A DNA stretch of 64,000 nt from Bdellovibrionota bacterium (GTDB lineage Bacteria > Bdellovibrionota_C > UBA2361 > JBIKWN01). Position numbers and translations under genes: made by a program. The notes below the pieces were generated by a model. It did not search any database. It saw nothing but the letters and a program-made list of their open reading frames with translations, and was not told where the DNA came from. The stretch spans positions 37,708 through 101,707 of the forward strand of contig JBIKWN010000004.1 in NCBI GenBank assembly GCA_044356295.1, given 5' to 3'. Below are positions 1-64,000 of the stretch, in pieces (positions within the stretch are counted from its first letter, which is position 1; every line of letters begins with the position of its first letter).

Positions 1-681
1 CAAGCTCAAGTTCCAAGACTTATTTACTGTTCAACAAATGGTGTTCATGGAGATGTTAAAAATCCTCCTGCTGATGAACTCGCACCGTATGCTCCATGTG
101 ATGTATATCAAGAGAGTAAAGTCGCATCTGAGAAAGTTGCTTTTGATTTTTACCATTCTCAAAAAATTTCAGGTGTTATTCTCCGTCCTGCAATGATTTA
201 TGGACCTCGTGATACACGCCTCGGAAAAATTTTTCGAATGATTCAGAAAGAAAAATTCTTTTATGTCGGAAAAGGTGATGCCTTATGTCATTTTATTGAC
301 GTACGTGATCTTGTGCATGCATTTTGGTTAGCGATGCAGAAAAATGAAGTATCTAATGAAGCATTTTTGATTGCAGGACAAGAAATTGTACCATTAGATA
401 GGTTTTGTAATCTTGTTGCTGATGTACTGAATGTAAAGCGTCCGTGGATTCATATACCACTGATTCCAATGCAGCTTCTGGGTGATCTGTGCGAACTACT
501 GTGTAAGCCATTTGGAATAGAGCCTCCTCTGTATCGAAGAAGAGTTGATTTTTATATTAAAAATAGAAGTTTTGTGACGAATAAAGCTGAAAAATTACTC
601 GGGTTTCGAGCAAAATTATCGTTACAGGATGAAATCAAAGATATAATTTCTGAATATAGACGTAAAAAATTTCTTGAATAA
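1..681 (+). CDS. NAD-dependent epimerase/dehydratase (extended SDR), 5'-truncated by window edge
   Basis: Frame is open from base 1: ...LIYCSTNGVHG...PCDVYQESKV (catalytic YxxxK)...ILRPAMIYGP, continuing into the 193..681 ORF (FIDVRDL motif). Confidence 0.88.
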   Translation, partial: QAQVPRLIYCSTNGVHGDVKNPPADELAPYAPCDVYQESKVASEKVAFDFYHSQKISGVILRPAMIYGPRDTRLGKIFRMIQKEKFFYVGKGDALCHFIDVRDLVHAFWLAMQKNEVSNEAFLIAGQEIVPLDRFCNLVADVLNVKRPWIHIPLIPMQLLGDLCELLCKPFGIEPPLYRRRVDFYIKNRSFVTNKAEKLLGFRAKLSLQDEIKDIISEYRRKKFLE

Positions 682-702
682 TTAAATCAGAAACGAGCTC
701 TT

Positions 703-2076
703 TTACGCTGCTTTGAAAGGATTAAATTCAGGTAGATTTTTTTTTTGAATAGGTGGAGTTGCGCCTTGAATAACTGCTTTATCTGCAAACCACTGAATGC
801 GAAGCTCGTCAAGCGCTTGCTCACTTAAAAAGTATTCCGGATTACCAGAATCAACAGGATCACAATCACCAGTGTTTTCAGCAAGATTGGTTTGTTTTTT
901 TGAATATTGAGCAATCAGAAGCATGAGTTTAAATTCAGCCCACTCGGTAGTGAGTCCGTCTCCAAAAAGTATGGGAAGTCTCTTAGAAAATTCAGTCGCT
1001 TCATATGTTGCAGATTCAAAAGTGCCAAGGGGTATTCGACTTGTAAGTACAATTGGTTTTCTTGCGGAAAAATCACTTAAGACATTGAGAACTGCTTCAC
1101 CAACGGCTCCACTTCCGAAACCTTTAATGATAAAACCATCTACATCTACAGATAGTTCCTGAGCTAATTTTTCAGCAGCAACTTTAGCAGAATGGTGAGA
1201 AGACATTTGAATAATATTGATCTTAACTTGATCAAGCGGTTTTCCCAGTTCAGGGACAATCATACTATCCTGCATTGTCACGCAACTTTGCTGTATAGAT
1301 TCTTGTCTTGGAAATTTAACAAACCCTCGATAGGGAAGTCTATAAACTCTTGCAAAATCTTTTTTATCTGAGCGTATACTTCTAAAAGAGTCAGAAATAC
1401 TGCCATTAATTTTAGTTACTTCATGGGCTGGGATAATTTTATGATTACAAATAATATAAAATCCTGGCGGAAAATTTTTACATTGAGCCGCAATCGTTGC
1501 GTCATGAAAATTACTTACAGCATCGGATTTATGGGTATTTGCTGGCTTCATACCCCCTATAAGAAAGACTGGAACGGAAGGTGCGGGAATAAGAAGCGAT
1601 AAAAATGCGGCAGAATCTGCCATTGTGTCGGTGCCGTGTGTAATAAAAATTGAGTCAGATTTTTTTTGCGTCAGCGCTCTAATCACAAGGGATGCTAAGC
1701 GCATTTTTTTATCTTGATCAGAGTTGATGCTGTCATATAGTTTGCCGACATGTTCAGGATCCCTCGGTTTGGCAAAAGAAAAATGAGCGAGGTTACATGA
1801 TTTTTTTAGTGATGTTGTTAGTAATTGTCCAATATGCGAACGAGGTGAAAGGTTCATCTGCTCAGTCATTTCCGAAGCAAACGTACCACCTGTTTCAATA
1901 ATATAGATACGAGCCTTTTCAAATTTATTTCTAATACTCTCTTGTGCCCGAGTAAGAAAATTATGTTTAGGAAAAGATTTTTGGCAAGAAAGCGAATGTT
2001 GGTTTAGGTCGATACATTCGCACTGCTCATTTGGCGATCTTGAATTTTCGTTAAGAAAGAAAGTTCGTATACACAT
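703..2076 (-). CDS. L-asparaginase family protein (type I-like) with N- and C-terminal extensions
   Basis: ETGGTFA and THGTDTM catalytic Thr motifs, EVTK, C-terminal domain GFGSG and VLTSR. Confidence 0.85.
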   Translation of the reverse strand: MCIRTFFLNENSRSPNEQCECIDLNQHSLSCQKSFPKHNFLTRAQESIRNKFEKARIYIIETGGTFASEMTEQMNLSPRSHIGQLLTTSLKKSCNLAHFSFAKPRDPEHVGKLYDSINSDQDKKMRLASLVIRALTQKKSDSIFITHGTDTMADSAAFLSLLIPAPSVPVFLIGGMKPANTHKSDAVSNFHDATIAAQCKNFPPGFYIICNHKIIPAHEVTKINGSISDSFRSIRSDKKDFARVYRLPYRGFVKFPRQESIQQSCVTMQDSMIVPELGKPLDQVKINIIQMSSHHSAKVAAEKLAQELSVDVDGFIIKGFGSGAVGEAVLNVLSDFSARKPIVLTSRIPLGTFESATYEATEFSKRLPILFGDGLTTEWAEFKLMLLIAQYSKKQTNLAENTGDCDPVDSGNPEYFLSEQALDELRIQWFADKAVIQGATPPIQKKNLPEFNPFKAA

Positions 2077-2264
2077 ATGGTCTGCCTAAAGTGTGCATGA
2101 AGACTAGCGCGAATGTGTTTTGAATCAAGTAAAAAAAACAACCTGCTTCAGTTATTTCTAGAATGATCATTCAGTCTTAGTATTATTATGCTTATAGTGC
2201 TCAAAAAATGAGCTTTTTAATGATTAAAAAAATCCAACAGCAAGTATGCTTTGTTTAAGTTACT

Positions 2265-3038
2265 TTAACTATTTTTTATCCTATACATGATTTGTCGGTA
2301 GAGTAAGCCTATTAAGGAGCATTCCTTTAGAGTACTTGAACCGATAGGGGATTTAAGACTTACTAATGATATTGAGGTTGGTACTGTATTCGATTCTATC
2401 TCAAATACGCTAATATATGTTGCAGAAAAGAAAGCTTCTTCTTTCAGCGGCAGAGGATCTGAGCCACATAGAATTGTTTTTTGGCATTTTTCAGAGATGT
2501 ATTTTAATGAATCAAGACGTGGTCTTCCAAATATATCTCCAATAAATAAATTTTTAGAACTATTTAAGAAGGCTTCATAAACAGTTTTTCTTCTCGCGCC
2601 AATCCACTTCCCAAAAGACCACGGTATCACAACGATTTCATTTAATTCCAAAAGTTTCTGCGTTGTTTCAATAAGTGATAGTCCGTTTGGAACTGCAGTT
2701 CGTTTCGAAATGCAAAGTGCTTCAAGTCCTTCCGATGTTTTAATTTGCTGACCTTGATATATATAAAGAGGTGTTCGATGAGAATTATGAGTGACCTTTA
2801 AGCAGGTTTCTGAGATATACTCTATAGAACAATGAGCAACAGCTTTGTTTGTTTTCCAAATATTAAAGAAGTTTTCGCTCGATCTTTCAGTGAGTATAAT
2901 TCCAAATGCTATTGAAGTAAGCTCTTTATAACCTAGTAATGTGGTATGTAATTCAAAATTTTCAAATGTACTATCAATCCATTGTTTAAGTGAATAGTTT
3001 TCATAGTAATGAACATGAGTATCAAGTAAAAAAATCAT
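2265..3038 (-). CDS. PHP-like (metal-dependent phosphoesterase fold) hypothetical protein
   Basis: N-terminal DTHVH, ILTER and C-terminal GSD motifs; overlaps the mutY stop codon (translational coupling). Confidence 0.55.
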   Translation of the reverse strand: MIFLLDTHVHYYENYSLKQWIDSTFENFELHTTLLGYKELTSIAFGIILTERSSENFFNIWKTNKAVAHCSIEYISETCLKVTHNSHRTPLYIYQGQQIKTSEGLEALCISKRTAVPNGLSLIETTQKLLELNEIVVIPWSFGKWIGARRKTVYEAFLNSSKNLFIGDIFGRPRLDSLKYISEKCQKTILCGSDPLPLKEEAFFSATYISVFEIESNTVPTSISLVSLKSPIGSSTLKECSLIGLLYRQIMYRIKNS

Positions 3039-3886
3039 GGAAGTGTGATTGTGTTTTTATTGATATGGATTAAACCATCATGATTTAATTTCTGAATGAT
3101 TGATGGAATTACTTCTGATCGTTCTGGAAACATACTTTTTATGAGTGCAACCGTACATCTCTTTTTAGTAATCAGCAATTTTAAAATGGCACCTCGAACC
3201 TCTCGTTGTGATCCTTTGAATTTACTTTGTTTTGAATAATGTACACTTTTTGTGTGTTGTCGATTTCCTTGGCTCTTCAGTAAAGTCCCGTAATCCATCA
3301 GAGCCCAATACCAATCTTTAGCAGAACATAATGAATTATCTGGAATACTAAGCTCAATGAGATTTAAGAGAGAGCTATCTGATATTTTGATTTTTTTTCG
3401 GGCGAAAAAAGAATCAATAAAAACCGTACGAATATTTGTTTCTATCATTACAACAGGTTTATTGTAAGCAAAAGCTAGAATTGCATGAGCTGTATAATGC
3501 CCAATGCCAGGGAGTGAAATAAGTTCTTGAAACTCCTGAGGCACTTTTCCATTAAATTCTTTTTCGATAATTTTTGCAGCCCGGTGGAGTGCTACGGCTC
3601 TTCGGTTATAACCAAGGCCACTCCAATATTTTAAAACTTTTGAAAGTGGTGCCCGCGCTACCGATCTAATCGTTGGAAATGTTTGAATCCATTTTAAATA
3701 TTTTTCTATGACTCGTGGTACCTGAGTCTGTTGCAGCATATATTCAGAAACTAGAATTTTATATGGATCACTGGTTTCTCTCCAAGGAAGGATTCTTTTA
3801 TGGGTCAGATACCATGCCAGTACTTTCTTCTGAAAGTTCAGAATATCACTGTTTTTCCTTAATTTTTTTAATGTGCTCTTGGGCAT
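3035..3886 (-). CDS. mutY: A/G-specific adenine DNA glycosylase MutY, short form without Fe-S cluster motif
   Basis: LPWR, VSEYMLQQTQV, WSGLGYNRRA, HhH LPGIGHYTA and ALMDYG motifs. Confidence 0.88.
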   Translation of the reverse strand: MPKSTLKKLRKNSDILNFQKKVLAWYLTHKRILPWRETSDPYKILVSEYMLQQTQVPRVIEKYLKWIQTFPTIRSVARAPLSKVLKYWSGLGYNRRAVALHRAAKIIEKEFNGKVPQEFQELISLPGIGHYTAHAILAFAYNKPVVMIETNIRTVFIDSFFARKKIKISDSSLLNLIELSIPDNSLCSAKDWYWALMDYGTLLKSQGNRQHTKSVHYSKQSKFKGSQREVRGAILKLLITKKRCTVALIKSMFPERSEVIPSIIQKLNHDGLIHINKNTITLP

Positions 3887-4601
3887 ATGGTGCCAAAAGC
3901 AAAGAGCTTACTTCTTTTGCTCTTAATGTAAAGGTCTCTTTGGTAATTGGATTAAAATTAGTGATTAATTTTTTATTCTCTGAAAAAGCATTTGGGTCAA
4001 GCGAAGCAAAATGATTGAGCTTCTTTTCAATACTACTATAAAAAGATTCTTTTTGAGCTATGGTATGAAATAGACCATTTTGATAGCACCAATCTGATCC
4101 ATACCAATCTGTACTCAAGCAGAGCTGTTGAAAAGCTCCAATGCCAATTCTTTTAATAATTGCAGGGCTTACCGTAAAGGGTCCAATTCCTAAAGAAAGT
4201 TCACCGAGTTTTACAGAAGCACTCTCACCTGCAATTACCCAATCAGCGGCGGCTATGATACCGACTCCACCTCCGACTACTTTTCCCTGAACGGTAATAA
4301 CCACTGGTTTTGGTGAGTCGTATATTGCAAGCATTACATTTGCAAAACCCATAAAATACTCAGTGGCACGAGCTGGCTCTGTTATAGTAGATAGCTCCGC
4401 TAAAGAAGCTCCAGAACAGAAGACATCTCCTGGGCTTTTCAAAAATAGTACCCGGATCGCTTTATCTTGAGAGGCTTTATAAATCAACCGAGCAAGCGTC
4501 TGTAACATGTCAGTTGTCATCGAATTTGCTGTATTCGACGAAAAAGTTATTTCACAGATATTTCCTCGAATCTGCTCTGTTACGGAGGCTAAAGATTGCA
4601 T
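3846..4601 (-). CDS. Enoyl-CoA hydratase/isomerase (crotonase) family protein
   Basis: FCSGASL, PKPVVITVQGKVVGGGVGIIAAAD and ELSLG crotonase motifs. Confidence 0.9.
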   Translation of the reverse strand: MQSLASVTEQIRGNICEITFSSNTANSMTTDMLQTLARLIYKASQDKAIRVLFLKSPGDVFCSGASLAELSTITEPARATEYFMGFANVMLAIYDSPKPVVITVQGKVVGGGVGIIAAADWVIAGESASVKLGELSLGIGPFTVSPAIIKRIGIGAFQQLCLSTDWYGSDWCYQNGLFHTIAQKESFYSSIEKKLNHFASLDPNAFSENKKLITNFNPITKETFTLRAKEVSSLLLAPYAQEHIKKIKEKQ

Positions 4602-4618
4602 ATTCTTGGTAGTTTAAT

Positions 4619-5044
4619 ATGGAAATAGATTCATCGGTACACTCAAAAGTTACAGCACTATTTAGCGGTAACCCGCAAACGATACATGATGCCTTAGGGA
4701 TTGCCTTTAAGAAGTTATCTAAAAATGAAGTACAGGCAACAATGCCTGTTGATGAAAGAACCAGACAGCCTTTTGGGATCCTTCATGGTGGTGCTTCAGT
4801 TGTATTGGCAGAATCCTGTGCTTCAATTGGTGCTTGGCTCAATATTGATGAAAACAAATATAATGCTCTTGGAATAGAGATTAACGCTAATCATCTTCGT
4901 TCTGTTACTCAAGGTATCGTTACCGCATCAGCAACTCCGCAACGACTTGGTAAGAGAATTCAAGTATGGAATATCAGTATTACAGATGAAGATCAAAATG
5001 AGATTTGTATTTCAAGATGCACAATCGCAGTGGTAGAGAAATAA
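4619..5044 (+). CDS. Hotdog-fold acyl-CoA thioesterase (MenI/YdiI-PaaI family)
   Basis: QPFGILHGGASVVLAE and GIEINANH motifs. Confidence 0.92.
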   Translation: MEIDSSVHSKVTALFSGNPQTIHDALGIAFKKLSKNEVQATMPVDERTRQPFGILHGGASVVLAESCASIGAWLNIDENKYNALGIEINANHLRSVTQGIVTASATPQRLGKRIQVWNISITDEDQNEICISRCTIAVVEK

Positions 5045-5048
5045 ATTC

Positions 5049-6740
5049 ATGAATGAAAGTAACGATACGAAGCAGTCAAAGAAAGAATTTATTAGAAACG
5101 CGTGGAGGCTTATCTATCCTTACTGGCTCTCTCGTGAATGGAAAATAGCATGGATACTTTTAGTAACAATTGTATCCCTGAATCTTGGGATCGTGTATGT
5201 AACTGTTTTAATAAATACATGGTATAATGCATTTTATAATTCACTACAACAAAAGAATTTTAATGATTTTAAATCATTAATAATTGAATTTTGTTATTTG
5301 GCTGGAATATACATAGTTGCTGCCGTTTACCGTCTCTATTTGCAGCAAATGCTCACCATTAAATGGAGGAGTTGGCTCACCGATAATTTTCTTACGATCT
5401 GGCTCACGCAGAAGAGATTTTATTCCCTTGAGTTATTTAAATTTGGAACAGATAACCCCGATCAACGAATTGCCGAGGATCTTCGAAGTTTAAGTGGAGG
5501 AACATTATCTCTCGCACTTGGATTTTTATCTTCTGTCACGACGCTCATTTCATTCTTCATGATTCTTTGGAACTTATCTGGACCGATTGAATTAAATCTT
5601 TTTAATACATCAGTAGTTATTCCAGGCTATATGGTGTGGGCTGCGTTTCTCTATGCTTTCTTTGGAAGTATTCTTACGCATGTTATTGGTAAAAAACTTA
5701 TAGTACTCAACTTTAACCAACAAAAAAATGAAGCTAATTTTCGTTATTCACTAGTCAGAACGAGGGAGTATGCAGATGCTATAGCACTGGCTGAAGGTGG
5801 TTCTAAAGAGTTATCAAATCTTAAAATATCATTCTCTTCTATCCTCAATAATTGGTGGATGATAATGCGGTATCAAAAACGCCTTACTTGGTTTACTTCA
5901 GCGTACGGACAAGCCGCTGTTATTTTCCCCCTCGTTGTTGCTGCACCACGATACTTTAGCGGTGCAATCGAACTTGGTGCTCTTATGCAGATATCTTCAG
6001 CATTCGGAAGAGTTCAAGATGCACTTTCATGGTTTATTGATAGCTATACAGGGCTGACTGAATGGAAGGCAAGTCTTGATCGATTACTTGGATTCCAACG
6101 TGCTGCAAACATTGCTGATGAATTACAAAATAAAAAAGATCTCACCATTACACGGTCTGATACTATAGAAGGTGTGCTTTCATTATCACTTCCAGATGGA
6201 AGAATATTAAAAGATAAATTGAATCTTAAAATTAATCCAAAAGAGCATACCTTTATTTCAGGAAGGTCTGGTTCTGGAAAAAGTACATTATTTAGAGTTT
6301 TTGCCGGACTGTGGCCGTTTACTTCTGGAAAAATTCAACTCCCTGAATCTGATACATCATTATTTTTCCCGCAGAAGCCTTATTTGCCGATAGGCACCCT
6401 GCGTTCAGCATGTTTTTATCCAAAAGATGAAGATAGCTCTTTTGATGATGACATTGTTGGATATTTTCGGGAATTAAATTTACCACTAACGAAAAATGAT
6501 CTTGAGCAATCAAAAGATTGGTCAAAACATCTTTCTCTAGGCGAGCAACAACGCATTGTTCTCATCCGTGCAGTAATTTTAAAACCTAATTGGCTGTATC
6601 TCGATGAAGCTATGGCAAGTCTTGATATACAAAGCGAACAAGCTGCGAGACTTTTTTTACAGAAGTATCTACCTCATGTTTCCATAGTTGAGATAGCGCA
6701 TCATTCAAATATTGAACAAATAAATACGATTAATTTTTAA
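5049..6740 (+). CDS. Fused ABC transporter permease/ATPase, YddA/ABCD-like (SbmA/BacA-related TMD)
   Basis: NPDQRIAED, EANFRYSL, Walker A GRSGSGKS, PQKPY, LSLGEQQR, Walker B LYLDEA. Confidence 0.92.
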   Translation: MNESNDTKQSKKEFIRNAWRLIYPYWLSREWKIAWILLVTIVSLNLGIVYVTVLINTWYNAFYNSLQQKNFNDFKSLIIEFCYLAGIYIVAAVYRLYLQQMLTIKWRSWLTDNFLTIWLTQKRFYSLELFKFGTDNPDQRIAEDLRSLSGGTLSLALGFLSSVTTLISFFMILWNLSGPIELNLFNTSVVIPGYMVWAAFLYAFFGSILTHVIGKKLIVLNFNQQKNEANFRYSLVRTREYADAIALAEGGSKELSNLKISFSSILNNWWMIMRYQKRLTWFTSAYGQAAVIFPLVVAAPRYFSGAIELGALMQISSAFGRVQDALSWFIDSYTGLTEWKASLDRLLGFQRAANIADELQNKKDLTITRSDTIEGVLSLSLPDGRILKDKLNLKINPKEHTFISGRSGSGKSTLFRVFAGLWPFTSGKIQLPESDTSLFFPQKPYLPIGTLRSACFYPKDEDSSFDDDIVGYFRELNLPLTKNDLEQSKDWSKHLSLGEQQRIVLIRAVILKPNWLYLDEAMASLDIQSEQAARLFLQKYLPHVSIVEIAHHSNIEQINTINF

Positions 6741-6970
6741 GAAGGAAGCATACTAGGTAATTGTAGATTGTTCATGATTCGTTCAACGCAACAACGTTAA
6801 AAGCTTTCAGTTTCATGAAAGAGCAAAAAATATAAAAAGATGCCACAGGCTTATTTTATTAACCACCTGAAATAACTCAGAAAAATAAAATTTATTAGTC
6901 AAAAAACTGATAAATTTCGAATACTTATCATAATAATAATCATCTAATATGAGACACTGTAAACCTCAGC

Positions 6971-7876
6971 ATGGAAGCCGAAAAACTTTACCAATCACTT
7001 TATACAATTCGTCATTTCGAGACGCGTCTTCTTGAGTTGTTTGGAGAAGGAAAGTTAAACGGGACTACTCATGCTTACATTGGACAAGAAGCAAATGCAG
7101 TTGGAGTTATCACGCATCTCCAAAGCGATGATGTTGTTTGGAGCAATCATCGATGTCATGGACACTACCTTACCTATACGAACGACCTTGAAGGATTAGT
7201 CCACGAGCTTGTTGGTACCTCAAAAGGAACATGTGCTGGTAAAGGTGGCAGTCAACATCTTTGTAAAGGAAATTTTTTTACGAATGGAATTCAAGGAAGC
7301 ATTACTGCAGTAGCAGCAGGGATGGCACTTTCTCAAAAGCTATCAAACTCAAAAGCAATATCGACTGTTTTTATTGGTGATGGAACGCTCGGTGAGGGGC
7401 TTGTTTATGAAGTCATGAATATTGCATCACTTTGGAAACTTCCGATTCTATTTGTACTTGAACATAATCAATATGCTCAGAGCACTCCAGCAACATTGGA
7501 AGTTTCAGGGATACCAAAACTTCGACCTGAAAGTTTTGGTATTAAAACATTTGAAATAGATTCAAATGACATTAATGAAACATATTTATTTGGGCAAGAA
7601 ATAACAAATTTTGTTCGGACCAATCGGCTACCAGCATTTGCAATAATGCACACCTATCGGCTGTGTCCACACAGTAAAGGTGATGATTTTCGCGACATAT
7701 CAGAGATCGAACACTGGAAAACAAAAGATCCAATTGGATTTGCTCAAAAACTTTTAGCGAAAGAAGCGATCAATCAGATAGAAGAATCTGTTCATGAAAG
7801 AATGCACAGTGCTGTTCAAGATGCATTATCTTTATTTGAGCAGCAAAAACTTGCTCGAAAGGAGGCAATGACATGA
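6971..7876 (+). CDS. ThDP-dependent dehydrogenase E1 alpha-like subunit
   Basis: GQEA, SNHRCHGH, GKGGSQH, ThDP motif GDG...EHNQYA, YRLCPHS. Confidence 0.93.
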   Translation: MEAEKLYQSLYTIRHFETRLLELFGEGKLNGTTHAYIGQEANAVGVITHLQSDDVVWSNHRCHGHYLTYTNDLEGLVHELVGTSKGTCAGKGGSQHLCKGNFFTNGIQGSITAVAAGMALSQKLSNSKAISTVFIGDGTLGEGLVYEVMNIASLWKLPILFVLEHNQYAQSTPATLEVSGIPKLRPESFGIKTFEIDSNDINETYLFGQEITNFVRTNRLPAFAIMHTYRLCPHSKGDDFRDISEIEHWKTKDPIGFAQKLLAKEAINQIEESVHERMHSAVQDALSLFEQQKLARKEAMT

Positions 7877-8883
7877 ATAATCAGAACAAAAAAAGATTTG
7901 TCACTGTTCTGAATGAAACGCTCCATACTTTATTTGAAGAGCACGAAAATGTAGTACTTATTGGTGAAGACTTACTTGATCCTTACGGTGGAGCTTTTAA
8001 AGTTTCAAAAGGACTATCGACTGCTTATCCAGAGCGAGTCATTACTTCACCCATCAGTGAAGCCGCAATTGTTGGCATTGGAGCAGGCCTCGCAATAAAA
8101 GGGTTTTTGCCAATAATTGAAATTATGTTTGGTGACTTTACGACACTTGCTTTTGATCAAATAGTGAATGGCATCTCTAAGTTTCGTTCGATGTATAATA
8201 ATCAAATAGAATGTCCTGTGATGATACGAACGCCTATGGGTGGTGGACGTGGATATGGTCCAACGCATAGTCAAAGTTTAGAAAAATTCTTTTTTGGAAT
8301 ACCACATTTCTTAGTTCTTGCTCCTCATACGATTCATGATGTTGAATCATTTTATAAAAATGCACTGTTAGATCCTCGTCCGAAACTAGTTGTAGAAAAC
8401 AAATTACAGTACGCAGAATTTGTTGAATTCGGGAGTGATAAAATTAAAGATTTTTTTGTAAGCTATTCAAATACTCCTTTTCCAACAGCAACACTATCTC
8501 TTGCTCAACAGAGCAAAGTCGATGCAACTATTATCACGTATGGTGGTATGGTTTCAGTTGCGCTGGAGGCAGCAGAAAAATTATATCTTGAAGAAGAGAA
8601 AATTGTTGAAGTTCTCGTGCCGACAATGATATCGCCCTTTCCCCTAAAAGATATCGAAAATTCAGTTCGTAAAAGTGGAAAAGTATTAATTCTGGAAGAG
8701 GGTACGAAAACAAATGGATTTGGAGCTGAAGTCGCTTGTCAGATTCAGGAACACCTTTTTAGCTGCTTAAAAGCTCCTGTAAAGAGAATAGCAAGCCCCG
8801 ATGACTGTATTCCTAGCTCTAAAGCATTAGAAATCCACTTTTTACCTCAGGTAGATCTGGTTTATCGTGAACTCCTCTTATGA
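7873..8883 (+). CDS. ThDP-dependent dehydrogenase E1 beta-like (transketolase-C) subunit
   Basis: GEDLLDPYGGAFKVS, PISEAAIVG, EIMFGDF, GPTHSQ, LEEG; ATGA overlap with E1alpha. Confidence 0.93.
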   Translation: MNNQNKKRFVTVLNETLHTLFEEHENVVLIGEDLLDPYGGAFKVSKGLSTAYPERVITSPISEAAIVGIGAGLAIKGFLPIIEIMFGDFTTLAFDQIVNGISKFRSMYNNQIECPVMIRTPMGGGRGYGPTHSQSLEKFFFGIPHFLVLAPHTIHDVESFYKNALLDPRPKLVVENKLQYAEFVEFGSDKIKDFFVSYSNTPFPTATLSLAQQSKVDATIITYGGMVSVALEAAEKLYLEEEKIVEVLVPTMISPFPLKDIENSVRKSGKVLILEEGTKTNGFGAEVACQIQEHLFSCLKAPVKRIASPDDCIPSSKALEIHFLPQVDLVYRELLL

Positions 8884-9995
8884 AAAAAGTATTTATTCCT
8901 GTTCAAGATGCAAATAGCACTACAGCAATTATTCGAGAGTTGCTCTGTAAAGACGGTGATGTTGTTACAAAAGGGCAAGTGATAGCTCATGTAGAAACAT
9001 CGAAAGCTATCTATGATGTGAACTCCTCTGGAGCTGGTCGAATTATTTATAATACGAAGTTACATGACGAGCATTCATTTTCAAATCCAATTGCTTGCAT
9101 CGCTGAAGAGGGAGAAGATTTTGAAACAGTACGGGCGAATTTTTATTCAGGAAAATCAGAAGAAAAAACTACTGAAGTAAAAGCTACTAAAAAAGCAAAA
9201 CTTCTTGCTGAAACTATAGGCATACATCTTTCTGATATAATAAAAGAGGGGATACTTTCTGAAGAAGATGTAATGCAATTTGCAAAAGATCAAGGAATTG
9301 CTACCCCCAAAGCTCCGATTTCTTTTTTAAAACCAAATGAATTTCCGCCGCGACTTACAAGAGTACTTGTTATAGGAGCGGGCAACGGTCTGGCACAAGT
9401 TGCAGATATTATGAGTCATGTTGCTCATCAGAGAATTGTCGGTTGTGTCGATGATAGTAAGGACCTTCATTCAAATGAGCCTTTTGGAGTACCTCTGATA
9501 GGGACGATTGCTGATATTGAACGTCTCTATAACGAAAAGAAATTTGATGCAGCTGTTATAGCAATTTCATCGAACGTCAATGTGCGCCGTATGTTGTTTG
9601 AAAAAATTAAAAATTTTGGGATCCCATTTGTAAATGTTATCGATCCATCTACCAGAATAAATAAATTTTCCATATTAGGTGAGGGGAATATTATCTGTAG
9701 TTTTGTACATGTCGGAACATATACATCTCTTGGCGATAACAATTTTATAAGCGCGCATTGTAGTATTGATCATCATAATATTTGGGGTTCACACATCACC
9801 CTTGGGCCCGGATGCCATTTTTCAGGTCGAGTAAAAGTGTGTGATTCAGTGAAATTTGCTACTGGAATTTTTGTCCAAAACGGCATCGAGATTGGAGCTG
9901 AATCAACAATTGCATCAGGTGCAGTTATTACAAGCTCTATTCCTGAGAAATCATTGGTGAAGACACAAGTGTCGCATGTGATTGTTCCAAAATGA
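8880..9995 (+). CDS. Lipoyl domain + PSBD-like segment fused to PglD/NeuD-family hexapeptide (LbH) sugar acyltransferase
   Basis: GDVVTKGQVIAHVETSKA (lipoyl-Lys), KATKKAKLLA...GILSEEDV (PSBD-like), VLVIGAGNG...VGCVDD (PglD N-domain), hexapeptide repeats with SIDHH; ATGA overlap with E1beta. Confidence 0.85.
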   Translation: MKKVFIPVQDANSTTAIIRELLCKDGDVVTKGQVIAHVETSKAIYDVNSSGAGRIIYNTKLHDEHSFSNPIACIAEEGEDFETVRANFYSGKSEEKTTEVKATKKAKLLAETIGIHLSDIIKEGILSEEDVMQFAKDQGIATPKAPISFLKPNEFPPRLTRVLVIGAGNGLAQVADIMSHVAHQRIVGCVDDSKDLHSNEPFGVPLIGTIADIERLYNEKKFDAAVIAISSNVNVRRMLFEKIKNFGIPFVNVIDPSTRINKFSILGEGNIICSFVHVGTYTSLGDNNFISAHCSIDHHNIWGSHITLGPGCHFSGRVKVCDSVKFATGIFVQNGIEIGAESTIASGAVITSSIPEKSLVKTQVSHVIVPK

Positions 9996-11610
9996 GCTCG
10001 ATCGACTCAATGCTCCATTCAGACTGAGTATCTAATCCAATCTGTTCAATAGTCACACAAGTTACTGATGATGGCTCGCTAAAATAGAGCTCTACGTTAT
10101 TTTCTTGTTTTAAACTAAAAAGCGAATTATTAATCCGTTCAACAGCACCTCTCCACCATGGTTCTCTGTATAAGAGGATGTCTTTAGTACAAGCTCCATC
10201 TCTTGAAGAACCATTAAAGACTTGAACACCACGTGGAAAATCGCTGATAAAATTCCGAAGCGTGATGGCAATTCCTTGAACACTGAGAGGTTCAACAAGG
10301 TCAAATGATACCCATTCACCTCCATGCTGAGTTCTTGGGACAGTGCTCCAACGGGTTTGTTTTTTTCGTTCTAAAATTATTGGAAGCATTGATTGATTTG
10401 TTGAACCCCAAAGATTTTTGATTTCGTTTTTTGTAAGAATTATTCGATTAGTATCGTTGAGTGGAGGAAGAGGAAGTTTCGATTTAATGATATACAAGGA
10501 CGGTGAATTTAAGAGAGGGCTTATCTGAAGTCTTTTGTCGCTTACTGATGTATGAAAAAAAGTATCAATAGGAGCAGTCAGATATAAAAAAACTGGCAAC
10601 GCAAAGGAAAGAGCAGCAATCCGAGTATTAGATATACTGATGATCAGAGAAGTATAAATAATTAATCCAATACAAATCATTTGATTTATAGAATACATTT
10701 TTGCAAACGGAATGATCCGCGATATTCCAGCAAGAGGAGATGCGGACCGAATAGAGGGCGAAAACAGATCGCTTTCCATAAATAATAAAAAGGTAAAAAC
10801 GAGAAAGCCAAAAGACTTTTTTAGTTGTGATGTTTGAAAACTTGTAATCCATGAAAGAAATATTGCAAAGAAAACAAAGTAGGTAACGCGCCCAGCAATC
10901 CAGATTTCGTTCAGGGAAGGGCGCTCTGGGGATGGACCAAATAATGGATCGATACCGAGCCCAGTTCCGGTACTTGGGACAAATCGGCTCAATGATGGCA
11001 GATGTAACTGTGGAGGGAAGTGGGTAAGAGCCAGTGCAATGAAAAAGCAAAATATAATAAAAAGAAATAATGAATTACCGAATGGATCTTTTCTTTGTTC
11101 GTTACGTAAAAGCTTATCTATAATGAGGGCAATAATAATAGTTACTGGAAAGAAAACCGGAAGGATGAGAGCAGAGATTAAGAGCAGGATATTTCTTTTT
11201 TGTAATGAAAGAGCACATACATTAATTAAAATTGAAATTGCGGTAAGTAGTGAAAAAAGAGAAACACCATCAAAAATAAAAGTACTAAAGATCAAAAAGA
11301 AAATTGCAACGAAACTTTTCTGATCGAGCGTAAAATTTTTACAAAGGAAAAAAAGCATCCCCAATAGTGCTGAGATCAGCGCTATACAGTTTAGAGGATA
11401 AAGATTTTGAAAGAATAAAGGCAGTCGTAGGGCATAGTAAGCATTTGTTTCCAGTCCTGTCACAATTGTAAGTGTATTTGTCGCAGAAGGGCGAATCGTC
11501 CCAAAAAAACTATCACCTGCAGGAATATAGAAGCTTAGAAAAAGTCCAAGGCAGCCAGAAAAAATGCTAAAAAAAACTAATCCGATACTCCATGAATTTG
11601 ATTTTACCAT
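9937..11610 (-). CDS. Polytopic membrane protein with C-terminal discoidin/F5-8-like domain
   Basis: Many hydrophobic segments; C-terminal RWST...QHGGEWVSFDL...DFPRG...WSIESIEL resembles F5/8 type C carbohydrate-binding modules. Confidence 0.55.
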   Translation of the reverse strand: MVKSNSWSIGLVFFSIFSGCLGLFLSFYIPAGDSFFGTIRPSATNTLTIVTGLETNAYYALRLPLFFQNLYPLNCIALISALLGMLFFLCKNFTLDQKSFVAIFFLIFSTFIFDGVSLFSLLTAISILINVCALSLQKRNILLLISALILPVFFPVTIIIALIIDKLLRNEQRKDPFGNSLFLFIIFCFFIALALTHFPPQLHLPSLSRFVPSTGTGLGIDPLFGPSPERPSLNEIWIAGRVTYFVFFAIFLSWITSFQTSQLKKSFGFLVFTFLLFMESDLFSPSIRSASPLAGISRIIPFAKMYSINQMICIGLIIYTSLIISISNTRIAALSFALPVFLYLTAPIDTFFHTSVSDKRLQISPLLNSPSLYIIKSKLPLPPLNDTNRIILTKNEIKNLWGSTNQSMLPIILERKKQTRWSTVPRTQHGGEWVSFDLVEPLSVQGIAITLRNFISDFPRGVQVFNGSSRDGACTKDILLYREPWWRGAVERINNSLFSLKQENNVELYFSEPSSVTCVTIEQIGLDTQSEWSIESIELILEQSHATLVSSPMISQE

Positions 11611-13826
11611 AACCTTGAAAACCCTGATTTTGCGTTAATAGTAATAGGTGTTTGTGTCGGACAATTACTGAGCTGTATAAAAGAAAGATTGCCTTCAAGT
11701 ATTTTAGAAGTCATTTGACAAGAGCTGTTTGTTTTTAAAAACGGGAAATATTGAAAAGAAAGCAGTGCATTTGGTTCATCTAACGTGAGTGTGACTGAAT
11801 TAGAAGTCTGAGAGATAATATTTCCCTTGCCTTCAAGAATATAATTACTTAGATGTTTTCGTTTAAATACGTTAAATACGCCGTAGATTCCTAACAAAGT
11901 ATACTGTTCAGGATGTGCCCTGAAGTAAGTGCGCCATTTTTTCTCATGAGCAATAACAAGAGTAGCGTTTACTCTTGAGAAGTAATCTTCAAATCCAATA
12001 TTTCCACGGCGCAGATATTCTGCTGGCATAAGCTCTGTATAACGCCAAACATTATGGAATAAAGTAGAAGCAACTAAGGGAGTTTTTGCTTCTTGCATGA
12101 GCGGAGCAAGGTGCCCTTGATTGAGCTCATGAAGGACAAACCCAGCAAAAACTGCTCTTCCTCCTTGTGCATTATTTTGAATGACTTTAGAAAGTTCATA
12201 ATAAACGGAATCAGCAAAGAAATATTTTTCGGGGCTTCTGTTGTAGATAATGCCACTGACTGAACCAATGCCTGAAAGTATTAAAGCTAAAGGAATACTG
12301 ACAAGTACTCTACCAAGTTTCTTATGCCTTAAAATCTCTGTTGCATCAGAAAGAAGTCTTGCAGCAGGAATACACAATACAAATCCAAGGATGATAATCA
12401 TCCTGTCTAGCTCTAACTGAGGAAGTTTAGGGGCAACAATGAGTCCAAGTGTTAATAACCAGAATACATGAATAGCAGTAAGCCATTCTTTTCTAAATGC
12501 AAAAAAGACTGCAAAAAGTCCAAATATGAGAACAGTTATATTCATTGGATTAAAGAGTTCTCTGGAGTTCTTTAACACTATTTGAGGTGTAATCTTTTTT
12601 GCTGATCCCTTTACGAATGCATTTGGTTGCTTTTTAGTTATCACTGGAGGGGCAATCGTTTCGTCTTGTGACTCAGAAGCTACCTCTGCAGTGCCATGTG
12701 ATTTTTCATGAAGCGCCATAAAAGTGTTTACTTTCGAAACAGAAAGAAACAAAACAATCCATGGGACATTAATGATGAGAAGGGCTGCAATGAATTTTTG
12801 AACCTCTTTTCTCTTAATGAGCGACGGAAATTTAAATAATCCAAAAATAATAGCAGGAAGAAAAATGAGTCCGGTTAAAGACCAGCAAAGCATTAACGAG
12901 AAACTAATCGTTGCAAAAATCCACTGACGACGAGTCAGTACTTCTTCTCGAAGAATTTTTATAGCAAAAACAATATTAAGAGGAATAAAAAGAGTCGATG
13001 TTACAAACCCCATCGATCCGTACTTAAACGCCCAACGATACCAAAAAAGACTTGTTGCAAATGAAAGCAGTGATGCAATTGCAGGAATTGGATCTCGGTA
13101 ACGCTCTATACGACAAGCGTAAAATATCAGTGCAGGACCAATAATAAAAAGTGTCCCTGAAATAATAATGTTATAGATACTTCGAACATCAAAAAGGTAA
13201 ATCAAAGGAGCCCAAAGGGTAAAAAGATTTAAAACTCCAGTAGCAAAAAAATCTCTCGCATCAAGTCCCATATTCCAAAACGGATTATAAAATGGAATAA
13301 ATGGAAAATTCTCTTTCAATAAACTTAATCGATACACAACAACAGAGTGATCATCTGAATAAAGAAAATTACCTTTCGAGACCGATAGAAAAGTAAATAT
13401 TAAACAAACACTACTAATGACAAGAGATGTAGAGAAAAGAAATTTTTCTTTTCTATGCCAAAGGGCGGTAATAACCAGTGCAGTAAAAAAGAAAACTTCA
13501 CCCCGTATCTCTGGAGCTTTAGGAAAGCTATATGTTCTTGCTGTCCAATCAGAGAAAAAGCAGATTAGAAAACTTATAACAACACCGAAGTGTGATATAT
13601 TTGGAGTCCACTGCGATCTATTTATCCCTTTTGCATGGTGCTGATAAAGTGACAGTCCCAAAAATAATAAGCCGATCATTGTGACCCAAGAACCAGCAGG
13701 AACAAGGACGGATCCTTCGGAGCTCCAGAGACGAAGGGTTCCACCTAAAATCCCAAAAAAAAGCAGGAATATCCCCACCGTAAAGAGGGTTTCTAATGTT
13801 GATTTATTTACACAGAATTTAAACAT
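11604..13826 (-). CDS. Polytopic membrane protein, probable GT-C/YfhO-like glycosyltransferase-related
   Basis: More than 10 TM segments, acidic pair YSDDH followed by PFYNPFWNMG, C-terminal soluble domain with YFPF; coupled to the downstream gene. Confidence 0.5.
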   Translation of the reverse strand: MFKFCVNKSTLETLFTVGIFLLFFGILGGTLRLWSSEGSVLVPAGSWVTMIGLLFLGLSLYQHHAKGINRSQWTPNISHFGVVISFLICFFSDWTARTYSFPKAPEIRGEVFFFTALVITALWHRKEKFLFSTSLVISSVCLIFTFLSVSKGNFLYSDDHSVVVYRLSLLKENFPFIPFYNPFWNMGLDARDFFATGVLNLFTLWAPLIYLFDVRSIYNIIISGTLFIIGPALIFYACRIERYRDPIPAIASLLSFATSLFWYRWAFKYGSMGFVTSTLFIPLNIVFAIKILREEVLTRRQWIFATISFSLMLCWSLTGLIFLPAIIFGLFKFPSLIKRKEVQKFIAALLIINVPWIVLFLSVSKVNTFMALHEKSHGTAEVASESQDETIAPPVITKKQPNAFVKGSAKKITPQIVLKNSRELFNPMNITVLIFGLFAVFFAFRKEWLTAIHVFWLLTLGLIVAPKLPQLELDRMIIILGFVLCIPAARLLSDATEILRHKKLGRVLVSIPLALILSGIGSVSGIIYNRSPEKYFFADSVYYELSKVIQNNAQGGRAVFAGFVLHELNQGHLAPLMQEAKTPLVASTLFHNVWRYTELMPAEYLRRGNIGFEDYFSRVNATLVIAHEKKWRTYFRAHPEQYTLLGIYGVFNVFKRKHLSNYILEGKGNIISQTSNSVTLTLDEPNALLSFQYFPFLKTNSSCQMTSKILEGNLSFIQLSNCPTQTPITINAKSGFSRLW

Positions 13827-14013
13827 CTATTCAGTTGTCGATTTTGCAAACAGCCTGTTACAATAGACCTAATTGCATATCTATGCCGGAAACTAATAAG
13901 ACCTTATTGCAATAAAGATACTGTCTTTAGACTCGAAAGGTTAGTAGGTTATGCAAAAGGTCTAATATAAACAAGTTAGCTAAATTAGAACCAAATTAAA
14001 CGATAGTAATATT

Positions 14014-14589
14014 ATGGCTTCAAATCTTCCTGGCTCAAGTGGCGCTGAAAATTCTGGATTTTTCTATACAAAACTAGAGAGTGCTCTGGGTTGGGCGCGT
14101 AAATACTCGCTTTTTTCTTATCCATTTGTAACAGCGTGTTGTGGAATGGAATTTATGGCAGTGAGCTGTGCCCATTATGATACAGACCGCTTTGGTGCAG
14201 CACTTCCTCGATTTACCCCGCGACAATCTGACCTTTTAATGGTTGTAGGAACCATCAATCATAAATTAGCCCCTGTGCTGTTGCGTGTCTATGAACAGAT
14301 GGCTGAGCCCAAATACGTTGTAGCATTTGGAGCATGTGCATCGTCTGGTGGATTCTACGATAATTACACGACGGTAGCTGGGATTGATAAAATTATTCCC
14401 GTTGATATGTATATTCCAGGGTGTCCTCCACGACCAGAAACAGTTCTTGATGCACTCATACATCTTCAAAAGAATATTCAGAATTCTCGTCAACAAATAA
14501 TAGAAGAGCACGGCGGAAAACAGCCGCACCCCGATCTTCCTGATTTTCTTGGTGCGCCGATCGATACAAACATCAATAAAAGTATTTAA
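14014..14589 (+). CDS. nuoB: NADH-quinone oxidoreductase subunit B
   Basis: TACCGMEF, PRQSDLLMVVGT, VYEQMAEPK, GACASSGG, DMYIPGCPPRPE (N2 cluster Cys). Confidence 0.95.
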   Translation: MASNLPGSSGAENSGFFYTKLESALGWARKYSLFSYPFVTACCGMEFMAVSCAHYDTDRFGAALPRFTPRQSDLLMVVGTINHKLAPVLLRVYEQMAEPKYVVAFGACASSGGFYDNYTTVAGIDKIIPVDMYIPGCPPRPETVLDALIHLQKNIQNSRQQIIEEHGGKQPHPDLPDFLGAPIDTNINKSI

Positions 14590-14634
14590 AACGAATTTCA
14601 AACCGCTTTTCATTAAGCGAGAGAGCACAGAACT

Positions 14635-15708
14635 ATGAATCAAGAGCTTAAGAGCACAAATAATAATGCTCTCTTGATTATTTTACTGCTCTCACTTGGG
14701 ATTGTATTGCCCCTTGTTATTGTTGAGCTTGGCATCCGTATCTATAGTTCTACTGTTTCAACTTCAGATCTTTCTACAGCGCTCGATACTTCAGAGAAAA
14801 GTAAAATTGAAATTAATAATCCATCACTAAAAGGTCTTGTCAGACGTAGTAGTAATCCAAAAATTGTATACGAATTAAAATCTAATATTTCAGGGCTTTT
14901 CCTTAATCAGCCACTTCGTACGAATAGTTTAGGCATGAGGGGACCTGAATACTCATTAGAAAAAAATCCACAGATTATTCGAATCGCACTTATCGGTGAT
15001 TCAATTGCATTTGGTTGGGGTGTCAAAGAAGAAGAGCGATATAGCACGGTGCTAGAAAAACTTCTTTCAGAGAAATGGGGCAAGCAAGTTGAAATTTTAA
15101 ACTTTGGTGTTCCGGGCTACAACACAATGATTGAGGCTGAGCTAGTCGAGCAAAAAGTTGCTACATTTAATCCAGATATGCTTATCCTTCATTTCGTAAA
15201 TAACGATGATGGTGCGCCGTATTTTATGTCTCGTCCCGAGTCATTCTGGACAATCAAAAAAAGTTTTTTATTTGAGTTTATAAAAGAACGATTAGTGCAG
15301 CCCTCAAAAGATTCAAACCCGAATCTTTCAGTTGGATTTGGAGGATTACCAGAAGAATCTAAAGCCGCCGTCATTAAAGAATATTCATATATGGTTGGGG
15401 CTCAAGCGGTCAAGCGTGGACTTGATAGAATAGGAAAATATGCTCAATCAAAGCAGATTCCATTTTATATCGTTTTTGGATCATTACGAGATGGACAATA
15501 TTCACTGCTTCGACAAGCAGCAAAAAAAAATGGCACACAGTTAGTTAGTATTAAAGAAAATGTTGAGCGTTATTTTGCTGCTCGAGGAATTATTACTCCT
15601 AAAGAACGAATTCAAGATCTGACCCTTAATCCAAAAGATCCGCATCCTAACGCGAAAGGTCACGGGATTTATGCTGAGGCACTTTTTGATGCGATTAGTA
15701 AGAAATAA
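14635..15708 (+). CDS. Membrane-anchored SGNH/GDSL hydrolase/acyltransferase family protein
   Basis: N-terminal TM, IGDSIAFG, NFGVPGY, NND, DPHPNAKGH. Confidence 0.88.
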   Translation: MNQELKSTNNNALLIILLLSLGIVLPLVIVELGIRIYSSTVSTSDLSTALDTSEKSKIEINNPSLKGLVRRSSNPKIVYELKSNISGLFLNQPLRTNSLGMRGPEYSLEKNPQIIRIALIGDSIAFGWGVKEEERYSTVLEKLLSEKWGKQVEILNFGVPGYNTMIEAELVEQKVATFNPDMLILHFVNNDDGAPYFMSRPESFWTIKKSFLFEFIKERLVQPSKDSNPNLSVGFGGLPEESKAAVIKEYSYMVGAQAVKRGLDRIGKYAQSKQIPFYIVFGSLRDGQYSLLRQAAKKNGTQLVSIKENVERYFAARGIITPKERIQDLTLNPKDPHPNAKGHGIYAEALFDAISKK

Positions 15709-16498
15709 ATTTTTCATTCTTTTTCTTCTTACTTTTTTTTTATTGATTGGTTTTCTTACACTTGATGTTTATCAATATCTTTATCCTGGCGCTTTTCGAT
15801 ATCTTTTTTCAAAAGAGCAAACGAGTCCACCGCTTGGAACTGAAGTAATAATTATTAAAACAGCTGACAATGTTTCGTTAAGAGTCTGGAAGCGGCAGCA
15901 AGTAAAAAGTGATGCACCAACAATTCTTGTATTTGGGGGAGATGATGGAGACGTTCGTTATCAAGAGGGGATAGCGCAGTATTTTTTCCAGAAAGGCTTA
16001 TCTGTTATCACTTTTGATTATCGTGGATTTGGGGCGAGCTCTGGATTTCCTTCGCAAACAGGTATTGAAAAAGATGTTGAAGCGCTTATCACACTTTTTA
16101 AGGCCGTACCGCAACAGAACAGGTATGTTTTTGGAATTTCGTTTGGTACGTATCCCGCTTTGTATGCAGCAACGAAAATTCAGATTGAAAAACTTATTTT
16201 AGTTGCTCCATTTATTGATTTTCCATCTGTTGATAGGACTTATTATCACTATCCATGGATTGTTGATCTGATTTGGCCTGAGTATTCAAATGAAAAACTG
16301 ATCTATAGAATTGTCGGAGATCCTAGAATTAATATTGTTTATGGTGATAGCGATATATTAATTCCACCTGCGCAGTCTCTTTCTCTTGAGCAGCAAGCTC
16401 GTTCTGTTGGTTTGAAAGTAAAAGCTAGTAAAATTTCAAATGCTAACCACATGACAGTAATGTCAAAGATTGTTCAATCAACGAACGTATTGGAGTAA
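15671..16498 (+). CDS. Alpha/beta hydrolase (ABHD/BEM46-like), N-terminal TM
   Basis: FDYRGFGAS, nucleophile GISFG, GDSD, NANH triad; start uncertain. Confidence 0.82.
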   Translation: MLRHFLMRLVRNKFFILFLLTFFLLIGFLTLDVYQYLYPGAFRYLFSKEQTSPPLGTEVIIIKTADNVSLRVWKRQQVKSDAPTILVFGGDDGDVRYQEGIAQYFFQKGLSVITFDYRGFGASSGFPSQTGIEKDVEALITLFKAVPQQNRYVFGISFGTYPALYAATKIQIEKLILVAPFIDFPSVDRTYYHYPWIVDLIWPEYSNEKLIYRIVGDPRINIVYGDSDILIPPAQSLSLEQQARSVGLKVKASKISNANHMTVMSKIVQSTNVLE

Positions 16499-16600
16499 TC
16501 AGTAAAACTCGTGGAACCTTACCAGTTAACAAGAATCATGATGAAGAAAGTTACGTTCTAATTTCCCTGCATCTAAAGAATTATTACATTTGGTGACATT

Positions 16601-17062
16601 ATGCGTTGTTTATTATCAATTCTAGGCTCGTACTTTTTTAGTGTTTTCTGTTCTACCGTTCATGCAAATGTAATTAGGCGAAATGTTCGTGCAGCGATAA
16701 CGCAATGCAAGACTCTGTTTGCTCTTGCTTCTGCTATCAATTGCCCAATTGCTTATTTTGAAAAATCGCCAAGCTTGCTTGTCATGACAAGGGGAACACC
16801 ACGCGTTTCCTCAGCAACTTTGATTGATGCAAAAGGCGGAAAACTTACAACTTGTGGGCAAAAACCTTGTCGTGATTGTAGTCAAGGATTTAGATATGTT
16901 TGTACTACTGGTGGTGGAACAAATGCCTTGGCAAAAAGAGCTAAGAAAAACGGCGGGAGTTATACAGTGTATTATAAAGTTGGTTCACAGTGTGTAACTA
17001 TTCCTGATATTGGAAAATGCAAAAGAAGTGTTAAAGGACTTTGTAATCAAGTGCTTCATTGA
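16601..17062 (+). CDS. Secreted Cys-rich basic hypothetical protein
   Basis: Signal peptide ending VHA; many Cys residues; clean ORF in gene order. Confidence 0.6.
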   Translation: MRCLLSILGSYFFSVFCSTVHANVIRRNVRAAITQCKTLFALASAINCPIAYFEKSPSLLVMTRGTPRVSSATLIDAKGGKLTTCGQKPCRDCSQGFRYVCTTGGGTNALAKRAKKNGGSYTVYYKVGSQCVTIPDIGKCKRSVKGLCNQVLH

Positions 17063-17066
17063 TAAA

Positions 17067-17396
17067 TCATTTACACCAAGACTCGCAATTCAAAAAAATC
17101 GGGCTAGCATTACGGATAGAAAGCAAGAAAAATAACAACACTAAGATAGCTTGAAGTATACTGCGCAAATATAATCTCGACCTTATATGAAAAATAATTG
17201 AAATTAAGCCAGCCAACAGTAAACTCAAGTGAGATGTAAGACCTATGATCCTGTAAAGTTCGGTATCATTTGGAAATACTAATATAGGTAATTCCGAGCA
17301 ATCACAGTAACTATTATTCCGAATCATTTGGAAAAAAACAGATAGAACCCCAAAAAAGAGAACACTCAAATCGAAAAACCATATCTTTAAACGCAT
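17067..17396 (-). CDS. Small hypothetical membrane protein (about 3 TM)
   Basis: Hydrophobic segments; CDC and CESWC Cys pairs. Confidence 0.5.
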   Translation of the reverse strand: MRLKIWFFDLSVLFFGVLSVFFQMIRNNSYCDCSELPILVFPNDTELYRIIGLTSHLSLLLAGLISIIFHIRSRLYLRSILQAILVLLFFLLSIRNASPIFLNCESWCK

Positions 17397-17459
17397 TATT
17401 CTGCCCCAGCCTACAAGATTCGATTAAAAAACTTATGGATAAACTGCCTTCTAAAAAGA

Positions 17460-18383
17460 TCAAAGCTCTTTTTGATAGACACGTAGCAAAATTCCATCAC
17501 ATATATCTTGCCTATAGAGCTCAGTTCTTGTTTTAAGATATTTTAGTCTTTCAGGATATCTATAATCAGCTAAAGGACCAATTAAAAGATCATCGTAATA
17601 AGATGGATCATTTGCTTTTATCGAAATAAGTTCGTCACTGGAGAATTGAAAAAAATATTCAAGTTGAGACTCATAATTTTTATATACAGAAGTAATTCCT
17701 TCAATAAGCATAAGTTTTAATTTTTGAGAACACACTAGATTTTCTATATTTGCGAGGTCGGTCATTTTATAAAATGCATACCGTCCAATTGCACCAAGAT
17801 CTTTTAGTTTAAGTTTAGTCTGTTTTAAATTTTCCTCTGTAAGTTCGATTGTATCAGGAGTGCCTAGTGGAATAAGGTGACCATAATCATAAAGTCGTAA
17901 ACTTTGACTTATGGGATCATATCCAAAATTTGAAGGATCGCTATCACAAATTAAACCAGTCTCTTGTAGTAATAAAGATGAAGCATGAATCTTCATTCTA
18001 AAAAGCTCGAGTATGGTTTCGTATTTATATTCATCATCCCCGCCTAGCTTAATGATTTTTGATATCATCTCTTTCATTGGGATTAATCTTTCGGTAGTAA
18101 GGATTGTTCGCGTACCATTTTCACCATAGTTAGCTTCAATACGAACAAAAGGCACTCCGATAAGAGGAGCAACTTGATCACGAATGAGATCCCAATCAAA
18201 GGATCCTAATTGTTCTGGGTTGATCATTTTACAAACAGTAGATTCTAAGATCTGTTTAGGAGGAGTAAAGACAATAGCATCATCACCACGTCTTCCCGAC
18301 ATTGACTTTTCGATATCAGCTGGAACTAACAAATCTGTTAGAAGTTCACGATCGAGTAATGTGGCAGAAAAGCAGATGCCCAT
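17460..18383 (-). CDS. Hypothetical protein with protein-kinase-like C-lobe motifs
   Basis: ILTTERL (hinge-like), ICDSDPSNFGY (DxxxxN catalytic loop), LRLYDYG (DFG-like). Confidence 0.5.
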   Translation of the reverse strand: MGICFSATLLDRELLTDLLVPADIEKSMSGRRGDDAIVFTPPKQILESTVCKMINPEQLGSFDWDLIRDQVAPLIGVPFVRIEANYGENGTRTILTTERLIPMKEMISKIIKLGGDDEYKYETILELFRMKIHASSLLLQETGLICDSDPSNFGYDPISQSLRLYDYGHLIPLGTPDTIELTEENLKQTKLKLKDLGAIGRYAFYKMTDLANIENLVCSQKLKLMLIEGITSVYKNYESQLEYFFQFSSDELISIKANDPSYYDDLLIGPLADYRYPERLKYLKTRTELYRQDICDGILLRVYQKEL

Positions 18384-18392
18384 ACACTAAAG

Positions 18393-18713
18393 TTAAAGCT
18401 TGTTTGCTTCACTTCCACAAATAATAGCAGCATGAGCATTCGATAAAGCAGCGTCTTGTGATAATTCCATGCTTCGAATCACTCCTTGTTGTAAAATTGA
18501 AGTGATATGACAGAAATCTTCTTTTGTTAATTCTTTATTTCCAGAAACATGTTTAAAGATAGCTGTTTTACTAACAGGAATATATTTAGATACATCATGA
18601 CAGATTGCTTCAAGGAGCTCATCTTTCGAGATTCTTTCACCGTTAATTGAACGAACTTCAATATTAAAGAGAGCTGAAATAGTTTCAAAATTATTAACTG
18701 CTACTGATGACAT
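18393..18713 (-). CDS. Hypothetical protein (possibly the split N-terminal part of the kinase-like gene)
   Basis: 106-aa ORF in the same frame as 17460..18383, separated by TAA-CTT-TAG-TGT. Confidence 0.45.
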   Translation of the reverse strand: MSSVAVNNFETISALFNIEVRSINGERISKDELLEAICHDVSKYIPVSKTAIFKHVSGNKELTKEDFCHITSILQQGVIRSMELSQDAALSNAHAAIICGSEANKL

Positions 18714-18886
18714 ATGGTTTACTTCTTTTATTACTTATCTACAATTTGGTATGGAATGCTTCCTCTAAAATGAGACAGTCGACCGAATAGCTATTCTTGA
18801 TTAGAATTGGTACCGAATTCATTGAAATGAATAGTAAACATATTGTAACTAATTGAATTTGTTGCATATTCTTATTTAAACCCCTT

Positions 18887-21163
18887 ATGGCAGTAATAGA
18901 CTCCTCAATACTTACCGAATCTCGTGACCGATATTTAACCTATGCTTTAAGCGTAGTCTCTGGAAGGGCGCTTCCAGATGTACGGGACGGACTAAAGCCC
19001 GTGCAGCGCAGAATCTTATTTGCGATGTTTAAAAATCTGCATTTAAAGCCAGGTTCTAGCCATAAAAAGTCAGCAAAAATAGTCGGGGAAGTCCTTGGTA
19101 ACTATCACCCGCACGGTGATAGTGCATGTTATGAAGCAATGGTTCGAATGGCTCAGGATTTCTCGCTTCGCTATCCACTTGTTGATGGTCAAGGTAACTT
19201 TGGTTCTTTAGATGGAGATAGTGCAGCAGCTTACCGATATACAGAGGCTAAACTTACTGAGCTTGCAATCGAAGTCATCGGTGAAATAGATGAAGAAACT
19301 GTTGCATATAGAGATAACTTTGATGGCACAGCTGTTGAGCCGATAGTATTTCCTAGTAAAGTGCCAAATCTTTTAATCAACGGTGCTTCTGGCATCGCTG
19401 TTGGAATGGCAACCAGTATTCCTCCGCATAATTTTAAAGATGTTATTAAAGCGCTACTTCTTTTGTGCGAAGAGCCCGATGCATCAAATGCAAAAATTGT
19501 TACTCAAATTAAAGGTCCTGATTTTCCGACTGGCTGTTCAATCTTAAATTCTAAAAAAGAACTCGATGAAATGTACGATACTGGAAGAGGCTCCATTCGT
19601 ATGCGGGGAACCTATGAGTTAGAAGAGCTGGAGCGTGGCAAAAAAGCGATTGTTATTAATTCAATTCCTTATGCAGTTAATAAAGCGCAACTCGTAGAAA
19701 AAATCGCAAACTTAATCATTGATAAGAAACTTCCGCAGCTTCAAGACATACGAGACGAATCAACAGATGATATCCGTGTTGTATTAGAGCTTTCTTCTGG
19801 TGCAGACCCAGAGCTTGCAATGGCGTATCTGTACAAAAATACAGTTCTTGATACGACCTTTTCCATGAACCTTACCGTGCTTGTTCCTGCTGGAAAGAAT
19901 TTTGAACGAACTCGTCCAGAGCAGGTTTCTATAAGGCAGTGCCTTCAGCATTTTATTGATTTTAGACAAGAAGTCGTTGCGCGTCGTTTAAGGTATGAAA
20001 AGAAAAATTTGCTTGCAAGAATTCACATTCTTGAAGGTTTAGTTAAGATATTTGACGCATTAGATGAAGCTTTAAAAATTATTAGAAAAAGTGACGGACG
20101 ATCGGACGCAGCATCAAAATTAGCTGCTCGCTTTAAACTTACTGAGATTCAAAGTTTTGCAATCGTTGACCTTCGTGTGTATCAACTTTCTAAAACAAAT
20201 ATTGATGAGATCCGTGCAGAACTTGGCGAGAAAGAGAAACGTGTTAAAGAAATTGATAAAATCTTAGCGAGCACGCGAGCCATTCTAACTATTGTTAAAG
20301 ATGAGTTCGAAAAACTTGGCGAAAAATACGGTGATAAACGTAAAAGTCAGATCATTAAAGATGAAGTTGAAATTGAATTCGACGAATCTCAGTATGTTGT
20401 TGAAGAAGATGTATACGCAATTGTTACCTATGACGGTTGGATAAAAAGAATCCGTCAAAATAATGAGCTCAATGGAACGCGGGTCAGGGAAGGGGATAGA
20501 ATATTAAGGGCTCATCCACTTTCAACGCGAGATACTGTGGCTTTTTTCACAAATTTAGGGAATGTGTATTCGATAAAGGTTTCTGACTTTCCATCATCAT
20601 CGGGATATGGAAATCCGCTTCAGAAAACTTTAAAGATGAAGGATGGTGAAACTGTCTTTGAAAGTTTTGGAATTAGGGCTTCTGCATCAAAAGATACTGA
20701 AGCAACTGCTGGATACACTCACTTTATCCTTGAAAAATCAGAGTTAATTCTTGTCTCAAAGAAAGGGCTCGGTTTTGGTGCGATTATTGACGGACTTGTA
20801 GGGCTTAAAAAATCTGGCAAGCGTGTGATGAACCTTAAAGGAGAAGATAGGCTTGTTGCAGTTTGCTTCTATGAAAAAGAGCTTGCAATGTTTACCAAAG
20901 ATGCTTCAGCGCTTTCTATCCCATCCTCTGATATTGCCAAACGTGAAGGCCCAGCAGTTGGTGTTCAACTTATGGGAGTTCGCAGTGATGATGAAGTGAT
21001 TGCCGCCATTAGCCATAATGGAAAAGCAAATTTCTTAGCAACCAGTGATACTGGAAGAACAAAAGAGATTCCAAACAAAGAAATAGTAAAAGGGCACCGT
21101 GCTTTAAAAGGAAATAAGATAGCTTCTAAAGTGCAACTTGCTTCAGTTGAAAAAAATAATTAA
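18887..21163 (+). CDS. parC: Type IIA topoisomerase subunit A, probably topoisomerase IV ParC
   Basis: [34 protein letters not shown] (catalytic Tyr); 758 aa, no canonical GyrA-box (QxRGGKG) in the CTD. The ParC vs GyrA call is inference. Confidence 0.8.
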
Positions 21164-21178
21164 TCGTAAATAAAAAAT

Positions 21179-23104
21179 ATGTCTCGAAGTTATAAAGCTG
21201 AAAATATTGAAGTTCTTGAAGGGTTAGAACCCGTTCGTAAACGCCCCGGGATGTATATCGGAGGCACTGAAGGTCCAGGCGGGCTCCATCACCTCATTAA
21301 AGAGATTCTCGATAACTCCATCGATGAAGCAATGAACGGACATGCATCTCTTGTATCCGTAACGCTTCATAAAAATGGTGAAACAATTACCGTTGAAGAT
21401 AATGGACGTGGAATTCCTGTAGATACTCATCCTAAATTTAAAAAGCCTGCAGTAGAGCTGATTATGACAACGCTCCATGCGGGGGGTAAGTTTTCAGATA
21501 CAAGTTATGTTTCAGCTGGAGGACTGCACGGCGTTGGTGCTTCTGTAGTAAATGCACTTTCAAAAGAGCTCACTGTTTTTGTTTCAAGAGATGGCTTTGA
21601 ATGGAATCAAACATACCGACAAGGAAAAACTGCAACAAAGCTTCAGAAAGGTTCTGCTACTAAAAAAACCGGAACGAAAGTTACTTTTACTCCAGATCCA
21701 GAGATATTCCGAAAAACTCAGTTTAATTCAAAATTGATCGAAAAGATTATTAAAGAGAAAGCATTCCTCAATAAGGGACTTAAACTTTCCTTTAAAGACG
21801 AAGTTCAAAATGAGAAGAAAGAGTTCTGTTATGAAGACGGAGTTCTTTCTTATGTAAAAAATCTGTTAGAAGAAGACAACCAAACTCCTGTTGGTGGTGA
21901 AGTATTCTATCTTGAGCGTACTGAAGGAATAAAAGTTGAAGCTGCTTTCTGTTGGACAGAAGGTACAACTGAAAAATCATATTCATACGTAAACGGAATA
22001 CATACTGCCGAAGGCGGAAGTCATGAGGATGGATTTCGTTCCGGGTTAGGGAAAGCTGTAAGAAATTATATCTCAGTTCATAATCTTCTACCGAAAGGCA
22101 TGAAGCTCTCGGGTGAAGACTTACGAGAAGGTCTTATTGTTGTACTTTCTGTAAATGTACCTGGTGCGGTAAGCCAACTGCAATTTCAAGGACAAACAAA
22201 AGATAAATTAAACAATCCAGAAATTACTGCTCCTGTTGATGGTTTAGTAAAAACTTTTGAAAATACTTTAAACTCAAATCCTAAACTTGCTGCAACTATT
22301 ATTGAAAGAATTCTTCTTGCTGCAAAAGCTCGTGCGGCAGCTCGTTCTGCATCACAAAGTGTTTCAAGAAAAGTTGGTGTTTCTCATCGATTAAACTTAC
22401 CTGGAAAACTTTCTGATTGTTCATCCAATCAATCATCTAAAAGTGAGTTGTTTATTGTGGAAGGAGATTCCGCAGGTGGAAGTGCAAAACAGGCTCGAGA
22501 CAGAAAAATTCAAGCGATACTTCCTCTGAGAGGAAAAATTGTTAATACAATTGCAAATTCCTCGAATAAGCTTTCTGAAAACAAAGAGCTCATCGATCTG
22601 GTTTCTGCAATTGGATGCGGTTACGGAGAAACCATGCGACTCGATAAAATTCGATACGATAAGGTAATAATCCTAACTGATGCGGATGCTGATGGAATGC
22701 ATATTGCGTCCCTTCTTATGGCTTTTTTCTTTAAATTTATGCGACCTTTGATTGTCAAGGGGCACCTCTACTTGGGGCTTCCCCCCCTTTACCGCATTCG
22801 AAGTGGCTCAGGAGCAAAACAAGAGACTCTCTGGGCATATAGTGACGAAAAAAAGGAGACCTTATTGAAAAATAAGGCTAACAAATCTAATATTCAGATA
22901 ACCCGGTTTAAAGGACTCGGAGAGATGAACCCACAAACCCTGTGGGAGACTACTCTGTCACCTAAAACCAGAACTTTACTGCGAGTAACCCTTGGTGACG
23001 AAGAAACTGTTCGGGGGATGTTCGAGAGTCTCTTAGGAAAGGACAGTAGTGAGCGCTATAAACTTATTCAGGAAAACGCAGAACGACTTGAAGTCGATAT
23101 TTAA
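21179..23104 (+). CDS. parE: Type IIA topoisomerase subunit B, probably topoisomerase IV ParE
   Basis: VRKRPGMYIG, EILDNSIDE, DNGRGIP, GGLHGVGASVVNALS, EGDSAGGS, PLRGK, DADADG, RFKGLGEM. Confidence 0.8.
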   Translation: MSRSYKAENIEVLEGLEPVRKRPGMYIGGTEGPGGLHHLIKEILDNSIDEAMNGHASLVSVTLHKNGETITVEDNGRGIPVDTHPKFKKPAVELIMTTLHAGGKFSDTSYVSAGGLHGVGASVVNALSKELTVFVSRDGFEWNQTYRQGKTATKLQKGSATKKTGTKVTFTPDPEIFRKTQFNSKLIEKIIKEKAFLNKGLKLSFKDEVQNEKKEFCYEDGVLSYVKNLLEEDNQTPVGGEVFYLERTEGIKVEAAFCWTEGTTEKSYSYVNGIHTAEGGSHEDGFRSGLGKAVRNYISVHNLLPKGMKLSGEDLREGLIVVLSVNVPGAVSQLQFQGQTKDKLNNPEITAPVDGLVKTFENTLNSNPKLAATIIERILLAAKARAAARSASQSVSRKVGVSHRLNLPGKLSDCSSNQSSKSELFIVEGDSAGGSAKQARDRKIQAILPLRGKIVNTIANSSNKLSENKELIDLVSAIGCGYGETMRLDKIRYDKVIILTDADADGMHIASLLMAFFFKFMRPLIVKGHLYLGLPPLYRIRSGSGAKQETLWAYSDEKKETLLKNKANKSNIQITRFKGLGEMNPQTLWETTLSPKTRTLLRVTLGDEETVRGMFESLLGKDSSERYKLIQENAERLEVDI

Positions 23105-23131
23105 GTATTACTCTCTTATTACCGGGAATTA

Positions 23132-23971
23132 ATGGTCAAAGGATTTTTCAAAGATCTCAAATCTACTGCAGCTAAACTTGGTTTTGCTGATCCCTCTTGG
23201 CTAAAAGAGGACGCAGACCCTGTGTTTGAGTCTGTTGATACGCCAGGTCCTGGACCTCAGCTCCTACTTCTTCATGGGCTTCTTGGACAGGTTAGTAATT
23301 GGGAGTATGTGACTCCTCATCTCGCAAAGAATACAAATCCGATTGCTCTAAAGTTTCCACTTCTTACTGCTTCAAAAAATGATGTAAAGGTTAAGTCACT
23401 TGCGTTATTTACTGAAGCTTTCATACGTGAACGTTCAATGGCACCTGCTGCTTTATGTGGAAATTCTCTTGGTGGACATGTTGCTCTTCGTTTAGCGCTC
23501 GCTCGCCCAGAACTTGTTGATTGTATGATTCTTTCTGGAAGTAGCGGATTGTATGAACATACCGTAGATAGTTTGCCTCTCCGTCCAGATGAAAAATTTG
23601 TTCGCGAGCATATGGCTCGTGTTTTCGTGAATAGTGAATTCATAACTGAAGAAGCTATTTCTCAGATGGTTGAAATTTTAGATAGCCGTCACAATATTGG
23701 GAACCTTCTTTCAACTGCAAAGAGTGCCAAGCGTGACAATCTTTATGATCTTTTGCCTCAGATTACTTGCCCTGTTCTTCTTTTATGGGGAGAGGATGAT
23801 ACGGTTACTACTATGGAAGTTGCTGAGACATTTAAACGGAGACTTCCAAATTCAAAGCTTGTCAGTCAGAAACGATGCGGTCATGCGCCAATGATTGAAC
23901 ATCCTGAGTGGTTTGCCGATGAAATTGATAAGTTTCTTCGTGAGCATTCTCGTTTTTATAACAAGAGATAA
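23132..23971 (+). CDS. Alpha/beta fold hydrolase
   Basis: LLLHGLLG, GNSLGG nucleophile, WGEDD, CGHAPMIEHPE. Confidence 0.92.
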   Translation: MVKGFFKDLKSTAAKLGFADPSWLKEDADPVFESVDTPGPGPQLLLLHGLLGQVSNWEYVTPHLAKNTNPIALKFPLLTASKNDVKVKSLALFTEAFIRERSMAPAALCGNSLGGHVALRLALARPELVDCMILSGSSGLYEHTVDSLPLRPDEKFVREHMARVFVNSEFITEEAISQMVEILDSRHNIGNLLSTAKSAKRDNLYDLLPQITCPVLLLWGEDDTVTTMEVAETFKRRLPNSKLVSQKRCGHAPMIEHPEWFADEIDKFLREHSRFYNKR

Positions 23972-23983
23972 CCGGCCGAATTT

Positions 23984-24931
23984 TTATACTAAAAGCCTCT
24001 CTGCTCCGAATTTTGCACTTACGGCCTCTAATGCAAACCCTTCACGCATCGAATAAGGTGAAATAAGAGCTTTGTTACTACAGGCTGAGTCTAATGTCGT
24101 TTTCATAGCCATGGCACTAACGAAATATTTCTCTCTGCTGGAAGCTTTAATGCCGTAGTTTTTCATGATGTATGAATCGGTTTTAGTTTCTAGATCTGAA
24201 ATAAGTTTTTGAAGTGATGCGAGATCAACAGTCAGTGAGTTGTCATCACTTTGACGTTTATCTAAAAGAGCAATTGCTTTAGCAATTCGTTTCATCATTC
24301 GTCCACTAAAAACAACAGTATCTATCCTCGATCCACTAATCATCTCGCTTGTAAAAGTCGAAAGAGATGTCATCATCGATACAAGCTCAGATAGCTTCGT
24401 CGGACTCTCTTCAACTATTCGGCTCATTGCGACAATACCGATTGGGAGGCTTCGAAGTTTCTCTTGTTGATTGTCTAAAACGATCTGCTCTGTGCTGCCA
24501 CCACCAGTTTTAGAAACTAATATTCGGCCGTTATTTTTTTCAGGATACTTTGAATTGATAAAAAATTGAGCAGCACTTCCTATGAATTTGGCTTCTTGTA
24601 AAGGATCGATGATGGATACTTCGATATCTTTCTTTGATAATCCTTGGACAATACGGCTTGAGTTTGCAGCACTTCTAAGCCCAGCAGTTGCGAGGAAATG
24701 AATTTCCTCATCATTTTTTTGATCATAGCTTTGGTGAGCAGCAAGGATTTTTTCGTTAATTTTTCTTATTTCACTAGTTGAATAAGTAGCTCCCGAAGAT
24801 GGTACTGTTGGAAGGTATTCTTCAAAAAAGCTTTTTTGTTCTAGTGCTAAAGAATCAGGATCGATCGTTATCTCAACAGCACGAATGCCAGAACCACCAA
24901 TATCGACAATGTTTATAGGCTTACTAAGCAT
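23984..24931 (-). CDS. Divergent Ppx/GppA family (ASKHA) phosphatase, short form
   Basis: VDIGGSGIR, ATAGLRSAAN, QEA, KTGGGSTE, PIG, SMREG. Confidence 0.75.
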   Translation of the reverse strand: MLSKPINIVDIGGSGIRAVEITIDPDSLALEQKSFFEEYLPTVPSSGATYSTSEIRKINEKILAAHQSYDQKNDEEIHFLATAGLRSAANSSRIVQGLSKKDIEVSIIDPLQEAKFIGSAAQFFINSKYPEKNNGRILVSKTGGGSTEQIVLDNQQEKLRSLPIGIVAMSRIVEESPTKLSELVSMMTSLSTFTSEMISGSRIDTVVFSGRMMKRIAKAIALLDKRQSDDNSLTVDLASLQKLISDLETKTDSYIMKNYGIKASSREKYFVSAMAMKTTLDSACSNKALISPYSMREGFALEAVSAKFGAERLLV

Positions 24932-25004
24932 TAAGTTGCTTTACTTTAACAAAGTTAAAGTAAATGGCAATCTATAAATTTTCTCTTAAAATCCAAGGGA
25001 ATAA

Positions 25005-26039
25005 TTAGGAAACAAGCTTATGACTAGTGATAAATTCATAAATAGCGTGAGCAATAATATCATACCCAAACTGTGTACAATGCCCATCCTTAGGATAATG
25101 GAGATCATCTTTTCCTTTGAAGTTTTTGAATGCTGGAAGTGTATCAATAAAGAATAAATTATTTTTTTCACTAAATGTAGAAAGACGATTTGAAGGATAC
25201 CAATGCTCATCGAGCCAAGGGGCTCCTTGTGGAATATGAATTATGGCAGTTTTTGCTGAGATAGATTCTGCAACTTGAGCAATCTTTTTTATATCAGTCT
25301 CAAGTTTTATCCAGTCTTTTTCCAAAGGACCTTCATGAATATAAATATCAGAGAATTTAATAGGTGTATCTTCATTCATTTTATATTTATATGAAACGTA
25401 CTTTGTTAAAAGAATTCTCAGTACATAAGAATTCTCATAAAAAAAAGAAGCCCATTCACCAAGCTCCAAAGATTCACGTGTCCGTAACCTACCTTTTGAA
25501 TCAACTTTAATTGCATCAACACCTAGGTGAGTATCAAGAATATCATTTGGAAGTAATCCAATAAGCACTAAGTCTGGGCTAAATTGTTTACCGTACTGTT
25601 CTAATACAATACGTTCAGTTTCTGGAAAAAAACGTGAGATGCCTAGTTTAATAATTTCTATTTTTGGATGATTGCCTTTGCGGTTATTTAAAAGCTCCTC
25701 TAATCGGTAAAGGTAGGTTTGTTCAAAGCTAACACCAGCACCCATAGTAAAACTGTCACCAACTCCGACAATTCTAAAGACATCTTTAGGTTTCTGAATT
25801 TGATGCTCAATGTCTCTAAAGCCAAGACTGTTGTAGTGATAGCTATAATTGAATTCGTTTGTTGCGCTCGTTCCTTCTCTGGTTGTGTTAGGGCGGGGTT
25901 TGTACGGTAAGTATGAATCGGGGGCATGGTTTGAGTATTGGTAGTTTATTGCTGGTGCTAGACCAATAATACGAACAGTAATCTCGAGTATTAAGCAGGA
26001 AATGCTGATGATAACGAAGGAGAGTAATAACTTTTTCAC
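25005..26039 (-). CDS. Membrane-anchored SGNH/GDSL hydrolase/acyltransferase family protein
   Basis: N-terminal TM LEITVRI, NSLGFRD, VGDSFTMG, PND, DGHCTQFG. Confidence 0.88.
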   Translation of the reverse strand: MKKLLLSFVIISISCLILEITVRIIGLAPAINYQYSNHAPDSYLPYKPRPNTTREGTSATNEFNYSYHYNSLGFRDIEHQIQKPKDVFRIVGVGDSFTMGAGVSFEQTYLYRLEELLNNRKGNHPKIEIIKLGISRFFPETERIVLEQYGKQFSPDLVLIGLLPNDILDTHLGVDAIKVDSKGRLRTRESLELGEWASFFYENSYVLRILLTKYVSYKYKMNEDTPIKFSDIYIHEGPLEKDWIKLETDIKKIAQVAESISAKTAIIHIPQGAPWLDEHWYPSNRLSTFSEKNNLFFIDTLPAFKNFKGKDDLHYPKDGHCTQFGYDIIAHAIYEFITSHKLVS

Positions 26040-26144
26040 TCGATAAATCTAGCGAATATGGGGCAGTTGTAACAAATTTTATCTTTATCAATTGATCAAT
26101 ATAAACACTACAAATTCCCTGAATCGTTTGATACAGTCTTTCCC

Positions 26145-26393
26145 ATGGAAAAACTGCCGAAAATAGCTGGTCGCAAGTCGTGCCCAATCGATATGGAGCC
26201 TGGAACGTACTTTTGGTGTTCTTGTGGCCTCTCTCAACAACAACCGTTCTGTGATGGATCTCATAAGGGGACAGATTTTACTCCGGTAAAAGTGGAAGTA
26301 CCTGAGGCAAAACGAATAGGGTGGTGCCTGTGCAAACATTCTGAAGAAGGACACCTTTGCGATGGAACTCATAAGTCACTTCCTGAATCATAG
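26145..26393 (+). CDS. CDGSH iron-sulfur domain protein (two CDGSH motifs, MiNT-like)
   Basis: WCSCGLSQQQPFCDGSH and WCLCKHS...LCDGTH. Confidence 0.95.
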   Translation: MEKLPKIAGRKSCPIDMEPGTYFWCSCGLSQQQPFCDGSHKGTDFTPVKVEVPEAKRIGWCLCKHSEEGHLCDGTHKSLPES

Positions 26394-26465
26394 AGTGGCT
26401 CTATTTCTTTCTCTATTTGCCGAAATCAGATCTGAAACAGAAATTTTTTAAACAAAATACTTTTT

Positions 26466-28448
26466 ATGAACATAGAATCACTTAAGCCAATAGCAACAAC
26501 TGTTAGAACACTTTCCATAGATGGTGTTGAAAAAGCAAAGAGTGGGCATCCTGGACTTCCTTTGGGCGCAGCAGATTTCGCAACAGTTTTGTGGAGTAAT
26601 TTTTTAAAGTTCAATCCTATTAATTCAAAATGGCTAGGAAGAGATAGATTTATCCTCTCTGCTGGACACGGATCAATGTTGCAGTATTCATTGCTTCATT
26701 TGTTTGGTTTTAAAGTTTCAATGGACGATCTTAAAAATTTTCGTCAGTGGGAAAGTAAGACTCCAGGACACCCAGAGTTTGGTTGGACAGATGGTGTAGA
26801 AACAACTACTGGGCCACTTGGAGCAGGATTTAGCAACGGCGTTGGAATGGCTTTGGCTTCAAAAATGACAAAAGCTCGTCTTGAAAGCGATCTATTTGAT
26901 TATAAAGTATACGGGATTGTAAGTGATGGCGATCTTATGGAAGGAGTTGCTTCTGAAGCAGCTTCATTAGCAGGGCATTTAAAACTTAATAATCTTGTTT
27001 ATCTTTATGATGACAATCTTGTTTCGTTAGCAGGACATACTGATGTTTGTTTTACAGAATCAGTTCCAAAACGTTTTGATGCATATGGTTGGTACGTGCA
27101 AAGTTGCAACGGTCACGACATGAACGAAGTTCAAGCGTGCCTCGAGAAAGCTTCAAAAGAGAAAGATAGACCTTCAATTATTTGTTGTCGCACACTGCTG
27201 GGGTTTGGATCTCCTAATAAAGCCAATACTCATGATGCACATGGTGCTCCTCTTGGTGCTGCTGAAGTTAAGCTCGTTAAAGAAACATTAGGCGCCCCTT
27301 CGGATAAAGATTTCTATGTCAGCGATGAAGTAAAACAAACTATTGAAAAAATTATTGCTGGTAAAGTCGAAGAAGCAAAACAGTGGGATGCATCATTTGC
27401 AGAATGGAAAGCTAAAAATCCTGAAAAAGCTGCTCTCTATCAACAGCTTACTACTCGTGAAGTTCCTGCTTCTTTGAAAGATGCGTTACTAAAAACTTTT
27501 GCAGAGAATAAAAAAGAAGCAACACGTGAGATGTCTCATAAAGCTCTTAACGTGATCAGTGCTCATGTGCCATCTTTTATAGGTGGTTCAGCAGATCTCG
27601 AGCCATCAACGAAAACAACAATTAAAGATGGAGGAGATGTAAAATCCCCTGATTTCCTTGGGAAAAATATACGATTTGGAGTTCGTGAACACGCAATGGG
27701 CGGCGCCGCCAATGGACTTGCTTATACCCAAAGTTGGATTCCATACACTGCAACATTTCATGTTTTCTCGGATTACATGCGCCCCACAATTCGTTTGGCA
27801 GCATTGTCGCATATTCAGACTCTTTTCATTTTTACACATGATAGTTTTTGGGTTGGGGAAGATGGACCAACACATGAGCCGATCGAGCAAACACAAAGTC
27901 TTCGATTAATCCCTAATCTTTATACATGGCGCCCTGCTGATGGAACTGAAGTTGCAATGAGTTACTTCTTTGCACTTAATAAAAAAGATAGACCCTCAAC
28001 CTTACTTTTCTCAAGACAAAGCGTTATTCCTATCGAACGTCCTGCGGGAATTGTTGCAGACGATGTCCTCAAAGGGGCATATGCTGCGTATGGTAAGGAT
28101 AATAGCGATCTAGTGATTGTTGCTACTGGTTCTGAAGTAGGTGCTAGTATTGAAGCTGCTAAAGCCCTTGAAGCTTCTAAGAAAATAAAAGTACGTGTTG
28201 TTTCAATGCCGTGTGTTGAGCTCTTTATGGAACAACCAGAGAGCTACCGAACTGCCCTTATTCCTAAAACAGCCAAACGAGTTTCTATAGAAGCAGGCAC
28301 TACCATCGGTTGGGAAAGAATTGTTGGAAGTGATGCACTTCTTATCGGAATCAATCATTTTGGAGCATCTGCACCAGGTGAATTATTAGCTGATAAGTTT
28401 GGTTTCACTGCTGCTAAAATTCAGAGCAGAATAGAGGGCTGGCTTTAA
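26466..28448 (+). CDS. tkt: Transketolase
   Basis: SGHPG, DRFILSAGHGS, TPGHPE, TTGPLG, SDGDLMEG, GVREHAM, THDS..GEDGPTH. Confidence 0.97.
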   Translation: MNIESLKPIATTVRTLSIDGVEKAKSGHPGLPLGAADFATVLWSNFLKFNPINSKWLGRDRFILSAGHGSMLQYSLLHLFGFKVSMDDLKNFRQWESKTPGHPEFGWTDGVETTTGPLGAGFSNGVGMALASKMTKARLESDLFDYKVYGIVSDGDLMEGVASEAASLAGHLKLNNLVYLYDDNLVSLAGHTDVCFTESVPKRFDAYGWYVQSCNGHDMNEVQACLEKASKEKDRPSIICCRTLLGFGSPNKANTHDAHGAPLGAAEVKLVKETLGAPSDKDFYVSDEVKQTIEKIIAGKVEEAKQWDASFAEWKAKNPEKAALYQQLTTREVPASLKDALLKTFAENKKEATREMSHKALNVISAHVPSFIGGSADLEPSTKTTIKDGGDVKSPDFLGKNIRFGVREHAMGGAANGLAYTQSWIPYTATFHVFSDYMRPTIRLAALSHIQTLFIFTHDSFWVGEDGPTHEPIEQTQSLRLIPNLYTWRPADGTEVAMSYFFALNKKDRPSTLLFSRQSVIPIERPAGIVADDVLKGAYAAYGKDNSDLVIVATGSEVGASIEAAKALEASKKIKVRVVSMPCVELFMEQPESYRTALIPKTAKRVSIEAGTTIGWERIVGSDALLIGINHFGASAPGELLADKFGFTAAKIQSRIEGWL

Positions 28449-28495
28449 TTTTTAAAAGCTTTCCCCTAATTGTTAGCCGGTTTACATTACCCCCT

Positions 28496-30661
28496 ATGAC
28501 CTGTGAATCCAGTAAAACGTGTGGTTGTACAAAACAACCTTGGCTCCTATTTTTATTTATTGTAGTTGGGATAGCGCTCAGATTTTGGGCACTCGATCTT
28601 CGACCACTCCATCATGATGAATCGATTCATGTTATGTTTGGTCGATATTTTTTTGATTGGCCAAATGACAATTATTATAAATATAACCCAGAATATCATG
28701 GACCACTTCTCTATAATTTGTTGAGGTTTGTGTATGAAACCTTTGGTGACTCAGAATACTCTGCACGAGGATTAATCGCAGTTTTCGGTTCTTTGTTTTT
28801 ATTCCTTCCTTACTTACTTCGAAAATATTTAGAACCTGGAATTGTACTTGCATTGACCGCTGCAATTTCACTTTCACCAACTATGATTTACTGGTCTCGT
28901 TTTGTTCGTGAAGATATTTTTGTTCTTTCTGGAATGTTGATGCTTCTTTGGGGATGTCTTGGTGCTCGTGCCGAGCTGAAAACTTTTTGGGTCCTTCTTG
29001 GTGCAGTGTTTCAATATACATCGAAAGAGAACTCATATGTAACCATTGCAATGTTTTGGGGTTTTTTTCTTGCTGATTGGCTTTGGCGCAAGATAATAGA
29101 AAAAAAATCAGAGTCCTTTCCCTTGTTATTCTTGGCACCATTTCCATTTATAGCAGGTAGTCTTTTACATCTTGGATCCTTACACTTCCCAAGATACGCA
29201 ATGGATGCAGGCGCGTTTCTAAGTATGTTGTTAATGCTAGCAGATTGCTTTCGTGCTACGTGGCGATCAGGGGAAGATGCATCTTTTGTTTCTCGAATGT
29301 ATGCACATGTATACACGTATAAGAGACATTTTCTTACTTCATTATTGTTTGCTGTAACTCTCTTTTGTTTCTTATTTAGTGCTGGTTTCCGATATCCAGA
29401 TGGGATTTTGGACGGTCTCTATTATAAAGGGATTACATATTGGGTTGAGAAGCATTCAATTGAAAGAATTAAAGGACCGTTCTTATTTCATTTCTATCAA
29501 CTTGCTTGGTATGAACTGTTTTTTATTGTCGCAATTTTTATTCATGCAGTGCATTTTTACCAGCGTCAACAGAGAGCCATACTCATCGCAATCCTATCCA
29601 CTATAGGAATTTCATTACTATGTGCCATCATTCAGGCTAATGTCTCTGGACCTTTTCAAACTGAGCCTACTTTTTTCCTTTGGAAAGCATTGAAATTAAA
29701 AGATTCATTTGATGTATTCGGAGCACCAATACTCTTTGTTCATGCAATCTTGATTCCTCTTGGACATCATCAGAAAAAAGAATGGATCCTTTCACTTTTT
29801 GGATACTGGTACGCCGCAACATTTTTTACCTATGCATATTTAGGCGAAAAAGTTCCATGGTTATCTTCCTATCCTTTAATTATGGGTTGGATCTATCTTG
29901 CCGCTTATACGGACTATGCACGTAATTATAGACAAGAATTAAAGACGATTTCCGAGAAAGCTCCTGTTGGAAAATATCTTGGGCTTATTGGTTGGATACT
30001 TCTCGTCGTTACGCTTATTTCAATAATCGAAGAGTATTTCAGATTCGAGACCATTTATGTTGCTATTCCATTTACCATATCGAAACTTCTAGAACCTTTT
30101 CAGATTTCATTAATTATTGGCCTTGGTTTAGTTGCTATCGGTTGGTTTGATAAACACTACCGGATCGTTAATGAACCAGTCATGGTAGGGCGATTTGTAT
30201 TGTTACTTTTTTCTATTTTTACTCTACGTATAGCTTTAATTACTAATTTTGAATTTAAATATCATGAATTAGGATATATCAGTCAGGTGCACACGACCCA
30301 AGAAGCCAAAAATGTTGCTGTAAAAATCCGAGATCAAATTTTAGTGAATACAGCACCGAAGGTTCCTTCGATATTTGTCGACGGCGATGCTACATGGCCG
30401 ATGACTTGGTATTTTAGAGACCTGCCAACGTATAAATTTTCTGCGACTCCTGAAGAAAAGAAAAATTTCACCTATATATTTCAAGATGAAAAAGCAGATG
30501 TTCCAGAAGGGTATGAAAAATCTGAATTGAAACTGAGAGGATGGTGGGTACCTGACTTTAGGCAAATGACGATTCGAAGATTCTTTACCATGGCACTGAA
30601 TCAAAGAACCTGGGGTGGAAATGGGTATTCAAATATTTCTTACTTAAGAAAGAAAGACTGA
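28496..30661 (+). CDS. TIGR03663/Agl23-like GT-C (PMT/GT39-like) membrane protein
   Basis: LRPLHHDESIH, YNPEYHGPLLY, SPTMIYWSRFVREDIF, SKEN, EKVPWL, WPMTWYFR, LRGWW. Confidence 0.8.
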   Translation: MTCESSKTCGCTKQPWLLFLFIVVGIALRFWALDLRPLHHDESIHVMFGRYFFDWPNDNYYKYNPEYHGPLLYNLLRFVYETFGDSEYSARGLIAVFGSLFLFLPYLLRKYLEPGIVLALTAAISLSPTMIYWSRFVREDIFVLSGMLMLLWGCLGARAELKTFWVLLGAVFQYTSKENSYVTIAMFWGFFLADWLWRKIIEKKSESFPLLFLAPFPFIAGSLLHLGSLHFPRYAMDAGAFLSMLLMLADCFRATWRSGEDASFVSRMYAHVYTYKRHFLTSLLFAVTLFCFLFSAGFRYPDGILDGLYYKGITYWVEKHSIERIKGPFLFHFYQLAWYELFFIVAIFIHAVHFYQRQQRAILIAILSTIGISLLCAIIQANVSGPFQTEPTFFLWKALKLKDSFDVFGAPILFVHAILIPLGHHQKKEWILSLFGYWYAATFFTYAYLGEKVPWLSSYPLIMGWIYLAAYTDYARNYRQELKTISEKAPVGKYLGLIGWILLVVTLISIIEEYFRFETIYVAIPFTISKLLEPFQISLIIGLGLVAIGWFDKHYRIVNEPVMVGRFVLLLFSIFTLRIALITNFEFKYHELGYISQVHTTQEAKNVAVKIRDQILVNTAPKVPSIFVDGDATWPMTWYFRDLPTYKFSATPEEKKNFTYIFQDEKADVPEGYEKSELKLRGWWVPDFRQMTIRRFFTMALNQRTWGGNGYSNISYLRKKD

Positions 30662-30756
30662 AATTATGCTAGGCTCTTTATGCTAAAAACATAAAGAATT
30701 GAACTAAATTTCATCTTATTTATCATAAATAGCATCTTTTAGTGTATACTCAATGC

Positions 30757-33723
30757 ATGTTGTTTACCCCTACCTCCCTAGAAGTAAAGGCAAGTACTAA
30801 AGATGGTTCAGTAAAAGACTATCATTGGTTTAGCTCCGCAATTGAAAAATTATTAGATGGAATACAACAGCTGAGTCGCCCAGACAAAGTGGATCGTCCA
30901 GTGGATTCTCGTCCCCAAACTGCAAACGAACTATTTTCTCAACTCACGGGCTTAATCAGTGACCATCAAAAAGAGATTTCAGAATCAGTATCACTAGAAC
31001 TTTTAGATGTTTTTAGAGCATGTACTCCGTTTCTACATCATCAAGATCTGGATAGTAGAGTTGTTATAGCAGATCGTTTTCTTGCAGAAAGTACACTTCG
31101 AGAATTTCATGAAACTATTGCAAACCTGCAACAATCAATACTTTCAATTGAACCTAACCGAATTGAAGAATTCGCAGATATCTGTATTCGTATCAATCAT
31201 CTTTTTAATATTATTGGTGAAGTAGAAAGGCTTAATCGAACACAGGGTGCTACTTTTTTTGATGACTTCTATCATTCATTCTTAGAAAAAGGATTTCAAC
31301 TACAACAAATTGATGCTCTAGAAATTATCTGGACTGGTACAGCTCATCCAAATAGGTTTGTGACACTTTCCTTAGAGAAAAGTATTGGTGAGTTGGTAGA
31401 TACTTTTGTCGGTGCAAAAGAACTTCCTCATAATAGGATTGAAGAGCTTCTTTGTACGATCCTTAAAGGACAGCTCATCCCAGATACAGCTCCTCGGCGA
31501 GTTGATGAAGCCTCGTATATCAGTCGAACGTTTGCAGAATCAGCCGTCGAGGGATTAAAAAAATTATTCAGACAAGATCTTGCTGCACGAAGAAATGTTA
31601 TGGGAATTGATGCGCCTCCACCCTCATACCGTGTAGAGCTCCATCTTTGGCCAACGTTCGATTGGGATGGTCAACGATCTCCAAATTCAGAAGAAACGTT
31701 AGATAGTATTAAACGTAATCGACAACTTGCATGTAATATTTTAGGGCATGAGCTATCAAGTTTTATTGCTCGTGCTCCCCAACATATTTTAGTTAGTACA
31801 GAACAGGGGCAACACTCTCTTGAGTCACTGCTTGCGCGGTATTTAAATCGTATTCGTGCAATTGAAAGAAACGAGAGTCATGACGATCCTATGACGTATG
31901 ATCGATTACTGAGCGGACTTGATGCAACAATAGTAGCTCTTCAGAATCATGAAGATAATAAACATTACCAATCTTTTATTGATGATTTAATGGAGTTTCG
32001 CTTCATTGCATCCAGTATCGGGCTTCACCTTTGCTCAGGTGAGCATCGACAGAATTCTGACACAAATGAAAAAGTGTTATCCCAGGTTCAGAACTTTTTC
32101 GGTTGCAGCGGATATGAAACTAAATCTGAAACAGAAAAACTTAAAATACTTTCAACGTTGCTTTCTGACCCCGAGTTGTTAGAAGAAGCAGGTAAGAAGA
32201 TCCAAGAGTCAATGAAGACGCTGCCTCAGGATGCCAAGGATCATTTTTCAGTACTCAACGTACTAAAAATGGAGCTTATTAAAAATCCACATACATGTGA
32301 TAGAAGTATTATCTCTCTTACAACAGAGAGCTCTGATATTTTAGAAGCTGAGCTACTTTTAAGGCTTGCTGGAATCAATTCTGGTAACCCGAATGCCCCA
32401 AAAAAAGGAGATGTTCGACTCGAAATTGTCCCATTATTTGAGCGCCCAGAGGATAAAGTAAGATCTGCTGCTATTTTTGATAATGCAATAAATCACTCAC
32501 AATCATTACTTTCTTTGGTCAAGAGTTTTAAAAGATTATCTGCAATGTGTGGATACTCTGATGGACAAATGAGAGGTGGACCAGGGGATCGTGAATTAAG
32601 TCGAGAGATGGAAGAGCAGTTATTTAATCTTGCAACCGATCGTGGTCTTAAACTTCGTATCCAACACGGAATTGGACCAGGTGTAGGAAGGGGGGGTGGT
32701 CTAAACGGTGATCAATCAATGCTCACTCCTGAAGCGGTTCAGTCAAAGTATATTCATTTTACGATTCAAGGTACGGCGATTGGCAAATTGCTCCGTGTGG
32801 CTGTTGCAGTATTTAGACAAGGTGCTACTGCGCTAAAAAACTATGCTGAAGGTCTTGCTCGATTCTCAAGTGTGCAAATTGCCGATAAACAATTTTATGA
32901 AGATAGTAAAAAAATCAGAAAAGATGCCTATGAGCAGGCAAGAAATCTTTATTCTGATTTCACTGGAAGAGGAAAAATAACCACTATTAATAATACAGAT
33001 GTTCCAGATGAAGATATTTTCTTTGCTTCACTCAATCTTATTTTTCCAGTATCTGATCTTGATGGATTAAAACAGGTATCGAGACCATTATTTCGCTTTG
33101 AGCAGAAGGGCGATCAAAGTTTTTTTAATGGACTTCAGAATGAACCGGAAATATGGGCTCCTTATGAAAGTTTTAGAGCCGTACCGAACAGTCAAATTTC
33201 GGATGGATCACGCCTTTCTTTCTTAAGTCTCTATAGTTGGGGACATATCATGGATCAAATTCGCGAACAGAAAGGAGATGAATTCCTTAAAGAGTTGTAT
33301 GTAAAAGACAGAGCATTTCAAGCGGATGTAAATGGTGCCTTGTTAGCATTGCAAGTTGCGCATATTCCGTTTTCTTTGGCTCTTTACCGGGCACAGTATG
33401 AATCTAAAAAAGGGGTGCCTCTGGTTGATCGATTACTGACTTCTTTTGATTTAATAGAGAAAGATTACCTCAGTTTATTAGATGCAATTGATGTACTTGA
33501 ACCAGTCATTATTCCCCGAGTAAAAAGCACTCTTACTGAAATAAGAAAAATGCGTGGTTTAAAAGATCCAACAGCTTTTGTGTTTCAAGTTATACGATCT
33601 TCTGTCACTGCTCGTCGGCACCAGGCGTATCTTGAAGGAGATAAAACTGCAATTGATCGTTACTCGCAGCTTGGAAAATATATTACATTAGTTATTGGTA
33701 CTTCACTCGATACTGGAAGTTAG
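30757..33723 (+). CDS. Highly divergent phosphoenolpyruvate carboxylase-like protein
   Basis: Colinear PEPC motifs TAHP, HRQNS, IISLT..SDILE, VPLFE, GYSD, QHG..GVGRGGG, TIQG, SRP, FRAVP, C-terminal DTGS. ATG at 30757 preferred over GTG at 30742. Confidence 0.8.
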   Translation: MLFTPTSLEVKASTKDGSVKDYHWFSSAIEKLLDGIQQLSRPDKVDRPVDSRPQTANELFSQLTGLISDHQKEISESVSLELLDVFRACTPFLHHQDLDSRVVIADRFLAESTLREFHETIANLQQSILSIEPNRIEEFADICIRINHLFNIIGEVERLNRTQGATFFDDFYHSFLEKGFQLQQIDALEIIWTGTAHPNRFVTLSLEKSIGELVDTFVGAKELPHNRIEELLCTILKGQLIPDTAPRRVDEASYISRTFAESAVEGLKKLFRQDLAARRNVMGIDAPPPSYRVELHLWPTFDWDGQRSPNSEETLDSIKRNRQLACNILGHELSSFIARAPQHILVSTEQGQHSLESLLARYLNRIRAIERNESHDDPMTYDRLLSGLDATIVALQNHEDNKHYQSFIDDLMEFRFIASSIGLHLCSGEHRQNSDTNEKVLSQVQNFFGCSGYETKSETEKLKILSTLLSDPELLEEAGKKIQESMKTLPQDAKDHFSVLNVLKMELIKNPHTCDRSIISLTTESSDILEAELLLRLAGINSGNPNAPKKGDVRLEIVPLFERPEDKVRSAAIFDNAINHSQSLLSLVKSFKRLSAMCGYSDGQMRGGPGDRELSREMEEQLFNLATDRGLKLRIQHGIGPGVGRGGGLNGDQSMLTPEAVQSKYIHFTIQGTAIGKLLRVAVAVFRQGATALKNYAEGLARFSSVQIADKQFYEDSKKIRKDAYEQARNLYSDFTGRGKITTINNTDVPDEDIFFASLNLIFPVSDLDGLKQVSRPLFRFEQKGDQSFFNGLQNEPEIWAPYESFRAVPNSQISDGSRLSFLSLYSWGHIMDQIREQKGDEFLKELYVKDRAFQADVNGALLALQVAHIPFSLALYRAQYESKKGVPLVDRLLTSFDLIEKDYLSLLDAIDVLEPVIIPRVKSTLTEIRKMRGLKDPTAFVFQVIRSSVTARRHQAYLEGDKTAIDRYSQLGKYITLVIGTSLDTGS

Positions 33724-35802
33724 AACTGTATACTTACCTTTTGTTGCAACGAGCGTTAAACAATTAAAATTATTTACATCAACTGCTCCAAAACGCTCTT
33801 GTTCAAGTGGGCCAATGACAAGGTATCGAATCTTCTCTTTATTCATTATTTCTTTAGATAATTCACAATTTTTTGAAGTATACATTTGAGTTAAGACCTC
33901 TTCTCGGCGTTTCGACTCATCATATTTTCTAGTTAAAAGATCGACGTGATTTTTCCATCCGATATAACATCTCTTTCCAGAAAGAGTACACATATGAGAA
34001 GTAAGTGAGTAAGGATTTCCAGGAGCTTCTGCAGTAATACCATCTGGTTTAATAAAGAATGTTTTTATGACTTCTCCAGCTCCCTCAAATTGTTTATCAA
34101 GAGAACTTAATCCCTGTATGCGAGGCAATACTGTGGTTGAATCAATTCTTCGCTCGTTGACGGTGTGAAAGAAGAATGGGAGGGTACAGAAAGCTAATGA
34201 CAAAAACGCTATAGGTGCTAATACCTTCGAGAGGTCTGTATCAGTAATAAGTTTTTTAAATGCATCCCGACAAATAACAATTGCAAAAATACTAAGAAAT
34301 CCCCAATTTGCAGAGTATGCTTTAAATATCGTATTCATCCTTTCGTTTTCTCCGCCGTATGGATCATCGAGAAAGAAAAGTTCTGGTAAAAGTAATAAAG
34401 CAAGGGAAGTAAGTGATAATGCACCAAAAAGAATTGTCGAAATCTCTTTCCTATTATCCTGACTTAAGAGGAATTGAGCATGTATAACAAGAAGCAGAAT
34501 GATCAATGGCAAGGCAGTACTTGAAAGTAAGCAAAATCCAAATCCAAGTACCACGATAAGACTTTGTTGCCAATTTTTTTGCAGAGCACAAAGAGCAAAG
34601 ATAATTGGAATTAATTGAAACCCAAAGTGTGAGAAAAGTTCTTTTATGGTTGTAAGAGGAATTAATTCGCTGACTCTTCTAAACGGATCACCCCCAGGGG
34701 AGATATGTTTTGAAAGAAGATAAAGAGTGATGACGCAGCCTAAGAGTAGAACAAGAATACTGGCAGTAATTTCTGAAACTTTTGTTGCAAGTAAATCTTT
34801 GTAGAAAGAAGAGATGTTTTTTAAATTATTTTCAGATGATAGTACCAAAAATAGAAGGGCACTAAATCCTATCAGAAGTAATAGAACAGGCACTTCCCAC
34901 GCATTTGCATTATATACCCATAGTGGACTAGCTATAAGAAGCATCAGAAAGAGGAACGCAAACGATGATTTTTTTCGCGCGATAAAAAGTTGATATATCC
35001 ATGTTATAAAGACAAGCAGAAGCGGTAAATTTAAATAGTGCGGGTGGAGGTCTCCGAGTAAGAATGACCAAACAGGGAATTCATTAATTGCACCTTTGAT
35101 GACTCGAGAAGGACCCCACCATGATTGACCTGTCTGATCTACTGCATAGAGTAAGCCAGCGATATTTGATCCGAATGCAATAAGAACACTATAACCAATC
35201 GCTAAATAACTTCGTAATCCACCAATCAATTGTAATACTCTTGAAAGTACAGCGATGTATAAACCAAACGTAAGGGCTTGGAGCCCATGGTAGAGTTCAT
35301 ATACTTCAAGCCCTGTGAGTTGATGAAGAACTGCGCCGAGTCGATACCAGAAAAGATAATAGTTTAAGTTTTCTCCTGGAAGCCACGGTTCAGTTGGATT
35401 AATAGGATATTTCACTACTTCTGACAGGAGGGCAAAGTCTCTGATACGCTCCCCCATTGCCACAAAATCAGGCCATAAAAGGCAAAGTTGAAAAATAATA
35501 CAGTAAGAAACTATCCAAAGAATATTTGCTTGTTGTTCTTTAAGTGTTGATAAGCTCCACACGTTTTTAAATGACCAGGTAGTACCCTCAGATTTATCTT
35601 CATTGCTTAATAGATAACAAAGCGAGAGATTTAAAATCAGTAATCCAAAGCAGAGAAAAAATCCTACCGGTATGAATTGTCCAAAGAGTGATAATTCAAT
35701 TGGTATGAATAAAAGACATGCCGTCGAAATTTCGAAGCTTTTGCCTCGAAATGGGATTGTTGCTAAGGAAAGAAATAATAGAAGTAATAAGAGGGAAATC
35801 AT
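33703..35802 (-). CDS. DUF2298 (Chlor_Arch_YYY/TIGR03662-like) GT-C membrane protein
   Basis: GERIRDF, PWLPGENLNYYLFW, INEFPVWSFLLGDLHPH, ERMNTIFK, GW..H, GPLE. Confidence 0.85.
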   Translation of the reverse strand: MISLLLLLLFLSLATIPFRGKSFEISTACLLFIPIELSLFGQFIPVGFFLCFGLLILNLSLCYLLSNEDKSEGTTWSFKNVWSLSTLKEQQANILWIVSYCIIFQLCLLWPDFVAMGERIRDFALLSEVVKYPINPTEPWLPGENLNYYLFWYRLGAVLHQLTGLEVYELYHGLQALTFGLYIAVLSRVLQLIGGLRSYLAIGYSVLIAFGSNIAGLLYAVDQTGQSWWGPSRVIKGAINEFPVWSFLLGDLHPHYLNLPLLLVFITWIYQLFIARKKSSFAFLFLMLLIASPLWVYNANAWEVPVLLLLIGFSALLFLVLSSENNLKNISSFYKDLLATKVSEITASILVLLLGCVITLYLLSKHISPGGDPFRRVSELIPLTTIKELFSHFGFQLIPIIFALCALQKNWQQSLIVVLGFGFCLLSSTALPLIILLLVIHAQFLLSQDNRKEISTILFGALSLTSLALLLLPELFFLDDPYGGENERMNTIFKAYSANWGFLSIFAIVICRDAFKKLITDTDLSKVLAPIAFLSLAFCTLPFFFHTVNERRIDSTTVLPRIQGLSSLDKQFEGAGEVIKTFFIKPDGITAEAPGNPYSLTSHMCTLSGKRCYIGWKNHVDLLTRKYDESKRREEVLTQMYTSKNCELSKEIMNKEKIRYLVIGPLEQERFGAVDVNNFNCLTLVATKGKYTVLTSSIE

Positions 35803-35810
35803 CCCCCAAT

Positions 35811-37976
35811 TTATAAACTTTTTGCGTACCGATGTGTATACAAAGAAATTGAATCGGAGGCTCCATCGATGTTATAAATTCGTTTAAAGTACGCTGGATT
35901 GTTTTTAAATTTTTCTTCAATTCTATCGCCATACAGCTCACGCTCTCTTTTACCAATAACGATAATTGAGACATTATAGCGGTTCAGTGACCTCATTGTT
36001 TGGGTAATATCGCCATCTTGATAGATGGTTCGAATATCTTTCTTCCGCTGTTCAGCATCACGAGTTCCACGTTGCTGAACGTGATACTCCCATCCAAGAA
36101 CCACAGGAAGCCCGGTATGCATGGCAAATCGAGTATATTCTTGGTAAGAGGGGCCGAAACCCTCAACCATTGTTGGAGTACCTTTTATGTTCTTATTGAG
36201 CCATTCAAATGCATTTTGCTCAGTACGATTGAACGTTTTTAGGTAGAAAGAGCCATCAAATGTTGGTCGTCCAGGACTATTAATTCTATTAAAACTACAC
36301 ATGATTCCTATCAGTAGAAACGTAGCTGCTATTGCAGGCGCAAGAATCAACGATACAGCGATCCTAGACCAGGCTGACCGGATGATCATATGACTAACTA
36401 AAATAAGGGTACCCAGAGCAAAAATACCCCAAATCACGTTATAAACCTTAAACAAAGTATTCATTCTATCCATGAAATAGAAACACTCAGCTAACGATAA
36501 AAGTATTGATGAAATTAGTAGAAGGATTCCACTGACTTTTACACGGGCAGTATTGATAAAAGAAGAAAAAATAATTGATGAGGCGGTGATTGAGATAAGG
36601 CTTGCAAAACAAAGTGGTCCAATTGGCATTTCATATGATTGACGGGCACGAGCAGCGATGAGACCAATGATAAAGGGAAGGAGGGCTGCACCAATTCCAA
36701 CAATGATTTTCCAATATGAAATGACTCGTTGTCGGTAGCGATCTCTTGAACTCCAAAGAATAACGACAGACAGTAAAATGAGAAGCAGGAAATGACCATA
36801 AATGCGAAAGATCTCAAGAAATGTATTGAATTCTTCAGGATACACATATCCCCATCCAATTTCTGTTTTTGTTTTTACACTAAGATGAAATGGTAAAGAG
36901 AAAATAATACTAAGGAATAATGTGGAGATGCCAAGAATGGATAAATTTTTCCAATGTAAAGGGAAAACTGTCAGCAAAAATACAAAGCTACAACCGACAA
37001 CAATGCCAACGGTTATATAATCCCAGCTGTTTGTAGCAACAAGCATCCCCCAACTCAGAGCCATAAAACTACAGGTTTTAATCTGTTCGTTGAAGTCAGT
37101 GAGTTGATTTTCAAAAAATGAAGACAGTGTCCTTGTAAGGAGCAAAACTGTTAAAGCAACAATTGGCAGTGCAATGAGATGTGCATGAAGATCACCAAAT
37201 AAAAAACTCCAGAGAGGATATTCATTAATACCAGGAGTATGAAGCGTTCTGCTTGTTGCCCAATAGAGGTCAAATCCAATCGGTTTAAAGCCAGTAAAAA
37301 GTACCCACCAGGTATCGTAAGTGGCAAGAAAACAAATCAATATTGAAAAAAAACTAGATAGTCTTTGTGAGCAAAAGTTTCTAAGAATTAAATAGAATGT
37401 TGTAGCAAACTGCGCTGCAACAATAGCAAGAGAGAAGCTATATCCGATTGTGGGACTTAATCCAGATAGCTTATGAAGCAGACCAAACTGGAATACTCCG
37501 AAATAGTAATATCCCAAGCCATTACCACTAGCCCATGGGTCCGTAGGAGGGAGCGACTGTAATCTTGTAAAATAGTTTAGGAAAGTAAAATCCATCGGTT
37601 TTTCACCCCAATAGATTTCAGGGTGAAATGTACTTTGAAGCCACGTAAACAAGAGAATACCAACATAGAAAAGCTCAATAGTAATCATCTCACTTTTATC
37701 TGGAAGAACAGACTCAAACGAGTCTCGCTTTTGGAAATAGAGATAGGTGCAAAGTAATAAACCTACAAAACTCAAAGATGCAATCAGGAAAGTATCTTCT
37801 TTTGTAATCAAACCTACGATCCAAACAAAGTAGCTAAAAAGAGTAAAACTAAAAACTTTAGAAACTCCATACGCTGTTCTTCGACAAGAAATCAAAGATA
37901 AGAAAAAAGGATACAAGAGGAACTGAATCGTTACGCTAATCGATAGCCAGATAAAAATACTGATTATGGAAGCCAT
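35811..37976 (-). CDS. DUF2298 (Chlor_Arch_YYY/TIGR03662-like) GT-C membrane protein
   Basis: GEKPMDF, PPTDPWASG..LGYYYFG, INEYPLWSFLFGDLHAH, NSWD, RMNTLFK, LGWEYHVQQRG. Confidence 0.9.
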   Translation of the reverse strand: MASIISIFIWLSISVTIQFLLYPFFLSLISCRRTAYGVSKVFSFTLFSYFVWIVGLITKEDTFLIASLSFVGLLLCTYLYFQKRDSFESVLPDKSEMITIELFYVGILLFTWLQSTFHPEIYWGEKPMDFTFLNYFTRLQSLPPTDPWASGNGLGYYYFGVFQFGLLHKLSGLSPTIGYSFSLAIVAAQFATTFYLILRNFCSQRLSSFFSILICFLATYDTWWVLFTGFKPIGFDLYWATSRTLHTPGINEYPLWSFLFGDLHAHLIALPIVALTVLLLTRTLSSFFENQLTDFNEQIKTCSFMALSWGMLVATNSWDYITVGIVVGCSFVFLLTVFPLHWKNLSILGISTLFLSIIFSLPFHLSVKTKTEIGWGYVYPEEFNTFLEIFRIYGHFLLLILLSVVILWSSRDRYRQRVISYWKIIVGIGAALLPFIIGLIAARARQSYEMPIGPLCFASLISITASSIIFSSFINTARVKVSGILLLISSILLSLAECFYFMDRMNTLFKVYNVIWGIFALGTLILVSHMIIRSAWSRIAVSLILAPAIAATFLLIGIMCSFNRINSPGRPTFDGSFYLKTFNRTEQNAFEWLNKNIKGTPTMVEGFGPSYQEYTRFAMHTGLPVVLGWEYHVQQRGTRDAEQRKKDIRTIYQDGDITQTMRSLNRYNVSIIVIGKRERELYGDRIEEKFKNNPAYFKRIYNIDGASDSISLYTHRYAKSL

Positions 37977-39775
37977 GAGATCTCCTCAGCATCTATTTTA
38001 ATAAGTGGTTCGAAGGTCCCGTTTGGATAGTCGTTTAGCACTGTTTCAATAGCTTCACGGGAATAGGAATCATTTTTTTTAAAAATATACACTGCTGGAT
38101 GATCGTATACGGTAAATGATTCCACTGCATTTTTATCCTGAATAGTTATACCCAAGAAGGACGGTGCAACAATACTTTGATGAACTAAAGTAAATCCTAT
38201 TTTATGACTAAAAAGCATTTCGTAATATTGAGAAGTAAATGGAAACCTCTTAGGAAGGCGAGGAATTGATGCAAATTGTCGGTTACTGCTAATCATTATA
38301 TAATTTACTTTATCGAGAGCATCCAATATTTCATTTCGTTTTTTATCATTATCAACTTCGTAAAAGTTGTAAGAGACCTCTTTATAAAGCGAAGCGAATC
38401 CATCTTTTCCATCAACACGAAGTGGCAGTCCATCATCCCAAGCTTCATTCAGAAGAACACTTCCAGCAGGAACATTCTGATATATCCACCGTGAGGCTTC
38501 CACTCGTGAGTGATCTTTAAAATAAATTGTATTAAATGCGATAGTCCAAAATACTGAAATGATTAAACACCCAATGACAAAAATTCGAGGTAGGAAATTT
38601 GATTTTTTGTAGAGGTACCATGCTCCGTAAGCCCCAAGTATGGCAAAGAATGGATAGACGATTGAAAGATATCGTCCGAAGGCAACAAATCTGGTGCTTT
38701 GATAAGAAAGAAAAAAAACTGCCCAACTTACAATAAATAGTAACCGAAAATTTTTATTCGCTACAATGTGTGATACAGCTACAACAGTACCAATAACTGT
38801 TAGCCAAAAGAATCCATATCCCATCTCCCATTGCATCATTTGGGAAAGAGGAAATAGGATCGGAGTTCTTGCAGCCCACTGAACATTCGGCGGCCATTCT
38901 CCTCCGTCGGTTAGTTCTTTAATCCTTTTCATATTATCCAAAAAAGTAGGGGACGGCATAAAGCTCATACCATCAAATGCAGAAGGTTGAGCTAAACGAA
39001 AAAACAAAAGAATAGAGAACCCAAAAATCAAAGATATACCGACAAAAAATTCGAACCATGTTGCCCGAAGTCTTTTTTGAGTAATGTAATCACCACTCGG
39101 AAAGAAAAGTGCTATTCCTATTGAAGACAGCGCGATTGGTAAGAAAAATACAGCGCTAATTTTACTTGCAAGTGCTAATCCAATCAGAGCACCACTAGTA
39201 ATAATATAGATTCGAGCTTTGAAAAAATTAAGCTTTTGATACTGACGATAGGCACAACAAAGAGCTACAGCCGACCAAGTAATGAAACATCCAACAAAAT
39301 TTTCAGTTCCCATGAATCGACAAAGTTGAATGTTCTGAACTGAACCAGCAAGAAGAAATGCAGCTAATAGTCCAACTGAAGGTGTCGCAATCATACTGCC
39401 AAGAAAAAATACTCCAACAATAGTTGAAAGATCAGCTATCCCAGAAAAAATTCGTCCAACGATAAAAATATTGTCATAAGAAGTAGTTTTAAAGATCTCT
39501 GCAAAAATACGTACAATAGTCAGTGGTAGATTGCCGTAAACATAATAATCATAGCCATTGTTATAAGGACTTAAAGGATTAGTATTGCCGTTTAGGTACT
39601 GGATCAGAGCATTTGGCAAACGTACTTTCTCGGCAACCATAGTCAAAAATCGTTCATCTGGGTGGAGGAGGAGCCCATGATCCCAGTGAAGTCCGATAAA
39701 AAGACGGAAAAAAGAGGCAAATAAGAGAACTAAACAAAGAACTAGATAGTGATGTTTTGAGATATTTTGCTGCAC
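37964..39775 (-). CDS. GT39/PMT_2-like GT-C glycosyltransferase
   Basis: HWDHGLLLHPDERFL (DE motif in first loop), YVYGNLP, GRIFS, ASKIS, NEAWDD, ESFTVYDHP. Confidence 0.82.
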   Translation of the reverse strand: MQQNISKHHYLVLCLVLLFASFFRLFIGLHWDHGLLLHPDERFLTMVAEKVRLPNALIQYLNGNTNPLSPYNNGYDYYVYGNLPLTIVRIFAEIFKTTSYDNIFIVGRIFSGIADLSTIVGVFFLGSMIATPSVGLLAAFLLAGSVQNIQLCRFMGTENFVGCFITWSAVALCCAYRQYQKLNFFKARIYIITSGALIGLALASKISAVFFLPIALSSIGIALFFPSGDYITQKRLRATWFEFFVGISLIFGFSILLFFRLAQPSAFDGMSFMPSPTFLDNMKRIKELTDGGEWPPNVQWAARTPILFPLSQMMQWEMGYGFFWLTVIGTVVAVSHIVANKNFRLLFIVSWAVFFLSYQSTRFVAFGRYLSIVYPFFAILGAYGAWYLYKKSNFLPRIFVIGCLIISVFWTIAFNTIYFKDHSRVEASRWIYQNVPAGSVLLNEAWDDGLPLRVDGKDGFASLYKEVSYNFYEVDNDKKRNEILDALDKVNYIMISSNRQFASIPRLPKRFPFTSQYYEMLFSHKIGFTLVHQSIVAPSFLGITIQDKNAVESFTVYDHPAVYIFKKNDSYSREAIETVLNDYPNGTFEPLIKIDAEEISWLP

Positions 39776-39852
39776 AATATTATGATGGTAGCAGAGCAGA
39801 TCGACCGTTCAAAACCCTGTAAAATAATGATATCGTTCACAGAACTCTTCAT

Positions 39853-41097
39853 ATGACAAAAAAATCAACGACTTCAATATTCTTACTTTTCATAGGTTCA
39901 ATTTTAGGAATTTTTGCCTCAGGATTCTCTTGGTACGAACACATTCTTTTAAGGCTCGGTTTTGATGTTTCATCTTCGCTTTGTAATATAAACAGTTCAT
40001 TTAATTGCGGAGCTATCAATAAAAGTGAGTATGCAGAGCTTTTTGGGTTTCCTCTTGCTGGTATAGGCTTCTTTTTTTACTTTTCGGTATTCATTGGAGC
40101 GCTCTATTGTACCAAGACTCAGGCTGGGCGGGTGTTTTGGGGTTCAATGTTAATCTCAAGCGTCTTTTCTGTTCTACTTTCTTTCTACCTTTTCTATATC
40201 TCAAAAATTATTATTGGAGTTTTCTGTCTCTATTGCATGGTGATGTACTTAGCTAATGGGATAATTGCTTTTGCCAGTGTTAGTGGTACTTCATTAAAGG
40301 GGAGAGCTGCTTCGTTGTTTGAAGCAACTGATGCTCCGTTCCAATTTGTTAAAGCATTATTGGGTAAAAGTTCTAACCACGGTACGGCTCTCTCTGCATG
40401 GCTTATTATTGCGGGCTTTGTATTTACTCTTTATGTCCATGCAATCGCTCCCTCGTTACTTCTTACGAACACAAAAAAAGCGGGACCTCAGCCAACTATT
40501 GCTCAGTGGGAAAGGCAATCAATCACTTCTATCCCTATTAACGCAAACGACGCACCATTATCTGTTCGAGATTATACTTTTGGTGATCCAAAGGCACCAA
40601 TCCAGATTGTTGAGTTTTCTGACTTTGAATGTAGTGCATGTCGAATGAAATTTCCGTTTTTTGAAGATATTCTTAGTAAATATAAAGATAAAATATTTTT
40701 TGTTCCAAAACATTTTCCTCTTGATAATTCGTGTAATTCTTTACTATCGCATTCTATGCACCAGCATGCTTGTTTTGCTGCAAATTTCGTTCAATGTGTT
40801 GCTGAGCAAGGTAAATTTGCAGATGCTTTTAGGTATGTATTTACCGAACCACTTTTGGATTCCCCTTCCACTCGTGCTCAGATAACAAGCGCATTTTTTA
40901 CATGGGGAAAAAGCGTTGGTTTAGATATTGATTCACTGTCATCCTGTGTTACATCAGATAAATATATGACAAAAATTAAAGCAGATATTGATTTATCTGT
41001 ATCTCTTTCAGTCGAACAAACACCAACGTTCTTTGTAAACGGTAGGAAGACTAATTTTGAAATGCTCGAAAAAGTTATTGAGCATATTCTTCAATAG
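39853..41097 (+). CDS. VKOR-family disulfide-formation protein fused to a DsbA/thioredoxin-like domain
   Basis: Loop Cys pair LCNINSSFNC, TM CxxC FCLYC, EFSDFECSAC, HFPL, TPTFFVNG. Confidence 0.92.
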   Translation: MTKKSTTSIFLLFIGSILGIFASGFSWYEHILLRLGFDVSSSLCNINSSFNCGAINKSEYAELFGFPLAGIGFFFYFSVFIGALYCTKTQAGRVFWGSMLISSVFSVLLSFYLFYISKIIIGVFCLYCMVMYLANGIIAFASVSGTSLKGRAASLFEATDAPFQFVKALLGKSSNHGTALSAWLIIAGFVFTLYVHAIAPSLLLTNTKKAGPQPTIAQWERQSITSIPINANDAPLSVRDYTFGDPKAPIQIVEFSDFECSACRMKFPFFEDILSKYKDKIFFVPKHFPLDNSCNSLLSHSMHQHACFAANFVQCVAEQGKFADAFRYVFTEPLLDSPSTRAQITSAFFTWGKSVGLDIDSLSSCVTSDKYMTKIKADIDLSVSLSVEQTPTFFVNGRKTNFEMLEKVIEHILQ

Positions 41098-41122
41098 GGA
41101 TCTGGCAGGCAGATCAAAAGCA

Positions 41123-41695
41123 TTAGTATCGCTCACCAGCTTTCTTAGGAACAAATGGTCTGATATCTCCAATTTCAGCAGGCTTAGTTTTTACGGTGTA
41201 CATTATTTTATCAATATAGTTTGCAAGGTCACCGTAGTAGAAGACGTGTTCAACACGTACATCTTCTTTTCCTGATTCAGACATAATAGGTTGGATAATA
41301 AGCCCACCAATTTTTAAGTAACGAAATAGCATATTTGGAGAAAAACTTTTTACTTTTAAAACCTCTGTCCAAAAGAGAGACCGTTGCACTAGAAATGTTG
41401 GAAATGCTGGTTCAAGACGCACGAATCTGCGATCAGTAATAAATGCTTTTGCGCGATTAGCTTTAAAAAGAGCCCACCCAAAATATACTCCGCCAGTGAT
41501 CAGCGAAATAATCACCCCGAACGTAAACGTATAACGAGGATCGGAGCCAATAAAATTTCTTAAGAAGTATGCTGCAAAAATTCCAGTAAAAATTATTACA
41601 AGAGCGCGAAACCCAGCAAAGGCTTTACGAGTCCAGTGAGGACGAATCTCGTATAGTATGACTTCGTCCGTTTGTTGACCATTAAAATCTAACAT
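41123..41695 (-). CDS. Two-TM protein with bacterial PH-like domain
   Basis: EVILYEIRPHW, 2 TM segments, FITDRRFV. Confidence 0.6.
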   Translation of the reverse strand: MLDFNGQQTDEVILYEIRPHWTRKAFAGFRALVIIFTGIFAAYFLRNFIGSDPRYTFTFGVIISLITGGVYFGWALFKANRAKAFITDRRFVRLEPAFPTFLVQRSLFWTEVLKVKSFSPNMLFRYLKIGGLIIQPIMSESGKEDVRVEHVFYYGDLANYIDKIMYTVKTKPAEIGDIRPFVPKKAGERY

Positions 41696-41773
41696 CTAAA
41701 AAGATAGTAACCGAGATTTTAGATTTAGTGAAGACTTCTAAAAAAACTCGATAGAGCCCCTGAATGCAAGATT

Positions 41774-42586
41774 CTATCGAATTGTTGAATTTGAGCTAGC
41801 TTCTGAAGTAATTGCTCGAAACCTATCAAGATACGGACTCAGTTTCTCTCGAGCAATTCCTGCCCCACCATACTTTAAGCTTGGGCCGTCATGGTGCAAT
41901 GCATATAACATTACTGCCCTTTCATTCCCAGTGAGCTGTGGATATTTTTTATCTACTAAACGAATATTTTCTTTAAAAAGTTTTACACCACTTTTGATAT
42001 TATCTTTCATCGAAAAAATATTCTTTTGTGAAATCCCTAAATTTTCTCCTGTTGAGCGAATTATTTGAAATACGCCACTTGCAGATGTTGTTGTCGCAGC
42101 TGCATCAGGATTAAAACCTGATTCAATCCGAGCGATACCAAGAAGTATTGCTTGGTCTTCTTTAGAAAGATCTTTTGAAGAGGTAAGAATTGTTTGCATT
42201 ACAGATGTTTGAGTTGCAGAAGATGCATCCCCCCAATTTCTGCTATAACCTCTTTCTGCTCTTTCTGCTCTTTCTTCGATTGGGCGGTCATAGTTGGAAT
42301 AGGGGACTGTTTTTTTTAATACTTTTTTAGAGACATTTGTTTCTGTTGCACTCAAGAGTAGTTCTCCAAGAGACCCAAAGGTAGTTTCTGTGCTCTTCAC
42401 TGGAGGAGTTATGAGTGGATTAATCTGTGTAAAATTATACGTTTGGTTTTCTGATATGCTTTCAGGTCTCATATATTCTTCCTTTTTGATTTGATTTGAT
42501 TTCATTAGGGAATCGTATTTTTCGCTCAAAAAGTTTCTTGCAATAAAAGAATGCTGTTTTTTATTGTTAATTGTTGGAAATATCAT
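41774..42586 (-). CDS. Lytic transglycosylase (SLT domain) protein
   Basis: IARIESGFNPDA (catalytic Glu), SASGVFQI, DNIKSG; true start probably a downstream Met (MRPES). Confidence 0.82.
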   Translation of the reverse strand: MIFPTINNKKQHSFIARNFLSEKYDSLMKSNQIKKEEYMRPESISENQTYNFTQINPLITPPVKSTETTFGSLGELLLSATETNVSKKVLKKTVPYSNYDRPIEERAERAERGYSRNWGDASSATQTSVMQTILTSSKDLSKEDQAILLGIARIESGFNPDAAATTTSASGVFQIIRSTGENLGISQKNIFSMKDNIKSGVKLFKENIRLVDKKYPQLTGNERAVMLYALHHDGPSLKYGGAGIAREKLSPYLDRFRAITSEASSNSTIR

Positions 42587-42606
42587 TACTTTAAACTCAG
42601 TTCACT

Positions 42607-43395
42607 ATGTCAGCCCAAATGAAAATTGCAGGAATTGTAAACATTACTCCGGATAGCTTTTCCGACGGAGGAGTAGCATTTTCTGCCCACGATGCGATTG
42701 AAAGAATAGATCATTTAATAAAAGAAGGAGCGGACTTTATTGACATAGGGGCTGATTCAACACGTCCAGGATCGGTTTGCGTTGGTCAAGAGGAAGAGTG
42801 GAGACGACTTAAGCCCGTTCTTGAAAAATTTTTAGATTTTAAAAAAATATCAATTGATACTCACCACATACTTACTGCACGTCGTGCCGTACAGTGTGGA
42901 GTTAAGATAATCAATGACATCTCGGGTGGTAGTCAGGAACTTTTTGAATTAGCTGCTGATACAGGGTCTTCTGTTATCGTGATGTTCTCTCGTTGTACTG
43001 AGCCACATAATTTTTCATACACTGAAGATAGTTCAATCCTTGATGAAATCAAAAAATTCTTTGATCGAAGAATTGAGCTAGCATCACAAGTAGGTCTTCC
43101 GTTGTCTCAATTGATTTTCGATCCTGGAATGGGAAGTTTTATAAGTAAAGACCCGTATATTTCTAAATTAGTCCTGGATAGTTTTTATGAATTTGCGAGC
43201 TATAAAAATCTTTTCTTAGGAGTATCAAGAAAAGGCTTTATTCGAAAAGTATACTCAGAAAAATTTCAAGTCTCCGATTCAAATGAGGTTCTTGATGCAG
43301 TATCTGCAGAAATAGCATCTACCGTATGCCAACTCCTTCCAGAGGATGTCACTCTTTTTGTACGTTCGCATTCATTGAAATTTTTAAAATCTTAG
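42607..43395 (+). CDS. folP: Dihydropteroate synthase
   Basis: GIVNITPDSFSDGG, DIGADSTRPG, SIDT, INDISG, DPGMG, GVSRK, VRSH. Confidence 0.93.
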   Translation: MSAQMKIAGIVNITPDSFSDGGVAFSAHDAIERIDHLIKEGADFIDIGADSTRPGSVCVGQEEEWRRLKPVLEKFLDFKKISIDTHHILTARRAVQCGVKIINDISGGSQELFELAADTGSSVIVMFSRCTEPHNFSYTEDSSILDEIKKFFDRRIELASQVGLPLSQLIFDPGMGSFISKDPYISKLVLDSFYEFASYKNLFLGVSRKGFIRKVYSEKFQVSDSNEVLDAVSAEIASTVCQLLPEDVTLFVRSHSLKFLKS

Positions 43396-43564
43396 TAAAC
43401 TTGAGTAAGGAAATATAGTTTCGTCGCTATAACGTTCTAGTTCGTTTTTGCAAAAGAACTATCTCTATCTTAGCCAGATACGTAAGAAATTTTTACTAAA
43501 AACTGGATAAATGTATCTATTCCCCCTTGGCTGAACCTCTATCTAAGGTGCTACAATTTATGCC

Positions 43565-45337
43565 ATGAAAGATCAGTATCCCTTTGTAAATTCATGGATT
43601 CAAGAAGTCGCTCAAAAACTTCAACCACAGGAAATAGTTTGGATCTCAGGTTCTAAATCAGAATCAGACGAAATGAACAATGCACTTGTAGAATCTGGTG
43701 TATTTACTCGTTTAAATGAAGAAAAATATCCAAATTCTTTTTGGGCAACGTCTGATCCAACGGATGTCGCACGAGTCGAAGATAGAACTTTCATTTGTAG
43801 TCATTCCAAGGATGATGCGGGTCCAACCAATCATTGGTTTGATCCTCAAGAAATGTATAAGAAACTCGATGCGACCATGTCAGGCTGTATGAGGGGGCGC
43901 ACTATGTATGTTGTGCCGTACATGATGGGTCCTGATGGATCACCGTTCTCTAAAGTAGGATTTGAATTGACCGATTCAGCCTACGTTGTCGCTAATATGA
44001 GGATTATGGCGCGTGTTGGAGAAGTTGCATTGAAGAATCTTAAAAAAGATTCAAATGAATTCATTCGAGGCGTTCATTCAATTGGAACACTTGATCCGAA
44101 TGAAAGATATATATGCCATTTTCCAGAAGATAATACGATTATTAGTTTTAATTCAAATTATGGTGGGAATGCACTACAAGGTAAAAAATGTTTTGCACTC
44201 AGAATTGCTTCTACCCTTGCAAAAAAAGAAGGCTGGCTTGCAGAGCATATGCTGATTGTTGGAATTACTAATCCACAAGGCAAAAAACATTATGTGTGTG
44301 CTGCATTTCCTTCTGCTTGTGGTAAAACAAACCTTGCTATGCTTATTCCGCCAAAGCTCTACCAAGACAAGGGATGGAAAGTTGAAACTGTAGGTGATGA
44401 TATTGCATGGCTTCGCTTTGGTGAAGATGGACGACTTTATGCAATTAATCCGGAAGCAGGCTTTTTTGGTGTTGCGCCTGGTACTTCTGAAAAAACTAAT
44501 CCTAATGCTTTAAAAACAGTCCAAAAAAATACAATTTTTACAAATACAGCTTTTGATCCGATTGATAGAACTCCATGGTGGGAGGGATTAACAAAAAATC
44601 AACCTGAAAAATTAATTACATGGAGACGCTTCGAATGGACCCCAACATGTGGAATGTCGGCGGCGCATGCCAATAGTCGATTCACAGCTCCTGCTTCACA
44701 ATGTCCATGTATTGACGGTGATTGGGAATCACCTCGTGGTGTGCCTATAAGTGCAATTATTTTCGGCGGACGTAGACCTCGAACTGTTCCACTCGTATAC
44801 GAAGCGCGTGATTGGGAGCATGGTACATTTATTGGAACGACCATGGCGTCCGAAACAACTGCTGCTGCTACAGGAAAGGTTGGTGAGCTAAGACGTGATC
44901 CAATGGCGATGCTTCCTTTTATTGGTTACCACGCAGGAGACTACTTCGCTCATTGGTTAGAACTTGGAAAGTCTCCGAAAGCATCTCTGCCTAAAGTTTT
45001 TCACGTCAATTGGTTTCGAACCAGCGATCAAGGTGATTTCCTATGGCCAGGATTCGGTGACAATATTCGAGTGCTCGAATGGATCCTAAAACGTGTCGAT
45101 AATGAAGTTGATGCTCTTTCCACTGAGATTGGATTGCTTCCAAAGAAAGGAAGTATTAATACAGATGGTTTATCCATTGCTAACGAAGTCATGGATGAAT
45201 TAATTGCAGTACATCCTAGTGATTGGAGATATGAGATAGAATCTCAAAAGAAATTTTTTGACTCAATAGGTCCCAAAATGCCTGACGCATTACTAAAGCA
45301 ACACGAAATATTAAAAAGCAATCTAAAAATTTCGTAA
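43565..45337 (+). CDS. pckG: Phosphoenolpyruvate carboxykinase (GTP)
   Basis: DVARVE, YGGNALQGKKCFALR, AFPSACGKTNLAM, GDDIAW, NPEAGFFGVAPG, HANSRF, NWFR. Confidence 0.97.
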   Translation: MKDQYPFVNSWIQEVAQKLQPQEIVWISGSKSESDEMNNALVESGVFTRLNEEKYPNSFWATSDPTDVARVEDRTFICSHSKDDAGPTNHWFDPQEMYKKLDATMSGCMRGRTMYVVPYMMGPDGSPFSKVGFELTDSAYVVANMRIMARVGEVALKNLKKDSNEFIRGVHSIGTLDPNERYICHFPEDNTIISFNSNYGGNALQGKKCFALRIASTLAKKEGWLAEHMLIVGITNPQGKKHYVCAAFPSACGKTNLAMLIPPKLYQDKGWKVETVGDDIAWLRFGEDGRLYAINPEAGFFGVAPGTSEKTNPNALKTVQKNTIFTNTAFDPIDRTPWWEGLTKNQPEKLITWRRFEWTPTCGMSAAHANSRFTAPASQCPCIDGDWESPRGVPISAIIFGGRRPRTVPLVYEARDWEHGTFIGTTMASETTAAATGKVGELRRDPMAMLPFIGYHAGDYFAHWLELGKSPKASLPKVFHVNWFRTSDQGDFLWPGFGDNIRVLEWILKRVDNEVDALSTEIGLLPKKGSINTDGLSIANEVMDELIAVHPSDWRYEIESQKKFFDSIGPKMPDALLKQHEILKSNLKIS

Positions 45338-45363
45338 GGAAGTTGGCATTAATTTAATCAAAA

Positions 45364-46431
45364 ATGAGCATCTTTATTTCTTTGGTTTCTTTTAATAGTG
45401 ATGAGTACCTTGCGTCATGTTTGAAAGCTATTGCTCATCAACAGATATCAACCGAAGTACATGTATCTGCGATTGATAACGGTTCAGATGATAATAGTGT
45501 GTCAGTCCTGCAAGAAGTATTAAAAGAAATAAAAACAAAAGTAGACTCAAGTATATTTACTCATAAAGAATTACCGTTTACACAAAACTTTGGTTTTAGT
45601 GGTGCCCATAATCTTAATGCAGCTCGCTTTTTAGTTAGTAAGTATGAATATTTTTTAGTTATAAATCCTGATGTCAATCTTTCAGTAGATGCTCTTGATC
45701 AATGTATAGCAACTTCTAAGCGTTATTCGGATAACTGTATTATTACGCCGAAGCTTTTTAGACAATCCGCTTCTCAGGTAACGAGTAAAATTAAAGATAT
45801 AAATGAATATCAAGTACTTGATGCTGCAGGTATGATTTTAAATAAAGAGCTCCGTCATTTTGATAGAGGCTCCGATTGTAGAGATTCTTTCTTCAAAGAG
45901 GAGGAAGTTTTTGGTGGAACCGGAGCGTGTCTTTTTATACCTAAAAATATTGTTAAAAAATTACTTCTGAAAGGAACGTCGAGAGATAAAGATTTATTTA
46001 AAATATTTCCCCAACTGGAAACGCTTTATGATGAGCGTGCACCGCTTTTTGATGAGGGATTTTTTGCATATAGAGAAGATGCAGACCTATGCTGGAGAGC
46101 AAATCATTTAGGTATCAAGACGATTTTCTCACCTTCAGTGACAGGTACTCATGTTCGAAAAGTGTTACCATCAAATCGAAAACAAACCTCTATTGTTCTT
46201 AATGGATTGAGTGTTCGAAACCGTTTTCTTCTGCAGATTACCAACTATTGGGGAGAATCGGTCACAAGAGAAAATATTATACATGGATTTATTATTAGAA
46301 ATATTTTGGTACTTCTTGGGGTCTGTTTTAAAGAGACTTCCTCACTGCCATATCTTTTTGGATTAGTACGACTTTTGCCGAGAGCATTTGAGCGCAGAAG
46401 ATTGCTCAAACACCTCAAAAATACATTATGA
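45364..46431 (+). CDS. Glycosyltransferase family 2
   Basis: IDNGSDD, NFGFSGAHN, INPDV, TGAC, FDEGFFAYREDADLCWR. Confidence 0.92.
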   Translation: MSIFISLVSFNSDEYLASCLKAIAHQQISTEVHVSAIDNGSDDNSVSVLQEVLKEIKTKVDSSIFTHKELPFTQNFGFSGAHNLNAARFLVSKYEYFLVINPDVNLSVDALDQCIATSKRYSDNCIITPKLFRQSASQVTSKIKDINEYQVLDAAGMILNKELRHFDRGSDCRDSFFKEEEVFGGTGACLFIPKNIVKKLLLKGTSRDKDLFKIFPQLETLYDERAPLFDEGFFAYREDADLCWRANHLGIKTIFSPSVTGTHVRKVLPSNRKQTSIVLNGLSVRNRFLLQITNYWGESVTRENIIHGFIIRNILVLLGVCFKETSSLPYLFGLVRLLPRAFERRRLLKHLKNTL

Positions 46432-46838
46432 ATTTGATATTAAATTTTATTTTGTTGTGCAGTGTAGTTTTAGGATTCTCTTCGAATTGTAAAGCTCAGG
46501 AACTACCTCTTCTTTTATCAGCAAGCTGGTGCCCAGTTTGCATTATTGCAAGGGAATTTCTTGAAAAACAGGGCGAAACTTTTCAAGAGTTAGATATCGA
46601 TACTTCATCTGAAGGAAAACAATTGATGAAAAGATCGGGAGCAATGGGGCCTCCAGTTTTATTTATTGATGGAGCATTTTTTTCAGGCTTTGATCCGATT
46701 GCTTGGTCAAAAGCTTTAAATCGAAGCTCATCAAAATTAAAGAAGAATAACTTTTTAAACGAAGTTAATTATAATGCTGATTCAGAAAATTTAGATCCTA
46801 CATTGTCGCTATTAAATATACATTCAAAGCTGAAATAA
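46428..46838 (+). CDS. Exported glutaredoxin-like (NrdH-like) protein
   Basis: Signal peptide, WCPVC, GPPVLFIDG, GFD. Confidence 0.8.
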   Translation: MNLILNFILLCSVVLGFSSNCKAQELPLLLSASWCPVCIIAREFLEKQGETFQELDIDTSSEGKQLMKRSGAMGPPVLFIDGAFFSGFDPIAWSKALNRSSSKLKKNNFLNEVNYNADSENLDPTLSLLNIHSKLK

Positions 46839-48039
46839 CTACTGCTATTGTATATCCAATTACTGAAGTTAATTTTGAATTAACAAAGCGTCCCATAATT
46901 TTTTTGTTTGATGTAAACATCATCAGTGGAAATATGGCGAATGGAAGTTGTAAAGAAAGAATGACTTGTGAAAGAACAAGTAGTTCAATGGTATGAGCTC
47001 CTCCGGTACGATTTACCAAATAGAGAGCTGGAAGAATAGCAATAGAGCGTGATAAGAGCCTGCGCACCCAAGGTTTGATTTTTAATCTTAGAAAACCTTC
47101 CATAACGATTTGACCAGCTAGGGTTCCGGTAATCGTAGAGCTTTGACCTGACGCAAGTAGTGCAATAGCAAATACAGTAGCAGCGCTTCCGCCAAGAGCG
47201 ATAGCAAGAAGTTCATGTCCACGAGTGAGCTCTTCTACAACTTCACCTCGTGCTCCGAACACTGCAGAAGCCAAGATTAAAATCGCTGCATTAACAAAGA
47301 AAGCAAAAGATAAAGCACCAATTGTATCAAAGCGATTAAATCGAATTGCAACAGCTTTTTCATCATCATTTGCATTATTCATTCTTGATTTAACAAGTGA
47401 TGAATGGAGATAAAGATTATGAGGCATCACCGTTGCACCAATGATCCCAATTGCAATAGTTAAACTTTCACTATCGGGAAAGACTGGCTTAAAGCCCCCT
47501 ACAAGGATAGCGTGCAATGAAGGCTGAATAATAAACATCTCATACACAAAGCATCCAAAAATTGTCAGTACCATCGAAATGACAATTGCTTCGAGCGTTC
47601 TATATCCACGATGTACTAATGCTAAAAGAATTAAAACATCGAGAGCCGTTATAATCACACCGTAGGTAAGTGGTATGTTAAAGAGTAGGTTAAGAGCAAC
47701 AGCCGATCCAATTACCTCTGCTAGATCGCAAGCGATGATTGCAATTTCGCAAAGAATCCACAGAATGAATGAAGTTGGTTTTGAAAAATAGTCACGACAA
47801 GCCTCTGCAAGATCTTTTCCTGTTACTATTCCTAGTTTCGCACACAGAACCTGTAAAAATTGAGCTGCTAAATTGGAAAGAAGGATTACCCATAACAACG
47901 AGTAACCATACCGTGATCCTGCAGCAAGGTCAGTGCCCCAGTTGCCTGGATCCATATAACCAACTCCAACAAGAAATGCTGGACCGGCAAAGTATAAAAA
48001 CTTTTTTTTCGATGAAGAGGCTTCTAAAGATGTAGCCAT
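46798..48039 (-). CDS. mntH: Nramp-family divalent metal (Mn2+) transporter
   Basis: GYMDPGNW, DLAEVIG, GATVMPHNLYLHS, GQSSTITGTLAGQIVMEGF. Confidence 0.96.
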   Translation of the reverse strand: MATSLEASSSKKKFLYFAGPAFLVGVGYMDPGNWGTDLAAGSRYGYSLLWVILLSNLAAQFLQVLCAKLGIVTGKDLAEACRDYFSKPTSFILWILCEIAIIACDLAEVIGSAVALNLLFNIPLTYGVIITALDVLILLALVHRGYRTLEAIVISMVLTIFGCFVYEMFIIQPSLHAILVGGFKPVFPDSESLTIAIGIIGATVMPHNLYLHSSLVKSRMNNANDDEKAVAIRFNRFDTIGALSFAFFVNAAILILASAVFGARGEVVEELTRGHELLAIALGGSAATVFAIALLASGQSSTITGTLAGQIVMEGFLRLKIKPWVRRLLSRSIAILPALYLVNRTGGAHTIELLVLSQVILSLQLPFAIFPLMMFTSNKKIMGRFVNSKLTSVIGYTIAVVISALNVYLIATM

Positions 48040-48047
48040 GGCTACAT
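48030..48047. promoter_or_regulatory. Putative MntR operator (perfect 18-bp palindrome)
   Basis: ATGTAGCCATGGCTACAT is self-complementary, covers the mntH ATG, lies between divergent mntH/mntR and resembles the E. coli MntR box (ATAGC-N4-GCTAT). Confidence 0.8.
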
Positions 48048-48068
48048 TTTTAACATATCCTAGGTCAG

Positions 48069-48491
48069 ATGAAAACCCTTCAAAAAACTAAGATTAATCA
48101 AAGGTTTTTGCGCACCCGTTCAGATCATCAATCTGAACGAACTGAAGATTATGTCGAGGCAATTTTGGATGAGATAGATATTGATGGAAGGGCGCAACTT
48201 ACTGAAATCGCCCAGCGTTTAGGAGTCAAACATCCCACGGCAGCAAAAGCACTAAAAAAACTTTCAGCAAGAGGTTTGGTTACTGTTGAGCCCTACAGAG
48301 GTGTAACCTTAACGAACGAAGGATTATCACTGGCAGTTTTTTCAAGAGATCGTCATAAAGTAGTATTCAATTTTCTATGCTCAATCGGACTTGATGAAAA
48401 AACCGCAGAGCTTGATGCAGAAGGCATAGAACATCACGTAAGTCCTAAAACTATCGCTGCGATGAGAAAGTTTATTAAACCATCATCATAA
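48069..48491 (+). CDS. mntR: Mn-dependent transcriptional regulator MntR (DtxR family)
   Basis: EDYVEAI, HTH IAQRLGVKHPTA, PYRGVTLT, RH, DAEGIEHHVS. Confidence 0.93.
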   Translation: MKTLQKTKINQRFLRTRSDHQSERTEDYVEAILDEIDIDGRAQLTEIAQRLGVKHPTAAKALKKLSARGLVTVEPYRGVTLTNEGLSLAVFSRDRHKVVFNFLCSIGLDEKTAELDAEGIEHHVSPKTIAAMRKFIKPSS

Positions 48492-48513
48492 TCATTGAAA
48501 GCTTTCAATACGC

Positions 48514-49032
48514 TTACCAACGCTCTGCAATACATGATTCAACAAATGAAGAACCAAGTTTAGAAAGTATGATTGAACATTTCTGATGTAATGTAGAATG
48601 CATGAGGTCTGGAGATATATCTATTACTGGTTGTAGCATAAAGTCTCTTTCATGCAGCCTCGGATGGGGGATTGATAAAATATCACTTTCAAAAACTTCA
48701 CCTTCAATAAGTGCAATATCAAGGTCTAATGTTCGACTCGCAAGCTGATTCTGAGGGTCTCTGGTTCTTCCAAGTTTTTGCTCTACTTCTAAGCATGCTT
48801 CAAGAATCTTTGATGGGGATAAAACAGATGAGTAGCACACTGCTGCATTCATATAGCTTGGAACAGAATGTGGTTCGATTCCTTGTTTTGTAAGAGGGGT
48901 AGTTTTGTATAGTTTTGAAACCCCATAGACGGTACCAATACAATCAGACAGCATCATTCGGGCTTTTTGAAATGTAGAGATTGGATCCCCTAAATTTGCT
49001 CCAAAGCAGATATATATTTTACGAGGTAACAT
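48514..49032 (-). CDS. folK: 2-amino-4-hydroxy-6-hydroxymethyldihydropteridine diphosphokinase
   Basis: GANLGD, YMNAA, EQKLGRTR, RTLDLDI, IPHPRLHERDFML. Confidence 0.95.
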   Translation of the reverse strand: MLPRKIYICFGANLGDPISTFQKARMMLSDCIGTVYGVSKLYKTTPLTKQGIEPHSVPSYMNAAVCYSSVLSPSKILEACLEVEQKLGRTRDPQNQLASRTLDLDIALIEGEVFESDILSIPHPRLHERDFMLQPVIDISPDLMHSTLHQKCSIILSKLGSSFVESCIAERW

Positions 49033-49134
49033 CGTGAGTAGACATTTAGCATTGATTTAGCGAGAGTATAGCTGCATATTCGAATCAAAAATAGCGATTC
49101 GATACGTATAGCCTTAACCAGACAGGAGTTTTAA

Positions 49135-49815
49135 TTGGACGCAAAAGCACTAGTAGGATTGGAAATCGCTAAAAAAGTGACGACAAACTCAATTATAGGA
49201 GTTGGAACAGGATCTACCGTTGATGCCGCTATAAGTGCGATAGCGGAGCGTATTAAAAATGAGAATCTTGTGATTCAAGTAGTTCCAACTTCATATCAAT
49301 CTGCCTGGGCTTGCACCGAAGCTGGGCTAACTGTTTTAAGTCCAACGTATGCACATGAAATTTCCTGGGGATTTGATGGAGCGGATGCCGTAGATAAAAA
49401 AGGCAACGCTATCAAGGGAAAGGGCGCTGCTATGCTTGAAGAAAAAGTACTTGCCCATAAATGTAGAGAATATTTTTTAATTGTAGATGATTCCAAAGTT
49501 GCAGATGATATTTGCAAAAAATGTGCTATACCAGTGGAAGTTCTACCTTCAGGGTATGGACTAGCACTTTCTGGACTTAAAAAAATCGGCGCAACTGAAA
49601 TATCACTTCGTGATGGTAAGCCTGGTAAGCATGGTCCAGTACTTACAGAGCGAGGAAATATTATTCTTGATGCAATATTTACAAGTTTTTCAGATGGACT
49701 TGAGCAGAGAATAAAATCGATAACTGGAGTAATTGATTCTGGTTTATTTGAGAACTGCGCAAATAAAATATTTGTCGCTAGCTCAACGGGAAGCGTTAGT
49801 TCCTGGGACTGTTAA
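49135..49815 (+). CDS. rpiA: Ribose-5-phosphate isomerase A
   Basis: GVGTGSTV, DGADAV, IKGKGAA..EEK, PVEV; TTG start with AGGAG SD. Confidence 0.95.
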   Translation: MDAKALVGLEIAKKVTTNSIIGVGTGSTVDAAISAIAERIKNENLVIQVVPTSYQSAWACTEAGLTVLSPTYAHEISWGFDGADAVDKKGNAIKGKGAAMLEEKVLAHKCREYFLIVDDSKVADDICKKCAIPVEVLPSGYGLALSGLKKIGATEISLRDGKPGKHGPVLTERGNIILDAIFTSFSDGLEQRIKSITGVIDSGLFENCANKIFVASSTGSVSSWDC

Positions 49816-50079
49816 TCCTTCAGCAAACTCAACATTTGATCCGCGTTGTTCTTCACGAAGTAAGAATTGAAGCGCAAAATTTTCGGCATCACTTTGGGAG
49901 CGGGATGGCTTAATTGCAATCTTTTTTTGATCATCCTCAGATGAAATCAACATGAATTGCCTTGTGGCAATAACAATTTGGACTTTTCCATTTTTTGTAT
50001 ATCGGCCAATGTGTCTACCAGCTTTCCATGCATCGAGAAGCTGAGAGAAATCTCGGTCGTCAATCGTGATTATCTGCAT
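49783..50079 (-). CDS. Hypothetical protein
   Basis: 98-aa ORF filling the gap after skp, with TAGCAT 6 nt upstream of the ATG. Confidence 0.6.
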   Translation of the reverse strand: MQIITIDDRDFSQLLDAWKAGRHIGRYTKNGKVQIVIATRQFMLISSEDDQKKIAIKPSRSQSDAENFALQFLLREEQRGSNVEFAEGLTVPGTNASR

Positions 50080-50137
50080 ACAATAATGCTATCGGCTCAA
50101 AATCTTTTGATCTTTATATATATAGTAAGAAAACTTC

Positions 50138-50665
50138 TTACTTATTGAAACGACTGATAATTTCAGCCGTAATATCGAGGGTATCAGTTCCGAAAAGTAC
50201 CCCTCCACGGGATGCGCCACTACTTTTATCCAGCACAAGAGAGATATCTTTTTCTTTCGCATAAGCACTGACAATTTTTATGGTCTTTTCAGTTATATCA
50301 GCCTGATATTTTGAAAAAAGTTTTTGCATTTCATCTTCTTTAGTTCGCATGAGCTCAACAAGCTCTCGAGTTTTTGCTTTGATCTCTTCACCTTCTTTTG
50401 TACCAGGTTTAATTTCACCCTTTTTTGCTTTTTCGTCTAAAGGTTTTAGTGCATTTTGTTTTTCTTCGATCAGTATTTTGGATTTCTTCATCTGAGCATC
50501 AAGCTCAATTTTTGCTTTCTTTGCATCAGCAGATTCATTGATGATTCTTGCAGTATCGACTGTTGCAACGACGTAATCTTCTGCAAAGGCAGATACGTTT
50601 ACAGATCCAAGAAATATAAAAGAAAGGGTGAAGAGGGTTATTTGGAAGAGAGCATTTTTATTCAT
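50138..50665 (-). CDS. skp: OmpH/Skp periplasmic chaperone
   Basis: Signal peptide, VATVDTARII, coiled coil, LVLDK...DITAEII. Confidence 0.88.
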   Translation of the reverse strand: MNKNALFQITLFTLSFIFLGSVNVSAFAEDYVVATVDTARIINESADAKKAKIELDAQMKKSKILIEEKQNALKPLDEKAKKGEIKPGTKEGEEIKAKTRELVELMRTKEDEMQKLFSKYQADITEKTIKIVSAYAKEKDISLVLDKSSGASRGGVLFGTDTLDITAEIISRFNK

Positions 50666-50690
50666 ACACCGAAGAGTATTGAGATATCAA

Positions 50691-52379
50691 TCAGATTTCA
50701 ACAGGTATGCTTCCTGGAAGATAAGGAAGTTTTTCGTTAAGAATATCAATAACATTTCGGAAGATACGCCGTGCTTCGAAAGGGATAGCCCCCTCGTTGC
50801 CACAATCCGCATAGAGTGCCACAGGAGTATCGTGGGGAGCATCTATAGGGGAAAGAGCAAAAGCTTTGCTGCCAAATGGGGATACTTTACTCTCTTTATT
50901 GCCAAACGATTGAACCTTAGAGAAACACTCAGCAAGTGGACTCAAAGGATCCGTGATTATTATAGTTTGACCATTAGTGATGTTTGGGCCTCTTGCTGCA
51001 ACAACGAGGGCTTTTGATTTATCTTTGGAAACAACAATAAGAGCCGATTTTTGGAATAATCCTTGTCCTACAAGCATGCTCAGAAGATCTCGAAGAAGTC
51101 CTTCAGCATCCGTGGCCTCCTCAATCGTTGCGGCAAACTTAGAAACCGCTTTTGCAGAGCTCGCGTTAGCCATTGTAGGTGGGGTTACAGATTTTCTTGT
51201 AGGAGAGACCACACGTGCTGGTTTTTCAGCAAGCATACTTTTGCTAATTGCAAATTCTTCTCTTGTAACTCGAGCAGGTGGTGTGGGAGTTGGTGATGAT
51301 TTGGCTGCTGGTTTTTGGATTACTGGTTGAGGAATTTCAGGCACTGGTTCGGACAGCGCATCTATGAGACCGTCAATCTCAGCTTGTAACGAAGATGAAA
51401 TATCTAAAGACTCTTCCTGACCAATAGACCAAGAAGCCACTGAATCGCTTTCAGCAGATGAAGTAGTGGCTGCTAAAATTTCTTGAGTGGCATTTTTGTG
51501 CTTTTGACGTCGTTTCTCTTCTAAAATTCTCATCGAGAATAGATATTCAGAGGCGCGTTCATAGATCCTCGCGTACTGACTATCTGATATTTGAAGAAGC
51601 CGAAGGGAACTTTTTGAGGGTAATTGTTTTCCAGGAGCCAATTTATCCCAACGATTCGCATCAAATGACTCTACCATTTCATCTGCTGCCATGATGACTG
51701 GCTTCATCGCCGCTCTTTCTGGTTGTCGATTAAGCGCGTCTCTATCTAAAGCAAATAAAATAATTTCAGGAATTCCAAAGCGACGAAGATACGCTAAGTT
51801 AATTTTTTCTACATCAAATTTATGATCTTGAGCTAGTCGGTAGTTTACTGAAGCTCTTGTTTGTTCTTCAGCAAGCTTAATATATTCATCTTTGAAATGT
51901 GCTGCAGCAATCATTTCTCCAAGATAATAAAGAAGTCCTGCAACCTGGCATTCGTCACTGAAATTTTTTATTACAACTTCAGAAAGCATCCTTGCAACAA
52001 TAGAAGTTCGTTTACATCTTGAACGATGTGTATCAATCCACGCTTGAACAGAGAGGTTTTGATTTTGTGGGCGAGAAATAATTTCTTCTAGAAGCTCTTT
52101 GGTATGTTGTTGACCTAGCCTTACGATTGCAGTCTTTGGAGAAGTAATAGGAGGACGCCCACCAGAAAAGAACATGGCATTGCCAGTTTTAAGGAGCTCA
52201 AGAACAATAATAGGATCCTGGCTAACGCAGATACTTAAATCTTCTACGCGAAGGTTTTGATCTGAAATAAGGCGTTGAGCTTCGGCAGCAATAGCTGCGT
52301 CAGGGGGTAATATTACAGATAGTGGACCACCATGGATCTTGATTTCAGGGGTTTGTTCTGGAGGATTGGAATCAGCCAC
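50691..52379 (-). CDS. HDOD domain signalling protein with Pro-rich linker and C-terminal GAF-like region
   Basis: SQDPIIVLELLKTGNA, TAIVRLG, AGLLYYLGE (HD replaced), FGIPE; C-terminal ALYADCG. Confidence 0.8.
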   Translation of the reverse strand: MADSNPPEQTPEIKIHGGPLSVILPPDAAIAAEAQRLISDQNLRVEDLSICVSQDPIIVLELLKTGNAMFFSGGRPPITSPKTAIVRLGQQHTKELLEEIISRPQNQNLSVQAWIDTHRSRCKRTSIVARMLSEVVIKNFSDECQVAGLLYYLGEMIAAAHFKDEYIKLAEEQTRASVNYRLAQDHKFDVEKINLAYLRRFGIPEIILFALDRDALNRQPERAAMKPVIMAADEMVESFDANRWDKLAPGKQLPSKSSLRLLQISDSQYARIYERASEYLFSMRILEEKRRQKHKNATQEILAATTSSAESDSVASWSIGQEESLDISSSLQAEIDGLIDALSEPVPEIPQPVIQKPAAKSSPTPTPPARVTREEFAISKSMLAEKPARVVSPTRKSVTPPTMANASSAKAVSKFAATIEEATDAEGLLRDLLSMLVGQGLFQKSALIVVSKDKSKALVVAARGPNITNGQTIIITDPLSPLAECFSKVQSFGNKESKVSPFGSKAFALSPIDAPHDTPVALYADCGNEGAIPFEARRIFRNVIDILNEKLPYLPGSIPVEI

Positions 52380-52674
52380 GATTACGAAGAGAACTTTTTA
52401 TTAAATCTAGCACTAGAATAGCCTTTCAGAGCTGTATTAGACAAGTGAAATTAGTTGGTTAGGTATGGGGTAAAAGCCGAGAAAAGTGTCAGTTTTGAAT
52501 AAATTGGTGGTGTATGTAATGAAATTTAAATAATTTTCTAACATTAGAAGGTATGAAAAATACATCTTCTCGATTTTTTTCTTAATTTTTGAATTTTATT
52601 GTCGTTATAACCTATTTCAATGCATACTTTTATATAAGGATTTCAAACCTAAGAATTTTATCATTGCCAACCAA

Positions 52675-53193
52675 GTGAAAAACCAACTCCTTGATAACTA
52701 CCTCATCATCGGAAAAGAATTAATTTTTTCTGAATCTTACGGAACTATTGCTTCTTTTCGAGAAGGGATTGCAAGTGTTCCGTTAGAAGTTTTGGAATCT
52801 TACCTTGAAGATCTTTTAGACAACTCAGTTCAAGAAGATGTATTAGGAATCAATAGAGGAAGTCCGTGGTTTTATTCCTTTAAGGTGATTGCATTTGGAA
52901 TATTAGGCTCCGTGGCAGGGGGGCTCTATTGTGTATCAGTTGGTGCCTCGGTACTTTCATCTTTTAGTTTAATACTTATTTTAAGCGCGCCATTTGGATC
53001 CATTCTTTATCTTTCAACACGTATTGGGTTAATGCGCAGAATGAAATTTGCACGGGTAGTTTCTGCTGAAATTGCTAGACGCAGAGGTAAAGACGATCAA
53101 GATCAAGGGCGTCATCCACTTTTTGTTTTTAGTGATGTTTTAAAGTCTTCTAAAGGCACTGTTCCGGGTGCGGCCAGAACAATCTTGCATTAG
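52675..53193 (+). CDS. Hypothetical membrane protein (2 TM)
   Basis: Two hydrophobic segments followed by a basic RRMKFAR..EIARRRG segment. Confidence 0.6.
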   Translation: MKNQLLDNYLIIGKELIFSESYGTIASFREGIASVPLEVLESYLEDLLDNSVQEDVLGINRGSPWFYSFKVIAFGILGSVAGGLYCVSVGASVLSSFSLILILSAPFGSILYLSTRIGLMRRMKFARVVSAEIARRRGKDDQDQGRHPLFVFSDVLKSSKGTVPGAARTILH

Positions 53194-53228
53194 TTTCTTT
53201 TAAATCTGGGAAATATATTTATATTTGT

Positions 53229-53558
53229 TTAGGCTGAAATGCTTGCTTCTTTCATATACCAAGGAGCAAGTCGAGAAAGACCTCGTTTTGGCATTTCTCT
53301 TATTTTTCTTCGAATATGGTTTGCATCAAGATCAAGCTGCAAGCAGGTCCAATTAAAGCTAAATTGGTCGTCTTCACCACCTAGATCGTCATTAAAAATC
53401 CATTGTTCTGATTCTAGAGCTTCTTTTTGCTCATTTCCAACAAAATCCAGAATTGCACGTTCCAGGAGGGCTAAAATAAGCCGTCTCTCGGGCGTTCCTG
53501 TTTGATTAGGAATGTCAAAAAGATTATATCCATCGTAGTCTATTGAGGCGTTTTCCAT
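53229..53558 (-). CDS. Small conserved hypothetical protein
   Basis: PERRLILALLERAILD...WIF...FSF..TC..LDLD pattern recalled from uncharacterised deltaproteobacteria-like proteins. Confidence 0.65.
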   Translation of the reverse strand: MENASIDYDGYNLFDIPNQTGTPERRLILALLERAILDFVGNEQKEALESEQWIFNDDLGGEDDQFSFNWTCLQLDLDANHIRRKIREMPKRGLSRLAPWYMKEASISA

Positions 53559-53598
53559 CGCATTTATTATTAGTAGTTGTTTCGTTGGGAGACGCGAT

Positions 53599-54180
53599 AT
53601 GAGAAAGTTCTATTCAATGAAGTTGGGACATTTTTTTTCCTTTTTTGTAGCTCTACTAGTAACTGTTGCATCTAGCGCACAATCCGAGTTCCGTTGCGAA
53701 TCTGAGATTCGTTACAGGTGGAAGCAGTTAGATAAAAATGACGGTAAAAAAACTGCTGAGGCTTCTCAAGCCACTCCTACGCCTACCACCGAAGATAATA
53801 AAGGCAAAGTAGCTGTTGTTGAAGGAAGAGAAGTCTTCTGGTCATCTGCTTCTGCAAGTGCTGAAACGGAAGAAGAGGCAAAAAATAGTTTAAAAGCAAT
53901 TGTAACCGACCAGAGAGCGCGAGCTGATAGCGCTTGTAGGGATTCGCACGAAAATCAAACTAAGTGTGTTGCTACTAAGTACTCCCAAAATACCTCTACT
54001 TTTCAAGTAATGAGCTTTTCTCAGCGAAAAGCTTTTGAAAAAAAGATTATTGAAGACTGTGAGCAAGCTGCAGGAAATTGTTTAGGCTCTGCTGCAACTG
54101 AAGCTTCTTGTATTGAAATAAAAAAAGCAGAAGTAGCTCCAGCAGCAGAAGCTAAAGGTAAAGAGGCTAAAAAAAAGTAA
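53599..54180 (+). CDS. Secreted hypothetical protein with six Cys
   Basis: Signal peptide, GGAG SD, paired Cys, Lys/Glu-rich tail. Confidence 0.65.
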   Translation: MRKFYSMKLGHFFSFFVALLVTVASSAQSEFRCESEIRYRWKQLDKNDGKKTAEASQATPTPTTEDNKGKVAVVEGREVFWSSASASAETEEEAKNSLKAIVTDQRARADSACRDSHENQTKCVATKYSQNTSTFQVMSFSQRKAFEKKIIEDCEQAAGNCLGSAATEASCIEIKKAEVAPAAEAKGKEAKKK

Positions 54181-54199
54181 TTAAGTAAGGACTTTTGTT

Positions 54200-54694
54200 A
54201 TGAGCTATGTTCACCAGCATTTGATGGAAGATGAAGAAGTTGTTTATCAAACACATGTGCACTGGATTGTCTTTATACCTTGGTTTCTGATCACCATATT
54301 TATTCTGAGTACCATGTTTTTTGTCCCCGGTAATCAGATGCTTATTCTTGCTATTAGAGGTATTGCTGGAGTTTTTTTTATTAAAGCTACTGCAAATTTA
54401 ATTTTCTATTGGACATCTGAATATGGTGTTACTTCCAAGCGAGTCTTGGGAAAAACAGGACTTATCCGAATTCGCTCTCTTGATATACTTCTTTTAAAAG
54501 TTGAAGCGGTCAGACTGAATCAAGGACTTTTAGGACGTGTTCTTGATTTTGGAGATCTTGTTGTAACTGGAACTGGTGGTACGACAGAAACTCTTTTTGA
54601 TGTTCCTAGTCCTTTGTCGGTAAGAAATCTTATACAAGAGCAAGCTTCTAGAAACTATGGGGATGCTTCGCAGCAGGGCCATAGCGAAGGGTAG
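54200..54694 (+). CDS. Bacterial PH domain (bPH_2/YdbS-like) membrane protein
   Basis: EEVVYQTHVHW, 2 TM segments, EYGVTSKRV..KTG, QGLLGRVLDFGDLVVTGTGG. Confidence 0.85.
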   Translation: MSYVHQHLMEDEEVVYQTHVHWIVFIPWFLITIFILSTMFFVPGNQMLILAIRGIAGVFFIKATANLIFYWTSEYGVTSKRVLGKTGLIRIRSLDILLLKVEAVRLNQGLLGRVLDFGDLVVTGTGGTTETLFDVPSPLSVRNLIQEQASRNYGDASQQGHSEG

Positions 54695-54699
54695 TGCCT

Positions 54700-54778
54700 C
54701 CGTGAACTTGACCGTAGGCGTGAGCGTGAGCAAAAAAATCGCTCACGCTCACGCTCACGCTCAGGGTCAGGGTCACGG
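54700..54778. repeat. REP-like hexamer-periodic inverted repeat (GC-rich hairpin)
   Basis: Left arm ccgtga-acttga-ccgtag-gcgtga-gcgtga-gc, loop aaaaaaatc, right arm gc-tcacgc-tcacgc-tcacgc-tcaggg-tcaggg-tcacgg. Confidence 0.8.
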
Positions 54779-54912
54779 GATTCGATAGATTTGAGGATTA
54801 GTCTTCATCTGAAATCTACGAAAATTTAGCACTCCCTACGAAAGCGCACGAAAAATCCGCATTCCTCTCTTCAGTTATTCCTAGATCCGATCGAACTACT
54901 TTAGGAATAGCT

Positions 54913-56466
54913 ATGTTCGGAGGCTCCAACACAAAACCACCTGTAAAAAGACCGGCACCGTCCGGTAAAAGTGTTGAACCTGCTCAAAAACAGAAAACCT
55001 ATTACGATCCAAATGATATGACGGTTGAGGGAAACCTGCGCCGTGTTATTGATGAGCAAGGTGTTAGTGATGCTCTTAAAAATCAAGATCTAGGACTTGA
55101 AGAAGGAGCAGATGCGCCGCTGATTCGGCTTGTTAATGCACTGCTTAGTCAAGCGGTACAAATGAATGCTTCAGATATTCATATTGAACCATTTGAAACA
55201 ATTCTTCGAATTCGTTTTAGGATAGATGGTGTACTGCAAGAGATTCAAACTATTCCCCATAAGCTTTCCTCACCAATTTCAGCACGATTAAAAGTAATGG
55301 CATCGCTTGATATCTGTGAAAAAAGAATGCCGCAAGATGGAACTATTAAATTAAGAAACGGTGATGTTGTTGCTGATTTTCGAATGAGCACGTTGCCTTC
55401 TGCTTTTGGCGAAAAGATTGTAATGCGGGTCATGGGTACTGCAAGTGTGAAAAATGATCTTTCAAAACTTGGGATACCAGAGCGTGAATTGAAAATTATT
55501 CGAAGTGCAATTAAGCGACCAGATGGTTTGGTTTTAGTTACAGGACCTACGGGTTCAGGTAAAACGACAACGCTTTATGCAGCATTAAATGAACTCAATG
55601 ATATCTCTGAAAGTGTATTTACAGCAGAAGATCCTATTGAAGGTACATTACAAGGAGTGACACAGTGCCAAGTAAATAATGCTGTTGGCTACGATTTTGC
55701 AGCTATTCTTCGTTCACTACTTCGGCAAGATCCAGATATTATTCTTGTAGGAGAGATACGAGATCAAGAAACAGCAGAGATATCAATTAAAGCTGCACTG
55801 ACTGGTCACATTGTATTATCGACACTTCATACAAACTGCTCTGTTTCTACCATATCTCGACTTTTAAACATGGGCATACAGGGATACTTAATTACTTCCG
55901 CAGTAACTTGTGTCGTGGCTCAACGATTAGTTCGACGAGTATGTGTTGAGTGTAAACACACTCGCCCCGCGTCTCCTGATCTTCTAGAAAAAATCGGAGA
56001 AGCAAGAAGTTTAATTAATGAATCACAATTGATTTATGGAAAGGGCTGCCCAAAATGTAATGGAACTGGGTACAAAGGCAGAGCTCCAATTTATGAAGTA
56101 TTACAGATGTCAGAATCGCTTCGAAGTTTAGTGTTATCAAGCGCTCCGCTTGATGTGATGCGCCAGCAAGCAAGAGCAGAGGGCATGAGGACTCTGAGAG
56201 AATCAGGAATTGAATTAGTGAGACAAGGAATTACTACACTCGAAGAAGTGCTTGGTGCTTCAAATGAGGATGACGAGAAGGTTGAAAGTCAGCCATTGGC
56301 TCAAGAAGCCCCGCGTCATCAAGAGCCGTCAGTAATTATGCCTTCAGCAATTGCTCCAAAAAGTAAATTTCAAAAAATAGCTGCTGTTACACAAACAAAA
56401 ATTCCAACAGTCGTCGCAGCGCAAGCAACTGGAACAACAGAGAGTAAATGGAAACGAGCAAAATAA
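54913..56466 (+). CDS. GspE/PilB family secretion/pilus assembly ATPase
   Basis: ASDIHIEP, RFRIDG, PQDG, Walker A GPTGSGKTTT, EDPIE, LRQDPDIILVGEIRD, GHIVLSTLHTN, tetracysteine CVEC...CPKC. Confidence 0.95.
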   Translation: MFGGSNTKPPVKRPAPSGKSVEPAQKQKTYYDPNDMTVEGNLRRVIDEQGVSDALKNQDLGLEEGADAPLIRLVNALLSQAVQMNASDIHIEPFETILRIRFRIDGVLQEIQTIPHKLSSPISARLKVMASLDICEKRMPQDGTIKLRNGDVVADFRMSTLPSAFGEKIVMRVMGTASVKNDLSKLGIPERELKIIRSAIKRPDGLVLVTGPTGSGKTTTLYAALNELNDISESVFTAEDPIEGTLQGVTQCQVNNAVGYDFAAILRSLLRQDPDIILVGEIRDQETAEISIKAALTGHIVLSTLHTNCSVSTISRLLNMGIQGYLITSAVTCVVAQRLVRRVCVECKHTRPASPDLLEKIGEARSLINESQLIYGKGCPKCNGTGYKGRAPIYEVLQMSESLRSLVLSSAPLDVMRQQARAEGMRTLRESGIELVRQGITTLEEVLGASNEDDEKVESQPLAQEAPRHQEPSVIMPSAIAPKSKFQKIAAVTQTKIPTVVAAQATGTTESKWKRAK

Positions 56467-56489
56467 GATAAAGAGGGAAGAGGGGATAT

Positions 56490-56918
56490 ATGAGTAGTGA
56501 AACACCTAAATTTTTAATCGTTGATGATGATGCTGTTGCATTAGCTGTTATTAAAGCGGTCATTCAGTCGCTTGGTTGTGAATGTGAATGCAGAACATCG
56601 GCAAAACAGGTTTTAGATCTTGTTAATGATCCAACTATCGCAAAACAGTTCGATGCAATTTTTATAGATGTCATGATGCCAGAAATGACCGGTCTTGAAT
56701 TATCAGAAGAGCTTAAAAAAATCCCTCAAACTGAAAATATTCCACGAGTCATGATTAGTGCACTTGGAAAGTATAACGACATCATTAAAGGGTATGAGTC
56801 AGGGGCTGATTACTATATGACTAAACCTATTGATAAAGATCAAATTATTTATGCGCTCGATCTTATTTTTCAAGAATCCGAAGACACTTCTAATAGTTTT
56901 GATCTTCCAGAGGCATAA
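56490..56918 (+). CDS. Single-domain response regulator (CheY-like receiver)
   Basis: IVDDD, IDVMMP (phospho-Asp), ISA, GADYYMTKP. Confidence 0.93.
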   Translation: MSSETPKFLIVDDDAVALAVIKAVIQSLGCECECRTSAKQVLDLVNDPTIAKQFDAIFIDVMMPEMTGLELSEELKKIPQTENIPRVMISALGKYNDIIKGYESGADYYMTKPIDKDQIIYALDLIFQESEDTSNSFDLPEA

Positions 56919-58216
56919 TGGAAAAGCAGCAGATTGAAACTATATATTCTGGCTCACGAAAAAATGGATTAAGCCTTATTCGCTATCTTGGGAACGATCA
57001 GAAATCTGTTATTGTAAAATGTCAGCCAGGTACAATTACAATCCTTGCAGATGAGGGAGGGATGACTCTCAGATATTACCTTAATTCCTTTTCACCAAAA
57101 AAGGATGTGAAACAAACAGTTATGCTTCAATATGATGGGCAGATTGAAGCGAGAAATTCAGTTGCTATGGTAGGTTTTGAAGAAGAACTTCCCGACCTTT
57201 CAATTCCTCAATATTTACTTTCAAATGGAATTGATGAGAATAAGATAGAAGAGTTAATTGATGAATTTGAGCTTCGAGGACAGCTTTTTCTTCAGTGTTC
57301 ACAGCTTTCGCGAACCGAAGCTCGTCAAATACAACTCTTAGTGGCAGTCGGAAGGCAATCTCCAATAATGATTCTCAATGATCCATTTCAACCATTTAGT
57401 GGCAGATGGAGGGAAGCATTCGGTGAGTATATAATGAACGACTGTCTGGAAAATAACCGAATTATTATTTGTACTAATATCAGTTTCATTCCTAATTCGT
57501 GGCTCAGTAAAAATAATGTAGGTTCCTATGATGTTGGGGCACTTGCTGAAAAAATACTTCAAAAAGAAAAAGAAGTGAGTAAGGCAGCTGCTAAGGAAGT
57601 ACAGAAAAGACAAAACGTTAACGAACTTAACGAAAAATATTATCGTGCTCCAATAAAAATTAGTATTCCAATTTCAGAGTCTTTTGTTTTTGTGGCTAAT
57701 TCAGTTCAAGAACGAGTCTTTAATACTCTTTCTCAAGTCGGTACATTTTTACGGGAATGGAGTGGGGCTGTTTTCTTTGTTACGATTGCAGTCATAGCAG
57801 TCCTAGCAGGGGTCATACTTAGTTATGATGTTGGAGGTAGTCGAGCGAAGCTCCAAATGGTGATTAACCGAATAGCACAACAGAAAATTGAGGAAGCAAA
57901 AAATCCTCAGCCGCAAGTGGTTGAAGAAAAAGTAGATCTTAAGGAAAAACCGAAAACTGAAAAAGAATCACCATCAAAAGAGGAACAAACTGATAAAGTC
58001 AAAGAAGCTGACTCAAGCTCTGAGTCAGAAATGGTTGATGAAAATGAATCGAGCTTAATTCCAATCGATGAGGCTAACCTTTCCGCTGAACCAGAATTAA
58101 ATGAGGTTACCCCTGTTGATGTTGAGTCGTTAAAAATTACTTTTATCCTGTTAGGAATTCCTTGGGGGACTCAGGAAGTAATGACTGATGGGTTGATGAG
58201 TGTTCAGAAGGACTAA
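56918..58216 (+). CDS. Degenerate ABC-ATPase-like domain + single TM + acidic low-complexity tail
   Basis: QLSRTEARQIQLLVAVGRQSPIMILNDPF resembles the ABC signature/Walker B region, but no Walker A GKS/T is present; TM at about aa 283-303. Confidence 0.55.
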   Translation: MEKQQIETIYSGSRKNGLSLIRYLGNDQKSVIVKCQPGTITILADEGGMTLRYYLNSFSPKKDVKQTVMLQYDGQIEARNSVAMVGFEEELPDLSIPQYLLSNGIDENKIEELIDEFELRGQLFLQCSQLSRTEARQIQLLVAVGRQSPIMILNDPFQPFSGRWREAFGEYIMNDCLENNRIIICTNISFIPNSWLSKNNVGSYDVGALAEKILQKEKEVSKAAAKEVQKRQNVNELNEKYYRAPIKISIPISESFVFVANSVQERVFNTLSQVGTFLREWSGAVFFVTIAVIAVLAGVILSYDVGGSRAKLQMVINRIAQQKIEEAKNPQPQVVEEKVDLKEKPKTEKESPSKEEQTDKVKEADSSSESEMVDENESSLIPIDEANLSAEPELNEVTPVDVESLKITFILLGIPWGTQEVMTDGLMSVQKD

Positions 58217-58635
58217 TTTCTCTGGATCTCTAATTTCAACAACCAACGAATAAATAAAAGAACAACCCCAAGAAAAAAAGTAACCATAGCATTGCGAAAC
58301 AGCATATGAAGCGCTGCAACACGAGGCTCTTTTGGGTTATTAGGGTCAACAAGAAGAGAAAGAACGTTACCTTTCAGCCTTGAAAAAATTGGTTGAGGTA
58401 TCGCTGTCACTATCCGCTCGCCTGAAGGAAGTGAGAAAGCAAGCTCTATTTCGCATGCTTTTCTGTATGCAGAACAATCACCAGGAATGCGTTCGAGTTT
58501 TTGAAAACTTGAATAACCTGTTACCTCAGCATCAATCTTAATAGCAGTTTTGATAAACGAAAACGTTGAGAAACCGCTATATATTCCAAAACTAACACCG
58601 ATAAGACCTAAGATAAGGAGGATTTTTCTAAGCAT
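58213..58635 (-). CDS. DUF3592-like membrane protein
   Basis: TM, AEVTG, beta-rich region, LLVDPNNPKEPRV, C-terminal TM. Confidence 0.65.
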   Translation of the reverse strand: MLRKILLILGLIGVSFGIYSGFSTFSFIKTAIKIDAEVTGYSSFQKLERIPGDCSAYRKACEIELAFSLPSGERIVTAIPQPIFSRLKGNVLSLLVDPNNPKEPRVAALHMLFRNAMVTFFLGVVLLFIRWLLKLEIQRN

Positions 58636-59944
58636 ATGCTTCGATTTTTTGTTTTAAACGTTGAACTTCTATCAATTCAGTGAATGGTCGACTTCCAGCA
58701 GCGAGTCTCTGCACACCATCACCATGTAGTGAGAGATCATACTCGCCAGTCTTTGAAAGAAAAAGAGGAGCTTCTGGAAAATCCATTCTACAGTGCGCTA
58801 TGAGTGAGAAGAGAGCCGCATCCTCCTGGAGAGCTTTTAGCTCATCTTGTTTGATATTTTTGGCAACTTTTTTGAGTGCAAACAGTTCAAATAGTCCGAG
58901 TCTATAAAGTTTTGTTAATCCTACAGTAGCAAGTGTTTCAGAGGCAGACATTTCTGATAATTCAAGAGCTCGTTGTAGACCAATATTAATAGTACCACGA
59001 ACTTTTGCTGAGTGATGTTTAACGGTTTCGTATTCGTGAAAAGGAATATTAAAAAAAACTATTGAAGCATTCAGCAGTAATGTGAGCTCAGCAGTAAGTT
59101 CCCCTGAATCAGCCATAGATTGTAATGTTGAGGTCAGGGGCTCACAATCAAATTTACTGAGTGCGACGAGCGGACCACACGGAACAACATCTTGAATCTG
59201 ACGAAATGCTTCTGCCGTAGTGATGACTTCTTTTATTTGATATGGAAAAAGAACTGTATTTAATTCAATCGCATAATCGAGTGAAGGTATCCCATCAGCT
59301 GAGAGACGTTTTAGTTTGTCGGTATATGCCTCCTCTTCGAGTGTCGACATTGTTGCAACACCTGGGATTGCTAGTAATTGATAGAAGAGCTCTCTACTAG
59401 ATTCAAAAATCAGTGCCAAAAGTCTAGTCAATAAAAAATGTTTATGACTATCTTCAATGTTTACAAAAACCCACGTATATCCCCGGTCAGGAGTATACCA
59501 AGCAGCAGCAGGTGGTGAATCGGTTTGTTGATCAAATGTTATTGATTCAACATATTTAAGAATAAGGAAACTAATGATTTTTAGATCAACACTTTTTAGA
59601 AATCGCTGACAGAACAGAAGTGGATCTTCATCATCAGTAAGCTCTAACCAATCCCAAATCTGATCTTCGTTGAGCTCATCTTTTTGCCATAAATCGAGAT
59701 CAAGAATAGTTCGCATCGAAGCGACAGGAAGGATGCCGATAAGATCCAGTGAAGATGCAAGTCCGCGCTCTCTCATACAAAAGTATAAACTTTGCGGAGA
59801 AACACTTCTTACGAATTGTTCAGGATTCGATGCGTCAAAAATTGCGCGATATAATTCTTTTCCAGTAAGCTGTGCAGTAGCAGTTGCTACGGGATCTGCA
59901 GCAGTGCGAACTGTTAAAGACTTACCGTTTGAACTATGACTCAC
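58628..59944 (-). CDS. DUF6178-like conserved protein
   Basis: ILDLDLWQKD, W..WL, YTPD, LEEEAY..KLKRL...G, INIGL, LYRLG pattern. Confidence 0.65.
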   Translation of the reverse strand: MSHSSNGKSLTVRTAADPVATATAQLTGKELYRAIFDASNPEQFVRSVSPQSLYFCMRERGLASSLDLIGILPVASMRTILDLDLWQKDELNEDQIWDWLELTDDEDPLLFCQRFLKSVDLKIISFLILKYVESITFDQQTDSPPAAAWYTPDRGYTWVFVNIEDSHKHFLLTRLLALIFESSRELFYQLLAIPGVATMSTLEEEAYTDKLKRLSADGIPSLDYAIELNTVLFPYQIKEVITTAEAFRQIQDVVPCGPLVALSKFDCEPLTSTLQSMADSGELTAELTLLLNASIVFFNIPFHEYETVKHHSAKVRGTINIGLQRALELSEMSASETLATVGLTKLYRLGLFELFALKKVAKNIKQDELKALQEDAALFSLIAHCRMDFPEAPLFLSKTGEYDLSLHGDGVQRLAAGSRPFTELIEVQRLKQKIEAYA

Positions 59945-59954
59945 AGTGGAACTA

Positions 59955-60551
59955 TTATTTTGGTTTAGCCCCAGATTTTAATGGTGCAAGTGTTATATGA
60001 ATTTGTCGTCCGCTTTGAGGCGATCGCTCATCAACAACAGCACAATCAGCAAGTGCTGCAATAATCTCGTTAAACTTTTGAACGCCTAGATCAACGTACA
60101 TGATTTCGCGACCTTTAAATCGCATAGAGAATTTAACTTTGTCACCTTCGCCAAGAAACTCGCGGGCATGTTTGAGTTTCGTTTCAAGATCACCTACATC
60201 TGTTCGATATCGTATGCGTAGTTCTTTTAGAGTATTTTCAGCTCGTTTCTTTTTGGCTTCAGCTTCTTTCTTTTGCTCACGGTACTTAAATTTACCGTAA
60301 TCCATGATTTTACAAACTGGAGGCTTTGCTTCTGGGGCAACTTCAACAAGATCTAAGTTTAAGCTTTCAGCTCGAGCAATAGCATCACGTATAGGAAGTA
60401 TTCCAAGCTGTTCACCGCCATCAATAACCACACGAACTTCACGAGCGGTGATCCGATCGTTAATTTTATGAGCTTCTTCTGGTTGGAAATTTCTGGGGGG
60501 GCGTCCACCACCACTACGGAAGGGGGGGCGAGGTTTAAACGGGGTATTCAA
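59955..60551 (-). CDS. infC: Translation initiation factor IF-3
   Basis: INDRI, LDLVEVAP, PPVCKIMDYGKFKY, GDKVK, FKGRE; TTG start preceded by AGGAG. Confidence 0.97.
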   Translation of the reverse strand: MNTPFKPRPPFRSGGGRPPRNFQPEEAHKINDRITAREVRVVIDGGEQLGILPIRDAIARAESLNLDLVEVAPEAKPPVCKIMDYGKFKYREQKKEAEAKKKRAENTLKELRIRYRTDVGDLETKLKHAREFLGEGDKVKFSMRFKGREIMYVDLGVQKFNEIIAALADCAVVDERSPQSGRQIHITLAPLKSGAKPK

Positions 60552-60654
60552 AAATTAAGTCTCCTAATCTCTCCTTTTTTATTCGAAGAGATGGAATAAT
60601 GCACGGTAAATTGATGCTTTTCAAGTGTCAGATAAATGGAGTTTTGAAATATTC

Positions 60655-61455
60655 ATGAAGTCTCAGCCAGTTATAGGTGTTTTTGATAGTGGGGTAGGTG
60701 GGCTTACAGTCCTAAAAAGCCTAATGAAGGCTCTCCCTGAGGCGAGCTACGTCTATATTGGGGATTCGGCTAGAACCCCATACGGGACTAAATCTCCAGA
60801 AACAATTGTTCAATATTCGTTTGAGTGCACTGACTTTTTGCTCTCAAAAGGGGTAGACGTAGTAGTTGTAGCTTGTAATACAGCTTCAACAGCGGCACTT
60901 TCAAATCTTAAATCAAAACTCACCATCCCTGTGTATGGAATGGTAGAACCAGCTAGCCACGAAGCTGTTTCGTTAATTAAAGATAAAACCGGACCAATCG
61001 CAGTGATCGGTACTGAGGGTACAATAGCTTCTCATGCATATGATCGTTACATCAAAACAATAGATCCAAACATTGTAGTTGTAAGTGCTGCATGCCCTCT
61101 ATTTGTTCCAATTGTAGAGCAGGGGATTTTTTCAGGAACAATAGTCGAAGAAATTATGTCACTCTATTTGGAAGAGATTAGATCATGTAACCCATCTGCT
61201 TTAATTCTTGCCTGCACACACTATCCACTGCTTTCAAAAGCAATAAAAGATTTTATTGGAAATGATACAACGCTTGTAACAAGCGCAGACGCACTTGCTC
61301 ATCAACTGCAAGATCTTTACGGCAAGAGTAGTAGTGGCGGAGAAAAAGAAGTTTCAGTATCATTTTTTACAACAGATAACGAAGAGCGATTTAATCGATT
61401 GGGTTCAATGATTCTTGCTCCATTAAAAGTTCAATCAAAAAAAATTCAACTATGA
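60655..61455 (+). CDS. murI: Glutamate racemase
   Basis: GVFDSGVGGLTV, PYGTKS, ACNTAS, LACTHYP; ATG at 60655 preferred over GTG at 60625. Confidence 0.96.
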   Translation: MKSQPVIGVFDSGVGGLTVLKSLMKALPEASYVYIGDSARTPYGTKSPETIVQYSFECTDFLLSKGVDVVVVACNTASTAALSNLKSKLTIPVYGMVEPASHEAVSLIKDKTGPIAVIGTEGTIASHAYDRYIKTIDPNIVVVSAACPLFVPIVEQGIFSGTIVEEIMSLYLEEIRSCNPSALILACTHYPLLSKAIKDFIGNDTTLVTSADALAHQLQDLYGKSSSGGEKEVSVSFFTTDNEERFNRLGSMILAPLKVQSKKIQL

Positions 61456-62312
61456 AAAAATCAGATCAAAGAGGACTTGGTTGCCATGTATCGGTAAGTG
61501 GTGGCTTAGAAAATGGTATTAAAAATGGTGAAGCACTGGGTGTTAATACAATCCAAGTACACCCGTGCGCTCCGCAGCGTTGGAACTTCAAACCTTTTGC
61601 AGACGGTTTTGAAGATAAGTTTCTTGAGGCTCGAAAAAATTCTGGGATTACCCGTATTTTTTTTCATGGAATTTATCTGATTAATCTTGCTAATCCAGAT
61701 CCAAAACAGTTTGGTTTTTCAAAAACATCTTTGCAACACGATCTGCAACTATGTGCTCGTATTAACGCAGAGGGAGTTATCTTTCATGTTGGAAGCTTAA
61801 AGCATGCTGAGGATGAGACTTCAGGATTGCAACAAGCAGCAGAGGGCATTAACTATATATTGTCAAAAACACATGAACAAAGCCGATTATTACTTGAAGT
61901 ATCAGCAGGTGCAGGCAGTGTGATTGGATCACGTATGGAGCAGCTTGCAACAATTTACGAAAAAGTTGAGCAGAAATCTCGTGTAGGATTTGCCCTTGAT
62001 ACTCAACATATGTGGGCGAGTGGATACGATATAAAAAATAATATGGAATCGGTTGTTAAAAATATCGGCGATGCATTTTCATTCGACAAGGTCTGGGCGA
62101 TTCATTTAAATGATAGTAAAACTGCCCTTGAAAGTAAGATAGACCGTCATGCAAATCTTGGTGAAGGTGAGATAGGTACTGAAGCATTACAAGCATTTAT
62201 CAATCATCCAAATTTAAAACATATTCCAGTGATATTAGAGACTCCGGGATTAAAAGAGCCTGCTACTGCAAAAATTGAAGTTGAAAAACTTCAATCGATA
62301 GCTATTCAATAG
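61452..62312 (+). CDS. nfo: Endonuclease IV (AP endonuclease)
   Basis: GCHVS, HGIYLINLA, FHVGS, LLE..AG, LDTQH, HLNDSK, DRHANLG, ILETP. Confidence 0.95.
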   Translation: MKKSDQRGLGCHVSVSGGLENGIKNGEALGVNTIQVHPCAPQRWNFKPFADGFEDKFLEARKNSGITRIFFHGIYLINLANPDPKQFGFSKTSLQHDLQLCARINAEGVIFHVGSLKHAEDETSGLQQAAEGINYILSKTHEQSRLLLEVSAGAGSVIGSRMEQLATIYEKVEQKSRVGFALDTQHMWASGYDIKNNMESVVKNIGDAFSFDKVWAIHLNDSKTALESKIDRHANLGEGEIGTEALQAFINHPNLKHIPVILETPGLKEPATAKIEVEKLQSIAIQ

Positions 62313-62315
62313 AAT

Positions 62316-63878
62316 ATGTTAATTCTTCTTTTTTTACTTCTTGCATTAGGTGCACTCGCTTCGAAAATCCGTGTTGGATCGTTATATTTAGGATCTCTCG
62401 GGGCATTATTAGTCGGTATCGGAGGAGGTGCGTACGGCATTGTTGTGCCTCAATTGTTGATTGATGTTGGTGTTTTATTTTTAATCTTTGTTATTGGTGC
62501 TCAGGCAGGACCACGTTTTTTAAGGGTATTTAGACGAGAAGGGTTACGAATTCTTATCGTAGGTGGAACTGCAGTCTCTGTATCAACTATTGTCGGAATA
62601 GTTGCTTCTCGTTTTTTTCTTATAGATCAAAATGTTTTTCTTGGTGCCATGACGGGTGGTCTATCAAGTGCAGCAGCCTTAGCGGCTCTGCTCGATTCTT
62701 TTAGTGGGCAATCATCTTCGAATGTCATTCTCGGATATTCTGCAAGTTATCCTCTTTCAACAATTCTTGTCCTACTCATTGTTCCAGTCTTTTCTTTTTT
62801 CCTGCGATCTAAAATGAGCGTTGATGAAACAGAATGGATTCGAAAAGAGCCTCTTCCATTAGAAAGAAAAAGTTTTCTCGTAACTAATAAATCATTAGTA
62901 GGAAAATCAATCAATGATATTGAACCTATAAAAGTTTTAGCAGTAAATCTTTCACGAATAACTAGAAATAAAATTCAACAGGTTTTCTCTCCGAAAATAA
63001 TTTTTGAACTAGGCGACATAGTAACAGCAGTAGGAGAACCACGATCACTACATGGGCTCGAGATGCTTTTAGGTGAGGACGCTTCAGGTACCATTATTGA
63101 TGAAACTGATCTGATTTCATCTGAAACGTATCTGACCTCATTTCATTTTGCCGGTAAATCTGTGCAAGAGCTTGAAGTACGAAAACGATTTGGGATAACG
63201 ATTACCCGAGTACGGCGAGATGGTGTTGAGTTTTTACCTAAATCTTCAGTGCCATTAGAATTTGGAGATCAATTAGTATTTCTGGGTGCCCCTGATGAGG
63301 TAAAAAAATTTACAAAGGAAGTTAATCCAGAAAGTTCAAGACTTAACGAAACCGAGCTCATACCGTTGATTCTTGGTTTAGCAGTGGGAGTTCTTTTAGG
63401 GTCAATCCCTGTTTCTGTGTATGGATCGATGCCTTTAAAGCTTGGTTCTGCAGGTGGAGTCTTTTTGGTGAGTATGTTTCTTGGGTACGTCAGGGGGATT
63501 GGGAAAATTCGCCTCTACTTGCCAATTCCAGCTTCAAATCTTATTCGAGATCTTGGATTGTTAGTCTTTATTGTTGGGACAGGAACGCTTGCTGGTAAAG
63601 ATATAGAAGGGCTTTTGTCGGTTGAAGGGAGGCATGCCGCTCTTTTGGGTGGACTTGTTACCGTTGTACTTCTTGCTACTTCTTTTGCTACTGCAAGGAT
63701 TGTTGGTTTTGATAGCTTTGCTTCTATTGGACTTGTTTGCGGAGCGGTTAATGCTTCTTCAGCATTACCAAGAGCAGGATCAAAGTATTTACGTGAAGTT
63801 TCAGCTCTGTTTTATGCAAGCCTCTATCCCGTTACGTTAATATTAAAAGTGATAGTGGTTCAGCTTTTAAAGCTATAG
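62316..63878 (+). CDS. AspT/YidE/YbjL family transporter with two TrkA-C domains
   Basis: FVIGAQAGPRF, GYSASYP, central TrkA_C repeats (SRITRN, TRVRRDG), duplicated C-terminal TM unit LGSAGG...YASLYP. Confidence 0.9.
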   Translation: MLILLFLLLALGALASKIRVGSLYLGSLGALLVGIGGGAYGIVVPQLLIDVGVLFLIFVIGAQAGPRFLRVFRREGLRILIVGGTAVSVSTIVGIVASRFFLIDQNVFLGAMTGGLSSAAALAALLDSFSGQSSSNVILGYSASYPLSTILVLLIVPVFSFFLRSKMSVDETEWIRKEPLPLERKSFLVTNKSLVGKSINDIEPIKVLAVNLSRITRNKIQQVFSPKIIFELGDIVTAVGEPRSLHGLEMLLGEDASGTIIDETDLISSETYLTSFHFAGKSVQELEVRKRFGITITRVRRDGVEFLPKSSVPLEFGDQLVFLGAPDEVKKFTKEVNPESSRLNETELIPLILGLAVGVLLGSIPVSVYGSMPLKLGSAGGVFLVSMFLGYVRGIGKIRLYLPIPASNLIRDLGLLVFIVGTGTLAGKDIEGLLSVEGRHAALLGGLVTVVLLATSFATARIVGFDSFASIGLVCGAVNASSALPRAGSKYLREVSALFYASLYPVTLILKVIVVQLLKL

Positions 63879-63950
63879 TGAATAAATAATCACACTGGCT
63901 CTAGATACCGCTACTGTCCCTTAGAAAGTAATTGAAGACATTTTTTGTAA

Positions 63951-64000
63951 CGCGAAGGTCGCGAAGTACGCGAAGGAGTTGATGTAATCCTTCGCGTACT
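63951..64000. repeat. REP-like 9-nt-periodic inverted repeat, truncated by window end
   Basis: cgcgaaggt-cgcgaagta-cgcgaagga; perfect 13-bp IR agtacgcgaagga (63965-63977) / tccttcgcgtact (63988-64000). Confidence 0.75.

Follow-up and report, generated by a model that had tools for sequence, protein, structure and literature searches.

One of the closest described systems to the locus analyzed here is the E2 protein of the PDH and BCKDH complexes with its heterotetrameric E1. Our three-gene unit shares with it an E1 pair with thiamine diphosphate (ThDP) motifs, an N-terminal lipoyl domain with a beta-turn lysine, a weakly PSBD-like linker, a presumably trimeric acyltransferase end, and an E3 acting in trans. 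However, the catalytic end of our fusion protein is a left-handed beta-helix joined to a nucleotide-sugar-binding domain, with no CAT-fold core, and its E1 scored below the PDH equivalog cut-offs and formed its own clade. Another close system is that of PerB, PglD, the PglB acetyltransferase domain, and VioB (TIGR03570), which have the same two-domain fold and a histidine (PerB His141) corresponding to His298 of the fusion protein. These enzymes are stand-alone and acetyl-CoA using, with about 200 aa, whereas the fusion protein carries a further 155 or so residues (lipoyl domain plus linker) and is accompanied by a dedicated E1.

To our knowledge, lipoate attached to protein occurs in only a handful of complexes of central metabolism and in a few natural-product pathways. 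In QncN/QncL/QncM (quinocarcin) and SclQ1-4 (scleric acid), dedicated ThDP subunits resembling E1 work with a lipoyl domain to divert an acyl unit from central metabolism to a specialized product (PMC6335953); an E2-type acyltransferase domain is retained, and a glycolyl unit is passed to an ACP. These systems are a precedent for delivery of an acyl unit by such proteins to an acceptor other than CoA, and an initial annotation of our sequence had noted that PDH-like E1/lipoyl modules are repurposed in secondary metabolism. Compared by description rather than by sequence, our module differs in that its transferase is a beta-helix sugar acyltransferase, with no ACP among the annotated conserved neighbors.

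LpxA and LpxD are left-handed beta-helix acyltransferases that use acyl-ACP, with acyl chains from fatty-acid synthesis. Both were among the weaker PDB matches of our protein, and they show that this fold can accept an acyl group from a protein-tethered thioester. However, they receive it from the phosphopantetheine arm of a separate ACP, whereas the carrier of the fusion protein would be a lipoyl-lysine on the same chain. PDH-like genes in the Legionella pneumophila LPS locus were considered as a further parallel and dropped, since a term search of PMC3766260 for such genes gave no occurrence. The word "lipoyl" in the flagellin paper PMC4875605 referred to lipidation and was irrelevant.

Architecture of the fusion protein

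Three genes on the forward strand of the window (the whole 64,000-nucleotide stretch of DNA analyzed) encode E1 alpha (6971-7876), E1 beta (7873-8883), and a lipoyl-acyltransferase fusion protein (8880-9995). The translational coupling claimed initially agreed with the layout, as ATGA start/stop overlaps were found at 7873-7876 and 8880-8883. An AGGAGG lies at 7860-7865, 5' of the E1 beta start. The AT-rich intergenic leader on the same strand (6741-6970), a 230-nt gap 3' of an ABC transporter gene and 5' of E1 alpha, is likely the promoter region of the unit. It contains one promoter-like site (6907-6934, 9/12 consensus positions), and the number of such sites in the leader showed no excess over shuffled sequence.

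The fusion protein of 371 aa was analyzed using Pfam, NCBIfam, an AF2 model, and Foldseek. Its lipoyl domain (residues 1 to 80, 8880-9119, plus strand) matched Biotin_lipoyl at residues 16 to 56 (1.6e-6), as did all 28 family members tested. Lys42 (codon 9003-9005) sits in an ETSKA turn between model strands 34-39 and 44-48, and both Glu39 and Lys42 were invariant across 70 aligned family members from many phyla. The family profile aligned over the lipoyl domain and linker (profile 10-143) with the E2 chain 7b9k at 1.4e-21. Biotin carriers bear an MKM motif. A biotin carrier was ruled out by the invariant motif E-[TS]-x-K in place of MKM and by the E1 partner.

The linker contains a PSBD-like two-helix segment, ATKKAKLLA...EEDV (residues 100 to 137, 9177-9290, plus strand), with model helices at 104-113 and 128-137 and an Ala106 that was invariant in the 70 sequences. 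By itself, this segment gave a weak match to the PSBD entry 1w4i (E 0.013), with an inter-helix loop three residues shorter. Pfam E3_binding was matched in 8/28 family members, the window's protein not being among them.

The linker is followed by a Rossmann-like PglD_N domain (residues 161 to 243, 9360-9608, plus strand; PF17836, 5.4e-7), which we take to be the nucleotide-binding half, as in PerB/PglD-type enzymes. It was matched in 24/28 members, and Asp191 and Arg236 were invariant in the 70 sequences. The last domain is a left-handed beta-helix acyltransferase (9639-9962, plus strand; Hexapep, 1.2e-7), whose helix strands span residues 250 to 360 in the model. His298 (codon 9771-9773), in the motif SIDHH, was invariant across the 70 family members and aligned with PerB His141; the same column is Asn in the H141N entry 4eaa. 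The NCBIfam NeuD/PglB/VioB model TIGR03570 matched residues 162 to 361 at 1.3e-38, with a score of 132.6 bits that is below its cut-off of 160.8.

The AF2 model (pLDDT 93.6) was superposed by Foldseek on PerB with a TM score of 0.88 and an rmsd of 1.4 A over 198 columns. For the solved PerB/PglD/PglB-type relatives, the two-domain fold gave TM scores of 0.83 to 0.91 depending on the target, and the profile match to PerB had an E-value of 5e-41. The CAT-fold E2 core (2-oxoacid_dh, PF00198; DHRxxDG motif) was unmatched in the fusion protein by Pfam at E<=0.1. Thus, the proposed combination of a lipoyl domain, a PglD/NeuD-type Rossmann domain, and a left-handed beta-helix with His at the catalytic position, in the absence of an E2 core, was borne out. 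The predicted Pfam hits for 8880-9995 (Biotin_lipoyl, PglD_N, and Hexapep, without 2-oxoacid_dh) were also obtained; the E3_binding hit entertained initially did not appear in the window's protein. A complex prediction with three helix domains and the lipoyl domain scored 0.00 ("no answer"), which counts neither for nor against any arrangement.

The E1 pair and the lipoate machinery of the genome

E1 alpha, the ThDP-binding subunit (301 aa), matched PF00676 (E1_dh) at 1.5e-45, and E1 beta (336 aa) matched Pfam Transket_pyr and Transketolase_C at 2e-29 and 1.8e-25, respectively. Both fell below the NCBIfam PDH equivalog cut-offs, with 226.6 bits against 393.85 (TIGR03182) for E1 alpha and 202.7 against 321 (NF006667) for E1 beta. 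The genome's own PDH E1 alpha scored 417.9. With this protein, the window's E1 alpha, a member of the fusion-linked clade, was 33% identical, compared with 46 to 55% for the fusion-adjacent E1 alphas of other phyla.

All 50 fusion-linked E1 alphas fell in a single clade with an SH-aLRT of 100, which excluded the housekeeping references in the tree, the PDH E1 alphas of genomes G000, G001, G002, and G025. Grouping of the pair with housekeeping PDH, which had been named as evidence against a special role, did not occur, and sequence comparison supports a dedicated clade for the E1 pair. Within the clade, GDG136-138, N166, and H234-S235 of E1 alpha were kept in the alignment, and all 57 fusion-linked E1 beta rows had E63 and H132. 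These residues presumably form the ThDP-Mg motif and the catalytic His and Glu positions, with roles assigned from the PDH literature.

Since this E1 is nearest to PDH-type E1 enzymes, we take pyruvate-derived acetyl as the default acyl group. The clade also carries polar E1 alpha changes at sites that are invariantly hydrophobic in PDH (F32T, L33T, Y60H, M95Q, W105N, and M170Q), and these would fit a more polar acyl unit, e.g., glycolyl, over acetyl.

Further lipoate-related functions are encoded elsewhere in the genome. As the initial annotation had noted, the window has no E3 gene: the lipoamide dehydrogenase model was unmatched on the window's contig (C119) and had matches on contigs C6, C93, and C45, one of them scoring 554 bits. 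LipA and one BPL_LplA_LipB member were present, and the three real E2s of the genome lie away from the module.

A second odd E1 alpha/beta pair was found on contig C82 within a sugar cluster, with no lipoyl protein beside it. Thus, E1 pairs can occur in sugar loci lacking a lipoyl partner, which would suit a carboligase role in which hydroxyethyl-ThDP adds a two-carbon branch to a keto sugar and the lipoyl arm is not an acyl carrier. A carboligase-type addition of a two-carbon branch to a keto sugar has reportedly been proposed for AviB1/AviB2; our literature search for AviB1 gave no AviB1 paper among the matches listed. However, the window and C82 E1 alphas were only 32% identical and did not group in the tree, and the E1 of our family almost always stands in an operon with a protein whose lipoyl lysine is invariant. 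For the present module, we regard carboligation as very improbable.

Distribution of the fusion and its linkage to E1

The architecture and synteny searches returned 56 full-length fusion loci in many phyla, in agreement with the expectation of a conserved fusion linked to E1 alpha/beta. E1 alpha adjoined the fusion in 53 of the 56 and E1 beta in 54, with a median gap of about 58 nt between the E1 beta match and the fusion match. Two of the three loci with an incomplete E1 neighborhood were cut by contig ends; in one locus (L001), E1 was absent although 5 kb of DNA lay upstream of the fusion. The neighborhood data leave out the closest relatives of the fusion protein (P0005-P0007, 54 to 60% identity). 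Full-length fusions accounted for 138 of the top 150 representatives at 50% identity. An assembly chimera was ruled out by the occurrence of the fusion in 56 independent loci and by a 95% identical protein from other sources.

When the single fusion protein was used as the query, a metagenome scan gave no match; with a close alignment, the scan recovered L084 as a full-length locus, along with two partial matches that were weak. No longer fused forms were found among proteins of 651 to 2000 aa, which is weak evidence. The literature search returned no paper on this combination of a lipoyl-PglD/beta-helix protein with E1, and the family is a widespread design without a studied member.

Ten close relatives lack the lipoyl domain and share the HH motif; they are basal to the fused clade, and none has an E1 in its vicinity. 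Their existence implies that the helix domain does not need a lipoyl arm to function and presumably then uses acyl-CoA, and by this comparison the helix domain of the fused form has probably not lost acyl-CoA use. The fusion could then be an ordinary acyl-CoA sugar N-acetyltransferase, with the lipoyl/PSBD part serving as a tether, a regulator (docking E1/E3), or a relic, and E1 using a housekeeping E2. The small difference between fused and short forms, which amounts to only eight columns at high conservation, would agree with this. However, neither Lys42 nor Glu39 varies across the 70 sequences, which come from many phyla; the E1 partner forms a co-evolving clade of its own that keeps the catalytic residues directed at the lipoyl group; and the genes, which overlap or lie close together, show a tightly conserved order. 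Thus, an ordinary N-acetyltransferase is decidedly unlikely.

Sugar-gene neighborhood and a proposed acyl transfer

The commonest neighbor of the module was a DegT sugar aminotransferase, found within 10 kb in 36/56 full-length loci and often directly adjoining. DegT, an epimerase/dehydratase, or a GFO-type dehydrogenase occurred in 45/56, and the other 11 had none of these three markers within the fetched flanks. No ACP was present among the annotated conserved neighbor clusters. The link to nucleotide amino sugars proposed initially was therefore supported by the neighborhoods in most other genomes and not by that in the window, where no sugar locus surrounds the three genes and no sugar-nucleotide gene lies beside them. 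Both DegT genes of this genome are on other contigs.

The window's copy is atypical in being set among housekeeping genes. The genes upstream of it encode an enoyl-CoA hydratase, a hotdog thioesterase, and the ABC transporter.

The CoA-related genes among these would suit another reading, in which the beta-helix replaces the E2 core without being homologous to it and passes the lipoyl-bound acyl group to CoA, making the module a small 2-oxoacid dehydrogenase that produces an acyl-CoA for a sugar or another pathway. With a lipoyl domain, a PSBD-like linker, and an acyltransferase that is presumably trimeric, the protein resembles an E2 in layout, and CoA is bound in solved relatives (PerB, PglD, and PglB entries). 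However, the upstream genes are not conserved neighbors: by tblastn over 71 loci, the enoyl-CoA hydratase and the thioesterase were found in none and the ABC transporter in one. In addition, the nucleotide-sugar half is kept in 24 of 28 members with its Asp and Arg invariant, and DegT is the leading neighbor. CoA acylation is accordingly quite unlikely to be the function.

On balance, we lean toward a mechanism in which E1 loads the lipoyl arm with an acyl group that the helix domain then transfers to a nucleotide amino sugar. E1 alpha/beta with ThDP would decarboxylate a small 2-oxoacid and reductively acylate lipoyl-Lys42, while the PSBD-like linker would keep E1, and probably also the cell's E3, nearby. 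The swinging arm would then deliver its acyl thioester to the active site in the PerB/PglD-type beta-helix of that protein, which is presumably a trimer, and there His298 would act as the general base for acylation of the amino group of an NDP-amino sugar bound by PglD_N. The reduced arm would be re-oxidized by the lipoamide dehydrogenase encoded on C6. Acetyl from pyruvate would be transferred by default, and glycolyl from hydroxypyruvate may be an option. In the window's genome, the acceptor would have to come from an unlinked locus. We infer the acyl group and the acceptor, as well as lipoylation of Lys42 and direct, CoA-free transfer. The fuller proposal of CoA-independent glycan tailoring, in which E1 draws on a keto acid or ketose phosphate to load the arm, the arm donates to an NDP-amino sugar, and the beta-helix trimer is the core replacing E2, is doubtful as a whole.

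If true, the mechanism would mean a new job for lipoate and a new acyl source for surface glycans, a natural case of an E2 core swapped for an unrelated fold, and the first role of protein-bound lipoate in surface-sugar biosynthesis. The carriers include culturable and harmless bacteria such as Actinoplanes, Micromonospora, Dactylosporangium, and Acanthopleuribacter pedis, and with such hosts in a large family, the idea is directly testable.

The same chemistry could also serve another acceptor in this genome, such as a polyprenyl-linked sugar on which two neighboring membrane proteins would act, a hydroxyl (NeuD-like O-acylation), or a non-sugar amine. This would suit the lack of sugar-nucleotide genes nearby and the name TIGR03570, which also spans O-acetyltransferases and whose cut-off the protein does not reach. 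It would also suit these two adjacent polytopic membrane proteins, encoded on the minus strand. One, of 557 aa (9937-11610), has 10 hydrophobic segments and is encoded convergently with the fusion gene, overlapping its 3' end by 59 nt; the other, of 740 aa (11604-13826), has 13 hydrophobic segments and overlaps the start of the 557-aa gene. Neither had a Pfam or NCBIfam match. As ESM Atlas leads only, the former scored 0.90, with PMT_2 in 20 to 39% of cluster members, and the latter matched clusters without a name at 0.97 to 0.99, a few of which contained PTPS_related (32%) or YfhO (11%). Both are possibly GT-C-type glycosyltransferases, with an uncertain tie to the module. We consider another acceptor unlikely: the two membrane proteins are assigned by Atlas leads only, every one of the nearest solved folds is an NDP-amino-sugar N-acetyltransferase, and in G025, a relative from the same order, the module adjoins DegT.

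Organization of the module and its fusion protein

The module comprises three forward-strand genes, encoding an E1 alpha subunit (6971-7876; PF00676, 1.5e-45), an E1 beta subunit (7873-8883; Transket_pyr plus Transketolase_C in Pfam), and a fusion protein of 371 aa (8880-9995; Biotin_lipoyl, PglD_N, and hexapeptide repeats in Pfam). The coupling of the three genes, proposed in the initial annotation, was seen as ATGA stop/start overlaps at 7873-7876 and 8880-8883, and an AGGAGG lies 8 nt ahead of the E1 beta start. A 230-nt AT-rich gap is located 5' of the E1 alpha gene, and promoter and terminator scans around the module gave no signal above chance.

The fusion protein has four parts: a Biotin_lipoyl domain (residues 16-56), a two-helix linker, a PglD_N domain (161-243), and the hexapeptide repeats. 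Pfam gave no match to the E2 catalytic family anywhere in it, in agreement with the architecture first proposed (lipoyl domain, PglD_N, and left-handed beta-helix, with no E2 core). Residues 162-361 matched the NeuD/PglB/VioB family of NCBIfam at 1.3e-38, with a score of 132.6, below the family cutoff of 160.8. A profile of 28 relatives matched PerB (perosamine N-acetyltransferase, 4ea7) at 5e-41 over positions 162-360; the next-best matches were the Neisseria PglB acetyltransferase domain, VioB, and PglD. Positions 10-143 of the profile matched the E2 chain 7b9k (1.4e-21). The AlphaFold2 model, built with 70 sequences, had a mean pLDDT of 93.6 and a pTM of 0.63, and its C-terminal half adopted a PerB-like fold (TM score of 0.88 by target, rmsd of 1.4 Å, 198 columns).

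A histidine at the catalytic position of the beta-helix had also been proposed. In the profile alignment, His298 falls in the column of PerB His141, which holds Asn in the H141N mutant entry 4eaa. His298 is one of 13 residues invariant in the 70-sequence alignment, together with Glu39, Lys42, Gly53, Ala106, Asp191, Arg236, Asn252, Gly267, Gly269, Asn270, Pro310, and Gly347. Lys42 lies in the turn joining strands 34-39 and 44-48 of the model. The carrier domain contains the E-T-S-K-A motif and lacks the MKM motif, a mark of biotin carriers; since it also has an E1 partner, the domain was assigned as a lipoyl carrier and a biotin carrier was ruled out. The weakest part of the protein is the PSBD-like segment (residues 100-137), which alone matched the PSBD entry 1w4i at an E value of 0.013 and has a loop that is shorter by 3 residues. 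Pfam E3_binding was matched in 8 of 28 family members, and the fusion protein in the window is not among them.

Family distribution and the dedicated E1

The architecture search suggested in the initial annotation revealed a real family. A one-genome-per-species scan found 71 loci across many phyla, and the fusion is full-length in 56 of them by tblastn. Examples of these phyla are Pseudomonadota, Bacteroidota, Planctomycetota, Verrucomicrobiota, Acidobacteriota, Chloroflexota, Actinomycetota, Thermodesulfobacteriota, and Vulcanimicrobiota/UBP9. A word-indexed search returned 75 proteins, one of them 95% identical and from other sources; the alignment spans 95% or more of the query in 69 of the 75. 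When 1.84 billion representatives (50% identity) were searched exhaustively with the profile, 2864 matched at E<=1e-30, a set that probably includes ordinary PglD-like proteins. The best 150 of these all had E values of 1e-82 or lower, and in 138 of them the match starts no later than profile position 10.

A full-length fusion was found in just one of 40 relatives of the window's genome, a genome of the same order (G025; 32% identity). With this query, none was found in the two genomes of the same genus, which are 62% and 86% complete. The E1 tree and the helix-domain tree are both out of step with taxonomy; together with the patchy distribution, this suggests horizontal spread of the module. 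Two further observations were made in these searches. An 865-aa protein of the representative library (P0108) matched the family profile in four stretches (E value of 1e-113; best stretch, profile positions 160-362) and may consist of PglD-like halves in tandem, with no lipoyl domains. In three loci from long-read metagenome bins (L069, L071, and L065), E1 and fusion are both broken into several frames, by either sequencing indels or decay of the copies.

Synteny with E1 held throughout most of the family. E1 alpha was adjacent in 53 and E1 beta in 54 of the 56 full-length loci, in the order E1 alpha-E1 beta-fusion in 49 loci and fusion-E1 alpha-E1 beta in 4, and the gap between the E1 beta and fusion matches was mostly 15-120 nt. 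Of the three loci with an incomplete E1 set, two (L009 and L024) end at contig ends; the third (L001), with 5 kb of DNA upstream of the fusion and no E1, is a true exception.

The E1 was found to be dedicated rather than the housekeeping pyruvate dehydrogenase (PDH). The housekeeping PDH E1 alpha of the window's genome, on another contig (C12), scores 417.9, above the equivalog cutoff of 393.85, versus 226.6 for the E1 alpha of the module. The latter shares 33% identity with the C12 protein, compared with 46-55% with fusion-linked E1 alphas from other phyla. Five tblastn matches interrupted by in-frame stops and a duplicate locus were removed from a set of 67 before a maximum-likelihood tree with 62 E1 alpha rows was built. 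In this quick search, with several long branches, a branch with an SH-aLRT of 100 sets the 50 fusion-linked rows apart from the PDH E1 alphas of four genomes (G000, which is the window's own, G001, G002, and G025) and from other paralogues. The fusion-linked clade keeps the ThDP/Mg motif (GDG136-138 and N166) and His234-Ser235 in E1 alpha, and Glu63 and His132 in E1 beta; from the PDH literature, we take these residues to have catalytic roles, including in reductive acylation of lipoate. Six positions that are invariant and hydrophobic in four PDH sequences are polar in the clade (F32T, L33T, Y60H, M95Q, W105N, and M170Q).

Amino-sugar neighborhoods and the proposed acyl transfer

For neighbor counts, all open reading frames of the 71 loci were clustered, and the module and its antisense shadows were set aside. 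A DegT/DnrJ/EryC1 sugar aminotransferase was near 36 of the 56 full-length loci, an NAD-dependent epimerase/dehydratase near 21, and a GFO_IDH_MocA dehydrogenase near 16. At least one of the three was present in 45 loci and none in 11, which upholds the expected glycan-locus synteny at the family level, though not for every locus. Two layouts recur. One (L002, L005, L010, and L084) has, in order, AsnB, a polyprenyl-phosphate sugar transferase, a GFO dehydrogenase, E1 alpha, E1 beta, and the fusion, followed by an epimerase, a FemAB-like GNAT protein, and then an NTP-transferase, a GHMP kinase, and SIS. The other (L017, L018, L026, and L087 of G025) has a radical SAM/SPASM gene (at about 6.7-8.1 kb in each locus) directly 5' of E1 alpha and, within about 7 kb and varying by locus, DegT, RmlD-like, TylF-like and other methyltransferase, cytidylyltransferase, and split transketolase genes. 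DegT lies 4-1627 nt after the fusion in Opitutaceae and Herpetosiphonaceae. In Micromonosporaceae, it is on the opposite strand, at a distance of 1.6-6.3 kb upstream, and in about half of these loci it is about 2 kb off, just past the E1 genes.

The best-supported reading is transfer from E1 through the lipoyl arm to the beta-helix and onto a nucleotide amino sugar. E1 would decarboxylate a 2-oxoacid and reductively acylate lipoyl-Lys42, with the PSBD-like linker holding E1 (and E3) near. The acylated arm would swing into the beta-helix active site, where His298 would deprotonate the amine of a nucleotide amino sugar bound by PglD_N, the acyl group would move across, and E3 would reoxidize the arm. 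LpxA and LpxD are beta-helix acyltransferases that take a protein-tethered thioester (acyl-ACP). The module is of the 2-oxoacid-dehydrogenase type with a nonhomologous acyltransferase end, which would serve a new class of acceptor. QncN/L/M and SclQ1-4 are E1-plus-lipoyl modules described as passing a glycolyl unit to an ACP (PMC6335953). A full-text literature search, with most subscription journals outside its coverage, found no description of an E1 plus lipoyl/PglD-type fusion architecture.

The initial interpretation was partly supported: the architecture, the dedicated E1, and the family-level amino-sugar association stood, and we infer which acyl group is carried, what accepts it in this genome, and that CoA is not needed. 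Acetyl from pyruvate would be the default guess, because among solved structures the E1 is nearest to the PDH type (human E1 alpha, 6.5e-32; branched-chain types, 1e-17 to 1e-22). Yet it would seem wasteful to keep a dedicated machine for acetyl, which is readily available as acetyl-CoA; for this reason, and given the polar changes in E1 alpha, another acyl group may be used instead.

CoA independence is not rated higher mainly because lipoyl-less relatives exist, which show that the helix domain can work without the lipoyl arm. Ten loci (L025, L027, L028, L031, L033-L037, and L043), from Vulcanimicrobiota/UBP9 and from gut and rumen bins, encode shorter proteins (about 220-260 aa) whose match is confined to fusion residues ~150-370, at 40-45% identity, and which also have the HH motif. 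Neither E1 nor DegT was near these loci; their neighbors are cell-envelope and housekeeping genes, e.g., SurE, a histidine kinase, WecG/TagA, BacA, a FabA-like gene, and glutamate racemase. The helix-domain tree groups the short forms with the fused forms (SH-aLRT of 98) and places them basally in this clade, away from the ordinary PglD-like proteins that the window's relatives encode. Highly conserved differences between fused and short forms occur at eight columns (G170, N270, G285, N288, S291, T328, I330, and P334).

Setting of the module in this genome

The copy in the window is atypical in its setting: apart from a few others, all genes around it are housekeeping genes. On the upstream side lie an enoyl-CoA hydratase (reverse strand), a hotdog thioesterase, and an SbmA/ABCD-type ABC transporter, none of which is a conserved neighbor in other loci, and the further 20 kb upstream holds housekeeping genes. 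Downstream of the fusion and convergent with it are two reverse-strand genes for membrane proteins of 557 aa (9937-11610; 10 hydrophobic segments) and 740 aa (11604-13826; 13 hydrophobic segments), which had no family match. In the ESM Atlas, both lie near clusters with PMT_2, PTPS_related, or YfhO, families of GT-C-type glycosyltransferases, in a minority of their members, and the two proteins are tentative candidates for that type. The 3' ends of the fusion and 557-aa genes share 59 nt (9937-9995), and the gene for the 740-aa protein has 7 nt (11604-11610) in common with that for the 557-aa protein.

Elsewhere, the genome encodes a lipoamide dehydrogenase (contig C6, 554 bits), LipA, one BPL_LplA_LipB member, and three ordinary E2s. 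Both of its DegT genes are outside the window, on contigs C82 and C69. The latter (C69:15146-16267; L135:9147-10268, reverse strand) adjoins genes for a Glyco_trans_1_2 protein and an uncharacterized protein of 422 aa. Since no acyltransferase was found in the 20 kb annotated around it, we speculate that this DegT could supply the amino-sugar acceptor.

The C82 gene lies in a large sugar cluster (C82:56000-75999; L098) with an LpxD-like hexapeptide protein, AsnB, a GFO dehydrogenase, DegT, dehydratases/epimerases, SIS, and an HldE-like kinase/cytidylyltransferase. There follow a second nonhousekeeping E1 alpha/beta pair (TIGR03182, 295.6 versus a cutoff of 393.85), with no lipoyl protein beside it, a C-methyltransferase, DmpF/DmpG-like acetaldehyde dehydrogenase and aldolase, and an SDR. 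This cluster may be a branched-sugar pathway with E1 as a carboligase. Within the window, a large forward-strand open reading frame of 721 aa (28496-30661) had no Pfam match, and large open reading frames of 699, 721, and 603 aa lie on the reverse strand at 33703-39775.
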